From positions 275,427-339,426 of the forward strand of contig NIVC01000048.1 in assembly GCA_002269645.1 (NCBI GenBank): a DNA stretch of 64,000 nt. Direction: 5' to 3'. Of the stretch, positions 1 to 64,000 are shown piece by piece (positions within the stretch are counted from its first letter, which is position 1; every line of letters starts with the position of its first letter). The stretch is from Macrostomum lignano (Eukaryota). The translations under genes were made by a program, and so were the position numbers. A model generated the notes under the pieces. The model was given only the letters and a program-made list of their open reading frames with translations, was not told the origin of the DNA and did not search any database.

Positions 1-755
1 CTTGAAGTCCAGAATGAATCGCAAATGTCTATGGCCTTCAGTTTAGGATGATTTTCGATTGTCTATGGCCTTAAGTCCAAAATTTATTGTAATTGTATGT
101 CTATGGCCTGAAGTCCAGAATGAATCGCAAATGTCTATGGCCTTCAGTTTAGGATGACATACATTGTAATTGTATGTCTATGGCCTTAAATCTAAAATGG
201 ATTGCAATTGTCTATGGCCTCAAATCTAAAATAGATTGCAATTGTCTATGGCCTTAAATATAAAATAGATGCAATTGTCTATGGCCTTCAGTCTGGAATA
301 AATTGCAATTCTCTATGGCCTGAAGTCCAGAATGAATCGCAAATGTCTATTTCCTTAAGTTTAGGATGATTTGCGATTGTCTATGGCCTTAAGTTTAGGA
401 TAATCTGCGATTGTCTATGGCCTTAAGTTTAGGATAATCTGCGATTGTCTATGGCCTTAAGTTTATGATGATTTGCGATTGTCTATGGCCTTAAGTTTAG
501 GATAATTTGCGATTGTCTATGGCCTTAAGTTTAGGATAATTTGCGATTGTCTATGGCCTTAAGTTTAGGATGATTTGCGATTGCCTATGGCCTTAAGTTT
601 AGGATGATTTGTGATTGCCTATGGCCTTAAGTTCGGGATAATTTGCGATTGTCTATGGCCTTAAGTTCAAATGGATTGCTTTTTTCTATGGTTTTAAGTC
701 TAGAGTTAATTACTATTGTCTATGGCTTTAAGTCCAGAATGAATTGCAGCTGTCT
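1..755. repeat. Minisatellite, ~34-bp unit (gtctatggccttaagtttaggatgatttgcgatt), inside the ADPGK upstream intron
   Basis: gtctatggcc recurs at 34-bp spacing (e.g. 379, 413), with longer variant units toward the 5' end. Confidence 0.95.
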
Positions 756-796
756 TATGACAACATATATCGGATAAATCTTTACAATAATTTTAG

Positions 797-1532
797 GGTG
801 CAGCGGCTGAGCGCTACCTTGAAAACCAGGCAGTTTTCTCCGACATCATAGCCAGATTAAAATCGGCCTCGAATAGCGTTGCCAGGCGATTCTCTCTGGG
901 TGGCAACGCGCCCACTATGGCAAATAGACTGGCTGGGGACGGGGCAGACGTGTTGCTAGGGGCGACTCTGACGCCCGAGTATCGGGCCGCCCTCCACCGC
1001 AGGGTGATCCTTACTGGCATGGACGAATCGGTGGATTATCACGTTAGCGTCGAGTACGAAGTTGGCGACGAATGGTCCGGGGTTCGAGCCCCTCGTGCTA
1101 ATCGATTCATATTCCACAGAGATCAAGGGAATTCGCGTCTAACTAGCCTGCCAGACTTCCGGTCCAGCCTCACAGCCTTCCGCCCAGATGTTCTGGTGAT
1201 CGGCGGCCTGCAGCTCATGGACGGCATCCCTTACGCCAACTCCAGTGAGCCAGAGGCGCTGCTCTCCAATCTGGGCGGCTTCCTGTCTGAGCAGACTCAA
1301 CCGTTGATTCACTTTGAGATGGCATCGTTTGCGGATGCGGACATGCTTAAGCTGGTGATTAGGCACGTGCTTAGCAATGCAGACTCTGTCGGACTTAACG
1401 AGCAGGAGTTGCCAAATCTAGTTAGTGTACTGGAGACTGGCAAGCCTATTGTGCTGTCCGCTGCTTATCCCCGGGTGGCAACTATGCTGGACTTGATGCG
1501 ACGACTGTACGCTGCGCTCAGAGACCTGCCTG
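797..1532 (+). CDS. ADPGK: ADP-dependent glucokinase, internal exon (gene 5'-incomplete in window)
   Basis: Acceptor ttttag at 795-796. Frame reads GAAAERY...LGGNAPTMANRL...PDVLVIGGLQL...IHFEMASF...DSVGLNEQEL, typical ADPGK motifs. Phase-1 donor G|GTAAGG at 1533. Confidence 0.9.
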
Positions 1533-1555
1533 GTAAGGAATATTTACTTTTGACG

Positions 1556-2716
1556 GGAGGAGGGGGTTGGTGCAGAATGGCTAGGGAAGGGCAGTTAGTG
1601 GAGACGGCTAGGGTAGGAGGGTTGGTGCAGACGGCTGGGGGAGGGGGGTTGGTGCAGACGGCTGGGGGAGGGGGGTTGGTGCATACGGCTAAGGAAAGGG
1701 GTTGGTGCACACGGCTGGGAATAGGGATTGGTGCAGACGGCTGGGGAAGGGGGTTGGTGCACACGGCTGGGAATAGGGATTGGTGCAGACGGCTGGGGAA
1801 GGGGGTTGGTGCAGACGGCTGGGGAAGGGGGTTGGTGCATTCGGCTGGGAATAGGAGTTGGTGCAGACGACTATGGAGGGGCGTTGGTGCATACGGCTGG
1901 AAAAGGGGGATTGGTGCAGAATGGCTGGGGGAGGGGTTGGTGCAGACGACTGGAGAGGGGCGTTGGTACATACGGCTGGGGAAGGGGTTGGTGCAGACGA
2001 CTGGGGAGGGGGTTGGTGCAGACGACTGGGGAGGGGGTTGGTGCAGACGGCTGAGGAGGGGTTGGTGCAGACGACTGGGGAGGGGTTGGTGCAGACGGCT
2101 GGGGAGGGGTTGGTGCAGACGGCTGGGGAGGGGTTGGTGCACACGACTGGAGAGGGGTTGGTGCAGACGGCTGGGGAGGGGTTGGTGCACACGGCTGGGG
2201 AGGGGTTGGTGCAGACGACGGGAGGGGTTGGTGCAGACGGCTGGGGAGGGGTTGGTGCAGACGGCTGGGGAGGGGTTGGTGCACACGGCTGGGGAGGGGT
2301 TGGTGGAGACGGCTGGGGAGGGGTTGGTGCAGACGACTGGGGAGGGGTTGGTGCAGACGACTGGGGAGGAGTTGGTGCAGACGACTGGGGAGGGGGGTTG
2401 GTGCAGACGACTGGGGAGGGGTTGGTGCAGACGACTGGGGAGGGGTTGGTGCAGACGACTGGGGAGGGGTTGGTGCAGACGACTGGGGAGGGGGTTGGTG
2501 CAGACGACGGGAGGGGGTTGGTGCAGACGACTGGGGAGGGTTTTGGTGCAGAATGGCTGGAGGAGGGGAGTTGGTGCAGAATGGCTGGAGGAGGGGGGTT
2601 GGTGCATAATCGCTGGAGGGGGGAGGGGGTTGGTGCATAATGGCTGGAGGAGGGGGGGGTTGGTGCATAATGGCTGGAGGAGGGGGGAGGGGGTTGGTGC
2701 AGACGACTGGGGCAGG
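1556..2716. repeat. G-rich 24-bp minisatellite (ggggaggggttggtgcagacgact) filling the ADPGK intron
   Basis: Direct reading. It explains the many repetitive ORFs in all frames here. Confidence 0.95.
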
Positions 2717-2814
2717 GGTTCAGACGGACAGACGGACACAAACACAGTTTTGTTTTTATAGGTATGGACAATTTTGAACTGGTACTCATCGATGCCTGCT
2801 CGTATTCCCTGCAG

Positions 2815-3236
2815 GTGGTCGCCACGTGAGTCGTATCCACCTGCACACGCTGGGCTTCCAGGCCATTCTCACTCGATCCAATTCCCGCTGGGTGAATTCT
2901 CGCTCAGCGGCAGCCAGGGCTGCCCTGGTTGCTCACCGGTTCACCTGTTCCGTGCCCGACGTTGACGTTGACCGAGCCAAGCTGCTCATGGATGACAGCT
3001 TCGCTATCAGCGAAATGCCCGGCGCTTTTCGGCGAACTTTCAACGCCAGCGAGCCGGTCAGCTGCTGGACGGAGCCGGTAGCGCCTGGAGCCGATGGTCG
3101 CAGCCAGTCCAGCGAGACGCTGGCTCTGTGCGTGGCTCCCGGCCTGGTGTGCACCCGGGTGCGCCAAACCGGCGGCGCTGGGGACAACATCTCGGCTGCC
3201 GGCCTGTCGCCGCAGGTGGACCCGACTGGGGAGTGA
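2815..3236 (+). CDS. ADPGK: ADP-dependent glucokinase, last exon
   Basis: Acceptor ttccctgcag at 2813-2814 is phase-matched to the donor at 1533. Contains SRIHLHTLGFQ and the C-terminal TGGAGDNISAAGL (ribokinase-fold GxGD motif). Stop at 3234-3236. Confidence 0.9.
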
Positions 3237-3262
3237 TGGGGACACTTGCTTTGTGTCTAGAA

Positions 3263-3263
<1 letters not shown>

Positions 3264-3321
<58 letters not shown>

Positions 3322-3344
3322 GCCTGTCTGCCTGTCTGTCTGCC

Positions 3345-3389
<45 letters not shown>

Positions 3390-3532
3390 TTCTGTCTGTG
3401 TGTCTGTGTCCGAAGGTTTGTCTGTCTGTCGGTCTGCCTGTCTGTCTGTGTGTCTGTGTGTCTGTCTGTCTGTCTGTCTTTCTGTCTGTCTGTCTGTCTC
3501 TGTCTGCCTGTCTGTCTGTCTGTCTGTCTGCC

Positions 3533-3581
<49 letters not shown>

Positions 3582-3595
3582 GCCTGTCTGTCTGT
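3264..3595. repeat. (CTGT)n microsatellite
   Basis: Direct reading. Confidence 0.98.
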
Positions 3596-3999
3596 AGTTC
3601 AATATCTCTATCCTTTCGATATCCTTGGTTGTTGGAATTTAGAGCCAAAATAATAAACACGCGACGAGGTTGGGCCGTGCTAATTATTCTTCTTCAACTT
3701 GCTCACCTGTTAGTGTCTGCCGAAAGCCCCCTTAGGCTCTTGTTTGGCATCTGTCTGTATTCACAAATTTTTTCAAATAATGTGATTTTGGGCGATTTTA
3801 ATTACTTACTTTATTGGCTTTGCCAATTGTTTTTATTATTTTTATTCCGATCTCTTAATGCACTTCTTACAATTTATAATGGCATTTTCCTTTCTATGCA
3901 ATGTCCTAAATACAATATAGACATAATTGTAATCGATTTAGCAAAAATAGTTGGTTCCTTTACTTTTATGCCTCCATTCCAATACACACCTCTTTGTAC

Positions 4000-4440
4000 G
4001 CATCTTTCAGAGCCACCTTTACTTTCCTCGCCCCTTCGTACGCTTTCTCTAGACCCACCCCTCCATTCCTCACCCATTTGTACGCTTTCTCCAGACCCAC
4101 CCCTCCATTCCTCACCCATTTGTACGCTTTCTCCAGACCCACCCCTCCCATCCTCATCCCTTTGTACGCTTTCTCCAGACCCACCCCTCCATTCCTCACC
4201 CCTTTGTACGCTTTCTTCAGACCCACCCCTCCATTCCTCACCCCTTTGTACGCTTTCTCCAGACCCACCCCTCCATTCCTCACCCCTTTGTACGCTTTCT
4301 CCAGACCCACCCCTCCATTCCTCACCCCTTTGTACGCTTTCTTCAGACCCACCCCTCCATTCCTCACCCCTTTGTACGCTTTCTCCAGACCCACCCCTCC
4401 ATTCCTCACCCCTTTATACGCTTTCTTCAGACCCACCCCA
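4000..4440. repeat. 42-bp minisatellite (ccctttgtacgctttctccagacccacccctccattcctcac)
   Basis: About 10 tandem units, giving 14-aa periodicity in the ORFs. Confidence 0.95.
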
Positions 4441-5196
4441 CTCCCAGGAGTCATTAAGCACTTAGTTTTACGGTATAAGTTTGTATTTATTTAATAGTAT
4501 AATCTAGTAGGTATCAAAACTATGGAATAAGGCTTTGATTAGGTTTTGAATTATTGATTTTTAATACTAGGACTGCTTTAATTAGTCTTAATCTACTCAG
4601 TCTAATCTGCATTAGTGTCTTAAATTTTGCTATTTAACATTGAAATTGTTCCTAAGAGTGCTGAATTAAAACTCTGCCTTCTTAGTTCTTTTGATATACA
4701 TTTTAGAAGACATTGTTGCACAGATCTGTTGAACTTTTGTCCGCACTGTTTACTTAGAATGCTGTAGTAGTATAAGTAGCTAAATGTCATATTTAGTGAA
4801 AAATTGACTGAAATTGTCTAAAATTTATTTGTCTTTTCTCTGGTGAAATCTTGACTTACCTGCCTTGGTAATTGGTAGCAGATTGTGCTTTGATTTTTTG
4901 CAATGCGTTTGACAATTGGACAGAACAGATTTTTTTATTAAATGTACTTTTGACTGTGGTTAAAGCGTTGTCGTTGTAGTAGATTAGCTAATTTTATTTC
5001 CTGATTAAATTAGTTTGTCTTATTATTTTAACATGGTATGCTGGAATAAACACCTTTGCAATCTGTTTTTAAAGAACTGTGTTTCTGCCAATTAGTTGTT
5101 GATCCCATTTGTTTCTTTCTGAAGTTTAAAATTTCATTTTGAAATTGTTGGACAGACTTCGGGCTTGATTTGAATCTGATTAAATTCTACAAATCT

Positions 5197-5751
5197 CTGC
5201 AGCTGGCGCCCCCTCCCTCTGTAGCTGGCGCCCCCTCCCACTGTAGCTGGCGCCCCCTCCCTCTGTAGCTGGCGCCCCTCTTTCCTTCTGTAGCTGGCGC
5301 CCCCTCCCTCTGTAGCTGGCGCCCCCTCCCTCTGTAGCTGGCGCCCCCTCCCTCTGTAGCTGGCGCCCCCTCCCTCTGTAGCTGGCGCCCCCTCCCTCTG
5401 TAGCTGGCGCCCCCTCCCTCTGTAGCTGGCGCCCCCTCCTTCTGTAGCTGGCGCCCCCTCCCTCTGTAGCTGGCGCCCCCTCCCTCTGTAGCTGGCGCCC
5501 CCTCCCTCTGTAGCTGGCGCCCCCTCCCTCTGTAGCTGGCGCCTCCTCCTTCTGTAGCTGGCGCCCCCTCCCTCTGTAGCTGGCGCCTCCTCCTTCTGTA
5601 GCTGGCGCCCCTCCCTCTGTAGCTGGCGCCCCCTCCCTCTGTAGCTGGCGCCCCTCCCTCTGTAGCTGGCGCCCCCTCCCTCTGTAGCTGGCGCCTCCTC
5701 CTTCTGTAGCTGGCGCCCCCTCCCTCTGTAGCTGGCGCCCCCTCCCTCTGT
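5197..5751. repeat. 22-bp minisatellite (ctgtagctggcgccccctccct)
   Basis: Direct reading. Confidence 0.95.
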
Positions 5752-6477
5752 ACATTTTATAAACCCAGAAAAGAAATTGATGGCAATGCAAATCAAATGG
5801 TATTTAAGAAATCTTTGCATATAAATTGATACAATTGACGTACTTGTAACTCAGCGGCAACGTGCGCAACTTTGAATCTCACTGATGGAAACTTCGTACG
5901 CATTTGAGTACAGATTCAGTGAATCGAAGCATTCAGTGCCTTAATTTTGCGTGCGGAATTATAGCTGATGCATGAGGCTAAGAAGCTGTGTTGCTTCTCT
6001 CAAAACTCATTCGGGCCACCCGCAAACAATGAACCGGTAGTTGACTGCACCGACTTCCTGCTTGAAGATTTCCGTTACCAAGCCACTCTGGTAGAACTTG
6101 CTTCCTTAACAGCACAACAGAATGAAAGCTTAAGACAAAGACAGTTCCTATTTACTGCACCGGAACTGCTAGCAAAGTCGCAGTAGCAAGCCCTTCTTTC
6201 TGGTTAAGCTCCAGGGACACAGTTCCTTCCTTTGACGGAATTTTTTTTTTATTTGTAGCTATTATTCTGGCATGTGAAATCGATAAAATTGCTGTGAGCC
6301 CCGTGTGGAAAACTTGTCAGTTTTAGCTACTTATTATGAGACTGTGGGCGTTTACTTAACTCTAGTAAGTTGCTTGAGCAGGCCTTGGGAGGTAAGATTT
6401 TACTGCTTTGGATGGTATCCTATCCTCAGGGTAAAATGATGTTTCGATGAAGTTTATTGTGAAGTTTCAAAGGACAA

Positions 6478-7535
6478 ATGGGTTAGTGCAGACCGCTGGG
6501 GAAGGGTTTGGTGCAGACGGCTGGGGATTGGTTTGGTGCAGAATGGCTGGGGAGGGGTTTGGTGCAGAATGGCTGGGGAGGGGTTTGGTGAAGACCGCTG
6601 GGGAGGGGTTTGGTGCAGACGGCTGGGGAAGGGTTTGGTGAAGACCGCTGGGGAGGGGTTTGGTGCAGAATGGCTGGGGAGGGGTTTGGTGCAGACAGCT
6701 GGGAAGGGGTTTGGTAAAGACCGCTGGGGAGGGGTTTGGTGCAGAATGGCTGGGGAGGGGTTTGGTGCAGACGGCTGGGGAGGGGTTTGGTGAAGACCGC
6801 TAGGGGAGGTGTTTGGTAAAGACGGCTGGGGAAGGGGGGTTGGTGCAGAATGGCTGGGGAAGGGGGTTGGTGTAGAATGACTGGGGAAGGGGGTTGGTGC
6901 AGAATGGCTGGGGAAGGGGGTTGGTTGGTGCAGAATGGCTGGGGAAGGGGGTTGGTGCAGAATGGCTGGGGAAGGGGGTTGGTGTAGAATGACTGGGGAA
7001 GGGGGTTGGTGCAGAATGGCTGGGGAAGGGGGTTGGTTGGTGCAGAATGGCTGGGGAAGGGGGTTGGTTGGTGCAGAATGGCTGGGGAAGGGGTTGGTGC
7101 AGAATGGCTGGGGAAAGGGGTTGGCGTAAAATGACTGGGGAAGGGGGTTGGTGCAGAATGGCTGGGGAAGGGGGTTGGTTGGTGCAGAATGGCTGGGGAG
7201 GGGAGTTGGTGCAGAATGGCTGGGGAAGGGGGTTGGTGCAGAATGACTGGGGAAGGGGATTGGTTGGTGCAGAATGGCTGGGGAAGAGGGTTGGTGCAGA
7301 ATGGCTGGGGAAAGGGGTTGGTGCAGAATGGCTGGGAAAGGGGGTTGGTTGGTGCAGAATGGCTGGGGAAGGGGGTTGGTTGGTGCAGAATGGCTGGGGA
7401 AGGGGGTTGGTGCAGAATGGCTGGGGAAGGGGGTTGGTGCAGAATGGCTGGGGAAGGGGGTTGGTGCAGAATGGCTGGGGAAGGGGTTTGGTGCAGAATG
7501 GCTGGGAAAGGAGGTTGGTTCAGCCGGCTGGGAGA
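6478..7535. repeat. G-rich ~24-bp minisatellite, same family and orientation as the ADPGK intron array
   Basis: ggggaagggggttggtgcagaatggct units. Confidence 0.95.
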
Positions 7536-8148
7536 GGGGTTGCCGTAAACAAAAGTTTCTTTAATTTTTCCCTCAATTTAATTCCTTTAATTTTTGCAAA
7601 ATTTGGTTTCATTTGGTTGAGCGGTTTGGCAGTTTATAGCGAAAAAATAAATACATTTAAATCTGTTTAAGCGAATCAAATGAAATTACTTACAGTGATG
7701 TTTTATGTAATTCTTTACTTTTTTATTGAAACGAGCCAGGAAATTTTGTATTTGTTCAAAGCTGTTATCATAACAGACTGTAATCATGTAGCAGCTTTCA
7801 ATAGACTCATCGACCGGTCATATTCAGCTTGTGCAACTCAATAAAAATAATATGAGTAGCTAGCTAGATGTAAATGTATAATAAAAAATTTAGAGGCCAT
7901 CTTGAAATAATAATTAAGGCTATTCGCTAAAAAGTACGGTCGAATATTATATAACAGGTTTGCTAATAAAAAGAATAGAAGTAAATGTTGCCAAGAAGAT
8001 TTCATATACACTATCAGATAAGGATTAAATATTCTAAAGCATACCGTAGCTAAATTTTGGTTCTTTTGCAAAGCAGAACGCATTTTCCACGTCAGTAATC
8101 CACAGATGATGCAGTTTCTGAAATTCACGGTTTTGTTGTATCTCAGAA

Positions 8149-8886
8149 TCAAGCGAAAGGTGACAGGCACTCGCACAGAACATTGGAAACTTCATTGTAT
8201 GCGTCCCAGATATCCGTGAGACCCTTTAAATTGAGATATTTTCCAATTGCATTGTCACCACCACCGTAGTCATTAGGCTCGCCAGGGGCCCAGAAGCTGC
8301 CAACGCTGGTGTTGCAGCCGACCCAGTACCAGCCGCCCAGAGGCTCCGCACTGCCTGCTGACTGGCGGCCTCCGAGCCAGATCGATTGTCCAGAGCTGTA
8401 GGTTGAGTAGATCGAGTCCACGTGCCTCATCTCCTGGGCGCTGGTCACGTCGGCCATGATGACCAGACCGCTCTCTGACTCGCACTTCTGTCTGCTCGGC
8501 CACCACGTCCCGATACCAGAGTACAGCCTATACTTCACTCCGCACAGGTCCATGCCGTAGCCAGACGGACACAGCGCGCCCGCCTCGAGTCCCGGCCGCT
8601 GCTTGACGAACACCCGGCCTCTCCTGGAGCAGCCGCAGCTCCTCACCGACTTGCTGCACTTGTCGAACACGAACAGCTGGCACGGACCGTCAGCCAGGCT
8701 GAACGCCTGACAGCGCTGGTTTTGGGCGCACAGAGCGGCGCACCCGACTTTGAGTGCGCTTGAGTAGGTCTCAACAAACTCGCCGTTGATGCAGAGATAT
8801 CCGTTGATGAGAACATACAGTTGCTGGTTGTCACTGCCGAGCGTGAGGCCCAGAGCCAAAAACATCGTCAGGAGATTGATGCTCAT
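8149..8886 (-). CDS. Secreted PAN/apple-like + C-type lectin protein, copy 1 (EPN motif), intronless, 245 aa
   Basis: ATG at 8886 with hydrophobic signal peptide MSINLLTMFLALGLTLG. PAN-like CAALCAQNQRCQAFSLADGPCQLF. CTL features CPSGY, TWWPSRQKC, IWLGG, WAPGEPND and terminal VLCEC. Confidence 0.85.
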   Translation of the reverse strand: MSINLLTMFLALGLTLGSDNQQLYVLINGYLCINGEFVETYSSALKVGCAALCAQNQRCQAFSLADGPCQLFVFDKCSKSVRSCGCSRRGRVFVKQRPGLEAGALCPSGYGMDLCGVKYRLYSGIGTWWPSRQKCESESGLVIMADVTSAQEMRHVDSIYSTYSSGQSIWLGGRQSAGSAEPLGGWYWVGCNTSVGSFWAPGEPNDYGGGDNAIGKYLNLKGLTDIWDAYNEVSNVLCECLSPFA

Positions 8887-9990
8887 CGTCAATGCTTAAG
8901 AAACTACGGTGCTAAAATTCACAGAGGCAGCTGCTGTTATGCGAGTTGCAGCTCAAAATTTATGGCTTTCTTGAGTGCGTTTTTTACCTGGAGCGCTTTT
9001 TTAGTTTCTTTTCTGAGTATCTCCCTGCCTTGATTAGCTCTGAACAATGAAATCGTTGTTAGTTGTTGGCAACAGCTGCTCACAGCTTTAGCGATGCCAG
9101 CAGGTTTTTTTCAGCTGCAGGGCATCCATTTAGAAATTATTGACGTATACTGCAGTTGTCAGCTTTCGCCATTCTTTTCCAACCACCTCAAGTCTCAGAA
9201 AGCAGATGTCCGTTCTCTCAGACAATGGCTTAGGACTTAGGAAGCAAAGCATATATATTATTTAAGCATTTTATTTTCAGTTAAGACACTTCAGACATTT
9301 GTCTTTTGCCAATCATTTTGCAAAAGTCTTCTAACTTAACCAACCTGTGGGGGGAAATCGAACAGGAGATATTTAACTCGGTAGATAACATATTACTCAA
9401 GAAAAAAATTGTCTGCATAAAGTATGAAGTGTAAGAGAGTGAGGGAGACGTGGGAGCGCAGCACACAAACAGCAATGCCAACAATGAAGTATTTTCAAGA
9501 CTGATACAAAGTTGCCATTGCAAGGCAGGAATTAAAAAGGGTAGTTATTCACAACATATCCCTCGGTACCCAACCCGGTAGACGACCGGTTAACAATAGA
9601 CTTACACTGTATGCATCGACTCTTCTGCTCCTCCGGAGCGTCGCAACCGGAGACAACAGGAGGGCCCCTTCCCTGAGATCCTCTGAAACCCATGGACGAA
9701 CAGCGACCACCAAGTGGAGATCCATAGTTTGGCCGTCCGCGGCCGTTACTATGCGGACATTCTGAAGGAAGTCCAAGCTGACCGTTGGTCTGAGGGCAGC
9801 TGTAACAGGGGTTCCGATGTGAACCAGATCTCCGAAGTCCATCGCGCGCTCCTGCTCCACTTGCTGCTCTTGGCGCCGCTGCATTCTGTCCGCCAGCGTC
9901 AGCATTTGACCTCGTGAGATAAAAAAACTGGACAAATTTATATGTATGATCCTTCGTGACGAAAGAAACGATACCAAGAAGATGTAGCGG

Positions 9991-11013
9991 ATGCGATTGC
10001 GCGTGGGAAACTTCGCAGAGGTGAACTGCGAGTTGATGTTGCTGACGGCTGCCAGCGGAGCCGCGGACGCGACCGGCTGTCCCAGCAGCTCCCGGCAGTC
10101 GCTGCAGCCCCTGCATAGCGAAGCCTGCGTGCCGGATTCGGATCGGCAGCGCCAGATTCGACTGCCGAACGCGCAGCTCATCAACGGCGTCGCCGACCTG
10201 CAGTCTTGCGCCCAGGACTGCGCTCTCCGACCGACCGTCTGCGCGGTCACTCAGTTCCGGTTCGCTGCCCGTCTGTGTCACGTGACCCCAGAGCTGCCGC
10301 AACCCGCCAGCGAGACCGAGGCTGCTGTGACGGCGACTTGAGGTGACTGCGTGGCGTCGCTGCTGAGACGCAACGCATCCGGAGCCTCGGGCTGGCCATT
10401 TGCTGCTCGAATGTCCGCTTTCTTCGACTTCCGCGTCTCCGACCGGAACCTCGGCGGCAGCGTCGGAGACGGCTTCTCGACGTCGGCACCGGTGCAGTTC
10501 GTCGGCGCCGCCGCGCGCAACTTGTCAGGATTTCAAGCTTTTGTCCCTCTTAGCAAAGAGTACTCAGTTTTCTTTAGCATCGACAGATCGCCAAGAGTTC
10601 CTTCCGAAATGATCTATCTGTGGCGGGTGGTGACGTCTGGGGGAGGCAACACGCCGTTCTGCGCGTTCGCCTACTTCTCGGGCAGGAAAGTGAAATTCGC
10701 CAACTTGTTTGCCCGTCTGACTGGGTTCCTCACGGATGCTTCATTGCCTCTGGTGCCTTTGAAGAAGTTCTACATAGGCCTGAGCTACAGCAGTGCTTCT
10801 GGAGCTCACACCGTTGTCCACAATGGCACAGCCTTTTCTGTTTCAACGCAAACCAACTACGAGCTGAATATTGATGCTGAGTACACTGAGATCTGGCTGG
10901 GATCGCCGAGCACTGATGATTCTGTCGCCTTTGAGGGAAGAATTATCTGCTTTGCCTTTGCTCCCGTGTCAATGACAGTTGAGGACTTTCAAGCCTTGGG
11001 TTCAGCTTGCTGA
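9991..11013 (+). pseudogene. PAN/apple-like + LamG/ConA-like lectin ORF interrupted by one in-frame TGA (10339-10341)
   Basis: ORFs 9991-10341 and 10351-11013 share one frame. LQSCAQDCALRPTVCAVTQFRFAARLCHV is PAN-like. The C-terminal FEGRIICFAFAPVSMTVEDFQAL resembles the LamG_3 end motif. Domain calls are by eye. Confidence 0.55.
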
Positions 11014-11784
11014 GCTGTTCGTCACGAGTTCAACGATTGAACTGACAACACCGCTGTTTAACTAACTGTTGAACTAAAATCGAATTCAACCCAACAACCG
11101 ACTCTACTGCGAAGAAAAGTTTTAAAAACACCCATGCTGTTGTTACTTTTATTTGATTCATTGCTTGTCTTTTGTTCCACCTATCAAAAAATTGTGTAGC
11201 TATCTATTTTAATAATACTGACCTGTCCTGTTGCCGAAAGGCCCTTAATATTTTAATACTACGAGGGTAAATATACGAAACTTACGAAATCTGGCAGTTA
11301 TAGCTGTTCGAGCAATTCAATTTTGCGTCTTCTGATAATTAATTAATAATTATGATTATGATTAGCTGTGATAATTATGACTGGCTCACGCTATCACGCG
11401 GCACTAAAGTTAAGCAATGTCTTTAATGCCAGTTTACGAGCTAACGTCGTTAGGAAGCACAAGCATGCAAAAGTGCCGTCATTGGCGGCGTCCTGATCAC
11501 CAGCCGATTGATGAACCCTTGGAACTGTTAGTTTTAAGAAGTCCCAGACAATTTCGATGGGGTCGAGCAGCAAAAGTGTTCTACGCCTGTCTGCCTGCAG
11601 TCACAGTTTGTAGACACTGGACTAGTATTAAAAAAAGCAGTTCTTGCATTGACTTACGATCTCATTGGTTATTCTGCTTTACACTGATATCGACTCTCAT
11701 AATTCGTGTGAGTCGCCTTCTTTTTTCTTGCTTTAGAAATGAATGTTAACCCGGAAATTTGCGAAAAGTTTACAAAGTTTACTG

Positions 11785-12005
11785 GCCTCCGAGACAGATC
11801 GACTGTTCAGAGCTGTAGGTTGAGTAGATGGAGTCCACGTGGCTCATCTCCTGGGCGCTGGTCACGTCGGCCATGATGACCAGACCGCAATCTGACTCAC
11901 ACTTCTGCCTGCTCGGCCACCACGTCCCGATACCAGAGTACAGCCTGTACTTCACTCCGCACAGGTGCATGCCGTAGCCAGACGGACACAGCGCCTCTCC
12001 TGGAG
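11785..12005 (-). pseudogene. C-type lectin fragment, copy 3
   Basis: Near-identical to the CTL core of copies 1 and 2. Truncated at both ends with an internal deletion. Confidence 0.85.
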
Positions 12006-12479
12006 CGTATAACATCCGATTCTCAGGTTTTTGCTGCAGCAAAAAATCCCTCCCCCTGTTTCATTCCTTCGAGATTAAGGTCATAATTCTTTCTCTGTCT
12101 TTCTCAGACTCTGGAAATTCTGTCTTTATTTAAAGTCTTTATTTTATTTATTCTGTCATTATTTAAACATAATGGTTGTTGGATTTCTTATCTGACAGGG
12201 TTAATTTGGTATCCATTTTTGCCTAAGGGCTATTGGATTGCACACATTTGTGAGTCGTTTCTATTTTGGGAAAAAAACAAAAGCATTATAAGATAATTTG
12301 TATTCATAAAGCTGGATTTGGGAGAAGTAAAGGAGATTTGAGCTCTGCTAAGGTTTGAAAGGCGACAACAGATGTGGCTCAAACATGAGCTGCAGCTGCA
12401 TGTAGACGAAAAATCGATGCAAGTTAGAATTTACAAACGACTTTTACTATTCTGTTTCTTGTCAATCCTATCCCAATAA

Positions 12480-12797
12480 TAATAATAATACTAATTGATA
12501 ACACCATCTCTAATGGCCAGATGTGCAATCGAAAGCTCAGCCGCAGCTATGTGCGGAGCATCTGAAGGCTGCGTACGGCTGTTCAGTCCAAGGACTGGGG
12601 GGGGGGGGGTATCGCCACACACAACACCCTCAATTACCTCAGCTAATGCTGGCACCCATTTTACAGCTTGGTGAACGGAAGCAATGCAGAGTGAAGTGTC
12701 TTGCTCAAGGACACAAATTGTTCCCAAATGAATCGAGAATCGAACCCCCGACCTTCAAGTCGTGAGTCCGACGCTCTGACCACACTAGACTATACAA
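12480..12797 (-). mobile_element. tRNA-derived SINE, copy A
   Basis: On the minus strand, A-box-like tagtctagtgtggt, B-box ggttcgattc and core gtgtccttgagcaagacac. Homologous to 22912-23235. Confidence 0.8.
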
Positions 12798-12934
12798 TCT
12801 CAAGCAAAGTACATTTGCCATGGCTATTAGAGTAAAGTGCGTATGCAGTCACTCATTTGATGACAAGTGAAGCCTTCGCCAGAATGATGGCTTTAAACTA
12901 AAGAATTTATTTATTTTTTGAATTTCACCTTTTC

Positions 12935-13332
12935 CAGTACCAGTACCTTGCAATCACATTCTCCGAAGCAGCATTTGGTTGATGAGCATTCCACAGAGTT
13001 GGGTCAATGATGGTGTTGCAGCCGACCCAGTACCAGCCGCCCAGAGGCTCCGCACTGCCTGCTGACTGGAAGCCTCCGAGCCAGATCGACTGTCCAGAGC
13101 TGTAGGTAGACTAGATGGAGTCCACGTGGCTCATCTCTTGCTCGCTGGTCACGTCGGCCATGATGACCAGACCGCTCTCTGACTCGCACTTCTGCCTGCT
13201 CGGCCACCACGTCCCGATGCCAGAGTACAGCCTGTACTTCACTCCGCACAGGTCCATGCCGTAGCCAGACGAACACAGCGCGCCCGCCTCGAGTCCCAGC
13301 CGCTGCTTGACGAACACCCGGCCTCTCCTGGA
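12935..13332 (-). pseudogene. C-type lectin pseudogene, copy 4 (QPN motif)
   Basis: Lacks signal peptide and PAN. TAC>TAG nonsense at 13111-13113. Reads WNAHQPNAASENVIARY. Confidence 0.85.
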
Positions 13333-14295
13333 AGGAGATTCTGTCTTAAAATTGCCTAAGAAGGCTGCGATTTTTTTTACTTAACAGACATCTTCAAGCA
13401 AAATGTGTTGCTTTGATTTCACATCTGACAACAAGCGTCAATTTGATATCGGCTTTTTACTTAGGATTACTGGATTGCACACACTCACAAACAACTGAAA
13501 GTCTTCACATTCTTGCAAATCTCTGGAAAGTTTGAAATGCGACAGAAGTCGCTCAAACATGAGCTGCAGCTGTTGGTAGATGATAAATCGACTTATAGTC
13601 GCTGGTATTACAGTAAAACTCATGACAACTACATAGATACTTCACTTTAGATTGATGTGACAAGAAACAGAGTAAAGCGCGTATGCATCTCTAATGCATG
13701 CATATTGAGCTGTTGTTGTTAAACGGGGGTGGAGAGCTAAGCTCGCCTCGGATCAGCCCAAGGTAAGGCTCTACCGCGGGATATGGTCAGGCGATTCCGC
13801 CAATGGCATAAAGCCAGCGTCGCCACGATTGGGGCTAGGAATCTGGCCCTAGCATCAAAGCTGCAAGACCCAAGCCTATGGGGACACCGAGGACCCAACA
13901 ATGGAACACGGGTACAAGGACTGCCCCCCAGACCATGCCCACTAACGACATAACAGGAGTGTGCGCACGCAAAAAACGATTGGAGCGAAACATTTTGGAA
14001 AGCAGGTCCGAGAGCGCCCAAGGCCCCGAGTCAATGGAAAAGGCTTTCAGATTGGAGCAAGTCTGGGCAGCCTACTTCACCAAGGGCGAGTCTCCTATCA
14101 GGTCGGCCCCATGCCTCATAGCCTCCTGTAGGGCTGCAAGCCACAAGGCTTATGTCACCACCCAGCTCTAAATTAGCCCAAGCCAAGGGATCGGAGAGGA
14201 GCACCACAGAGCAAGAGGAAACCAGACTCAGCCGGTTTTCCCCGATTCGGTACGAACACGATCCCCCAGGACTCCAATCCACAGTCAGTGATGAT

Positions 14296-14730
<435 letters not shown>

Positions 14731-14887
14731 GAAGAGAGAAGTCTCTCTATCCGGCCCTCGGGTCCTTCGAAACTTCACAATAGCAATCCGGCTTAGCAGA
14801 CTCAAGATTTGTGTCTCTTTTCAGCACTTTCTTTTCTCTTTTCTCGTCTCATCCCTCTTTTCTCCCCCATCTCTTCTCTTCTCTGGC

Positions 14888-17425
14888 TGTAGAAAAAATA
14901 CTAAACTAAAGACTAGAGAGTTACTTGGAGTTAAATTGAATCTAAGATAAGCCAGTAAGTGGGCGCAGGGCCCAAACAAGTATATTTATACCAGACATTA
15001 ACTTAGGGGGTTTGAATTGCAGATAATAAAGAGAGGGGTGGAGTGCGCGACTAAAAAGAGAGGCGAGAATGGAGAACCAATCAGAACGCAGCAAGGGAGA
15101 GAGAGATAAGAATAACAAGATTGAGCTAGACAGAGAGAGAGAAAACGGAGTAAACAGAGACAAGTGAAGGTGAACTAAGAAATGACTAGGAAAGTCGCGA
15201 CACTCCCCCCAAAAAATGGAACATTTTTTGAATTTTCGAGTACCAATAGAATTATGAATTAGAGTTCAAGAAACAACTTTAAAGCAAATTTAACAATGGT
15301 GTACGAGCTACAAATACGACTAAGAATTTCAATACAAAAAACTGTAGAGACTAGAGTGAATGCAAAATTGACCAAGAAATTTCACGTGTGCGATTTTAAT
15401 GAATAAATTGTTACAACCAAATGAAAACTGACTACATTTACCCTCCCCCCTAAAAAATTAATTTAATTTTTTACATTGTGACTACATGGTGAAAGAAAAA
15501 ATTGAACGACGAATTAACGAGGCGATCTGGCAGGCGATGAGCGAAGAGACGATCCGGCAGGCGATGAGCGAAGAGACGATCCGGCAGGCGAGCCCCGAGG
15601 CGCCCCGGCCGAGAATTTGAAACCGAGAGAGACCGAGGACACCGCAGGACGCACCCCTGGCAGACGATGAGCGAAGAGAGTCGAGACGATCCGGCAGGCG
15701 AGCCCAGAGGCGCCCCGGCCGAGAATTTGAAACCGAGAGAGACCGAGGACACCGCAGGACGCACCCCCGGCAGACGATGAGTGAAGAGAGTCGAGACGAT
15801 CCGGCAGGCGAGCCCAGAGGCGCCCCGGCCGAGAATTTGAAACCGAGAGAGACCGAGGACACCGCAGGACGCACCCCCGGCAGACGATGAGTGAAGAGAG
15901 TCGAGACGATCCGGCAGGCGAGCCCAGAGGCGCCCCGGCCGAGAATTTGAACCGAGAGAGACCGAGGACACCGCAGGACGCACCCCCGGCAGACGATGAG
16001 CGACGACTACATGTAGATGAAGGAGCACCGGCAGACAGTCGAGACGAGATGAGATGGGATGAGACTGCTCCGGCCGACAGTTGACGAGATGGGAGTGCGC
16101 AGTCGACGAACGATGAGACGAGGAGACTGGTGGAGGGCTACGAAGATGGCATGGCCTTTGCCAGCCTAACTGAATTGACCTATATTGACTAAATTATTTT
16201 ACATTGGGCGCCATGTAGAAAAATAGACTAAATAACTAGAAGTTGAACTGGATGTTGAATACTGTTGAAAATTGAATACTAAGATAAGCATTTCGTATTC
16301 ATTTCGTAGTCGCAGTAAATTGCTTTGTTTAATTTACTTAAAAATAGTATTTGAACTATAATTCATAATTTCTGTTGGTACTCGAATCGAAAGTTCAAAA
16401 AATGTTTCATTTCGCGACTTTCCTCGGGGCTCGCCTGCCGGATCGTCTCTTCGCTCATCGCCTGCCGGGGGTGCGTCCTGCGGTGTCCTCGGTCTCTCTC
16501 GGTTTCAAATTCTCGGCCGGGGCGCCTCTGGGCTCGCCTGCCGGATCGTCTCGACTCTCTTCACTCATCGTCTGCCGGGGGTGCGTCCTGCGGTGTCCTC
16601 GGTCTCTCTCGGTTTCAAATTCTCGGCCGGGGCGCCTCTGGGCTCGCCTGCCGGATCGTCTCGACTCTCTTCACTCATCGTCTGCCGGGGGTGCGTCCTG
16701 CGGTGTCCTCGGTCTCTCTCGGTTCAAATTCTCGGCCGGGGCGCCTCGGGGCTCGCCTGCCGGTTCGTCTCTTCGCTCATCGCCTGCCAGATCGCCTCGT
16801 TAATTCGTCGTTCATTTTTTTCTTTCACCATGTAGTCACAATGTAAAAAATTAAATTAATTTTTTAGGGGGGAGGGTAGATGTAGTCAGTTTTCATTTGG
16901 TTGTAACAATTTATTCATTAAAATCGCACACGTGAAATTTCTTGGTCAAATTTGCATTCACTCTAGTCTCTACAGTTTTTTGTATTGAAATTCTTAGTCG
17001 TATTTGTGCACCATTGTTAAATTTGCTTTTAAAGTTGTTTCTTGAACTCTAATTCATAATTCTATTGGTACTCGAAAATTCAAAAAATGTTCCATTTTTT
17101 GGGGGGAGTGTCGCGACTTTCCTAGTCATTTCTTAGTTCACCTTCACTTGTCTCTGTTTACTCTGTTTTCTCTCTCTCTCTCTCTGTCTAGCTCAATCTT
17201 GTTATTCTTATCTCTCTCCCCCTTGTTGCGTTCTGATTGGCTCTCCGTTCTCTCCTCTTTCCTCAGTCGCGCACTCCACCCCCTCTCTTTATTATTCTGG
17301 GCTCAACCCCCCAAAGTTAAATTTTCTATAAATATATCGGTTTGGGCCCTGCGCCCACTTACTGCTCATTCTGCTCCTTCAATTTAACTCCAATTAAATA
17401 GTCTGTAGTTTTCTCTTAGTGTCTC
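14888..17425. mobile_element. Foldback (long inverted-repeat) insertion with internal ~120-bp tandem units, flanked by 80-bp direct repeats
   Basis: About 14925-16005 is the reverse complement of about 16420-17395. 14808-14887 is identical to 17426-17505. Confidence 0.75.
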
Positions 17426-17599
17426 TTTGTGTCTCTTTTCAGCACTTTCTTTTCTCTTTTCTCGTCTCATCCCTCTTTTCTCCCCCATCTCTTCTCTTCT
17501 CTGGCATTTCCTATATTCCCTCTCATCTCTCATCCCTCCCCTCTACCCTCTCCTTTCTCCATTTTCTCCCCTCCTCTCTTTTTCTCTCCCCTCTCCTCT

Positions 17600-17677
<78 letters not shown>
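17600..17677. repeat. (CT)n microsatellite in a pyrimidine-rich tract
   Basis: Direct reading. Confidence 0.95.
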
Positions 17678-17681
<4 letters not shown>

Positions 17682-18375
17682 CTCTCCCCTTTTCTATTGC
17701 CTCTCCTCTCGCCCTCTCCTCTCCTCTTATCTGCCATATTTTCTGTCATCCCATCTCTCACCTCTTCTCCCTTCCCTCATCTCTCATCTTCTATCTGATA
17801 TTCCTATTTTTCCACTCTCATAATGGCCCGCAGCCGTTAGCTGGATTCTTTATCCAGCTCTTGAAGTTAGGAGTTTTCCAACCCCTGTCGTAAGGGATTT
17901 TTGGGTCTCTAAGTCCTCATGTTTCGCAGGCCAGTTCATGGTTCGCTACTCTAAACTGAGACAGGGGGCGCTTGGAGTTCTGCATTAAAAATACTATGAC
18001 TCTTCTGTTGAGTAGGAGCGGTTCGATACTAAATTTGAGCGCTCTGACTGATTTTATTTTAGCTGCACTGCTTATCTCACGATAATCTGCTTCACAGGAA
18101 AAAGTAGTATATAAAGCGCATCCGAGAGAACGTTTTTCAACGAATATCAAACATTTTTTCTAAAAGTCACTTCTCATAATGAGATTGAATACGAGGTTAC
18201 AATAAAATAGAGGTTTGTAATAGACCCAATAAAATATTCTATAATTTCTGCTTTTACAAAATGAAATACACACAGGTAAGGCAAAGTTACAGAGTGATAA
18301 GACAGTGCCATGCTGTCCAATAAAGTACGTGAGGCTTTCGTCATGTCGAAGTTTCAGCGACTTTAAAGTCTAGCG

Positions 18376-18771
18376 CAGGGGTCGGCAAACTTCGGTCCGC
18401 GTGCCACATGCGGCCCGCAAAGCCTCTCTATCCGGTCCTCGGGTGCTTTGAAACTCCACAACAGCAATCCGGCCAGATCAAGGTTATATTGTCTCTTCTC
18501 AGCTCTCTTTCTCTTCTATCTTCTCGCACCTCTCTTTTCTCACCACCTCTCCTCTCATCTCCTCTCCCTTCCCTTCTCTATCCTTTCCTTCTCTTCTCTA
18601 CTCTCATCTCTCCTCTCCTATTTGATCTCTACTCTCCTCTCGTCTCCTCTCTTCTCCTTTATTCTTTCGACTTTGCTTTCCACTATTTTTCTCCTCTCTC
18701 CCCTACTCTGTCCCGCAGCCATGCGCTAGGTTCTCTAGGTTCTCTTGAGGTAAAAAATTTGCCGACCTCTG
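18376..18771. mobile_element. hAT (Charlie-like) MITE
   Basis: TIRs caggggtcggcaaac / aaatttgccgacctctg. 8-bp TSD gtctagcg / gtctagat fits the NTCTAGAN preference. Confidence 0.8.
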
Positions 18772-19054
18772 GTCTAGATCAAGAAACTCCACACTTATTT
18801 TCGAATCCAAAGGCTCTGAAGAAAACGCATAGAATAAAGATGCTTAGCAGACTATTTGTCACATTCGTGTTCGAGAACAAACGAAAAATTTACCTGCAGA
18901 CAATAAAAAACTGGAGATGCCGGTTAAAAACGAATAAAACATTGAAGTCTTTTGGCAAAGTCCACTGCATGTTTCTTTCTCAAGTAAACCTCATTGCTGT
19001 TGTTAAAAGCTTATAACATCCAGAAGCCTCTTCGGACTGACTCAGGAGATGATG

Positions 19055-19807
19055 TCAGTCAAACGGAGACACGCATTCGCACAGCACTCGATCCGTGGCA
19101 TACGTTTCAAAAAGGTCTGAGAGTCCATTCGCATAGCTATACCTTGCGATAACGTTCTCATTACCGATTAGGTCTGGCTGTCCAGTGGCCCAGAAGTTTC
19201 CAACGCTGATATTGCAGCCGACCCAGTACCAGCCGCCCAGAGGCTCCGCAATGCCTGCTGGCTGGAGGCCTCCGAGCCAGATCGATTGTCCAGAGCTGTA
19301 GGTTGAGTAGATCGAGTCCACGTGCCTTATCTCCTCAGCGCTGGTCACGTCGGCCATGATGACCAGACCGCTCTCCGACTCGCACTTCTGCCTGCTCGGC
19401 CACCACGTCCCGATGCCAGAGTACAGCCTGTACTTCACTCCGCACAGGTCCATGCCGTAGCCAGACGGACACAGCGCGCCCGCCTCGAGTCCCGGCCGCT
19501 GCTTGACGAACACCCGGCCTCTCCTGGAGCAGCCGCAGCTCCTCACCGACTTGCTGCACTTGTCGAACACGAACAGCTGGCACGGACCGTCAGCCAGGCT
19601 GAACGCCTGACAGCGCAGCTTCCGGGAGCACAGAGCGGCGCAGGCCAGCTTTCTGACCACGGCTGGGTGGGACTCGACGAACTCGGCATTGATGCAGAGG
19701 CTGCCGTCAATGAGGCTGTACTGCTGCTCGTTGGCATTGGTGAGTTCGAGTTCGTGACTCATCACAACCATGAGAACGATAGTGAAGACAATTTTCAGCT
19801 GGCTCAT
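19055..19807 (-). CDS. Secreted PAN/apple-like + C-type lectin protein, copy 2 (QPD motif), intronless, 250 aa
   Basis: Signal peptide MSQLKIVFTIVLMVVMS. Same architecture as copy 1, with WATGQPDL and VLCEC. Confidence 0.85.
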   Translation of the reverse strand: MSQLKIVFTIVLMVVMSHELELTNANEQQYSLIDGSLCINAEFVESHPAVVRKLACAALCSRKLRCQAFSLADGPCQLFVFDKCSKSVRSCGCSRRGRVFVKQRPGLEAGALCPSGYGMDLCGVKYRLYSGIGTWWPSRQKCESESGLVIMADVTSAEEIRHVDSIYSTYSSGQSIWLGGLQPAGIAEPLGGWYWVGCNISVGNFWATGQPDLIGNENVIARYSYANGLSDLFETYATDRVLCECVSPFD

Positions 19808-20849
19808 TGTTTCTTTAACTGCCTTGAAGCAGCAATTGAGTTTTAGATTACAGGCTCTGCTTTGGTAAAGAATGCGTGAGGTTATAATAGCAACAGATTT
19901 TTATATCTTCGCAAGGACCTAAAAGCCCTCTTTAAATACGTTGAGTTACAGCTATAAAAGCTTTTTCTTTCTAGGGAGATTCTGTCTTAAAATGGCCTAA
20001 GAAGGCTGCGATTTGTTTACTTGACAGACACCTTTAAGCAAAATGCGTTGGTTTGATTTCACATCTGACAGCTAGCGTCAATTTGATATCGGATTTTTAC
20101 TGAGGATTACTGGATTGCACACACAACTGAGTCTGTAAATTCATGCAGATCTCGCCTAAGTGCCTAAGTTTGAATTGCGACGATAGAAGTCGCTCAAACA
20201 TGAGCTGCATTTACTTTTTGTAGGCGAAAAACCGATGCAATTTGACTCATATAGCAGTTCTTATTCTGTTTCCTGTCAATCCTGTATAAAGTAACTGAAG
20301 TAATGTTAGTTGCCATGGGCTTCAAAGTAAAGCGTGCATGCAACTAATGAATACACTAGTCTAACTGGTTTGATACCAAGATCCAGCCATAATGATAGCC
20401 TACATCCAAAATTTTGATTTCCTGTTTATTTTCATTCACTTTTTTGTAGGACTAACTTCTATGAATACCAGATGTAGAACCTTTATAGGGCTAGTGCAGC
20501 AGCTGCATGCGTTCTGTGCATTTCTGAGACTGTACGTGTCATTCATCCGGTGGGCAGAGCAGAGCAGAGCAGCCCTTGCAGGGTTACACGCGTTACAGTT
20601 TTTTCTCGACTTCATGTTTTCCTAAAATTTAAAGGAATTAAGAATACCATTTTAACAATTTAAGTTTTTCAAATTCGAAAGAGCAAATAACCGTATATAT
20701 TGTTGACTATCCAGCTTTATTACAGCTAAATTGGGAAATTCGACTCAAAATTTGTTCTTTACTATGTTGCAGAGATGAAACAAAGAATGGAAAGTAGAGA
20801 AGCAAAGAAGTAAAAAAATTAAGTTTTGCATTTTTGAACGCTTCGAAGG

Positions 20850-21317
20850 AATATCAATTCAGTCCTGAAGCCAATTGCATTGCATTGGTAATAACAAGTG
20901 CTGCACTGTCTCGCTTGCAAATTATTCGTGCAGGTCAGACAGACTGGCATCTTCCATTACCTTGCAATCACATTATCCGAAGCAGCATCCGGCTGATGAG
21001 CATTCCACAGAGTTGGGTCAATGCTGATGTTGCAGCCGACCCAGTACCAGCTGCCCAGAGACTCCGCACTGCCTGCTGGCTGGAGGCCTCTGAGCCAGAT
21101 CGACTGTCCAGAGCTGTAGTTCGAGTAGATGGAGTCCACGTGGCTCATCTCCTGCTCGCTGGTCACGTCGGCCATGATGACCAGACCGCTCTCTGACTCG
21201 CACTTCTGCCTGCTCGGCCACCACGTCCCGATGCCAGAGTACAGCCTGTACTTCACTCCGCACAGGTCCATGCCGTAGCCAGACGGACACATTTGACTAA
21301 CACCTGGCCTCTTCTGG
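20850..21317 (-). pseudogene. C-type lectin pseudogene, copy 5 (QPD motif)
   Basis: 5'-truncated. Reads WNAHQPDAASDNVIAR then TAA. The downstream LSDLHE*FASE remnant is out of frame. Confidence 0.85.
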
Positions 21318-21952
21318 TGCATTGCTTTTAAAGACTGAATGGCAGCTGTATATCTTACAAATCTGCAAAAAGTTCCTTGTGATAAGCGATAAATTTTTAT
21401 TCAATCAACTTTCAAACCACGCGTTTGTCAAGGGAGTTACTGCAAGAGCAACGTGTGGTCAATCCCCATCGTCACAGCGATCAGGTTCCCTGCACTTTTC
21501 CCTACGACGCACGAGACCTTCAATTCATAGTTGCACCGCAACTAAGGAAAAATGGACCTGAGAGACCAGGATTCAGTGTGGAAGGCAATTGCCACCTGCA
21601 TCAATGTTTCGGTGTTTCAGATATTGTCGTGTCTCTAAATAAACAAAATTACTGACCGAACACAACTTTCTGAATTGCAATTGTTATAAAAAGTAGAATG
21701 TTTTATATTTTGTTGCCAGTTTATTGTTTACCTGTGGTGGGCTGTCATTTTAGGGCGCAGTCAGGGTTCGCGGATATTGTTAACAAAAGCTTTGTGTTAA
21801 ATACGGTTAGGTTCCGTGCTTAACAATACTTCAGTGTGCATCGTACTTTGTTGTACATGTAGGTAACTTTTATGAGTTCGAATTTGAGTTCATAACCACA
21901 CAAGAAAAATCCGATGCTGTTTGAATTCCACTGTCACCTTCAGTCTGAGGGT

Positions 21953-22205
21953 TCAATCAAGCTTTGAAGCTGGAGTGGCTTTCTGGACTCCAGCAGCTGA
22001 CGCGCTATCACTGGCAGATGCAGCTTGATGGAGCGGATCTTTGCCAGTTGATTCGGTCCCAGGTACCTCGCTGCTGCTCTGCTTCTTTCCATGCGGAGAC
22101 TGCTGCTCTGCGGCTCTCGGGCCATCCAACGAGTCACCCTGACCGCGGCCTCCCGTGTGTACAGGCTCCGGCTTGCACCTGGCAAAGGGGCCATTGGGGT
22201 GCTCT
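21953..22205 (-). CDS. LIM-like Cys-rich gene, exon 4 (last)
   Basis: Branch-like cactaac plus AG at 22207-22206, phase 2 matching the exon 3 donor. Stop TGA at 21955-21953. Confidence 0.5.
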
Positions 22206-22448
22206 CTTACGTTAGTGAGTGGACGACAAGAATGAAAAAAATACAATGTGAGCATGCAGTTTCGCTCTCCCGCCGCGACCTCTGGTTTGATTCCGCATTT
22301 ATTTGAGGCTTCTGCTCGATAATTCACAGCCATGAGGACCAACCCCCAAAGGCACAGAAAGTGTACATGACTGACGATGAGACGGCGAGGAAGCAAGCCT
22401 TGAACCAGTGAACCAGCACAGAACACAAACTCGAACAAAATAACATAC

Positions 22449-22772
22449 TTGAACTCAACGTGATGCTCTTTCCGTTTCCGCTGACAGACGGGCCTGTTGC
22501 ACCACAGCACCGGGGTCGGGCAGGTGCAAAACACGTAGTGCTTCCCTGGCAGCCTTGATCCCACATTGAGCGGCCAGTAGCAGACGCTGCAGCGGAAGCA
22601 GCTGCTGTCACAGACAGCGCTACTCGCTGGAACAACGCGCGGCTTGGTGCCGCTGGCCTGCACCCGACAGCTTGGGCGGTTCATTCGATTTGCGGCATCC
22701 CGCTGAAGCGGCAGGATGCGCCGCTTTGGTCGAGGGTGGCCGCGGCAGCGCAGCACTCGGCGCCGGTCAGGA
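22449..22772 (-). CDS. LIM-like Cys-rich gene, exon 3
   Basis: Acceptor gtcgcag|, donor AA|GTATGT. Contains CDSSCFRCSVCYWPL...VFCTC...CNRPVC. Confidence 0.55.
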
Positions 22773-22911
22773 CTGCGACGGATTTGGCACAGAACATTTA
22801 GAAGTACTTCGGACAGGGAACTAATATACCATATTATGCATTGCAAAATTCAAATGTTCACTAGGACACTATGTTCATTCAATGTTCATTAAATGTTCAC
22901 TAGGACACAAA

Positions 22912-23235
22912 GGTTGTAGCCTAGTGGTTAGAGAGACTATACTCACGACTTGAAGGTGGAGGGTTCGATTCCCGATCCCACTGAAACAATTTGTGTCCTT
23001 GAGCAAGACACTCAACTCTGCTTTGCTTCAGTTTACCCAGCTATAATTGGTGCCAGCATTAGCTGGGGTAATTGAGGGTGTGTGTGGCGACCCCCCAGTC
23101 TTTGGACTGAACAGCCGTACGCAGCCTTCAGATGCGCCGCGCAATACATGTACATGTAGCTGCCGGCTGAGCTTTCGGCTGCACATTTGGCTAATTGGGG
23201 CAGGAGTAATCAATTATTAACTACTAATTAGTAGT
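22912..23235 (+). mobile_element. tRNA-derived SINE, copy B (in intron)
   Basis: A box tagcctagtggtt, B box ggttcgattccc, core gtgtccttgagcaagacac. Homologous to copy A. Confidence 0.8.
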
Positions 23236-23448
23236 GTTATGTCACCTCAAACCTGTTGAATTTACTCGTCATTTTAAGTACGTCCTCATTTTTTAAACCT
23301 AGTGTCAACTTAGGGCCGTGTCACCTAAAACTAGGTTCGAACTTTGATTGTGATTTCTATTACGTTCTGTCGCCTAAATGTAGCTAATTTTAAAATGCGT
23401 CCATTGCCTGAAATCTGATTTCAAATCGTGTCCCGTCACCCGTTACCC

Positions 23449-23663
23449 TACGAAAGGGTGTCCAGAAAGCGTTTGACCCTGGGGCTCATACTGTAAAGCT
23501 AATTTAATGCTGCATCATTGGCACCCACAATGCGATACATGTTCAGCCATAAATTTTGACCTGAGTGTCAAATGAAAGCTGAATTGTGTACCACTTTAAG
23601 GTGGAACCATAGGATGTAGCACTAGTTTTCCGAAGTGTCAATACTTTCTGGACACCTATCGTG
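23449..23663. mobile_element. Small MITE-like element (Tc1/mariner-like TIR)
   Basis: Terminal inverted repeats ggtgtccagaaag / ctttctggacacc. Confidence 0.45.
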
Positions 23664-23695
23664 AATTTTGACACGTTAAATAACCTGCCACTCAC

Positions 23696-24097
23696 GTTAT
23701 CCGTCTGTCAACATTTATCGCGATATTGTGACCATCAGTCGTGGCCCGGCGACCGTCGCCTTCGGCACTCGTATTTCTTTGCGTAAGCCATCGAGCCCTC
23801 CGCTTGCCCAAATTCTCGACCACCTTGGGTCGCCAGGCTTTGCCGCGCGGCTCTCCGTAGTGCTGGATGCACAGGTAGCACAGAACGTAGCCGCCGATGC
23901 ACACCAGTCGTTTGTTAGCGGCTTGGCCCGTCAGGCCGCACCGGGAGCAGCTGGAGCAGCCGCCGCACACCACTGTGCCGTCACAGATCTCGGTGTGCCA
24001 GTCCTCGCCGAGGTGGATTGGTTCGCCGCACCAGCAGGACAGCAGGCGGCGCGGGACAGCATCGGGGTTGTCGGTGAAATAGTTCACCGAGTTGTAG
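23696..24097 (-). CDS. LIM-like Cys-rich gene, exon 2
   Basis: Acceptor ttccgcag|, donor AC|GTGAGT, both phase 2. Contains CWC...CGGCSSCSRC-x17-CYLC. Confidence 0.6.
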
Positions 24098-24738
24098 CTG
24101 CGGAATTGGTTTGGGAGCTGTCGTGTTTGACAAGGTTTCTTTGTTCCGTCTCAAAAAGTTGGTTTTATTTTCATATCAATTAATGTGGACACCCTGGGAA
24201 GCGCGGTAGCCCAGTGGTCCAGCGTGGCGCTTTGATGGCGCCAGCGGCCCAGGCTCGATTCCAATTGCCAGTCACATTGATTTGAGGCTGAATTGAAATC
24301 TCGGCTTGACTCTGCTCGTGCAATTTATGGCCTTGAGGGCCAACCCCCAAGTGGCACAGTGAAGTGTACATGCCTAACCATAAATACTAAGTAAAGTAGG
24401 GGCCTGTGTGAGTGTGTGCCTGTGCGTATGACTGCCCAGGGGAGCCAGCGAAATGTCTCGAGTAAGTCCTCTCGCGGTTGTGTGTGACAATGTCGATTAA
24501 AATGCGCCGTAATTAAACCCCCTTCCGGAAAAAAGTACAACTTTGATACAGAAAATGGAATGAAAACCCAGTTTTTAGTCTTGGAAAAAGATTAATTGTC
24601 AGCAATACCATGATGCACATTTTCTCGCAATATGAACTGTATGTATGTCTTTTGGATAGGCTATTTACGGCTTACTAATCCACCTAATGCGAAGCTAAAC
24701 TAACTTAAAATTCTTTACAAGTCAAATTGCAGACTCAC

Positions 24739-24944
24739 CAGATCTGACTTGATGCGCCATCAGGCTGCTCCAGCTGAGGCGCAGGGGCTGGACAGTAAGT
24801 TGCCACATTTCGCTGCTGCAACGCACTCTGCGGCAGATGATGCTGCTGGTGCTTTGTTGAGCTGCCACTCTCTAGTGGGTACAGCGGCAAAGGCGGCTGC
24901 TCGTCTAGAATCTTCACCATTGGTCGATTCGAGCCCTTGACCAT
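24739..24944 (-). CDS. LIM-like Cys-rich gene, exon 1 (or an internal exon starting at 24977)
   Basis: ATG at 24944. Donor TG|GTGAGT is phase-matched to exon 2. The four exons sum to 1185 nt (394 aa plus stop). Confidence 0.5.
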
Positions 24945-25195
24945 GGCGATGCGATGGACTGTGCAGCAGGCAGCGGTCTCAACGAAAGAAGTTGATTTAT
25001 GCTCAACTAGCTACGTATGTACGTTTCAGTATCGTTTTGAAATTGATGGCTTTTAGTGTTCTCTACTATAGCTTAGACTAAATATAGTAGACCATAGACA
25101 AAATGAAGACCAAATCCAGACTGGCTTATCCAAAAGTCATTTCGCTTAGTCTGTGTGCTTTGCAGTTCCTTGATAATCTATCTTGTCTCTTTCTC

Positions 25196-25758
25196 CCTTG
25201 AGAATCTGCCTCTCCGTCACTTCAGTCCTTGAGAATCTGCCTCTCCGTTACTTCAGTCCTTGAGAATCTGCCTCTCCGTTACTTCAGTCCTTGAGAATCT
25301 GCCTCTCCGTCACTTCAGTCCTTGAGAATCTGCCTCTCCGTTACTTCAGTCCTTGAGAATCTGCCTCTCCGTCACTTCAGTCCTTGAGAATCTGCCTCTC
25401 CGTCACTTCAGTCCTTGAGAATCTGCCTCTCCGTTACTTCAGTCCTTGAGAATTTGCCTCTCCGTTACTTCAGTCCTTGAGAATCTGCCTCTCCGTTACT
25501 TCAGTCCTTGAGAATCTGCCTCTCCGTCACTTCAGTCCTTGAGAATCTGCCTCTCCGTCACTTCAGTCCTTGAGAATCTGCCTCTCCGTTACTTCAGTCC
25601 TTGAGAATTTGCCTCTCCGTTACTTCAGTCCTTGAGAATCTGCCTCTCCGTTACTTCAGTCCTTGAGAATCTGCCTCTCCGTTACTTCAGTCCTTGAGAA
25701 TCTGCCTCTCCGCTACTTCAGTCCTTGAGAATCTGCCTCTCCGTTATTTCAGTCCTTC
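25196..25758. repeat. 31-bp minisatellite (ccttgagaatctgcctctccgttacttcagt), ~18 units
   Basis: Direct reading. Confidence 0.97.
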
Positions 25759-26384
25759 GGAATCACCGGAATCTGCCTCTACTCCATCAGTTCCTGATTA
25801 AGCAATTTTATAAAAAACAGTAAAAGTATCAAAGAATTGGAATTTTAAATTTTCTTATGAAAATTTAGCAAGACACAACAGAAGCCGTAGTAAGTAATGC
25901 TGTTATCGCAATTTTATATTGAGTAAACTTTTGTTATTAAAATAGTTTTAAAAAGTTAGAAAAATAGTACACGTGGGTTTTCTGACATGAAATGTTTTTT
26001 TATGAAAACAGACTATAAAAATATTGAACAAACCAACTAAAAATGTCGCGTCTCGATCTTATTGCAAACAAGACGGCTATTGCAATGAAATGCTGCAAGT
26101 TTAAAAATAATTTCATCAGAACAAAAAACAAAAAATGCACAGCTAAACTTCAAGGATTATTGCGGTTTTGCGGAAGAGTTCAAATTCGTTAGGTATGCAC
26201 AGGTGTGTTATAGTGTTAGAGAAGCTATTAGTGTCTAGAGAAAAATGACAAAAGACAAAATGTGAGTGAAAATTATAGTTAAAGTTATAATAATTATAAT
26301 TAATTATTTATGACTACCGGGCATTTCCACTCCGGCGTTTATCTTGGAAAGCGGAACCAACTTTTCTATGCAAGTTGTTTGATT

Positions 26385-26695
26385 ATGCTCCCGGGAACGC
26401 CGGAGGGGAAATGCCGAAGGGGAAATGCCGGAGGGGTAACGCCGGGGGGTAACGCCAGAGGGGAATGCCAGAGGGGAAATGCCGGAGGGGAATTGCCGAA
26501 GGGGGAACACCGGAGGGGGAACATCGGAGGGGAAATGCAGGAGGGTAAATGCCAGAGGGGGAACACCGGAGGGGAAATTCCGGAGGGGAACACCGGAAGG
26601 AGAAAATCGGAGGGGAAATGCCGGAGGGGAAACACCGGAGGGGAAATGCCGGAGGGGGAACACCAGAGGGGAAATGTCGGAGGGGGAATAACCGT
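26385..26695. repeat. Degenerate ~18-19-bp G-rich repeat (ggggaaatgccggag), probably a non-autonomous transposon interior
   Basis: Direct reading, AT-rich flanks. Confidence 0.75.
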
Positions 26696-26959
26696 AAGCC
26701 ATTATTTAGTTATAATTACTTTAATTAACCTACTAAATATTAATGAAAACATTTTCAATTGAACTTTTAAACAATCATTTAGTAACGCTTATATACTACT
26801 TGAAAAGGTAAATAAAACGGTAATTATAATGCGTCAAGACTAATTAATTGATACTTGATAATACAATAACCGGGTATAAAAAAGCGAGTTAACGAAAAAG
26901 TCGTGAGTCAGTCAGTCAGAGCTGATGAGAAAATCACAGCTCCCCCCCCCCACCGTGAA

Positions 26960-27462
26960 TCACACGGCCATCTGCATAGCAATTTTACCGTGAGGCTCGT
27001 AGCCAACCAGCTTGAAATGCTCGGTCTTGAAATCCTCCAATCTGGTGGGCCCATCGGCAATCTCCAGTTTAGGAAACGGGCGCGGCTGCCGGCTGAGCTG
27101 CTCGCGCAGCGCGGCATCGTGGTTGGTGTACACGTGAGCATCGCCAAGGGTGTGCACAAACTCCCAAGCAGTCAGGCCTGTCACCTTAGCAATCATATGG
27201 GTGAGCAGAGCGTAGCTGGCGATATTAAAGGGCACACCCAGACCCATGTCGGCAGAGCGCTGGTACAGCTGGCATGACAGCCTGCCATCTGCTGTGCAGT
27301 ACAGCTGGAACAGGCAGTGACAGGGCGGCAGGGCCATCTGGTGCAGCTGGGCGGGGTTCCATGCTGAGATCACTATGCGACGATCGCTAGGATTTGTGCG
27401 CAGAGTTTCCACAGCTTTGGCCAATTGGTCAACGCCCTGGCCGGTGTAATCTGCGTGCATGT
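26960..27462 (-). CDS. TYMS: Thymidylate synthase, exon 2
   Basis: Acceptor ctccgcag| at 27464-27463. Contains [17 protein letters not shown] (catalytic Cys), [29 protein letters not shown] and C-terminal MQMAV. Confidence 0.97.
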
Positions 27463-27509
27463 CTGCGGAGTGGGGGCGGGGGGGGCTCAGGCAGTTGTTG
27501 GATTGGGAA

Positions 27510-29327
27510 CATACATGCGCAACAGCCAACCGATCCGGCCGACCGATTTGGCGGCCAACCAAGTAAGTTGCAAAATTGATTAACCGCCAACCAAGTAAGT
27601 CGCAAAATTGATTAACCGCCAACCAAGTAAGTCGCAAAATTGATTAACCGCCAACCAAGTAAGTCGCAAAATTGATTAACCGCCAACCAAGTAAGTCGCA
27701 AAATTGATTAACCGCCAACCAAGTAAGTCGCAAAATTGATTAACCGCCAACCAAGTAAGTCGCAAAATTGATTAACCGCCAACCAAGTAAGTCGCAAAAT
27801 TGATTAACCGCCAACCAAGTAAGTCGCAAAATTGATTAACCGCCAACCAAGTAAGTCGCAAAATTGATTAACCGCCAACCAAGTAAGTCGCAAAATTGAT
27901 TAACCGCCAACCAAGTAAGTCGCAAAATTGATTAACCGCCAACCAAGTAAGTCGCAAAATTGATTAACCGCCAAAAAAACGAAAAAACAAAAGACGAAAA
28001 AGGGGAAAGGAAAAGGAAAAAACGAGAAAAAGGGAGCAAAGAGAAAGAGAAAAACACAAAAAGAGTTGTAAGTGCTGTAAGTTGCAGCACTGAAGACAAG
28101 GTAAGTCGCACCGAGGGAGAGCTAAGTCGCAGCAGGACTGAGTTAAGTCGCAGAGCATCTTTAGGATTATTAGGAAAGGATTAGTTTAGGATGAATTTAA
28201 TGTATCACTTACTAGGGTGTAGGCTACGTGTGCATTAACGCATCAATTTGAAAAAATTAAGAATTACGAAGGCAGAAATGGCTAAGGAATAGAAATAGGG
28301 ATAGAATAACTTATAAGAAGTAATTTTTCAGTCCTATTACAATTGCAAATCATACTTTTAATAATATTTAATTAGCAAATTAAAACTGCAAGATTCTAAC
28401 GGTCTTATATATGAACTTAGAAGAACTGTAGTCTTAATGATTACACATGTACCATTGTAGTAATTGATTAAAATTGTAGCAGATTAAAACTGATAAAAAA
28501 AACTTTCAAAATAGTCCACTTAGCAAATCAGAATTTCATCAGCGGAGGCCCATTTATTCGAAACCGTAGTAGATGCTCCAATGTTTTTGGTGCCAAGCGT
28601 GTTCTCCTGTCATAGGCACTGTGCTTATAGATAGAAAACCCTCTTTCAGCCTCAGCTGATGACATTGGCAAAGTTAACACAACCATAATTAGATTCTTTA
28701 TTCTGGGCAGCCATTCAACAGTTCTTGTCTTTAGAAAGTGACTCCAAAATTTCACCGGACCTTTGCCTTTGTAGGCACAGAAGTCAACACTATGCGAAGT
28801 GATCAAACTTTTAGGAGTAGACCGAACTGACCAGAGATTGTCCTTTCTGTAGCGCGTTCTGAAGCATCTGCATCTCTAGAGTCTGAATCAGAAAGAGGGT
28901 CCTCTGTTTCAGAGGCAGAGCTGTCATCTTCCATTCCAAACCGTCTAGCAAGAGGTATGATTCTCGAACTGTATGTAAAGATAGTATGTAATGTTTCAGC
29001 ATTAGGCAATAACACTGGGTTGAGCACATTCATACATACGCAACAGTCGGCCGAGTCGGCCAATCTGGCCGACTGATTTGGTGGCCAACCAAGGAAATCG
29101 CGAAAATGCCCACCCAAAAAAATACCCAAGTAGTAGTACTAAGTAGCTGACGAGGCATTTTGCCTTAATAGGACAGTCATAGTTACTCCTGCCGTTTACC
29201 CAAAGTTGCGTTAATTTTGCTCTAGGGTTTTTTACATGTAAGTCGCATTTTTGGCCAAAAACTACGTCGCATTTTTGTTAAAACTAAGTCGCACGGCCGA
29301 CCGAATTTTGGAGGTTGCGCATGTATG
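27510..29327 (-). mobile_element. Internally deleted hAT transposon in the TYMS intron
   Basis: 14-bp TIR catacatgcgcaac / gttgcgcatgtatg. Perfect 8-bp TSD attgggaa (27502-27509, 29328-29335). hAT dimerisation-domain remnant LTLPMSSAEAERGFS at 28528-28806. Confidence 0.92.
27556..27972. repeat. 32-bp minisatellite (aaccaagtaagtcgcaaaattgattaaccgcc), ~13 units, in the hAT subterminal region
   Basis: Direct reading. Confidence 0.95.
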
Positions 29328-29339
29328 ATTGGGAATAGG

Positions 29340-30194
<855 letters not shown>

Positions 30195-32508
30195 TTAAGT
30201 GGACATTCTGTTAATTCTGTTCTGTTCTGTTTTTCTAATAAAGTCTACTGTCTGTTAACTTCTATCAAAAAGTTGCTTCGGCTATTAATAGATCAACGCC
30301 ATATAATCCTATCAATTATTAACAATATTTTTGATGTACTCTTAACCAACTTGGAACAATTTTTGTCCTTAAGCAAGACATTAAACTCTTGCATTGCTTC
30401 AGTTCACACAGCTGTAAAATGGGGAAAATGGGGTTATAGCAGCAGCTGTAGTAATTGACGGTGTGTATAGTGACCCCCTAATATTTGGACTAAATAGCCA
30501 TTAGATAAATACCATAGTCAGGAAGAAGGATGTACACCAGAAATTTCTGAGGTATAGTCAAGAAATTTGGCATAAATGTTGGATCATTTTGCCTGGCAAA
30601 CAAAATGATCCGAGACCAGCTAGCCCAGAAGACCAACAGCACCCGAATTTGCGAGCGTCTTCTGATGGAGGACGCCGCCAGGCTGACGCTAGAGCAAGCA
30701 GTTGTCATCGCGACTACAATTGAGGATGCAGTGGAGGCTAAAAGCTCCTGCACCCGATGCAGTCGGAGCCACGAGGCTAAGGCAAAGTGTCCCCCGCACG
30801 GCAGGAAATGCAACAGTTGCAGGAAATTGAACCACTTCAGTCGATGCTGCCGCAGCAAAGCACTCCAAGTCAGCGCAGACGAGACGGTCATGATCTCTGC
30901 CGTGCATGGCAGCGACGAGATCCGAGTCGAGCTTCAGCTGGGCAACTGCTCGAAGACTGTCAGCCTGATGGTCGACTGCGGCGCCAAAGTTTCTCTGCTC
31001 AACGAGGCTACGGCAGACATCGATCATCGATCTGAAGCCATCGGCAGTGCAGCTATGAGCTTATGGCGGGAAGAAGATCGCCGTCGCGGGGCTTTCAACA
31101 GTCGGCGTCAAGTACCACGGCCAAGTGCAACACGACTTTCACGTCACTAGGTCGGGCGAAAATATTGTCGGCCGCGATCTGATGCAGAAGCTGGGTATCC
31201 AAGTGCGACTCCAGCCTCACGATGCTAACATCGGAATTGCCAACGTGGACATCGCCCAGCGGTCTTCGACGGATCAATCGGTCTCTGCAGAGGTGCACCA
31301 ACCGAGGATCAACACGGTCGTGCCACCAGTGCAGCAGCCGCTGCGCCGCCTGCCACTCGCCAATCAGCAATAGGTCGGCGAGGAGCTCGACCGTCTGGAG
31401 GCAGCAGGCATCATCCAGCGGGTCAACTCAAGCCCATGGATTTCTAATCTGGTCGTGGCGAACAAGAAGAATGGCAGCATTCGAGTGTGCATCGACGTGC
31501 GCAAACTAAATAAGTCGCTGATCATCGACCGACACCCAATGCCGCAGTTGGACGAGATCTCTGCAAAGATCAAGGCGGCCAGCAGCCACATGTTCTCCAA
31601 GATCGACCTCAAGGTGGGCTACATTCAGATGCAGCTACACGAGTCATCACGTGACCTGACGACCTTCATTACGCACCAGGGCTTGTACCGTTACTGCCGG
31701 GTGCCGTTTGACCTAGCGTCTGCTCCGGCGGCCTTCCAGAGGATGCTGGACAACCTGGTGGCTCATCTGCCAGGAGTGGAGCACATCTTGGATGACTTCA
31801 TCGTCTTCGGAGCAACTGAGGACGAACATGACTCGAGGCTGCAAGCTCTGCTGAAGCGACTGGAGGACGCCGGCCTCACCTCCAACAAGGACAAGTGCGA
31901 GCTACGGAAGACCGAGATAGTTTTTCGGCTTCGTCTTCTTGGCGGAGGGCATCCGGTCGTCCAAGTCTCAGACCAAGGCTTTCAACGAGCTGCGCGCGCC
32001 GACGAGCAAAGAGCTGCAGGTGTTCCTTGGATCGGCAAACTATCTGATGTGGTTCGTGCCCCACTTTACCGAGGACACGACGCTGCTGAGGTCTCTGCTC
32101 AAGGGCGATGCCGAGTTCAAATGGACAGCTCAATGCGAGCGAGCCTTCCAGGCGCTGAAAACGGCAATCTGCAATCCGCCGGTCCTGACGCACTTCGACC
32201 CCGATGCCGGAACAATCGTCACCAGCGACGCCAGCGCCGAGTCCCTGGGCGCACAGCCGATCGAATTCGCGGCACGCGCGCTGATAGAGATCAAGAAACG
32301 TTACTCTGCGAACGAGCGAGAGGCGCTGGCGAGCCTGTGGGCCATGGAAAAGCGGCACTACTACCTGTTTGGGCGCCATTTCGAGCTGCGAACGGATCAC
32401 CAGGCCCTGCGACAGCTGCTGCTGGGACCCAGCGACACCGGACATCGGCCGCTGCGCATTCACCGGTGGTGTGACCGATTTAAGCAGTACGACTTTTATG
32501 TGCGCTAC

Positions 32509-32780
32509 CATACATGCGCAACTGCTGGCCGACCTGGCCACCGTAAATTGTGGTGGACCAGGGGTAAGTCGCAAAAATGCACACCCCAAAGAATACAGAC
32601 GTAGTACTAATTAGATGACAAGGCATTTAGCCCTTATAAGACAGTCATAGTTACTCTTGCCGTTTACCCAAAATTGCGTTACTGTTGCTCTAGGGTTTCT
32701 TTCACAGGTAAGTCGCATTTTTGGTCAAAAAGTAAGTCGCATGGCCAGTGTAAATTAGGGGGGGGGGTTGCGCATGTATG
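32509..32780. mobile_element. 272-bp hAT MITE nested in the gypsy RNase H region
   Basis: Same TIR as 27510-29327. Perfect TSD tgcgctac (32501-32508, 32781-32788). Removal restores FYVRY|LPGSRNLLADMLSR. Confidence 0.93.
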
Positions 32781-34199
32781 TGCGCTACCTCCCGGGAGTC
32801 GCAACTTGTTGGCCGACATGCTGTCCAGGTGGAGCTGCAGGTCGGACATGAACGTCGTCCAATAGCCGGACACCGCGATGCCTCGACTCCGAATCATCAC
32901 GCCACAGCGGCTAGCGACGGGCACAGCAGAGGACACGATACTGCGCGAAGTCATTCAGCGAGTTACCACCGGCAACTGGAGTTCGGCCAAGGACACCAAG
33001 TTGCAGCCGTACGTAAAAGTCCGAGAGCATCTCAGAATCTGGCAAGACGGCCCCTGCCTGGCCTTCCAAGACCGCGCCATCATCCCACAGGACCTGCGCG
33101 GTGAGCTTTTGGAGTTCGCGTATGCGGGACACCCGGGGGTGGTGCGTACCAAGCAGCAGCTTCGTGAGTTTGCCTGGTGGCCGAGGATGGAAGCCGACGT
33201 CGAGACGTTTGTCAGAGACTGCGAGACTGCGGAGAAGCTTTCAAGCTGCGACCGGCTCTGCTGCAGCCCCTGCCATGGCCAGACTCGCCGTGGACAGAGA
33301 TCGCCATCGACATCGTGGGTGAACTGCAGGCAGCGCCAGCATCGTTATAATTCCTACTGGTCATCACGGATTTGCACAGTAAGTGGCCGGAGGTCTTCGC
33401 GACTTCAAGCATTACCACCGACACTGTCTGTAAGGTGCTACGCAGGCTGTCTGCGAGAAGGTCCTCACTGACAATGGACCCCAGTTCGGTGACGCCTTCA
33501 CCGGTTTCCTGCGAGAGCATCCAACACCTGAAGACTTGTCCATATCGTCCAGTACAGAGCACCAATGGCCAAACCAAGCGGCTCAACCGGTTCCTGATGG
33601 ACAGCATTTGAGCGTCTAGAGACGACAATGTGCCGATGCAGAATGCGCTGCTGCAATTTCTCGAGAGCTACCGCAGCACGCTGCACGCCCTGACTGGCAA
33701 GAGCCCGGACGAACTGATGTTGGGTCGCCACTGGTGCACGTCCATGTTGCTACTTGCTCCAGTCAAGAACGGCACTGCTGCGAAATCTAATATCGCAAAA
33801 CGCATTCAGCAGCGTCAACAGGAGACGGCAGAGTACACCAACCAACGGCGTGGAGCCCAGAAGCCAACACGACCTGGCAAGCTCGGCAGCTGGCACTCTG
33901 CGGTGCTGCAGATCGTCAAGGCAATAGGAGCAGCCTGTTGACTGGCGGACGGCAGCACCTGGAACCAGCAACCGCTAGTGCCGACATCTCTGTGATAAAA
34001 CTATGAGGCATCTGCGGCTGGCGAGTTTGATCCCCAAGAGTCCAAGAGCATGCAATACAAGATGGAGGAGGAGAGGTTCGACCATTGACTCCTGGTCCAG
34101 CCAAAGGACCACTGGCTCCGGCTTTGTGACGGTTCACTCGTCTGCGACGTCCTCTGCAGTGCTAAGGCTGGTGATCTCAATTGGAGAGGGGGAAGATAT

Positions 34200-34507
34200 T
34201 GTTGTAACTTGACAGGTCAACTTAATAACAATATTGTTACGCTGGTATTTCTACTATAAGTATGGTATAATGTAAATGCTAACTATATTAATATTATTCT
34301 TGTCTTGTACTTATATTGCCACTTTCAGTAGAGTAGTTGATAAATTATCTGTATAACATATTATTGATCATGTGACATATCTAGCTCTTTAATTTATCGA
34401 TCATGCATTTTTTCTAGTGTGACTAAAATATAAATAAAGCAACTGTGTGCACCTGGCACTTTAACTTTCAACTACAACTGGAAACCTCAAGTCTTGGCTA
34501 CACAACA
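34200..34507 (+). repeat. 3' LTR of the decayed gypsy element
   Basis: Termini tgttgt...acaaca, follows the PPT, contains aataaa. Confidence 0.7.
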
Positions 34508-35336
34508 GAAATAAATGAATGTTGCCATTTTTTAAGTGAGGGGAACTCTTTAAGTCACTGGAACTTAGGACTCAAGCATCAACATAAATTGTCAATGCCA
34601 TCTCCATGGTTGGATGATAGGGACTAAGTGAGGATGAATATTTTTACATTCCAAGGGGAGCTCTTCAACAACACATTTTTACACCAAATACACATTGAGG
34701 TTAGGATAGTGGGGGCTTAAGTTAAGAAGGCTTATTGGAAAGAAATGATAAGTAGGCCATTGCCTTTGCAGAAGATCTTGGCAAGAATTGGAGATTTTGT
34801 TACTTTAGTTACTTAAACAATATAAGAAAAAGAGAAGGGAAATAAAAGAGAGAAGGAGAAATAGAGAATGGGAAAAAAGAGAAAGGGGAGGTGGGAGGAA
34901 AGAAAAGGGCAGAAAAAAAGAATGGAAAGAAGAGAGGAAAAGGAAGAGGCTTGTCAGGAAGGTGTTTATGTGTCCAGTGTAAACCACGGGTTTTTTGCAA
35001 AATTTTAGGTATATCTTAAATATGCCAAAAATTGGAAACATAAATTACGAGAGTAATGTACACTAAAATCTCAAAATGATACAATTTTACTTTTTGAGCT
35101 GCAATAAAATTAAAGACATTTTTACATTGCAACAATCAATGACCTTTTTTTCTATTGTTATGTTTGATATTATTGTCATATACATTATAACAAAAAAAGT
35201 ATTGTCTATTACACTTTTATAACAACTTGCAATTATATTACACAAAGCTTTTAGTACTTAAATTCTTTAAAATAGCACTATCACATTCAAATACTACTTT
35301 TATTTTTTTCATTTGCACTCTTATTACCTCTTAACT

Positions 35337-35643
35337 AGGGGCATAGCCAGAGGGGGGCAAGGGAGGCCGTGGCCCCCCCTCCCCAATCACCAACTCTGGC
35401 CTTGGCACCCCCCCCCCTAAAAGAAACTGGCGCCTCCCCCCCTAAAAGAAACTGGCGCACCCCCCCCCCCCCCCTATAAGAAACTGGTGCCCCCCCCCCC
35501 CCCTAAAAGAACTGGTGCCCTCTCCCCCTTTTAAGAAACTGGCACCCCCCCCCCCTAAAAGAAACTGGCACCCCTTCCCCTATAAGAAGCTGGCACCCCC
35601 TAACTCACGCCCCCCCCCAATCAAAATTCCTGGCTACGCCCCC
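35337..35643. mobile_element. MITE (PIF/Harbinger-like) with internal C-rich tandem units
   Basis: TIR ggggcatagccag / ctggctacgcccc. Confidence 0.7.
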
Positions 35644-36779
35644 ACTATCTTTTTCTTTGAAATGTTTTACCTTTTGTTATAGAAATTAGAAGATACTTGC
35701 ATTTATTTTTAAATAGCTTTATATACTCTTTTTTGTATACTAAATAAAACTTTTTAGATTCAAACATGCTAATGAACTTTAAAAGGCTAATGCATTCCAG
35801 AAAATTCTGGCATATAGGAAACTTTACTGACAATGGGCCATATATGCAATGTTTAACTATCTCTTTAAAGTGTCCACTAGGGTCAATATCTTGGCATTTT
35901 ATAACACTAACAGTTATAAAAGTTTTTTTAGCTATGGATATGGATATAAATACAAATAAGCTACAAGAAAAATTTTTGAGATATGGCTTTAGGAAAAATT
36001 CAGTTATGGCTCAACTCCATTAAAGATACTCATGATATCATAATATTAATGTTTTACTTTTGATACAATTTTTAAAATATAAAGCCTATGAAACATAAAT
36101 CTTAACAAAAAAACTACAAACTGATATTATGAAGTGCCTCCTGTCACTAAAATGACCAACTTACTAAATCTTTTATTTCCACCAAAGGTGAAACATGTCT
36201 GTCACAGAAGCAACATGTAGTCTAACCAAAATGATTAGGCCTAGTACTATTTGTACAATTGTACCCAAGGCATGTATACAGTGTAGGGCCGGCCTAGCTA
36301 TGCCTATATTGGCATAAACAAAAAATGTAGCTCATTTTTCCAGGTTACATACAGACTAGCTACATTGTTCCAGACTATGGTCCATGGATTAGATATGCTA
36401 TGCCTATGGCTGAGTAGTTTATGCTTGCAAATCTGCAATAAGGGCAGGTATAATAAATGAGTATTAATATATCATTATATCTTATATTATACTATTACAT
36501 GTTATTAATATATATTTATGTTTATACTCATTAAAACTAAAAAAGCTATTTTCTAAGGTCTTACACTAGTCAGGCTATAGTAGGCCTAGTCGTCTGTAGG
36601 TTGATCCCAGTTTTTCTTTTTGAGCTAGTAAGACATTGAGATCAGGCTTAATTGCTTGGCAAAGCAGACGAAATTTTCGAGGACAAAAAACAAAAATAAC
36701 TACATTATGGGCTGTTAATCGGCGCTGTATAGGCCTAGGAATATTGCCAGGATTTATTAAATCATGAGAAATAATTGAT

Positions 36780-37383
36780 GGATGCCCGTCAAAACGGCCA
36801 CACGCGGAACGGCCACACGACAAAACGGCCACACCGTCAAAACAGCCACACGACAAAACGGCCACATAAAACAAAAAGGGTTGCAGATCGACTATTTGTT
36901 ATGTTAATGAAGCTTCGTTATGTTAATTATTTTTATCAAATCAATTTATCAAAATGCAAAAGAAGTGAATGCATTGAGATATTGTGAAATTTATGTAGGC
37001 CGAAAAGGATCCGAAAAGGAAGCACCACTGTCGTCCATTGTTAAAAATGAAAAATGAAATGAAAAATTTCGCATCAGAGATAACTACTAACTGCCATAAG
37101 ATATTTTGCGCTGTTGTTAAATTGTTATTTGAGTATGAGTGCGCCTGCACTTGCTCCTCTCTCTGCAACCATCCACCTTTATTCTTAATTGACCAGTGCC
37201 TCGGCCCCCATGTACGCCACCCCCCCGATCGTTCATCATTTATCTTTCTACTTAAATGTACAATCAACCCTCCACTTCTCTTATCTCTTATTATTACAAA
37301 TTATTACATCGTGTGGCCGTTTTGACGGTGTGGCCGCGTTTTGTCGTGTGGCCGTTCCGCATGTGGCCGTTTTGACGGCACCC
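36780..37383. mobile_element. ~600-bp MITE with repeat-containing TIRs
   Basis: tgcccgtcaaaacggccacac... versus ...gtggccgttttgacggcacc, with reiterated acggccacac subterminal units. Confidence 0.7.
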
Positions 37384-38626
37384 CAAAATTATTTGATTAA
37401 CTTTGTAAAATTTAAACCGCCGCTAAATTTGGGTGCAGAAAGAAGTTAATTTAAACAAACCTTTTATGAATAAGAGTGTAGCACTGGGCGCGCTACTACT
37501 TTTTTGCATAATTTTCTTTAGCACTTTTTCTTCGACTACGTTTTTTCAGCGCCAGTAAGGCGATCAGCGTTGGTGTAGTGTTACGTCCATTAATGCGTCC
37601 AGTGAAACCTATAGACGCGCCCCTTCGAGTCACAGTCCTTTGTACAGTTGCGTTACCCACAACCGTCTAAACTTCACGCAGCTCTGTTGAACACCTGAGG
37701 TCCCCATCTTGATCCTGAAGATTCCACCAATTCCCACCAGCTATAGCCTAATACATAGCGTGTTTCACGCGGTAGTTATTTGTATGCAAGCAAACTCATT
37801 TGAAGTGTTCATTGCGGAAGTTTTTCTTGATAATACCGAAAGAGAAGGTTTCTAAAAAATAAGGCAGCATACAGGTACATGTATTCATTCAAGGACCACA
37901 AAAGATATATACACATACATACATGCAGAATTTTACTTATAATAATTTGTCCATGCACTTTGTATCATTGGCAATTTTCTGAAAATCCATATACTAAAAA
38001 TTAATCTAATTTGTCTAGATCTACATGTGATCTAATTTAGAGGTGCCTGCTACACAGGGGCGTCGCCATGGATTTTACGGTGAGGAGGACAAAGCCAAGA
38101 ATTCTACCGGGTCCATGAAATTGCTCGCGAGAATTGTTTGCTTGCTGCACATAGGCTTGCCGACGTTTGCGTGCAGAAATTTTGCTTGCCGAGATTTGCC
38201 AGCCAAAGTTTTGTTGCGGGACCTTAAATAACCTATTTTTAAGCTCTTGTATTTCTAATTTTCATTTTCTAAATATTAGTGGAAGTGGAAGTCGCCTTAT
38301 AATAGTGTTAAGATTTTGTATAAGGATATGGCGGATTTGTAAAGCCCTAACACAGAAATGGAATAATTTAGTTTTTTTACTGGGAATATATTTTCAACAA
38401 AATTGGACACAATTTCTAACTATAATACACATATCGAATGATTCAGGCAGCGAAATGTACAAAATAGATTTTTTGCAAATGAATGTACCACCGATCTGTG
38501 AATTGCTACATTTCATGACTCGTTAGGATACCCAACGCTCTGCTTTATAATTACAAACTAATAGTGACAGTAACCAAGTAATTAAAAGTGTTAACTTAGT
38601 CCTTGTGTGCCTAAACTTGTGCCATA

Positions 38627-41600
38627 TGTAGCAAATCTCATCATTGAATTTCGTATGGATGCATTTTTGTTTAGTTGGGGGTTAGGACTGTTATTGTATA
38701 TTATCGATAATGTATTTTGTTGTAATTTCCGACAGTGCGCCCCAATTTAAAAAGCGCTCTCGCATCAGACCATGTTGGTACTGTAAGCGGGGAAGTGACT
38801 CGGCACCTCGAAATATAAAGTCAGAATTGCGTTTGAATCGCGTTTGATTGACGTCTCGACAAAGTGCAAGTCTTACATTGGCGACCACGCCAGGACCGAA
38901 GTCGTTGGAGCGAGATTGAGCATGTGGAGGCAAGACTTTCTGCAACTTCGTGGCTGAGATGTACTAAGGCCTATACCTACTACAGCCATACACGGCGCCG
39001 CAGCAGCAGCTGCAGCTGCCGGTCGTCCAGAGCAGGACCGAGTAAAACAGAGTTACCACGATCTCCATGAATCTGACACAATTGAAACGCTCGACGATGC
39101 GATCAACAGTGCTGAGACATGCCCAGTAAGGAGACACAGACACAGGTACTATGATCATTTAGCTTCTGCTGATTATGCCGAGCACCGAGTGCAAGTGCAA
39201 CAACGTACAGTGTGAAGCTGCAAGCTCGCCAGATCCACTACAGTCAGAGAGGCAACCTCAACCTACGACAGCATTCCCGCTGCAAGGAGGAGCAACCAAC
39301 AGCAGTAACACCAGGCCGTGCACAGGTATGCCTCACCTGTACCATGGGCAACAGGCAGCACCAACACCAGGGACTCGACTGACACCAATCTATGCAGAGG
39401 CAGTGCATGCTCCAGTGCAGCATCAATTCAGTCAGCCTCCCTTATCACCAGTGCCCAAGCCTGCACCATTCAATAGCTGAGAGAATTTTGACGACTTCCT
39501 AAGCCGAATGTCAGCATTCATGAGTCGGTTCCCAGGATTGGGTGAGCACGGCAAAATTGCAACTTTAATTGCTTATCTAGGACCTGCATTTGCCACGTAC
39601 GCAGCTTGGTTCGACCAGCAGTGCGTCCTGCATGGGTTGCCAGTTGGTTCAAACCTGGAGCACCTCCCTGGAGCACGGTATGACTCACTGCTACAGTTTC
39701 TGCGAGCGCGGTACGGAGGAGCAAAGAGTACAGCCTTGCTTCGGCTTGAGCTTCGAAGTCGATACCGAGGAAAAGATGAAACCTTCGAACAGTTTCTCAC
39801 TGCATTGCAACGCCTGGCTGTCAAAGCATTTCCTGATGCAGGTGCTCACGAGTTCCTTCAACAGGCTGTCTTGGACCAGTTAATCCAGGGCCTAAACAAC
39901 AGCTATGTGTCAGAGCGTCTTCTTAATATGCCAATGGCAGTGACAACAACAGAGCAAGCGCTCCGATGGGCTCAGCAGATCCGCGAGACTCAGCAATTCC
40001 TGGAAGGCCAAGGACATAATCAGCAGCATCAACGCGGCACGGCGACGTCGGCACCCGTGGTGGGATCAGCAGCTCCGCCAATGCATGGACAACGACCTGG
40101 TGGTGAGCACCAGAGTGACCCAACAACATCGTGGAAGCCACTGAATCGACAGCCGCATGCGACCCCAAGACCACCTCAGCAACAGGCCCAAGCTCAAGCT
40201 GGCCATCATCCGTCGCACCGACCAATGCCAGTGTGTTACAGCTGTAATCTGCCAGGTCACATTCGAAGGAACTGCCCAAACGCCAGGGGGGCTGGTCCAC
40301 AGGGCCAGTACCGGCCCTCTCGGCACTGAGCAAATCGGCCCCGCCCTCACGCCCCAGCTGCCAGCCCGGTCAAGCGCGTTTCGTCACCGCGCGCATCTGC
40401 AGACGTCGTCGGCCCTGCTTGATCGACACAGGTGCCGAAGTTTCCTGCATCAGTCTCAACATCGCGCGATCAATCAGGCGGCAGTTCAAACCCAGCAAAA
40501 AAACCATCTATGGCGTGAGTGGCAATCCGGCGAGCGTGCTGGGTGAGATTCATTTGTACTTCTCTCTCGGATCTGTCCAGTTTCAACACACCTTTCTGGT
40601 GGTGACAGACTTAAATGTACCTATAATTCTGGGATGTGACTTTCTTGACAAGCAAGACTGCTTAATTCATCTCGGTTCGGGCTGTCTCGTTTTCAATGGC
40701 CTTGGAGCAACAGTGCCGCTGCGGAAGTCGAAGCAGGCAGCGCAGTCCAGCAAACTGGTGGCGGCAGCAGCAGTTCAGTTACAGCCTGGTGAAGGTTGGA
40801 CCCGTTCCAGTCCGACCGTTGCACGTGACCGCGTGGACAAGTTCGGAGGCACCCGGCATCGTCAACGGTAGCAGGTCATCGAAGGTCTTGATTGCTCGCT
40901 GTGTAGCCAAAATATCGAACAATGGCATGGGCGTCGCAATCATCAACGCTAGCGATGCACCGGTGGCTGTCAGAGAAGGCGACACCATCGGATGGTTCAC
41001 GCCACTCAGCAGCCAAGGCGGGACGCGGCTCCAGTTTACCAGCATGGCAACAGCGACAACCTCAATAGATGGCAATGCACCATGGCTTCGAGAAGTGCAC
41101 ATTGCCGACGAAATTTCAGCGAGTGAACAGCAGCAGATCAGAGACCTCCTTCTGGAATTCAACGACGTGTTTGCATCACCTGGCAACCAGGGCTGCACCC
41201 GTCTGCTGAGCCATACCATCGACACCGGTGATGCGAGACCGATCCGGCAAGGTATACGCCGTGCAGCTCCTACGGCAATCGTGCAGCAAAAAGAGCTGGT
41301 CGAAGACATGCTGAGCAGAGGTGTCATTCAGCCATCATCTTCTCAGTGGGCGTCGCCGATTGTCCTGGTTCGAAAAAAAGACGGCTCGGCACGTTTTTGC
41401 CTCGACTACCGGCAGCTCAACTCGGTGACCAAGCCCGATGCATTTCCAATGCCTCGCGTTTACGACACGCTGGATGCGCTGGAGGGCAACAGTTTTTTCT
41501 CCGCACTCGACCTGGAAAGCGGATATTGGCAAGTTGAAATGAATGAGAAAGACAAAGAAAAAACGGCATTCGTCTGCCACGAAGGCATTTTTGAGTTCAA

Positions 41601-44600
41601 CGTAATGCCATTCGGCCTCCGCAATGCACCAGCTACATTCCAGCGCTTGATGCAATTAGTGCTCGGGGACTCACGTGACAAGCGTGCCTTGTCTTCATAG
41701 ATGATGTTATCGTCATGGGCCGGACGATGGCCGAACACAACAATCGGCTAAGAGCGGTGCTAGAGCGTCTTCGCGAAGCCAACTTGCGTCTTAAGCCGTC
41801 CAAATGTCGTTTCGCCAATTCCAGCATCATCGTTCTGGGTCACCGAGTCTCCAGGACTGGCATCGCAGTCGACGAGTCGAAGACAGCAGCAGTGCGCGAC
41901 TGGCCAAAACCGCACTCGCCAAGGACGTCAAAAGTTTCCTTGGCATGACATCGTACTACAGGAGATTTGTTCGCGACTACGCCAAGATTGCAGAACCGCT
42001 AAGGCGACTGACTCTGACAACCGGCTTTAAATGGACACCAGCCGCCGAAGTGGCCTTCAACCAGTTGAAGCAAGTGCTTACATCCGCGCCGATCCTGGCC
42101 TTTCCGGACACCAGCGACACTGGCGGTGAGTACATCTTGGACACCGACGCCAGTGATTGCGCAGTTGGTGCTGTTTTGTCGCAAATTCAGGCTGGTGAAG
42201 AGCGAGTCGTGGCGTATGCAAGTCGCACGCTGTCTCGGGCTGAACGCAATTACTGCGTGACACGGCGCGAGCTACTGGCAGTTGTCGAATTTGTAAAGAA
42301 ATTTCGAAGTTATCTGCTGGCACGGCCATTCACGATCAGAGTCGATCATCAAGCCCTGACGTACCTGCTGAACTTCAAGGAACCGGAGGGTCAATTAGCG
42401 AGATGGTTGCAAATCCTCGACGAGTTTGACTTCGAGATAGTGTTCCGTCCTGGACGTCAGCACTCGAATGCCGATGCACTTTCACGCCGGACATCGAAAT
42501 GCACGATTCAGTGCCGGGTTTGTCGGCCAGAATCGGCAGCTGAACTACGGAAGCCGTCAGCTACGGTAGCTTGTCAAACGGAGCCAATTGCGGAGACAGC
42601 GAGGCCGGTTGCGAACGTAGCTTGCCAAGCAGAAAAATTCGCTGAAACACCAGTGCAAACGGCATCAACACCCTGTCAAGTGGAAGCTGGTGGTACTAAA
42701 CTCGCGCTGGTCAACGAGGCGACGACAGACCCTGCGCCTTCAGCAGCCGACCCTCAGAACGACCCTAGGACTGCTGGCCGCGCTCCATCTAGACGGAAGC
42801 AGCAGCTGCAGCCGAGGCCAAGCGAAAGCGAGGAGTCCAGCGATAGTGATGACCAGGATGATGATGGCGACAATGAGACCGGCCAGGCGAGAGCAATGCA
42901 GTCGAACGAGTCTCTGACGCTGCGTGAGCGGCAGCTCAAAGACGCTGACATCGGACCAGTATTTCGTCTTCTCGCCAAAGGCAAGACAAGACTCAGCGAC
43001 CAGCAACGAGCCCGACTACCACCAGGGAGCCTGATCCTGGCGCAGAAGATCAAAGAACTATGTTTCGTTGATGGAGCCCTGCACAGACTGGTGGAGTCGA
43101 AGCAGCTGATCGATGAGATTCACGAAGTTGGTCATCTGGGCGAAGCGAAGACACTGGCAGCCCTCAAGTCGAGGTGTTACTGGCCGAAAATGTCCGAGAG
43201 CATCAGAGTTGCAGTCAGAGCATGTCAGGTGTGCCAGCGCGCCAAAACCAGCGGCCATTAGCGGGCACCACTTCGATCGATAGAGAGCAGTTTCCCGATG
43301 CAGCGCATAGGCATCGATGTGGTTAAGATCGGCGTGTCTCGGCATGGAAATGATCGTCTGTTGACGATCATGGACTACTTCACGAAGTGGGTGGAGCTGG
43401 TGCCTACGCCGGATGAGAAAGCAGCAACAATTGCCAGGGCGCTGTTTGACAATTGGGTGTCGCGGTGGGGCGCACCGCACATCCTCCACTCCGACCGTGG
43501 CAAGGCCGTTGACGGGAAAATAATCCGGAGCCTCTGCAGACTGCTCGACGGTACAGAAGACGCGGACGTCTGGTTACCATCCGCAGTGTGACGGTCTGGT
43601 AGAACGGTTCCATCGCATACTCCACCAGATGCTCCGCTGCCACCTTCAGACCGTCCAGTTCGACGAGTGGGAGGAGGTGTTGCCGCACTGTCTCCTTGCT
43701 TACCGCAGTAGTGTCAACGCAACCTCCGGTTTCACGCCGCACTTTCTGATGACGGGCCGAGAGGTGACCTTGCCGCTGGACATTGTCTACCGACTGCCGG
43801 AGCCACCGAGAACTACAGGAAAATTCGCCGCGGACAACCGGGATCGACTGCTCAGCGCCTTCGAATCCGTGAGGCTGGCGACAGCAGCGGCACAAAGACG
43901 GCAGCGGCGCTACTACGACCAGAAGGCGGCGCGGCGCCGTTTTCGAGCAGGCGACCTGGTGTGGCTCTTTGTGCCGCCGTCGGCCCTGTCGCGGACGAGT
44001 GGCCTGCCACGGAAGCATCAGGCACCGTGGACCGGACCGTTTCGAGTTCTGCGGCGTACATCGCCTGTCAATTACCTGGTCCGCCCCGTTGAGTACAAGG
44101 ACGGCGATGCTGGCCGGGTGGTCCACGTCAACAAACTGAAGCGAGCGCATCAGCCACGGCCCCTGGATCAGCCTCGGAGCGGAGCGGCCAGTGACGACAG
44201 CAGTGAGGTGCTTGACGCTGACTGGGTCGTCATTTGATAGAGTGTGAGGATATGGACTGTGCTGAGGTTCCTTGGACTTAAATTGCAGAGTGCACAAATT
44301 TTCCCTAATTGAAGTTCAGCATGTACAATGTTGTAAGTTTTAATCGCAATTTTGTTCGCGTTTTGGCTGCCCCATCTGTCTAGAGTCCTCTTTTGTGTGG
44401 CGGTGGTCGATGCTTGGCGGGTTTTGGACTGTGGGGATTAGTATTGTTCAGTTTGGCCCTTGTTGGCGCAGCCGTGCCGCTGTACTGCATACCCTTTAGA
44501 ATTCTGTTGGAATTTACGGTCGTGTTTTTATTATTGATCTAATTGTGCTGCCCTATTTCAGCTGCTTTAATGCACTTCGCGAAATACTTCAGTGTTACTT

Positions 44601-45414
44601 ATTATTTTCATGCCTTCTGTGTAAATATTTCTTTCGCTTTTATCGCTCAATATTTCAATATCAAAATAATCGCACTATTTTATTAAAAAAATTCTTTTAT
44701 TGCTTCTTATTAAGGCATAACCTATCGATCCAACAATTCGTTCATTTAATCGAAATCGTACCTTTAAATCCCCGATTGCTGTTCCTGGTCCCAATGAAAT
44801 CGCACAATTCAATGTATTCAACTGTCAAGCAAGTTGGCATGTCACAAGTCCCATTTGGGCTGTTTTCATGTGTTTCTAACCCTGTATTGTGCATTTCTGT
44901 GGGGAATCAAGCATCCGAAATGTTATGGAAGCATTGGTTGCCCGTTTCTTTTGCGATGCATCTTGGCTGCTCACAGTGCGGTGCTTCGCCTCTTTTGCCG
45001 ATCTGTAGCATTAAGCCGAGTACTGATGTGCTCACTACTTATATGCATATACCGTGAATTTTGTGTGACTGTAAAATTGTGGTAAACTACATGTAACTTT
45101 CTCCTTGTGTAATGCAGTTTTTTTGCCAATGAGGACATTGTCAATTTCCGTTGGGGGGGATAATGTAGCAAATCTCATCATTGAATTTCGTATGGATGCA
45201 TTTTTGTTTAGTTGGGGGTTAGGACTGTTAATGTATAATATCGATAATGTATTTTGTTGTAATTTCCGACAGTGCGCCCCAATTTAAAAAGCGCTCTCGC
45301 ATCAGACCATGTTGGTACTGTAAGCGGGGAAGTGACTCGGCACCTCGAAATATAAAGTCAAAATTGCGTTTGAATCGCGTTTGATTGACGTCTCGACAAA
45401 GTGCAAGTCTTACA
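38627..45414 (+). mobile_element. Full-length Ty3/gypsy LTR retrotransposon (coding region disabled)
   Basis: 251-bp LTRs tgtag...ttaca at 38627-38877 and 45164-45414. 4-bp TSD cata. PBS tggcgacc, PPT ggggggga. Gag with CCHC (CYSCNLPGHIRRNC), protease IDTGA, RT MPFGLRNAPATFQR/FIDD, RNase H LDTDAS, integrase with GPF. Confidence 0.97.
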
Positions 45415-45947
45415 CATAAATTAATTGAAAACAATGATTAATAATTTTTCACTCTTAAAGCAAACACGCTTGAAGATATTAAACCGATGTAAATTGTAAA
45501 TGAGGCCCGGTTTCAGTCAATTTATTAGAGTGAACAATATTTGAATTCACTTTTGTTATACAAACGTTGCGAAAATTAGACAAATCGATTTGAAACGGGG
45601 TGAACGTGAAAGTTCCTGCAAGCAAACTTCGGCAAGTAAACTTCCCTGTCACTCACCCTGTCCCTGTCATTCCTGTCACTCTCACCCCTGTCCCTCCTGT
45701 CACACAGCCTGTCAACCCTGTAAACCCTGTCACCCCTGTCACCAAAGAACACGAACTTAATGAACATATAAGTATATTTGCTTTTAACCATGATCCATGC
45801 ATTTGTAGCAGCCGATCATTCAATTATCAGTATATTTTAATGCATATTGCTGACAATATTGCTGGAACACAGACTGTCAGTCTTGAATAAATCTGTTTAC
45901 ATGACGCCAGTTTTTATTGCCGTTAATTTTGTTTGCTTATTAATCAT

Positions 45948-46125
45948 CAGCCACTCATAATTGCAGGGGACTCAGCATCAGCTACTCATAATTGCAGGGG
46001 ACTCAGCATCAGCTACTCATAATTGCAGGGGACTCAGCATCAGCTACTCATAATTGCAGGGGACTCAGCATCAGCTACTCATAATTGCAGGGGACTCAGC
46101 ATCAGCTACTCATAATTGCAGGGGA
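45948..46125. repeat. 31-bp minisatellite (cagctactcataattgcaggggactcagcat)
   Basis: 5-6 units, direct reading. Confidence 0.95.
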
Positions 46126-46199
46126 CACGGTAGACTCTCGCGTTGTAGAAACCCGTTCGCGGCCATTTTAAAAGGGTCAAACAGAAAGACATCTACAAA

Positions 46200-46820
46200 G
46201 TCTAAGGTGTCAGATGGGGTGCCAATCTAGAGTCTCAGATGGGCGCCAATCTAGGTGTCAGATGGGCGCCAATCTAAGTGTCAGATGAGGTGCCAATCTA
46301 AGGTGTCAGATGGGGTGCCAATCTAAGGTGTCAAATGGGGTGCCAATCTAAGGTGTCAGATGAGGTGCCAATCTAAGGTGTCAGATGGGGTGCCAATCTA
46401 AGGTGTCAAATGGGGTGCCAATCTAAGGTGTCAGATGGGGTGCCAATCTAAGGTGTCAGATGAGGTGCCAATCTAAGGTGTCAGATGGGGTGCCAATCTA
46501 AGGTGTCAAATGGGGTGCCAATCTAAGGTGTCAGATGAGGTGCCAATCTAAGGTGTCAGATGGGGTGCCAATCTAAGGTGTCAAATGGGGTGCCAATCTA
46601 AGGTGTCAGATGGGGTGCCAATCTAAGGTGTCAGATGAGGTGCCAATCTAAGGTGTCAGATGGGGTGCCAATCTAAGGTGTCAAATGGGGTGCCAATCTA
46701 AGGTGTCAGATGGGGTGCCAATCTAAGGTGTCAGATGGGGTGCCAATCTAAGGGTGTCAGATGGTGCCAAGTCAATGTGAGATGGGGTGCCAATCTAGAG
46801 TGTCAGATGGGCGCCAATAT
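46200..46820. repeat. 25-bp minisatellite (aaggtgtcagatggggtgccaatct) with three alternating variants
   Basis: Direct reading. Confidence 0.95.
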
Positions 46821-47197
46821 AGGGCTTCCTATTGTCAAATGACTTCAATCTCAAGTTTTCGATACTGCAATCGCTGACACCAAAGCCAACCCAGGAAGAA
46901 ACGGGTGCTTCCAGTTGGCAGCCGGTAACAACAGCTCCGTCGCCGTCTCGCCTCGCCACAGTCGTCCACAGCTCGCAGTCTGGTCGAGTGCACCACTGAA
47001 TGCCAGACAGCAGCCAGCTGTGAAATTCCCCCGAAATCTGAAGCTCTGCCGTCAACGGAGGTCAATGGAGATCTCGGTAACTCAGTGGCTAAGTGGTCAT
47101 TGTCCGCGGCTAAGTGGATCGCGACTATCGCCAACATTGAAAATTTGACTCACGCTGCAACAGTGAGCAAAGACTTTGACTGTGGGGATTGTTACTT

Positions 47198-47345
47198 TAG
47201 GCATGGTGACTGTAGGCATGGTGACTGTAGGCATGGTGACTGTAGGCATGGTGACTGTAGGCATGGTGACTGTAGGCATGGTGACTGTAGGCATGGTGAC
47301 TGTAGCATGGTGACTGTAGGCATGGTGACTGTAGGCATGGTGACA
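47198..47345. repeat. 15-bp minisatellite (ggcatggtgactgta)
   Basis: Direct reading. Confidence 0.95.
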
Positions 47346-48284
47346 CGTGCACTGAATCAAGAGTGGCAGGATTTCAGCTGGCCGGGATGACTCAGAGGTT
47401 GAATAATTGAATTCCTAGGCCGATTACCAGGTAGATAGACAGCTTATTCAATGTAGAGAGTTCCAGACGTGTCCCAATGGCTTAGTGACCAAGACTTTAA
47501 CAAGGACTGCAAGGCGATCTCAATAAATAGTACTGTGCTACCCGGCCAAATATGAATAAAGATTTATATTTCAATTGATTCCATCGTCACTGCAGGTTTC
47601 TGTCTGCCCCTGTAAGCCAATTTTTGCCACAATGGCCGTTTGCCATCTGTTTACAATATCAAACAGAGGGGCGCCAGTGATGAGAAGCTTCTTTAGAAAA
47701 GCAAAAGAATGTTAATTATTGCTGCTAAAATGCACTCGCCATATTCAACCCAGCAGAGTCTCAGCTGGCTCGAATGCACACGAGACGAACAGGCGAAAGC
47801 ATTCGGAGAGACGGGGAGAGCCAACCCCCTGTTACTTGGCAACCGATCGTCTGCAACTGCTGCAATTGGGAAGGCCAGCGGGCAGGGTGAAAGAGAAGCC
47901 TGACCAAGTTTAACAATGCATTTTTCTTGCACATTTGAACGCCTTCTCAAACCTGATGCACTGAGGGACTGAGAAGCATTTTACACTGCTCAGTAGGCCA
48001 TGAAAAGCGTTCGCAGACCTCACACTGCACAATGGGTCAGCTCAGCCTCATCAAGTACAGCTTGGGGTGGCCGCTGCAGCCGCAGCCTCTCCGTTGCCAT
48101 GCTGGGTGCACAGAGGCGAAGGCGGCGGACTCAGCGCTCATGCACGGGTGAGAAGATTCGGCTGCAAAGGCCAGGGGTGGTCGGCGCTCGCCAGAGGCTG
48201 CAAAAAGGTGGGCAGCTGAGAGATGAGGCGGTAAAATCTTTCTGGCAACCGGCTGCACAAACCTTTGAAACATCTGTCGCTCTG

Positions 48285-48478
48285 AGTGCAGCCGTGACTG
48301 ACATCTGCCACTCTGACAGCAGCCGTGACTGACATCTGCCGCTCTGACAGCAGCCGTGACTGACATCTGCCACTCTGACAGCAGCCGTGACTGACATCTG
48401 CCGCTCTGACAGCAGCCGTGACTGACATCTGGCACTCTGACAGCAGCCGTGACTGACATCTGCCACTCTAACAGCAGA
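48285..48478. repeat. 31-bp minisatellite (agccgtgactgacatctgccgctctgacagc)
   Basis: About 6 units. Confidence 0.93.
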
Positions 48479-48601
48479 CAATAATCACAGACAGTAAAAG
48501 TTGATTAAAGAAGTAGAGTGATAAAAAAACTACAAATCGTTCGTGACAAGCAATTAAGAATATTCTTTCTAGATCAAACAATCTCTGCTGAACCAAGGAA
48601 A

Positions 48602-51600
48602 ATGCAGGTTGATCACGAGATCAGTGCTGATGAGGCTGCCAGCACAGGAAATATCCAAGCACTCAGACATCATCTCGACCGTCAGATAGGAGAAAAGAAC
48701 ACATATTTTTTTTGCAAAAGGTATTTACCTGATGCTGCATCCCATGGTCACTTAGAACTGGTCAAGTTTCTCGTGCCGACAGTCGCTGACCAAAAACAAA
48801 GAGATTATTGCTGCATCAAAGCTGCCGAATCTGCTGCAGTGAAGGGCCACATTGAAATCGTCAAGTTTCTCGTGCCGACAGTCGCTGACCAAACAAAAAG
48901 AGATGATTGCTGCATCAAAGCTGCCGAATATGCTGCAGTGAAGGGCCACATTGAAATCGTCAAGTTTCTCGTGCCGACAGTCGCTGCGCAAACAATAAGA
49001 GATGATTGCTGCATCAAAGCTGCCGGATCTGCTGGCAGATATGGCCACATTGAAATCGTCAAGTTTCTCGTGCCGACAGTCGCTGACCAAACAAAAAGAG
49101 ATGATTGCTGCATCAAAGCTGCCGGATCTGCTGGCAGATATGGCCACATTGAAATCGTCAAGTTTCTCGTGCCGACAGTCGCTGACCAAACAAAAAGAGA
49201 TGATTGCTGCATCAAAGCTGCCGAATATGCTGCAGTGAAGGGCCACATTGAAATCGTCAAGTTTCTCGTGCCGACAGTCGCTGACCAAACAATAAGAGAT
49301 GATTGCTGCATCAAAGCTGCCGGATCTGCTGGCAGATATGGCCACATTGAAATCGTCAAGTTTCTCGTGCCGACAGTCGCTGACCAAACAAAAAGAGATG
49401 ATTGCTGCATCAAAGCTGCCGAATATGCTGCAATCAAGGGCCACATTGAAATCGTCAAGTTTCTCGTGCCGACAGTCGCTGACCAAACAAAAAGAGATGA
49501 TTGCTGCATCAAAGCTGCCGGATCTGCTGGCAGATATGGCCACATTGAAATCGTCAAGTTTCTCGTGCCGACAGTCGCTGACCAAACAAAAAGAGATGAT
49601 TGCTGCATCAAAGCTGCCGAATCTGCTGGCAGAGATGGCCACATTGAAATCGTCAAGTTTCTCTTGCCGACAGTCGCTGACCAAACAATAAGAGATGATT
49701 GCTGCATCAAAGCTGCCGGATCTGCTGGCAGATATGGCCACATTGAAATCGTCAAGTTTCTCGTGCCGACAGTCGCTGACCAAACAAAAAGAGATGATTG
49801 CTGCATCAAAGCTGCCGGATCTGCTGGCAGATATGGCCACATTGAAATCGTCAAGTTTCTCGTGCCGACAGTCGCTGACCAAACAAAAAGAGATGATTGC
49901 TGCATCAAAGCTGCCGAATCTGCTGGCAGAGATGGCCACATTGAAATCGTCAAGTTTCTCGTGCCGACAGTCGCTGACCAAACAAAAAGAGATGATTGCT
50001 GCATCAAAGCTGCCGAATCTGCTGGCAGAAATGGCCACATTGAAATCGTCAAGTTTCTCGTGCCGACAGTCGCTGACCAAACAAAAAGAGATGATTGCTG
50101 CATCAAAGCTGCCAAATCTGCTGCAGACGAGGGCCACATTGAAATCGTCAAGTTTCTCGTGCCGACAGTCGCGGACCAAACAAAAAGAGATGATTGCTGC
50201 ATCAAAGCTGCCAAATCTGCTGCAGACGAGGGCCACATTGAAATCGTCAAGTTTCTCGTGCCGACAGTCGCGGACCAAACAAAAAGAGATGATTGCTGCA
50301 TCAAAGCTGCCAAATCTGCTGCAGACGAGGGCCACATTGAAATCGTCAAGTTTCTCGTGCCGACAGTCGCTGACCAAACAAAAAGAGATGATTGCCGCAT
50401 CAAAGCTGCCGAATATGCTGCAGTGAAGGGCCACATTGAAATCGTCAAGTTTCTCGTGCCGACAGTCGCTGACCAAACAAAAAGAGATGATTGCTGCATC
50501 AAAGCTGCCGCATCTGCTGCATTCAATGGCCACATTGAAATCGTCAAGTTTCTCGTGCCGACAGTCGCGGACCAAACAAAAAGAGATGATTGCCGCATCA
50601 AAGCTGCCGAATCTGCTGGCAGAAATGGTCACTTTGAAATCGTCAAGTTTCTCGTGCCGACAGTCGCTGACCAAACAAAAAGAGATGATTGCTGCATCAA
50701 AGCTGCCAAATCTGCTGCAGACGAGGGCCACATTGAAATCGTCAAGTTTCTCGTGCCGACAGTCGCGGACCAAACAAAAAGAGATGATTGCCGCATCAAA
50801 GCTGCCGAATCTGCTGGCAGAAATGGTCACTTTGAAATCGTCAAGTTTCTCGTGCTGACAGTCGCGGACCAAACAAAAAGAGATGATTGCTGCATCAAAG
50901 CTGCCGCATCTGCTGCATTCAATGGCCACATTGAAATCGTCAAGTTTCTCGTGCCGACAGTCGCTGACCAAACAAAAAGAGATGATTGCTGCATCAAAGC
51001 TGCCGAATATGCTGCAGTGAAGGGCCACATGGAAATCGTCAAGTTTCTCGTGCCGACAGTCGCGGACCAAACAAAAAGAGATGATTGCTGCATCAAAGCT
51101 GCCAAATCTGCTGCAGACGAGGGCCACATTGAAATCGTCAAGTTTCTCGTGCCGACAGTCGCTGACCAAACAAAAAGAGATGATTGCTGCATCAAAGCTG
51201 CCGAATATGCTGCAATCAAGGGCCACATTGAAATCGTCAAGTTTCTCGTGCCGACAGTCGCTGACCAAACAAAAAGAGATGATTGCTGCATCAAAGCTGC
51301 CGAATCTGCTGCAGTGAAGGGCCACATTGAAATCGTCAAGTTTCTCGTGCCGACAGTCGCTGACCAAACAAAAAGAGATGATTGCTGCATCAAAGCTGCC
51401 GAATATGCTGCAGTGAAGGGCCACATTGAAATCGTCAAGTTTCTCGTGCCGACAGTCGCTGACCAAACAATAAGAGATGATTGCTGCATCAAAGCTGCCG
51501 GATCTGCTGGCAGATATGGCCACATTGAAATCGTCAAGTTTCTCGTGCCGACAGTCGCTGACCAAACAAAAAGAGATGATTGCTGCATCAAAGCTGCCAA

Positions 51601-54045
51601 ATCTGCTGCAGACGAGGGCCACATTGAAATCGTCAAGTTTCTCGTGCCGACAGTCGCGGACCAAACAAAAAGAGATGATTGCTGCATCAAAGCTGCCAAA
51701 TCTGCTGCAGACGAGGGCCACATTGAAATCGTCAAGTTTCTCGTGCCGACAGTCGCTGACCAAACAAAAAGAGATGATTGCCGCATCAAAGCTGCCGAAT
51801 ATGCTGCAGTGAAGGGCCACATTGAAATCGTCAAGTTTCTCGTGCCGACAGTCGCTGACCAAACAAAAAGAGATGATTGCTGCATCAAAGCTGCCGCATC
51901 TGCTGCATTCAATGGCCACATTGAAATCGTCAAGTTTCTCGTGCCGACAGTCGCGGACCAAACAAAAAGAGATGATTGCCGCATCAAAGCTGCCGAATCT
52001 GCTGGCAGAAATGGTCACTTTGAAATCGTCAAGTTTCTCGTGCCGACAGTCGCTGACCAAACAAAAAGAGATGATTGCTGCATCAAAGCTGCCAAATCTG
52101 CTGCAGACGAGGGCCACATTGAAATCGTCAAGTTTCTCGTGCCGACAGTCGCGGACCAAACAAAAAGAGATGATTGCCGCATCAAAGCTGCCGAATCTGC
52201 TGGCAGAAATGGTCACTTTGAAATCGTCAAGTTTCTCGTGCTGACAGTCGCGGACCAAACAAAAAGAGATGATTGCTGCATCAAAGCTGCCGCATCTGCT
52301 GCATTCAATGGCCACATTGAAATCGTCAAGTTTCTCGTGCCGACAGTCGCTGACCAAACAAAAAGAGATGATTGCTGCATCAAAGCTGCCGAATATGCTG
52401 CAGTGAAGGGCCACATGGAAATCGTCAAGTTTCTCGTGCCGACAGTCGCGGACCAAACAAAAAGAGATGATTGCTGCATCAAAGCTGCCAAATCTGCTGC
52501 AGACGAGGGCCACATTGAAATCGTCAAGTTTCTCGTGCCGACAGTCGCTGACCAAACAAAAAGAGATGATTGCCGCATCAAAGCTGCCGAATATGCTGGC
52601 AGATATGGCCACATTGAAATCGTCAAGTTTCTCGTGCCGACAGTCGCTGACCAAACAAAAAGAGATGATTGCTGCATCAAAGCTGCCGCATCTGCTGCAT
52701 TCAATGGCCACATTGAAATCGTCAAGTTTCTCGTGCCGACAGTCGCGGACCAAACAAAAAGAGATGATTGCCGCATCAAAGCTGCCGAATCTGCTGGCAG
52801 AAATGGTCACTTTGAAATCGTCAAGTTTCTCGTGCCGACAGTCGCTGACCAAACAAAAAGAGATGATTGCTGCATCAAAGCTGCCGGATCTGCTGGCAGA
52901 TATGGCCACATTGAAATCGTCAAGTTTCTCGTGCCGACAGTCGCGGACCAAACAAAAAGAGATGATTGCCGCATCAAAGCTGCCGAATCTGCTGGCAGAA
53001 ATGGTCACTTTGAAATCGTCAAGTTTCTCGTGCTGACAGTCGCGGACCAAACAAAAAGAGATGATTGCTGCATCAAAGCTGCCGAATCTGCTTACAGTAA
53101 TGGTCACTTTGAAATCGTCAAGTTTCTCGTGCCGACAGTCGCTGACCAAACAAAAAGAGATGATTGCTGCATCAAAGCTGCCGAATATGCTGCAGTGAAG
53201 GGCCACATGGAAATCGTCAAGTTTCTCGTGCCGACAGTCGCGGACCAAACAAAAAGAGATGATTGCTGCATCAAAGCTGCCGCATCTGCTGGCAGATATG
53301 GCCACATGGAAATCGTCAAGTTTCTTGTGCCGACAGTCGCCGACCAAACAAAAAGAGATGATTGGTGCATCAAAGCTGCCGAATCTGCTGCAAGCAATGG
53401 TCTGCAGGATGTCGTCGAGTTTCTTATCTCGTTTCTCTCAAGTCCCGATCAGAGAGCGAATCTCCGTTTCCAATGCGCAGTCGCGACTTGCTCTCGTCTT
53501 CACGAAGATGTCGCTGCCTTCCTTGGCCTAGAGCCCGACTGGCTCTTCCAATCCAGCACCATCCTCAGCTTCACTGCAGCAATGGCCATCGAAGGCAGGA
53601 ACTCTGTTCTCACCGACACCCTATCTCGAATGCAGCCACCTCACATCACACAGCTGCTCCGTCTCTCCATCTCTCAAAGACACGTCGCTCTTGCTGTCAC
53701 AATTGCTGTCACACTGATCAATGATGAGCGAGTCAGCACACAGCATGTCGATCTCCCAGAAGACAGCACTGGAGCCACTGCTCTCATGCTGGCAGCTGAT
53801 GCAGGTCATCATGAGCTCATTGAGAAACTCATCGATCTCGGTGCGTCAGTGCGTGCTGAAGACAGTCAGGGTCGGACTGCTCTGTCACGAGCGTGCGAAG
53901 CCGGTCATGTGCGAGCAGCCAAGGCTCTGATGGACAGAGGAGCGGATGCGAGTCATCGAGACGGTCGGGGTCAGACGTGTGCGCAGGTGGCACAGCGATT
54001 TGAGCAGCAGCAGGTGCTGCGGCTGCTTCATCCCAGTGAAGCGGG
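48602..54045 (+). CDS. ANK-cGLR gene exon 1: 47-unit atypical ankyrin array plus 2-3 canonical ankyrin repeats
   Basis: Uninterrupted ORF. 33-aa units xxAxxxGHIEIVKFLVPTVADQTKRDDCCIKAA at exact 99-bp spacing (48827 to 53381). Canonical GATALMLAADAGH and GRTALSRACEAGH follow. Donor GG|GTGAGT at 54046. Confidence 0.9.
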
Positions 54046-54465
54046 GTGAGTGAGGCAATGTTATTGCTTGTAAAAATTCTTGCAATAGAAAATGCAATTG
54101 GCAGAAGTAGAAAACAAAGGGAACAAGAAAAGAGGTGAGCCAGAAAAATGGGAGAAAAAGAGAAAACAGAAAAAAGACGCAACAAGAACGCCCCCATCCG
54201 CTTTTTGAATTTTTTCTACTTCGAGAGAAACTTCTGGTGCATGACAATCTCCGACTCAACTGCTGTGAGAAGTGAGAACCCTTACTTTCCTTCCTGCATT
54301 GCAGTAGCCCAGAGGCCCGGCAGGCAGCCGCTCACCGCTTGGAGTCGGGCCGCCATCGGTGAGTCTGACCGGTTCGGCTTTCACTGCCTCATTGCACCTT
54401 CCAACAGGCTGGCAGCTTGGGGCAGAAATTGCAGCGAAACTCGGCAGGGATGAGATTGGGTTGGA

Positions 54466-54905
54466 CTGAGTGCTGCAGCAGCTGCACTCTCAGCTCTCCT
54501 GCTTGAGATGCCAGTCTGAGTGCTGCAGCAGCTGCACTCTCAGCTCTCCTGCTTGAGATGCCAGTCTGAGTGCTGCAGCAGCTGCACTCTCAGCTCTCCT
54601 GCTTGAGATGCCAGTCTGAGTGCTGCAGCAGCTGCACTCTCAGCTCTCCTGCTTGAGATGCCAGTCTGAGTGCTGCAGCAGCTGCACTCTCAGCTCTCCT
54701 GCTTGAGATGCCAGTCTGAGTGCTGCAGCAGCTGCACTCTCAGCTCTCCTGCTTGAGATGCCAGTCTGAGTGCTGCAGCAGCTGCACTCTCAGCTCTCCT
54801 GCTTGAGATGCCAGTCTGAGTGCTGCAGCAGCTGCACTCTCAGCTCTCCTGCTTGAGATGCCAGTCTGAGTGCTGCAGCAGCTGCACTCTCAGCTCTCCT
54901 GCTTG
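54466..54905. repeat. 50-bp minisatellite (~9 units) in intron 1 of the ANK-cGLR gene
   Basis: gctgcactct recurs at 54481, 54531 and onward. Confidence 0.96.
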
Positions 54906-54959
54906 TTCCGTCCATCCAACTCTGAGCAAATCTCTCACACGCATCTCGAATCGTTCCAG

Positions 54960-55327
54960 GCTCTCAGATGACTCTCAGCAAGACAGGCGTCTGAGTGAGG
55001 AGCTGCATCGACTGCTCAGCGAGGCGGGATTCACCGAGGAGAGAGCAAAGTGTCAGCAGAGACTGGCTGACTGGCTGGAAGAAGTCGCTCAAGTCCTCAC
55101 ACAGGATGACAGGCAGATGACGGGCAGCTACGCAGAGGGCTGGGCCAACAGTCTGGTGCAAGTGAACGGCAGGACAGCTGCAGACTCGGACATTGACTGG
55201 ACTGTGCTGGTTGCTGGGCAAGAGTTCCATCTGGAAGGTGGCTGCGACAGAGAGGGATATCGTTCCTGCCGAGACGCCACTCGGCTGCAGGTCATGGAGG
55301 GCCACGCACAGGTGGCAGTGGGAGCAG
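54960..55327 (+). CDS. ANK-cGLR gene exon 2: nucleotidyltransferase catalytic core
   Basis: Acceptor cgttccag| in phase 2, matching the exon 1 donor. MTGSYAEGW...ADSDIDWTVL is the hGS...DxD motif of Mab-21/cGAS-type NTases. Donor G|GTGAGT at 55328. Confidence 0.82.
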
Positions 55328-56167
55328 GTGAGTGAGGCTGGGTTCATCATCAGAATGCTGAGATCCGCATGCAACTGGAGGCCCATTAACTTTGCTCAAC
55401 TTTAAATTTTGCAACCGAGTGGCGCATAGTCTCCAGCAGTTTCTGTGACTGCGAATGTCGGCTTGGGTGCTGAAATAAGCGGCAGGCGAAATTGAAAAGA
55501 AAACTTTGATGCCAACTGGCTGAGCCGGGCCATTGGGTTTTGAATTCACAGGCTCCGATTGCAGCAGAGTGGATGCAGCGGTGCTTGGGTGACCCACGGT
55601 AGGCGGCATGGCTCTGCTGAGGTGCTGCTGCTCTCACTTGGGAAATTTCAAACAAAATAAACCGAAGCCGCCCTGACTGCCTGATTGGTGCCTTGCTGCG
55701 GGGCACTGAGTTCTGATGATGCTTGAGCAGCTGTGCTGAGCTGCAACCTGATGAAGCCAGAGCACCTGAAGCTGAAGCTGGGTGAACTCAGTGGGTGCAG
55801 AGGCTCATGCCTCACAGGTGCACTTATTTGGCTCTTCAAGAAGCGTCGAAATTCTGTGACGTCTCACCGAGCAGCTTGTGCTGTACACTGGGCCAGACGG
55901 AGAGCATTGCAACCCTCGCCACACAGCGAGAGGCGCCCCCCACTCTCACTGGAGTCTCTAACGCCTTTGCAGGCTAGGCAACGCCGCCCACAATGTACAC
56001 ATTTTTTATTGATATTAAATAAAAATAGCTCGTGTGTATTGATTAGTAAATGAAAATGGAGTTGCAAAAGCAAAATTCCCAACCGGCCAGGAGCAAATCT
56101 GCAGTTTCAAACCAACCCATTTTTTTCACTCGCCACAAAGCCACTCTCCGCTCACTGCGCTTTGCAG

Positions 56168-57741
56168 GCAGCCAACCTGCAGTGACAGCCACGGCGTGCG
56201 GTGTGCGGCCTGCACAGGACACGTGCCATGCAATCGAGTGCTGCAGCAGTTTCTGTGAGGACAGAAGTAGAAAACCGGTTCTATTCAATAACAGAGTTCA
56301 CCTCGTGCGGGCGACCAGACCGAGCTCGACCAACGAGCTCAGAGTGAGCTTCAGCTTCCAAGAGAAATACATCATGGGACGGCTGAGCACAGTCCAGGGC
56401 CAGCTGTTCACACTCATCAAGTTCATCTTCAAGAGACACTTGCCGCTCACTCTGGACACACCTGGACTCAAGACCTACCATGCAAAGACACTGCTCTTTA
56501 CAATGCTGGAGAAGCATGGCACAGATACCGAAACTGACGCTTGGAAGCTCCACAATCTGATCGCTCTGCTCAAGGAGTCTCTCGACTTGATGCTGAGCTT
56601 CATCGACTCGAGCAGCTCGCCCGATGAGTGCATGCCGCACTTCTTCATGCCCGACGCTCCGCTCTACTTCAAGAACGCTGGAATCGGCGGCGACTTCGAC
56701 AATACGAAGGCGAGGGTTCGAGACGGACTTTTTGAGCTGAGAAGCGACATCGGTGGAGTGGTCGAGCAGCTGAGGAGACTCGTGAGACCTCTGCAGTCAG
56801 AGAAGTTCTACTTTCACCCGTTCACTCTGCTGCCTCTGACAGCGCCGCCTGCTGTCACTGAGATCAGGGAAGGAAGTGGCTACACAGAAATGTACTACAA
56901 TTTCGCAGACGTGTACAGTATGGTGCACCAGTGTGTGAGCGAGCTGCAGTCGGAATCAAGCAAAAGATACACCCTGATGAGGCAGCTCAGTCTCCTGCAT
57001 GAGCTGCAGTGGTGCAAGTGCGCCGCCCTGTGCATGACCGCAATGGCGCATTTGAAGTTCAGAGAATCTGAGGAGGCTGAGAGACTCGCGATGGAGCTGC
57101 AGAGACATCAGGTTCAGTCAGGGTTAAAGCCACAGGGTATTCGAATTTATGAATTGCCAGCAGACTCAGACTGGGCGTGGAGGTTCTGCCTCCCCTGCGA
57201 CTCTCCGCCTCGCTTCCCATTCCTTCCCGAGTTCACGCAGACTCTGTTCACAGCCAGACTGTCGCAGCCTCTCTCCTCCCACCTGTACGTGAACTTTCGC
57301 TGCCTGAGCTGGAGTCTCCAAGCTGAGCTGCTCTGCAATCGCGCACCTGCAATTAAACTGGACGATTGGAAGCGAGAGCTGGAAGAAGACCCGGACTTGG
57401 AGGAGCTGCTCACTCTGGCTCACTACAGCGACTGCCGCGAGCACGTGGAGCTCAGCTTGCAGCAGATGGAGATGATCGAGAAAGAGAGACGCGTCGTCAT
57501 GGAGACGCAGGACGAGGAGAAGATCGGCTGGGTCAGGCAGAAGCGGTGGCGAGTTTCGAACCGCAGCGGCAGCGACAGCGGCGCTCACCGCAGCAGGGAA
57601 GATGAGGAGCGGAGGCTGTGGGCGAGGGCGAGGCTGCGGCGAGACGGGGTCGACTTGGGTCGCTTCGTTGCCATGGAAACAGCAGCGGAGCAGAGAGACA
57701 GCTGGACTCACGTCAAGCTTATTCGAATGAGACTGCAGTGA
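56168..57741 (+). CDS. ANK-cGLR gene exon 3: Mab-21 C-terminal domain plus helical extension
   Basis: Acceptor ctttgcag| in phase 1, matching exon 2. QDTCHAIEC (candidate third acidic residue). RVSFSFQEKYIM...LIKFIFK...LKTYHAKTLLF and CMPHFFMP are Mab-21 hallmarks. Confidence 0.85.
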
Positions 57742-57939
57742 CCTGAGGACTTCGTTACTCAGATTTTTTAATTTTTCTGGACTCGAATTTCAGAACCCAT
57801 AATAATGTACTTTTACCGTTTGGCTTCCTTGACTTTCTTCTGTTAAATTCAGTTGAGTCCGTAAGTTTTAGAATTTGTATTTCAACTATTTTTGCTAATT
57901 TTCTGTGAATTATCTTTAATATCATAATATGCAATGGTT

Positions 57940-58250
57940 ATGAATATTGTCTGCACATGCTGTTGGATTGTCTGCACATGCTGTTGGATTGTCTGCACAT
58001 GCTGTTGGATTGACCGCACATGCTGTTGGCTTGTCTGCACATGCTGTTGGATTGACTGCACATGCTGTTGGATTGACCGCACATGCTGTTGGCTTGTCTG
58101 CACATGCTGTTGGATTGTCTGCACATGCTGTTGGCTTGTCTGCACATGCTGTTGGATTGGCTGCACATGCTGTTGGATTGTCTGCACATGCTGTTGGATT
58201 GTCTGCACATGCTGTTGGATTTTCTGCACAAGTTGTTGGATTGTCTGCAC
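57940..58250. repeat. 21-bp minisatellite (ctgcacatgctgttggattgt)
   Basis: Direct reading. Confidence 0.95.
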
Positions 58251-59119
58251 ATCCTCTTACATTATCTTTACATCCTGTTACATTGTACATCACGTCACAT
58301 TATCTATACATATACTGTTGAATTTTCTGTACACGCTTTTTTAATGTATGAAAATGCTGTTGAATTATCTCTGCATTCTCTTGGATTATCTATGCAGGCT
58401 TTTGTACATGCTGTTAGATATATGTACATCCTGTTACATTATATGTACATGCTGTTGGATTAACTGTACATGATGTAGGTATGTTGTCCGAAGCATGTAC
58501 TTGTAACTGTACCGCTCATAGACTTTTGGATCAAGTTATGCCGAAGATTTTTCCTGTAGCTGACTTTGCTACTTTTTTAGGAAATGAGCACATCGAGAGC
58601 CATCGAGTGCGAGTAGCCCTCCTGCTATGAACTGCAGTTTTGTACATTCGTGCTGCAATTCAATTCAGCCTGCATTATAAATTATGAATTTCTTTATCCG
58701 TTCAAACTGCGTGTCTGCTTTGATGCGGGCTTTTTTCTGCGATTTTGTTCTGCGGACTTCAATACACAATTGCCAATGCTTTTAATGAAATATATAAGCC
58801 AAATATACAGGTGACAGTAATCTGCATGGAAACCTGGTAATCTGGAAAATCCTAAGGTCGGTTGGGTCAGGGAGAAGCTGGACAGACTTGATGCAGCAGC
58901 TTGAGCTGAACTCAGAAACTGTAAGCCTCTGGCTTTGCCCGTGCAGTTTGAGAAATTTTACTGCACATGTTTCTGATATTTAAAATGTACTTTAATGGCT
59001 TAAAATATTGTGTGTACATGCTCCTGGATTCTTTAAGCAGCTGCTCTCAGAATCACCTCAATCAGTCTGCAAATTGATTTCATCATGTACTTTCATCATG
59101 TACTCATGTACCCTGCAGA

Positions 59120-59790
59120 GACTGGCAGCCTGACAGCTCCCTAATGAACATTCAGTGACTGACAGCCTGACAGCTCCCTCATGAACATTCAGTGACTGAC
59201 AGCCTGACAGCTCCCTCATGAACATTCAGGGACTGACAGCCTGACAGCTCCCTAATGAACATTCAGTGACTGACAGCCTGACAGCTCCCTCATGAACATT
59301 CAGTGACTGACAGCCTGACAGCTCCCTCATGAACATTCACTGACTGACAGCCTGACAGCTCCCTCATGAACATTCAGTGACTGACAGCCTGACAGCTCCC
59401 TCATGAACATTCACTGACTGACAGCCTGACAGCTCCCTCATGAACATTCACTGACTGACAGCCTGACAGCTCCCTCATGAACATTCAGTGACTGACAGCC
59501 TGACAGCTCCCTCATGAACATTCAGTGACTGACAGCCTGACAGCTCTCTCATGAACATTCAGTGACTGACAGCCTGACAGCTCCCTCATGAACATTCAGT
59601 GACTGACAGCCTGACAGCTCCCTCATGAACATTCAGTGACTGACAGCCTGACAGCTCCCTCATGAACATTCAGTGACTGACAGCCTGACAGCTCCCTCAT
59701 GAACATTCAGTGACTGACAGCCTGACAACTCCCTTATGAACTTTCAGTGACTTACAGCCTGACAGCTCTCTCATGAACATTCACTGACGG
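59120..59790. repeat. 37-bp minisatellite (gactgacagcctgacagctccctcatgaacattcagt)
   Basis: About 18 units. Confidence 0.96.
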
Positions 59791-60169
59791 GACTGACCGG
59801 ACAGGCAGGTCGCGGCCCCAGTCGCCATTCATTTTTCTGTCCGATCCAAGAGCTCCGCACGCTGCTGATGAACTCAAAACTGCGGCCATTTCTATATTGC
59901 CGTCCATATTTGATGCCTGCTCTGTGCCATAAACCAAATGCACTGCTTCGGTTTCTAAATATAGAATGATGCGACCTGCCACTCGCTCTCAGTGCCAGCT
60001 CTGAGGCTCTGCAAGGGTGGCTTGAATGTCATTGAAATGTCAACCAGTGCTTTGCAGATTTGCCTCATAAAATTCACTTGATGGAGATGTGCGTGCGTTC
60101 CAGCAGCCAGGTAGCTTAAATTAAGAAAAATTTGAAATCTAAAACAAATTACAGAAATAAAATAAGTTA

Positions 60170-60330
60170 AGGGCTCGAGTCCGGGACCGAGCAGTGGGGA
60201 TGCAGTGAGCATCTGAAGTGGGCTCGAGTCCGGGACCGAGCAGTGGGGATGCAGTGAGCATCTGAAGTGGGCTCGAGTCCGGGACCGAGCAGTGGGGATG
60301 CAGTGAGCATCTGAAGTGGGCTCGAGTCCC
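60170..60330. repeat. 49-bp tandem repeat, 3 copies
   Basis: gggctcgagtccgggaccgagcagtggggatgcagtgagcatctgaagt. Confidence 0.93.
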
Positions 60331-60487
60331 TGAATGATTAGCGGGGATGCAGTGTGCTTGACCCGCAGGTTCAGTTAATCCCTCAGGAGCTGCACTGGCT
60401 GCTCCCACAGCAACATGCAGACAGGGGGATGCAGAGGAATCTGCGATTGGCCTCCGAGCCCGCAGTGGCAGCGAACGCTTCCCTGCG

Positions 60488-60992
60488 CTGTCTCGCCCTC
60501 CCTCTTTCTCGCCCTCACTCTGTCTCGCCCTCACTCTGTCTCGCCCTCACTCTGTCTCGCCCTCACTCTGTCTCGCCCTCACTCTGTCTCGCCCTCACTC
60601 TGTCTCGCCCTCACTCTGTCTCGCCCTCACTCTGTCTCGCCCTCACTCTGTCTCGCCCTCGCTCTGTATCGCCCTCCCCTGTCTCGCCCTCGCTCTGTCT
60701 CGCCCTCACTCTGTCTCGCCCTCACTCTGTCTCGCCCTCACTCTGTCTCGCCCTCACTCTGTCTCGCCCTCACTCTGTCTCGCCCTCACTCTGTCTCGCC
60801 CTCACTCTGTCTCGCCCTCACTCTGTCTCGCCCTCACTCTGTCTCGCCCTCACTCTGTCTCGCCCTCACTCTGTCTCGCCCTCACTCTGTCTCGCCCTCA
60901 CTCTGTCTCGCCCTCACTCTGTCTCGCCCTCGCTCTGTATCGCCCTCCCCCTGTCTCGCCCTCACTCTGTCTCGCCCTCACTCTGTATCGCC
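60488..60992. repeat. 16-bp minisatellite (ctgtctcgccctcact)
   Basis: Direct reading. Confidence 0.96.
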
Positions 60993-62894
60993 ATCATTCC
61001 GTACTCCTGTCGCGTTTGCAGTCGATGGACTGCGGGACTGGCGTCATCGCCCAGTGAAAATGAGCCTGCACCTACACACAGTCAAACTCCTAAACCAGAT
61101 TCTCAATCCGCAATGGCATTATGGGAAACCACTCAGTTCTGGCAAATCCAGTCCCTACTCAGACAATTCATAAGTATTGATTGCAAAAGAAACACGCCGT
61201 ACTTATCGGCATGCTGGCCGGTGCCGGAATGTCGCGCAGGTGAAGCCAAGATAATCCAGAGAGACTTTGTGGCCTACTTGATGACGAAGGAGTGATGACT
61301 GAAGTCTCGAGGCTTTCCAGCTGCCTGTTTGTTATATCAAGCGTTGGGTTTTCTGATTGGACGAGTCCGGGATGACTAGCTCGATTCTGATTGGATGAGC
61401 TCAAAACCCCACAATGCTCTCTATCGAGAGGCCTCTCAGACTCCGTGGGACTTGACAGGTGCGGTCATAAATCATAAAAATGGGGGAAAAGCCAGTCAAA
61501 ATCCTTGACTTGTCGGAGCCAAAGAATGACAGCTAGACGATCGCCAATCACAAAAACTGACGAAAACGATGACTAAAAATCACCTTGTTAGAGTGACAGG
61601 TAGGTGATCATAAATCAAAATCAGTCCAGACCGGCTGAGCTCTGGACAGGTAAACCATTCAACAAAGCAGAAACCACAAAAATTCAGTAAGACCTAGAAA
61701 ATTCCAAGAACAAATAGTAGATAAAAATCCTTACCCAGCCTACTTACAGTAACAGAGATGGGAACCAGGCGCGATTCTAAGATTGGAAAAAGTGCGACCT
61801 CATCAATATTGGTGGCAGATCTGATGCTGAGAAGGACATTGAATGGAATATTGTGTGCCATTCTGGGTGTGCAGCAGCGATGGAGATGGACACATTTCAC
61901 CATGCGGAAGTGCTACGGCAATCCGCCAGCCGTTGCACCAAGTCGCCACTGTCGGCATCTCCGCCTCCATCAGCTCAATTGACCCCAGCTTGAGCACACC
62001 TGACCCGTCTGTAGTCACCTGCCACTTCTCAGAGTGCTCAATTTCAGCTACAGGTGCCAGAAGCTTTGAAAGTTCTAATAGGAATTCTCCAGCAAGGTGT
62101 CAATGGCAGGGCCTTGGCAACTAAAGACACGGAAGACTGCAGTTTCCATCTGTGACCGTCACAGCTGCTTGAACGGAAACCGCAGACTTGTAATCACTCC
62201 AGGTACACGCTGATGCTTATTCCTCTGCGATGCCTTCTGCACACACCTGTTCTTGAACCCGTGAGACGCACACGCACCGGATATCTAAATTCATTCCAGA
62301 GGATTTTCCAAGACTTCTGCGTTACCGCAGGGTTCCGCCTGTTGTGGCTGAGGTGTCGAACTCCAGAGTAACATTAAGTATAGTTTAGTGTAACACCGAA
62401 GAATTCAATATAATTTCAGTATGAAACGCATTATGAAGTGGGCAGTCGGTGGCTGAATAAAGTAGTACAGTCGCATTTTACGCTACTTATTTGAGGAAAA
62501 GCTTGATAAATAAATTTACTTTAATAGCGTAAATATTAAGCATGCTGGAGACAGCACACCGATGCAGACAGTAAAAGTACAAACAGATCAAGGTAGAAGT
62601 GCATCAAAGTGCACTCAGTGCTGTATGGTTACAGTGAGATGTACGATAGAACAGTCAGTACAGTTGGGGTCTGCGAGTGCCTGTCAGTGTGGCTCTATGC
62701 AGCCTTAGTATGTTGAATAACTGCACACGGCATCGTGTACACACAGATAGCAGACACACACTGACAGGCCGAGAAGACACACACACAGACAGCAGACACA
62801 CAGAGTTGTTGGAGAAAACACACACACACACACAGAGCAGACACATGGACAGACACAAAGGACCACAAAAAATCGATTGCAGTTGATCTGGAAG

Positions 62895-62992
62895 GCGGAT
62901 GTCAGGGTGTCAGGCGGACGTCAGGGTCTCAGGCGGATGCCAGGGTGTCAGGCGGATGTCAGGGTGTCAGGCGGATGTCAGGGTGTCAGGCT
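62895..62992. repeat. 19-bp minisatellite (ggcggatgtcagggtgtca)
   Basis: About 5 units. Confidence 0.9.
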
Positions 62993-63324
62993 CCGATTTG
63001 AGCCCATAGCAACCGCTCTGCTCACATGAGCAGCCCAACCCACATAAACTTGTGCACAGGTCACCAAGACACGCTGAATTTACAAAACAGACTTGATAAG
63101 AATGATTGCGCATAGCATGCAGCTTCTGATTGGATGAATCTGGCAATGCATTCTGCAGCACAATGCGGCACTCAATGTAAACCAATATGAACAAAATCAG
63201 TCAGAGTTGCGCACGAGTTGCCTGTGAGTTCATCTGCACTGATGGCCGAATTGTGGCACCTGAAATTGAAGGTGTGCAGTGGGGGTCTTTGAATTGACTT
63301 TGGTGGGCGATTTTAATGGCATTG

Positions 63325-63640
63325 GGGCGATTCCCAGTGAGATTGGAGGCGAGTCCCAGTGAGATTGGAGGCGATTCCCAGTGAGATTGGAGGCGATTTC
63401 CAGTGAGATTCCCAGTGAGATTGGAGACGATTTCCAGTGCGATTCCCAGTGAGATTGGAGACGATTCCCAGTGAGATTGGAGGCGATTCCCAGTGAGATG
63501 GGAGGCTATTTCCAGTGAGATTGGAGGCGAGTCGCAGTAAGATTGGAGGCGAGTCGCAGTTAGATTGGAGGCGAGTCGCTGTGAGATTGGAGGCTATTCC
63601 CAGTGAGATTGGAGGCGATTCCCAGTGAGACGGGAGACTA
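63325..63640. repeat. ~21-bp minisatellite (cccagtgagattggaggcgatt)
   Basis: Direct reading. Confidence 0.92.
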
Positions 63641-64000
63641 GCAGCTCAAGTATATGGCGGGACAAACAGACAAGATAGAACTGGGCGCTTATGGCCTCGT
63701 ATTCACAAGCAAATACACTAATTAACAAACATTTAAAGAATGACGCGATCAAACAAAAATATTGAGCATCAAAAACTGATCATCCCCACGCCTTGCCGGT
63801 TTTTAGTTGCCAACGCTGAGCTTTACAAGGATTGACCAAAGCTGGAACGCTACAAAAATACGCAGTATTTGAGTGAGCTCAAGACAACAGAAATGTAGCG
63901 AGCACCGCAGTTATGACACGAAAGTCCACAATCGTAGGCAATTTTTAGCAAAGAATTTTATTAGAAACGGCAAGATGATGCTGTGCAGCAAAGATTCTGC

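Follow-up and report, generated by a model that had tools for sequence, protein, structure and literature searches.

The window, the whole 64,000-nucleotide stretch of Macrostomum lignano DNA that was analysed, carries on its forward strand a predicted four-exon gene for a protein of 2479 aa, and most of its first exon is occupied by a tandem array of near-identical ankyrin-type repeats. The features referred to below are as follows:

48602..54045, + strand: exon 1 (open reading frame; splice sites and reading phase; Pfam Ank families)
48761..53413, + strand: tandem array, its 47 units all exactly 99 bp long (33 aa) (Tandem Repeats Finder, cutting into units)
48827..53398, + strand: span of the 47 cassettes (unit columns 67-84), equivalent to ankyrin consensus positions 9-14
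50345..51136, + strand: higher-order repeat copy 1 (units 17-24; matches units 31-38 base for base over 792 bp)
51731..52522, + strand: higher-order repeat copy 2, units 31-38 (higher-order repeat analysis)
52523..53314, + strand: higher-order repeat copy 3, units 39-46 (compared with copy 2)
54305..54358, + strand: exon 2, a 54-nt mini-exon (SPEARQAAAHRLESGRHR) (AG acceptor, GT donor, in phase)
54960..55327, + strand: exon 3, N-lobe of a predicted Mab-21/cGAS-like nucleotidyltransferase, with MTGS...DIDW (100% identical to paralog P0012)
56168..57741, + strand: exon 4, rest of the predicted nucleotidyltransferase, Mab-21 C-terminal helical domain, family-specific tail and stop codon (Pfam Mab-21_C, PDB profile, fold search)

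As modelled, exon 1 opens at a start codon (MQVDHEISADEAA...) and closes at a donor site (GG|GTGAGT); in between it encodes, in this order, a capping repeat at the N-terminus, the 47 array units, a linker of degenerate sequence and two to three canonical ankyrin repeats. In paralogs P0018, P0027 and P0146 the annotated N-terminus agrees with this start, and the exon 2 peptide is conserved in P0002, P0018 and P0146. Splice sites of the four-exon model are canonical, junction peptides are conserved and the 2479-aa frame is intact throughout; a copy of the locus in assembly GCA_002269645.1 (L001) is 99.07% identical to window positions 51359-64000. That the array forms the N-terminal part of a Mab-21/cGAS-like protein is context absent from an earlier note on this DNA.

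The C-terminal half of the gene product is predicted to be a Mab-21/cGAS-like nucleotidyltransferase. Both the window protein and each of the 12 aligned family members have a match to Pfam Mab-21_C; Pfam detects the Mab-21 C-terminal domain alone, with the window protein scoring slightly under the curated cut-off. A profile of the Mab-21 part matched only Sp-cGLR1 (8gjy, 4e-4) and cGAS among PDB chains, and the top 50 Foldseek hits comprised cGAS, MAB21L1, MB21D2 and Sp-cGLR1, all weak (E about 5e-4, TM about 0.45); the enzyme-domain model has low confidence in the N-lobe. The h[QT]GS and [DE]h[DE]h motifs, as defined elsewhere (PMC9980059), are present and nearly invariant across the family. 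The third catalytic acidic residue is ambiguous by sequence, the candidate Q-D-T being nearly invariant but without hydrophobic flanks, and the candidate I-E-C fitting the pattern but not conserved.

Tandem Repeats Finder reported the array at 48761-53392 (period 99 bp, 46.8 copies, 93% matches, score 7705), and cutting from 48761 yielded 47 units, each of 99 bp, with zero indels and all in the frame of the ORF at 48518-54049. The unit consensus is VKFLVPTVADQTKRDDCCIKAA-xxAxxx-GHIEI, and the repeats match Pfam Ank_2 at 4e-232. Each cassette spans unit residues 23-28, encoded by the six codons that precede GH; the first begins at 48827 and the last closes at 53398. Twelve cassette types occur, dominated by five (KSAADE 9, GSAGRY 8, EYAAVK 8, ESAGRN 7, ASAAFN 5), with three seen twice (ESAAVK, EYAAIK, ESAGRD) and four once (EYAGRY, ESAYSN, ASAGRY, ESAASN). 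The earlier description of 47 cassettes at 99-bp spacing in 12 types was reproduced exactly in every count, and the observation is thereby confirmed, with unit number and order read from one assembly. At the DNA level the 47 units fall into 21 distinct haplotypes, the first and last units being the most diverged.

Variation is strongly focused on the cassette. Mean pairwise amino-acid identity between units is 86.4% overall, 94.8% in the scaffold and 48.5% in the cassette; the 18-bp cassette has a nucleotide diversity of 0.295 and the scaffold one of 0.024, a 12-fold difference, and 10 of the 17 non-singleton polymorphic columns lie inside the 18 cassette columns (hypergeometric P = 3e-5). The dN/dS comparison, run as pN/pS among units, gave 1.7-1.8 for the cassette vs 0.44-0.60 for the scaffold, the units being recombining and non-independent and the cassette value moderately above 1. 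Synonymous diversity is also higher in the cassette (0.19 vs 0.04), and part of the cassette diversity could therefore stem, without positive selection, from old variants that were retained or from imported tracts. The earlier statement that the rest of the unit is almost invariant stands insofar as scaffold diversity is low, but the scaffold is not strictly invariant: recurrent variants include GCT/GCG at column 27 (16 units), Ile31->Phe/Met/Gln (12 units), Cys18->Arg (9 units), GGC/GGT at column 87 (8 units), Lys13->Ile (4 units) and Pro6->Leu (3 units).

The order of units carries a record of array growth. Copy 1 of the higher-order repeat reads EYAAVK ASAAFN ESAGRN KSAADE ESAGRN ASAAFN EYAAVK KSAADE; between copies 2 and 3 there are 35 base differences, 32 in the cassette columns of four units, and the remaining four units are identical. 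An exact duplicate block extends over 1014 bp at an offset of 14 units. Because of this duplication and the small number of haplotypes, the 47 cassettes do not count as 47 independent samples. These patterns indicate that the array grows via 8- and 14-unit duplications together with unit or cassette replacement, and the higher-order repeat analysis thus backs the shuffling of cassettes proposed earlier. A more specific proposal, that chimeric cassettes imply crossovers within the cassette, fared less evenly: EYAGRY and ASAGRY are mosaics once flanking markers are counted, but ESAAVK lies a single base from EYAAVK, and a four-gamete test between the two cassette halves found no violation.

The repeats align gap-free to DARPins, and the two residues before GH correspond to DARPin positions 13 and 14. 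The analogy with designed repeats holds for these two positions, which do vary here, but at DARPin positions 2, 3, 5 and 33 there is little or no variation (D, C, I, R), and it is framework positions 9, 10 and 12 that vary. In an AlphaFold model of the cap plus 11 repeats (pLDDT 90.9), onto which the variable sites were mapped, the cassette sits at the C-terminal end of the long helix; its consensus positions, 9-14, belong to the C-terminal end of the inner helix. The best structural matches of the solenoid are ankyrin-1/B and DARPin fusions. The variable consensus positions in the window array are 9, 10, 13 and 14, plus 12, and the first four are one helical turn apart on a single face of the inner helix. 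In ankyrin proteins the binding groove is formed by inner helices and finger loops, and in known long solenoids an extended peptide occupies three to five repeats at each site (PMC4358367).

By sequence, the gene belongs to a large, M. lignano-specific family, all close homologs being M. lignano proteins with ANK and Mab-21_C domains and with repeat numbers of 0, about 3, 8, 9, 27, about 28-30 and 47. One annotated family member carries a caspase domain, a fusion that could be a gene-model artefact. The paralog arrays available for comparison come from an error-prone assembly and contain frameshifts; read with this in mind, independent arrays have scaffolds that differ between arrays and are homogenised within each. 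The window and L007 scaffold consensuses differ by 19.8%, and all 14 of the 14 fixed differences are in the scaffold and 0 in the cassette, as opposed to polymorphic columns, which make up 14/18 of the cassette vs 14/81 of the scaffold (Fisher P = 0.0012). The window, L007, P0026, P0146 and P0018 arrays all show their entropy peaks at unit positions 23, 24, 27 and 28, and the noisier L003 and L004 arrays vary at the same cassette positions. Since each scaffold is homogenised separately and the same positions vary in all, sequence comparison gives good support to concerted evolution of the scaffold combined with diversity that is retained or selected on the face of the inner helix; the earlier note's pairing of concerted evolution with cassette hypervariability is borne out by these arrays and by the cassette pN/pS of 1.7 against 0.44-0.60 in the scaffold.

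Taken jointly, a concertedly evolving, hypervariable ankyrin array on a cGAS/Mab-21-like protein, with selected groove diversity and a role as sensor module, is the explanation we hold with moderate confidence. The array would form the N-terminal domain of a 2479-aa cytosolic protein, its about 49 ankyrin-type repeats building a long alpha-solenoid followed by a few ordinary ankyrin repeats and the predicted nucleotidyltransferase. The comparisons show that unequal crossing-over and gene conversion hold the 99-bp units near-identical, that the array expands and contracts through multi-unit duplications, that whole units or cassettes are exchanged between positions, and that positions 9, 10, 13 and 14 nonetheless remain highly diverse, also in independently homogenised paralog arrays. 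We infer that the variable residues line a ligand-binding groove and that selection keeps them diverse; reshuffling of a small set of cassette types would therefore yield new binding surfaces, in the germline and over evolutionary time. More tentatively, the array may be the module by which a cGAS-like signalling enzyme senses its ligand or is regulated, the lineage-specifically expanded family may act in innate immunity or cell-death signalling, and the ligand may well be a protein or peptide read by several adjacent repeats together and not by one residue or base per repeat.

Two other explanations are unlikely. The array might be a neutral coding minisatellite, in which a few founder units that already differed were multiplied by recent slippage or unequal crossing-over, cassette differences being functionless and the gene perhaps decaying. 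The window is indeed rich in tandem-repeat arrays (> 40), the exact internal duplications of 792-1014 bp bespeak very recent amplification, the cassette types and haplotypes are few, the lack of stop codons in the unit is enough to leave several frames open across the array, on the reverse strand as well, and paralog arrays of the older assembly are frameshifted. Yet founders differing by ~30% in the cassette and ~2% elsewhere would themselves need explaining, the same positions are hypervariable on different scaffolds with every between-array fixed difference outside the cassette, scaffold pN/pS below 1 points to purifying selection, and the long frame is intact over four exons with conserved splice junctions. 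Also unlikely is that the array, though real, owes its unit count and order in part to the assembly (expansion, collapse or mis-join of near-identical units). For this speak the GCA_002269645.1 copy, which begins inside the array and differs from the window exactly at variable columns and by many single-base indels, and thus looks like a mixed (garbled) consensus, as well as the exact 1014-bp duplicate and the finding that no protein in a 5.8-billion-sequence collection reproduces the array. In the window, however, 47/47 units are exactly 99 bp and in frame without garbled columns, unit haplotypes are discrete and recurring, and paralogs independently show arrays of ~27-30 units; such an artefact would touch the number 47, not the pattern.

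Two functional alternatives we consider very improbable. The earlier note had suggested a TALE-like code, each repeat reading one unit of a polymer (nucleic acid, glycan or repeat protein) so that the cassette string spells the target, and the formal resemblance is real: near-identical repeats, a fixed hypervariable site, five dominant types and a long solenoid, fused to a domain whose family has known sensors of double-stranded DNA or RNA. The suggestion nevertheless finds no support, as the array is neutral in charge (+3 net over 1551 residues; pI 7.6), the 8- and 14-unit duplications account for cassette order, repeat number among paralogs ranges from 0 to 47, and solved long ankyrin solenoids use several repeats per peptide site, as described above. 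We know of no ankyrin protein with a one-to-one readout. Nor do we give much credence to a purely structural or mechanical solenoid (spring, spacer or scaffold, comparable to NOMPC with its 29 repeats or to ankyrins with 24) that tolerates variation at exposed, unconstrained positions. The solenoid is long, regular and confidently modelled, and its closest structural matches would fit such a role, but relaxed constraint alone should give a pN/pS of about 1 and no more diversity than the synonymous sites of the scaffold have, in contrast to the 12-fold excess in the cassette and the lack of cassette fixed differences between arrays; homogenisation should also have removed neutral cassette variants, as happens 10 bp away.

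The favoured reading, a selected groove on a concertedly evolving array, has a precedent: the same regime is on record in fungal NLR (STAND) receptors, among them HET-E/D/R and the NWD genes of Podospora, whose ANK/TPR/WD repeats are highly conserved internally (Dyrka et al. 2014, PMC4986451). Shared features are 33-aa tandem ankyrin repeats with > 85% internal identity, concerted evolution via repeat reshuffling with variable repeat number, a few inner-helix sites on the concave face that are hypervariable or under positive selection, and large lineage-specific families with varied domain partners. The M. lignano array is animal, not fungal; its partner is a C-terminal Mab-21/cGAS-like nucleotidyltransferase and not an N-terminal NACHT or NB-ARC domain; it has no variable beta-hairpin positions, unlike the fungal repeats; and it has 47 units vs 7 to > 16 at fungal ANK loci (largest example 21). 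The repeat pattern is thus already known from fungal immune receptors and undescribed for this M. lignano gene family. The domain combination also has counterparts: cGAS-like receptors fused to ankyrin or TPR repeats occur in other animals, e.g. Stylophora pistillata, and Li et al. 2023 (PMC9980059) suggested for their ankyrin repeats a part in interaction with ligands or proteins. With these the M. lignano protein shares a cGAS/Mab-21-fold nucleotidyltransferase plus ankyrin repeats, but near-identical hypervariable arrays are undescribed there, and its enzyme differs in that activity and third catalytic residue are putative.

Other systems share parts of the pattern. TAL effectors have near-identical tandem repeats, fixed-position hypervariable residues and recombination between repeats, but a different fold that binds DNA by a one-repeat-one-base code, unlike the charge-neutral array described here. 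PRDM9 zinc-finger arrays are likewise an animal coding minisatellite with scaffold concerted evolution, in which variation is focused on ligand-contact residues and turnover by unequal exchange is rapid; they differ in having about 8-20 DNA-binding units of 84 bp and another fold and function. DARPin libraries share a consensus-like, near-identical ankyrin scaffold, but have 2-3 internal repeats vs 47 and also randomise positions that are fixed here; furthermore, the TPLH motif of DARPins is replaced by KAAx in the M. lignano array, and the hairpin region is helical in its model, unlike in DARPins. Finally, ankyrin-R/B/G (24 repeats) and NOMPC (29) form superhelical solenoids whose inner helices line a groove for extended peptides, but their repeats are mutually diverged and their groove residues extremely conserved across species, whereas the M. 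lignano array has near-identical repeats, and its variable residues are those on the groove side.

The 99-bp periodicity of the array was recovered by Tandem Repeats Finder at 48761-53392 (46.8 copies, 93% matches, score 7705), and when the sequence is divided at 99-bp intervals starting at 48761, it gives 47 units of 99 bp with zero indels, all of them in the frame of the open reading frame (ORF) at 48518-54049. Each unit encodes VKFLVPTVADQTKRDDCCIKAA-xxAxxx-GHIEI, in which the six residues before GH (unit residues 23-28) form the cassette and the remainder the scaffold. The 12 cassette types that the earlier note had listed at this place were found again, with exactly the counts it had given. 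Ten of the 17 non-singleton polymorphic columns lie inside the 18 cassette columns (P = 3e-5), and nucleotide diversity amounts to 0.295 in the cassette vs 0.024 in the rest of the unit. This low value agrees with the near-invariant scaffold that had been described, but some scaffold sites do vary, namely a synonymous GCT/GCG site (in 16 units), a GGC/GGT site (8 units), Cys18->Arg (9 units) and Ile31->Phe/Met/Gln (12 units). At the DNA level only 21 haplotypes occur among the 47 units, and the internal identity of the array is 86.4% (mean pairwise, over 1551 residues). Further frames are open across the array, including an ORF of 1531 aa on the reverse strand; they were dismissed as by-products of the repetition, because the unit itself is free of stop codons.

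The array ORF terminates at a donor site, GG|GTGAGT, downstream of which three further exons can be assigned:

54305-54358, + strand, exon 2, with canonical AG/GT sites and matching phase
54960-55327, + strand, exon 3, with canonical AG/GT sites and matching phase
56168-57741, + strand, exon 4, with a canonical splice site and matching phase

The exon-junction peptides are conserved in annotated paralogs, and together with the canonical splice sites and matching phases they therefore define a gene product of 2479 residues, whose start codon at 48602 agrees with the annotated N-termini of paralogs. Inspection by eye of this product revealed no signal peptide. A polypyrimidine-AG stretch (ttctttctag) at 48571-48601, 30 bp upstream of the start codon, may be a putative acceptor for a spliced leader; spliced leader use is known in M. 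lignano. The intron between exons 2 and 3 contains a perfect 50-bp tandem repeat (54466-54905, 8.8 copies, 100% matches).

The units have the 33-residue period, the Pfam match and, in the predicted model, the solenoid fold of ankyrin repeats. Ank_2 reaches 752 bits (cut-off 27.3), the Ank_4, Ank and Ank_3 families likewise exceed their cut-offs, and five concatenated units align gap-free with DARPin and ankyrin-1 chains. For the cap and 11 repeats (48602-49849), single-sequence AlphaFold modelling reached a pLDDT of 90.9, with three of the five models at low confidence, and the top Foldseek hits of this repeat model are all ankyrin proteins (TM up to 0.57-0.59). Each modelled repeat consists of an 18-residue helix (unit positions 11-28), a 10-residue helix and a loop of only 3 residues; the cassette therefore takes up the final one and a half turns of the longer helix. 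Where a beta-hairpin finger loop is usual, the model has helix, a provisional feature of the predicted structure. The TPLH motif is absent from the units, its place being taken by K-A-A-x, the last residue of which is the first cassette position. The array repeats are a divergent ankyrin subtype.

When unit residue D15 is numbered as DARPin position 1, the cassette occupies positions 9 to 14, and the gap-free alignment upholds the earlier assignment of its last two residues to positions 13 and 14. The DARPin analogy holds for the scaffold and for these two positions; it does not extend to library positions 2, 3, 5 and 33, which are near-invariant here (46-47 of the 47 units have D, C, I and R there); the variation falls instead at positions 9, 10 and 12. 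One helical turn separates position 9 from 13 and position 10 from 14, so that they would line up as one stripe on the inner helix, a location taken from the DARPin alignment and the predicted model. In solved ankyrin solenoids, the binding groove is formed by the inner helices and finger loops (PMC4358367). By analogy, the variable cassette residues probably face such a groove. The repeats also carry an adjacent Cys pair (DDCC, unit residues 17-18, ankyrin positions 3-4), which gives the array 84 cysteines. The pair is kept in all paralog scaffolds (arrays on the paralogous contigs L002, L003, L004 and L007), and its second Cys is Arg in 9 window units. This Cys-Cys stripe could be a metal-binding or acylation feature.

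Comparisons among arrays point to a scaffold that evolves in concert around a diverse cassette, as had been proposed. Three paralogous loci, L007, L003 and L004, share the scaffold VKFLVPQINDQSNRDTCCIKAA......GHFEI, in which 20% of consensus bases are unlike the window scaffold, although these arrays were taken from an error-prone older assembly with frameshifts. The scaffold is nearly uniform inside each array, and all 14 of the nucleotide differences fixed between the window and L007 arrays fall in it. In these same two arrays, polymorphic columns make up 14 of 18 in the cassette vs 14 of 81 in the scaffold (Fisher P = 0.0012). All arrays examined have their per-position entropy maxima at unit positions 27, 28, 23 and 24. 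Nei-Gojobori pN/pS ratios are 1.7-1.8 for the cassette and 0.44-0.60 for the scaffold, values computed from units that are non-independent and recombining. Synonymous diversity is also raised in the cassette (0.19 vs 0.04), a pattern compatible both with positive selection and with the retention of old variants.

The order of units records how the array has changed. With a letter for each distinct DNA version of the 99-bp unit, the array reads ABCDBEFDGHDGIJKKLMNJNOPKFQBEJKLMNJNOPKRMNDNSPTU, the number and order of units being those of the window assembly alone. An exact second copy of a 1014-bp block lies at an offset of 14 units, and the 8-unit block LMNJNOPK is present three times. Over 792 bp, no difference separates copies 1 and 2 of this block. 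Copy 3 adjoins copy 2 and departs from it at 35 bases; of these, 32 sit in cassette columns belonging to four units, and the remaining four units of the two copies are identical. The units bearing the EYAGRY and ASAGRY cassettes are mosaics once scaffold markers are counted. The block copies and mosaic units therefore indicate growth by multi-unit duplication and change by conversion of units or parts of units, and they sustain the earlier proposal that units are shuffled. The more specific claim, that crossovers occur inside the cassette, fares less evenly: the EYAGRY and ASAGRY mosaics, scaffold markers included, speak for it, and four-gamete violations are present between scaffold markers and cassette, but none was found among array units between the two cassette halves. 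A crossover strictly within the cassette is plausible.

Several other sources of evidence on array history were considered and set aside. Contig L001, which represents the array locus itself in the older assembly, begins within the array; it was rejected as independent proof of unit order because it is a mixed consensus, differing from the window at variable columns only, with many indels. L003 and L004, two near-identical loci, contain so many sequence errors that the order of their cassettes could not be read. A diversity-generating retroelement was also rejected upon inspection of the cassette codons, whose substitutions are not adenine-specific and have no template copy. In the 27-unit array of L007, two 98-bp units (8152-8249 and 8745-8842) that lie six units apart share the same one-base deletion, which is either a real frameshift copied by block duplication, as in a pseudogene, or a systematic homopolymer error of the older assembly.

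The C-terminal half of the gene product resembles enzymes of the cGAS/Mab-21 type. Pfam Mab-21_C matches 12 of 12 aligned family members (best 8e-7), the window protein itself scoring 22.8-23 bits, just below the cut-off of 24.1. The initial profile search of the PDB was flooded by ankyrin matches from retained ankyrin parts of paralogs; repeated with a trimmed alignment against 177,635 PDB sequences, the profile of the Mab-21 part matched only Sp-cGLR1 (8gjy, E = 4e-4) and cGAS chains. An AlphaFold model of the enzyme (pLDDT 71.5, pTM 0.75, with a low-confidence N-lobe) returned only cGAS, MAB21L1, MB21D2 and Sp-cGLR1 among its best 50 Foldseek matches, with weak scores (E 5e-4, TM about 0.45, 360-390 aligned columns). 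Judged from sequence profiles and the model, this half appears homologous to the nucleotidyltransferase core and C-terminal bundle of helices in the cGLR/Mab-21 superfamily. The active site of cGLRs follows the pattern h[QT]GS, X8-20, [DE]h[DE]h and then h[DE]h 50-90 residues on (Li et al., PMC9980059). The window protein has the first two elements, as MTGS, 20 residues and DIDW, and the family alignment shows no variation at G55, S56 and S76 and next to none at D75, D77 and D79. For the third element there are two candidates: a nearly invariant D in A-Q-D-T at +58, which is without hydrophobic neighbours and lies where the model is of low confidence, and I-E-C at +64, which fits the h[DE]h pattern yet is unconserved in the family. 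The spacing of the A-Q-D-T aspartate from a PAVT motif is the same as that of D319 in human cGAS.

The gene belongs to a large family that is found almost entirely in M. lignano. Homologs of the ORF product downstream of the array number 25, and a metagenome protein is the sole one not from this species. One annotated fragment, P0012, matches the query at 100% identity over the stretch that it covers, and its GCA_002269645.1 contig is 99.07% identical to window positions 51359-64000. An exhaustive profile search gave 89 clusters at E <= 1e-30; the high-scoring representatives checked by name are all from M. lignano except the metagenome protein P0016, and one weaker match derives from sequencing-run assemblies. 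A protein or transcript that reproduces the array was not found in a collection of 5.8 billion proteins, where the only matches are paralogs at <=63% identity. The locus of family protein P0146 (L008), considered as a homeolog, was rejected as such; its array is only 78-80% identical and it represents a diverged paralog. The literature was searched for this family in Macrostomum and for cases of the pattern in animals, and nothing specific came up. Most M. lignano family proteins have long ankyrin N-termini, and repeat number among paralogs ranges from 0 to 47:

Repeat units in paralogous loci and family proteins
L007: 27 units
L003 and L004: about 28-30 units
P0026: 8 units
P0146: 9 units
P0018: 8 diverged units
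P0007: about 3 units
P0005: no units

Family copies are arranged in tandem clusters, an arrangement that follows from a recurring 37-bp minisatellite and from extra Mab-21 copies on contigs L002 and L006. The minisatellite lies downstream of the window gene (59116-59788) and recurs beside paralogous genes at 3657-4066 of L002 and 81-1169 of L008. One family protein, P0152 (BOX15_Mlig026614g1), is annotated with, in order, diverged repeats, ankyrin, Mab-21-like, ankyrin and caspase (Peptidase_C14, 2.8e-27) regions; provided that the gene model is correct, its caspase links the family with cell-death signalling.

Of the explanations considered, a germline-evolving recognition module is the best supported for the array. 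A homogenised ankyrin scaffold would carry a stripe of diverse inner-helix residues, and this recognition module would be joined to a cGAS/Mab-21-like enzyme within a large species-specific family. The closest parallel is with the ANK, TPR and WD repeats of fungal NLRs, which combine >85% internal identity, variation in repeat number and positive selection on the concave face, and for which high internal conservation is defined as a repeat identity of at least 85% over at least 100 residues (PMC4986451). The window array, at a mean of 86.4%, lies above that threshold, and like the fungal repeats it would pair hypervariable inner-helix positions with concerted evolution of the remainder, as far as the sequence and the model indicate. 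Unlike the fungal receptors, its partner domain is Mab-21-like, and Pfam found no NACHT/NB-ARC (NOD) domain, whether in paralogs or in the gene product of 2479 aa; because it is without a NOD domain, the window protein does not belong to the fungal NLR family. By analogy, then, the array appears to behave like fungal NLR repeats though it stands outside their family. The main rival to a recognition module is that the array is a neutral, recently amplified coding minisatellite. Such a minisatellite accounts for the block duplications, but leaves unexplained why homogenisation spares the same codons in independent arrays. The earlier note had gone further and suggested a TALE-like code of one repeat per unit of ligand, in which the order of variable residues would predict a polymeric target. 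This idea finds no support here: its resemblance to the array is formal and nothing more, whereas the array is charge-neutral, its cassette order has been moulded by block duplication, and paralogs occur with any repeat number. The observation in that note is thus confirmed and its interpretation partly supported.

A bolder extension of the recognition module, which we offer tentatively and consider rather unlikely, is that these genes constitute a novel kind of innate immune sensor family in Macrostomum, in which a cGAS-like nucleotidyltransferase would be controlled by a rapidly reshuffled, DARPin-like ankyrin solenoid that recognises pathogen or non-self proteins, and not by nucleic acid bound to the enzyme. 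If true, the family would be a functional animal counterpart of the fungal NLR repeat receptors, with receptor diversity generated in an animal via germline repeat shuffling. A still bolder version, with somatic rearrangement of the array or a readout of one ligand unit per repeat, is conceivable but has no support. RNA interference and transgenesis are feasible in M. lignano, so the idea is directly testable. The repeat regime itself is already known from fungal NLRs; what makes the present case notable is chiefly that the host is an animal, that the partner domain is cGAS-like, that the family has expanded in a phylum believed to be without such receptors, and that the repeat number is extreme. 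Should the recognition reading hold, scaffold homogenisation with hypervariable contacts, mainly known from fungal NLRs, would extend to an animal, and the same regime would operate on another signalling chassis, cGAS/Mab-21-like instead of NOD. It would also provide a large set of candidate cGAS-like receptors in a phylum where most of them have reportedly been lost, and natural variants, tried by evolution, of an ankyrin binding surface on a scaffold stable enough for 47-fold repetition, of interest for repeat-protein engineering.

The window is eukaryotic, with dozens of minisatellites, an ADP-dependent glucokinase exon and two Ty3/gypsy-like retroelements (ORFs at ~30.6-33.5 kb and ~39.5-44.3 kb). 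Thymidylate synthase exons were recognised by eye at 26960-27637 (-) and 29532-30164 (-), and these two ORFs are overlapped at their ends by tandem repeats, one of 32 bp (27554-27974) and one of 45/91 bp (29345-29559). Two paralogous single-exon ORFs of ~250 aa, at 8149-8892 (-) and 19055-19807 (-), resemble by eye a PAN/apple plus C-type-lectin-like domain with an EPN motif, Pfam giving weak PAN hits only; they have a long identical central stretch in common, suggesting a possible recent gene conversion. Finally, two arrays of a 110-bp tandem repeat (15573-16003 and 16446-16771) lie inverted ~440 bp apart, and their consensus units are reverse complements that together make up a large palindromic structure.
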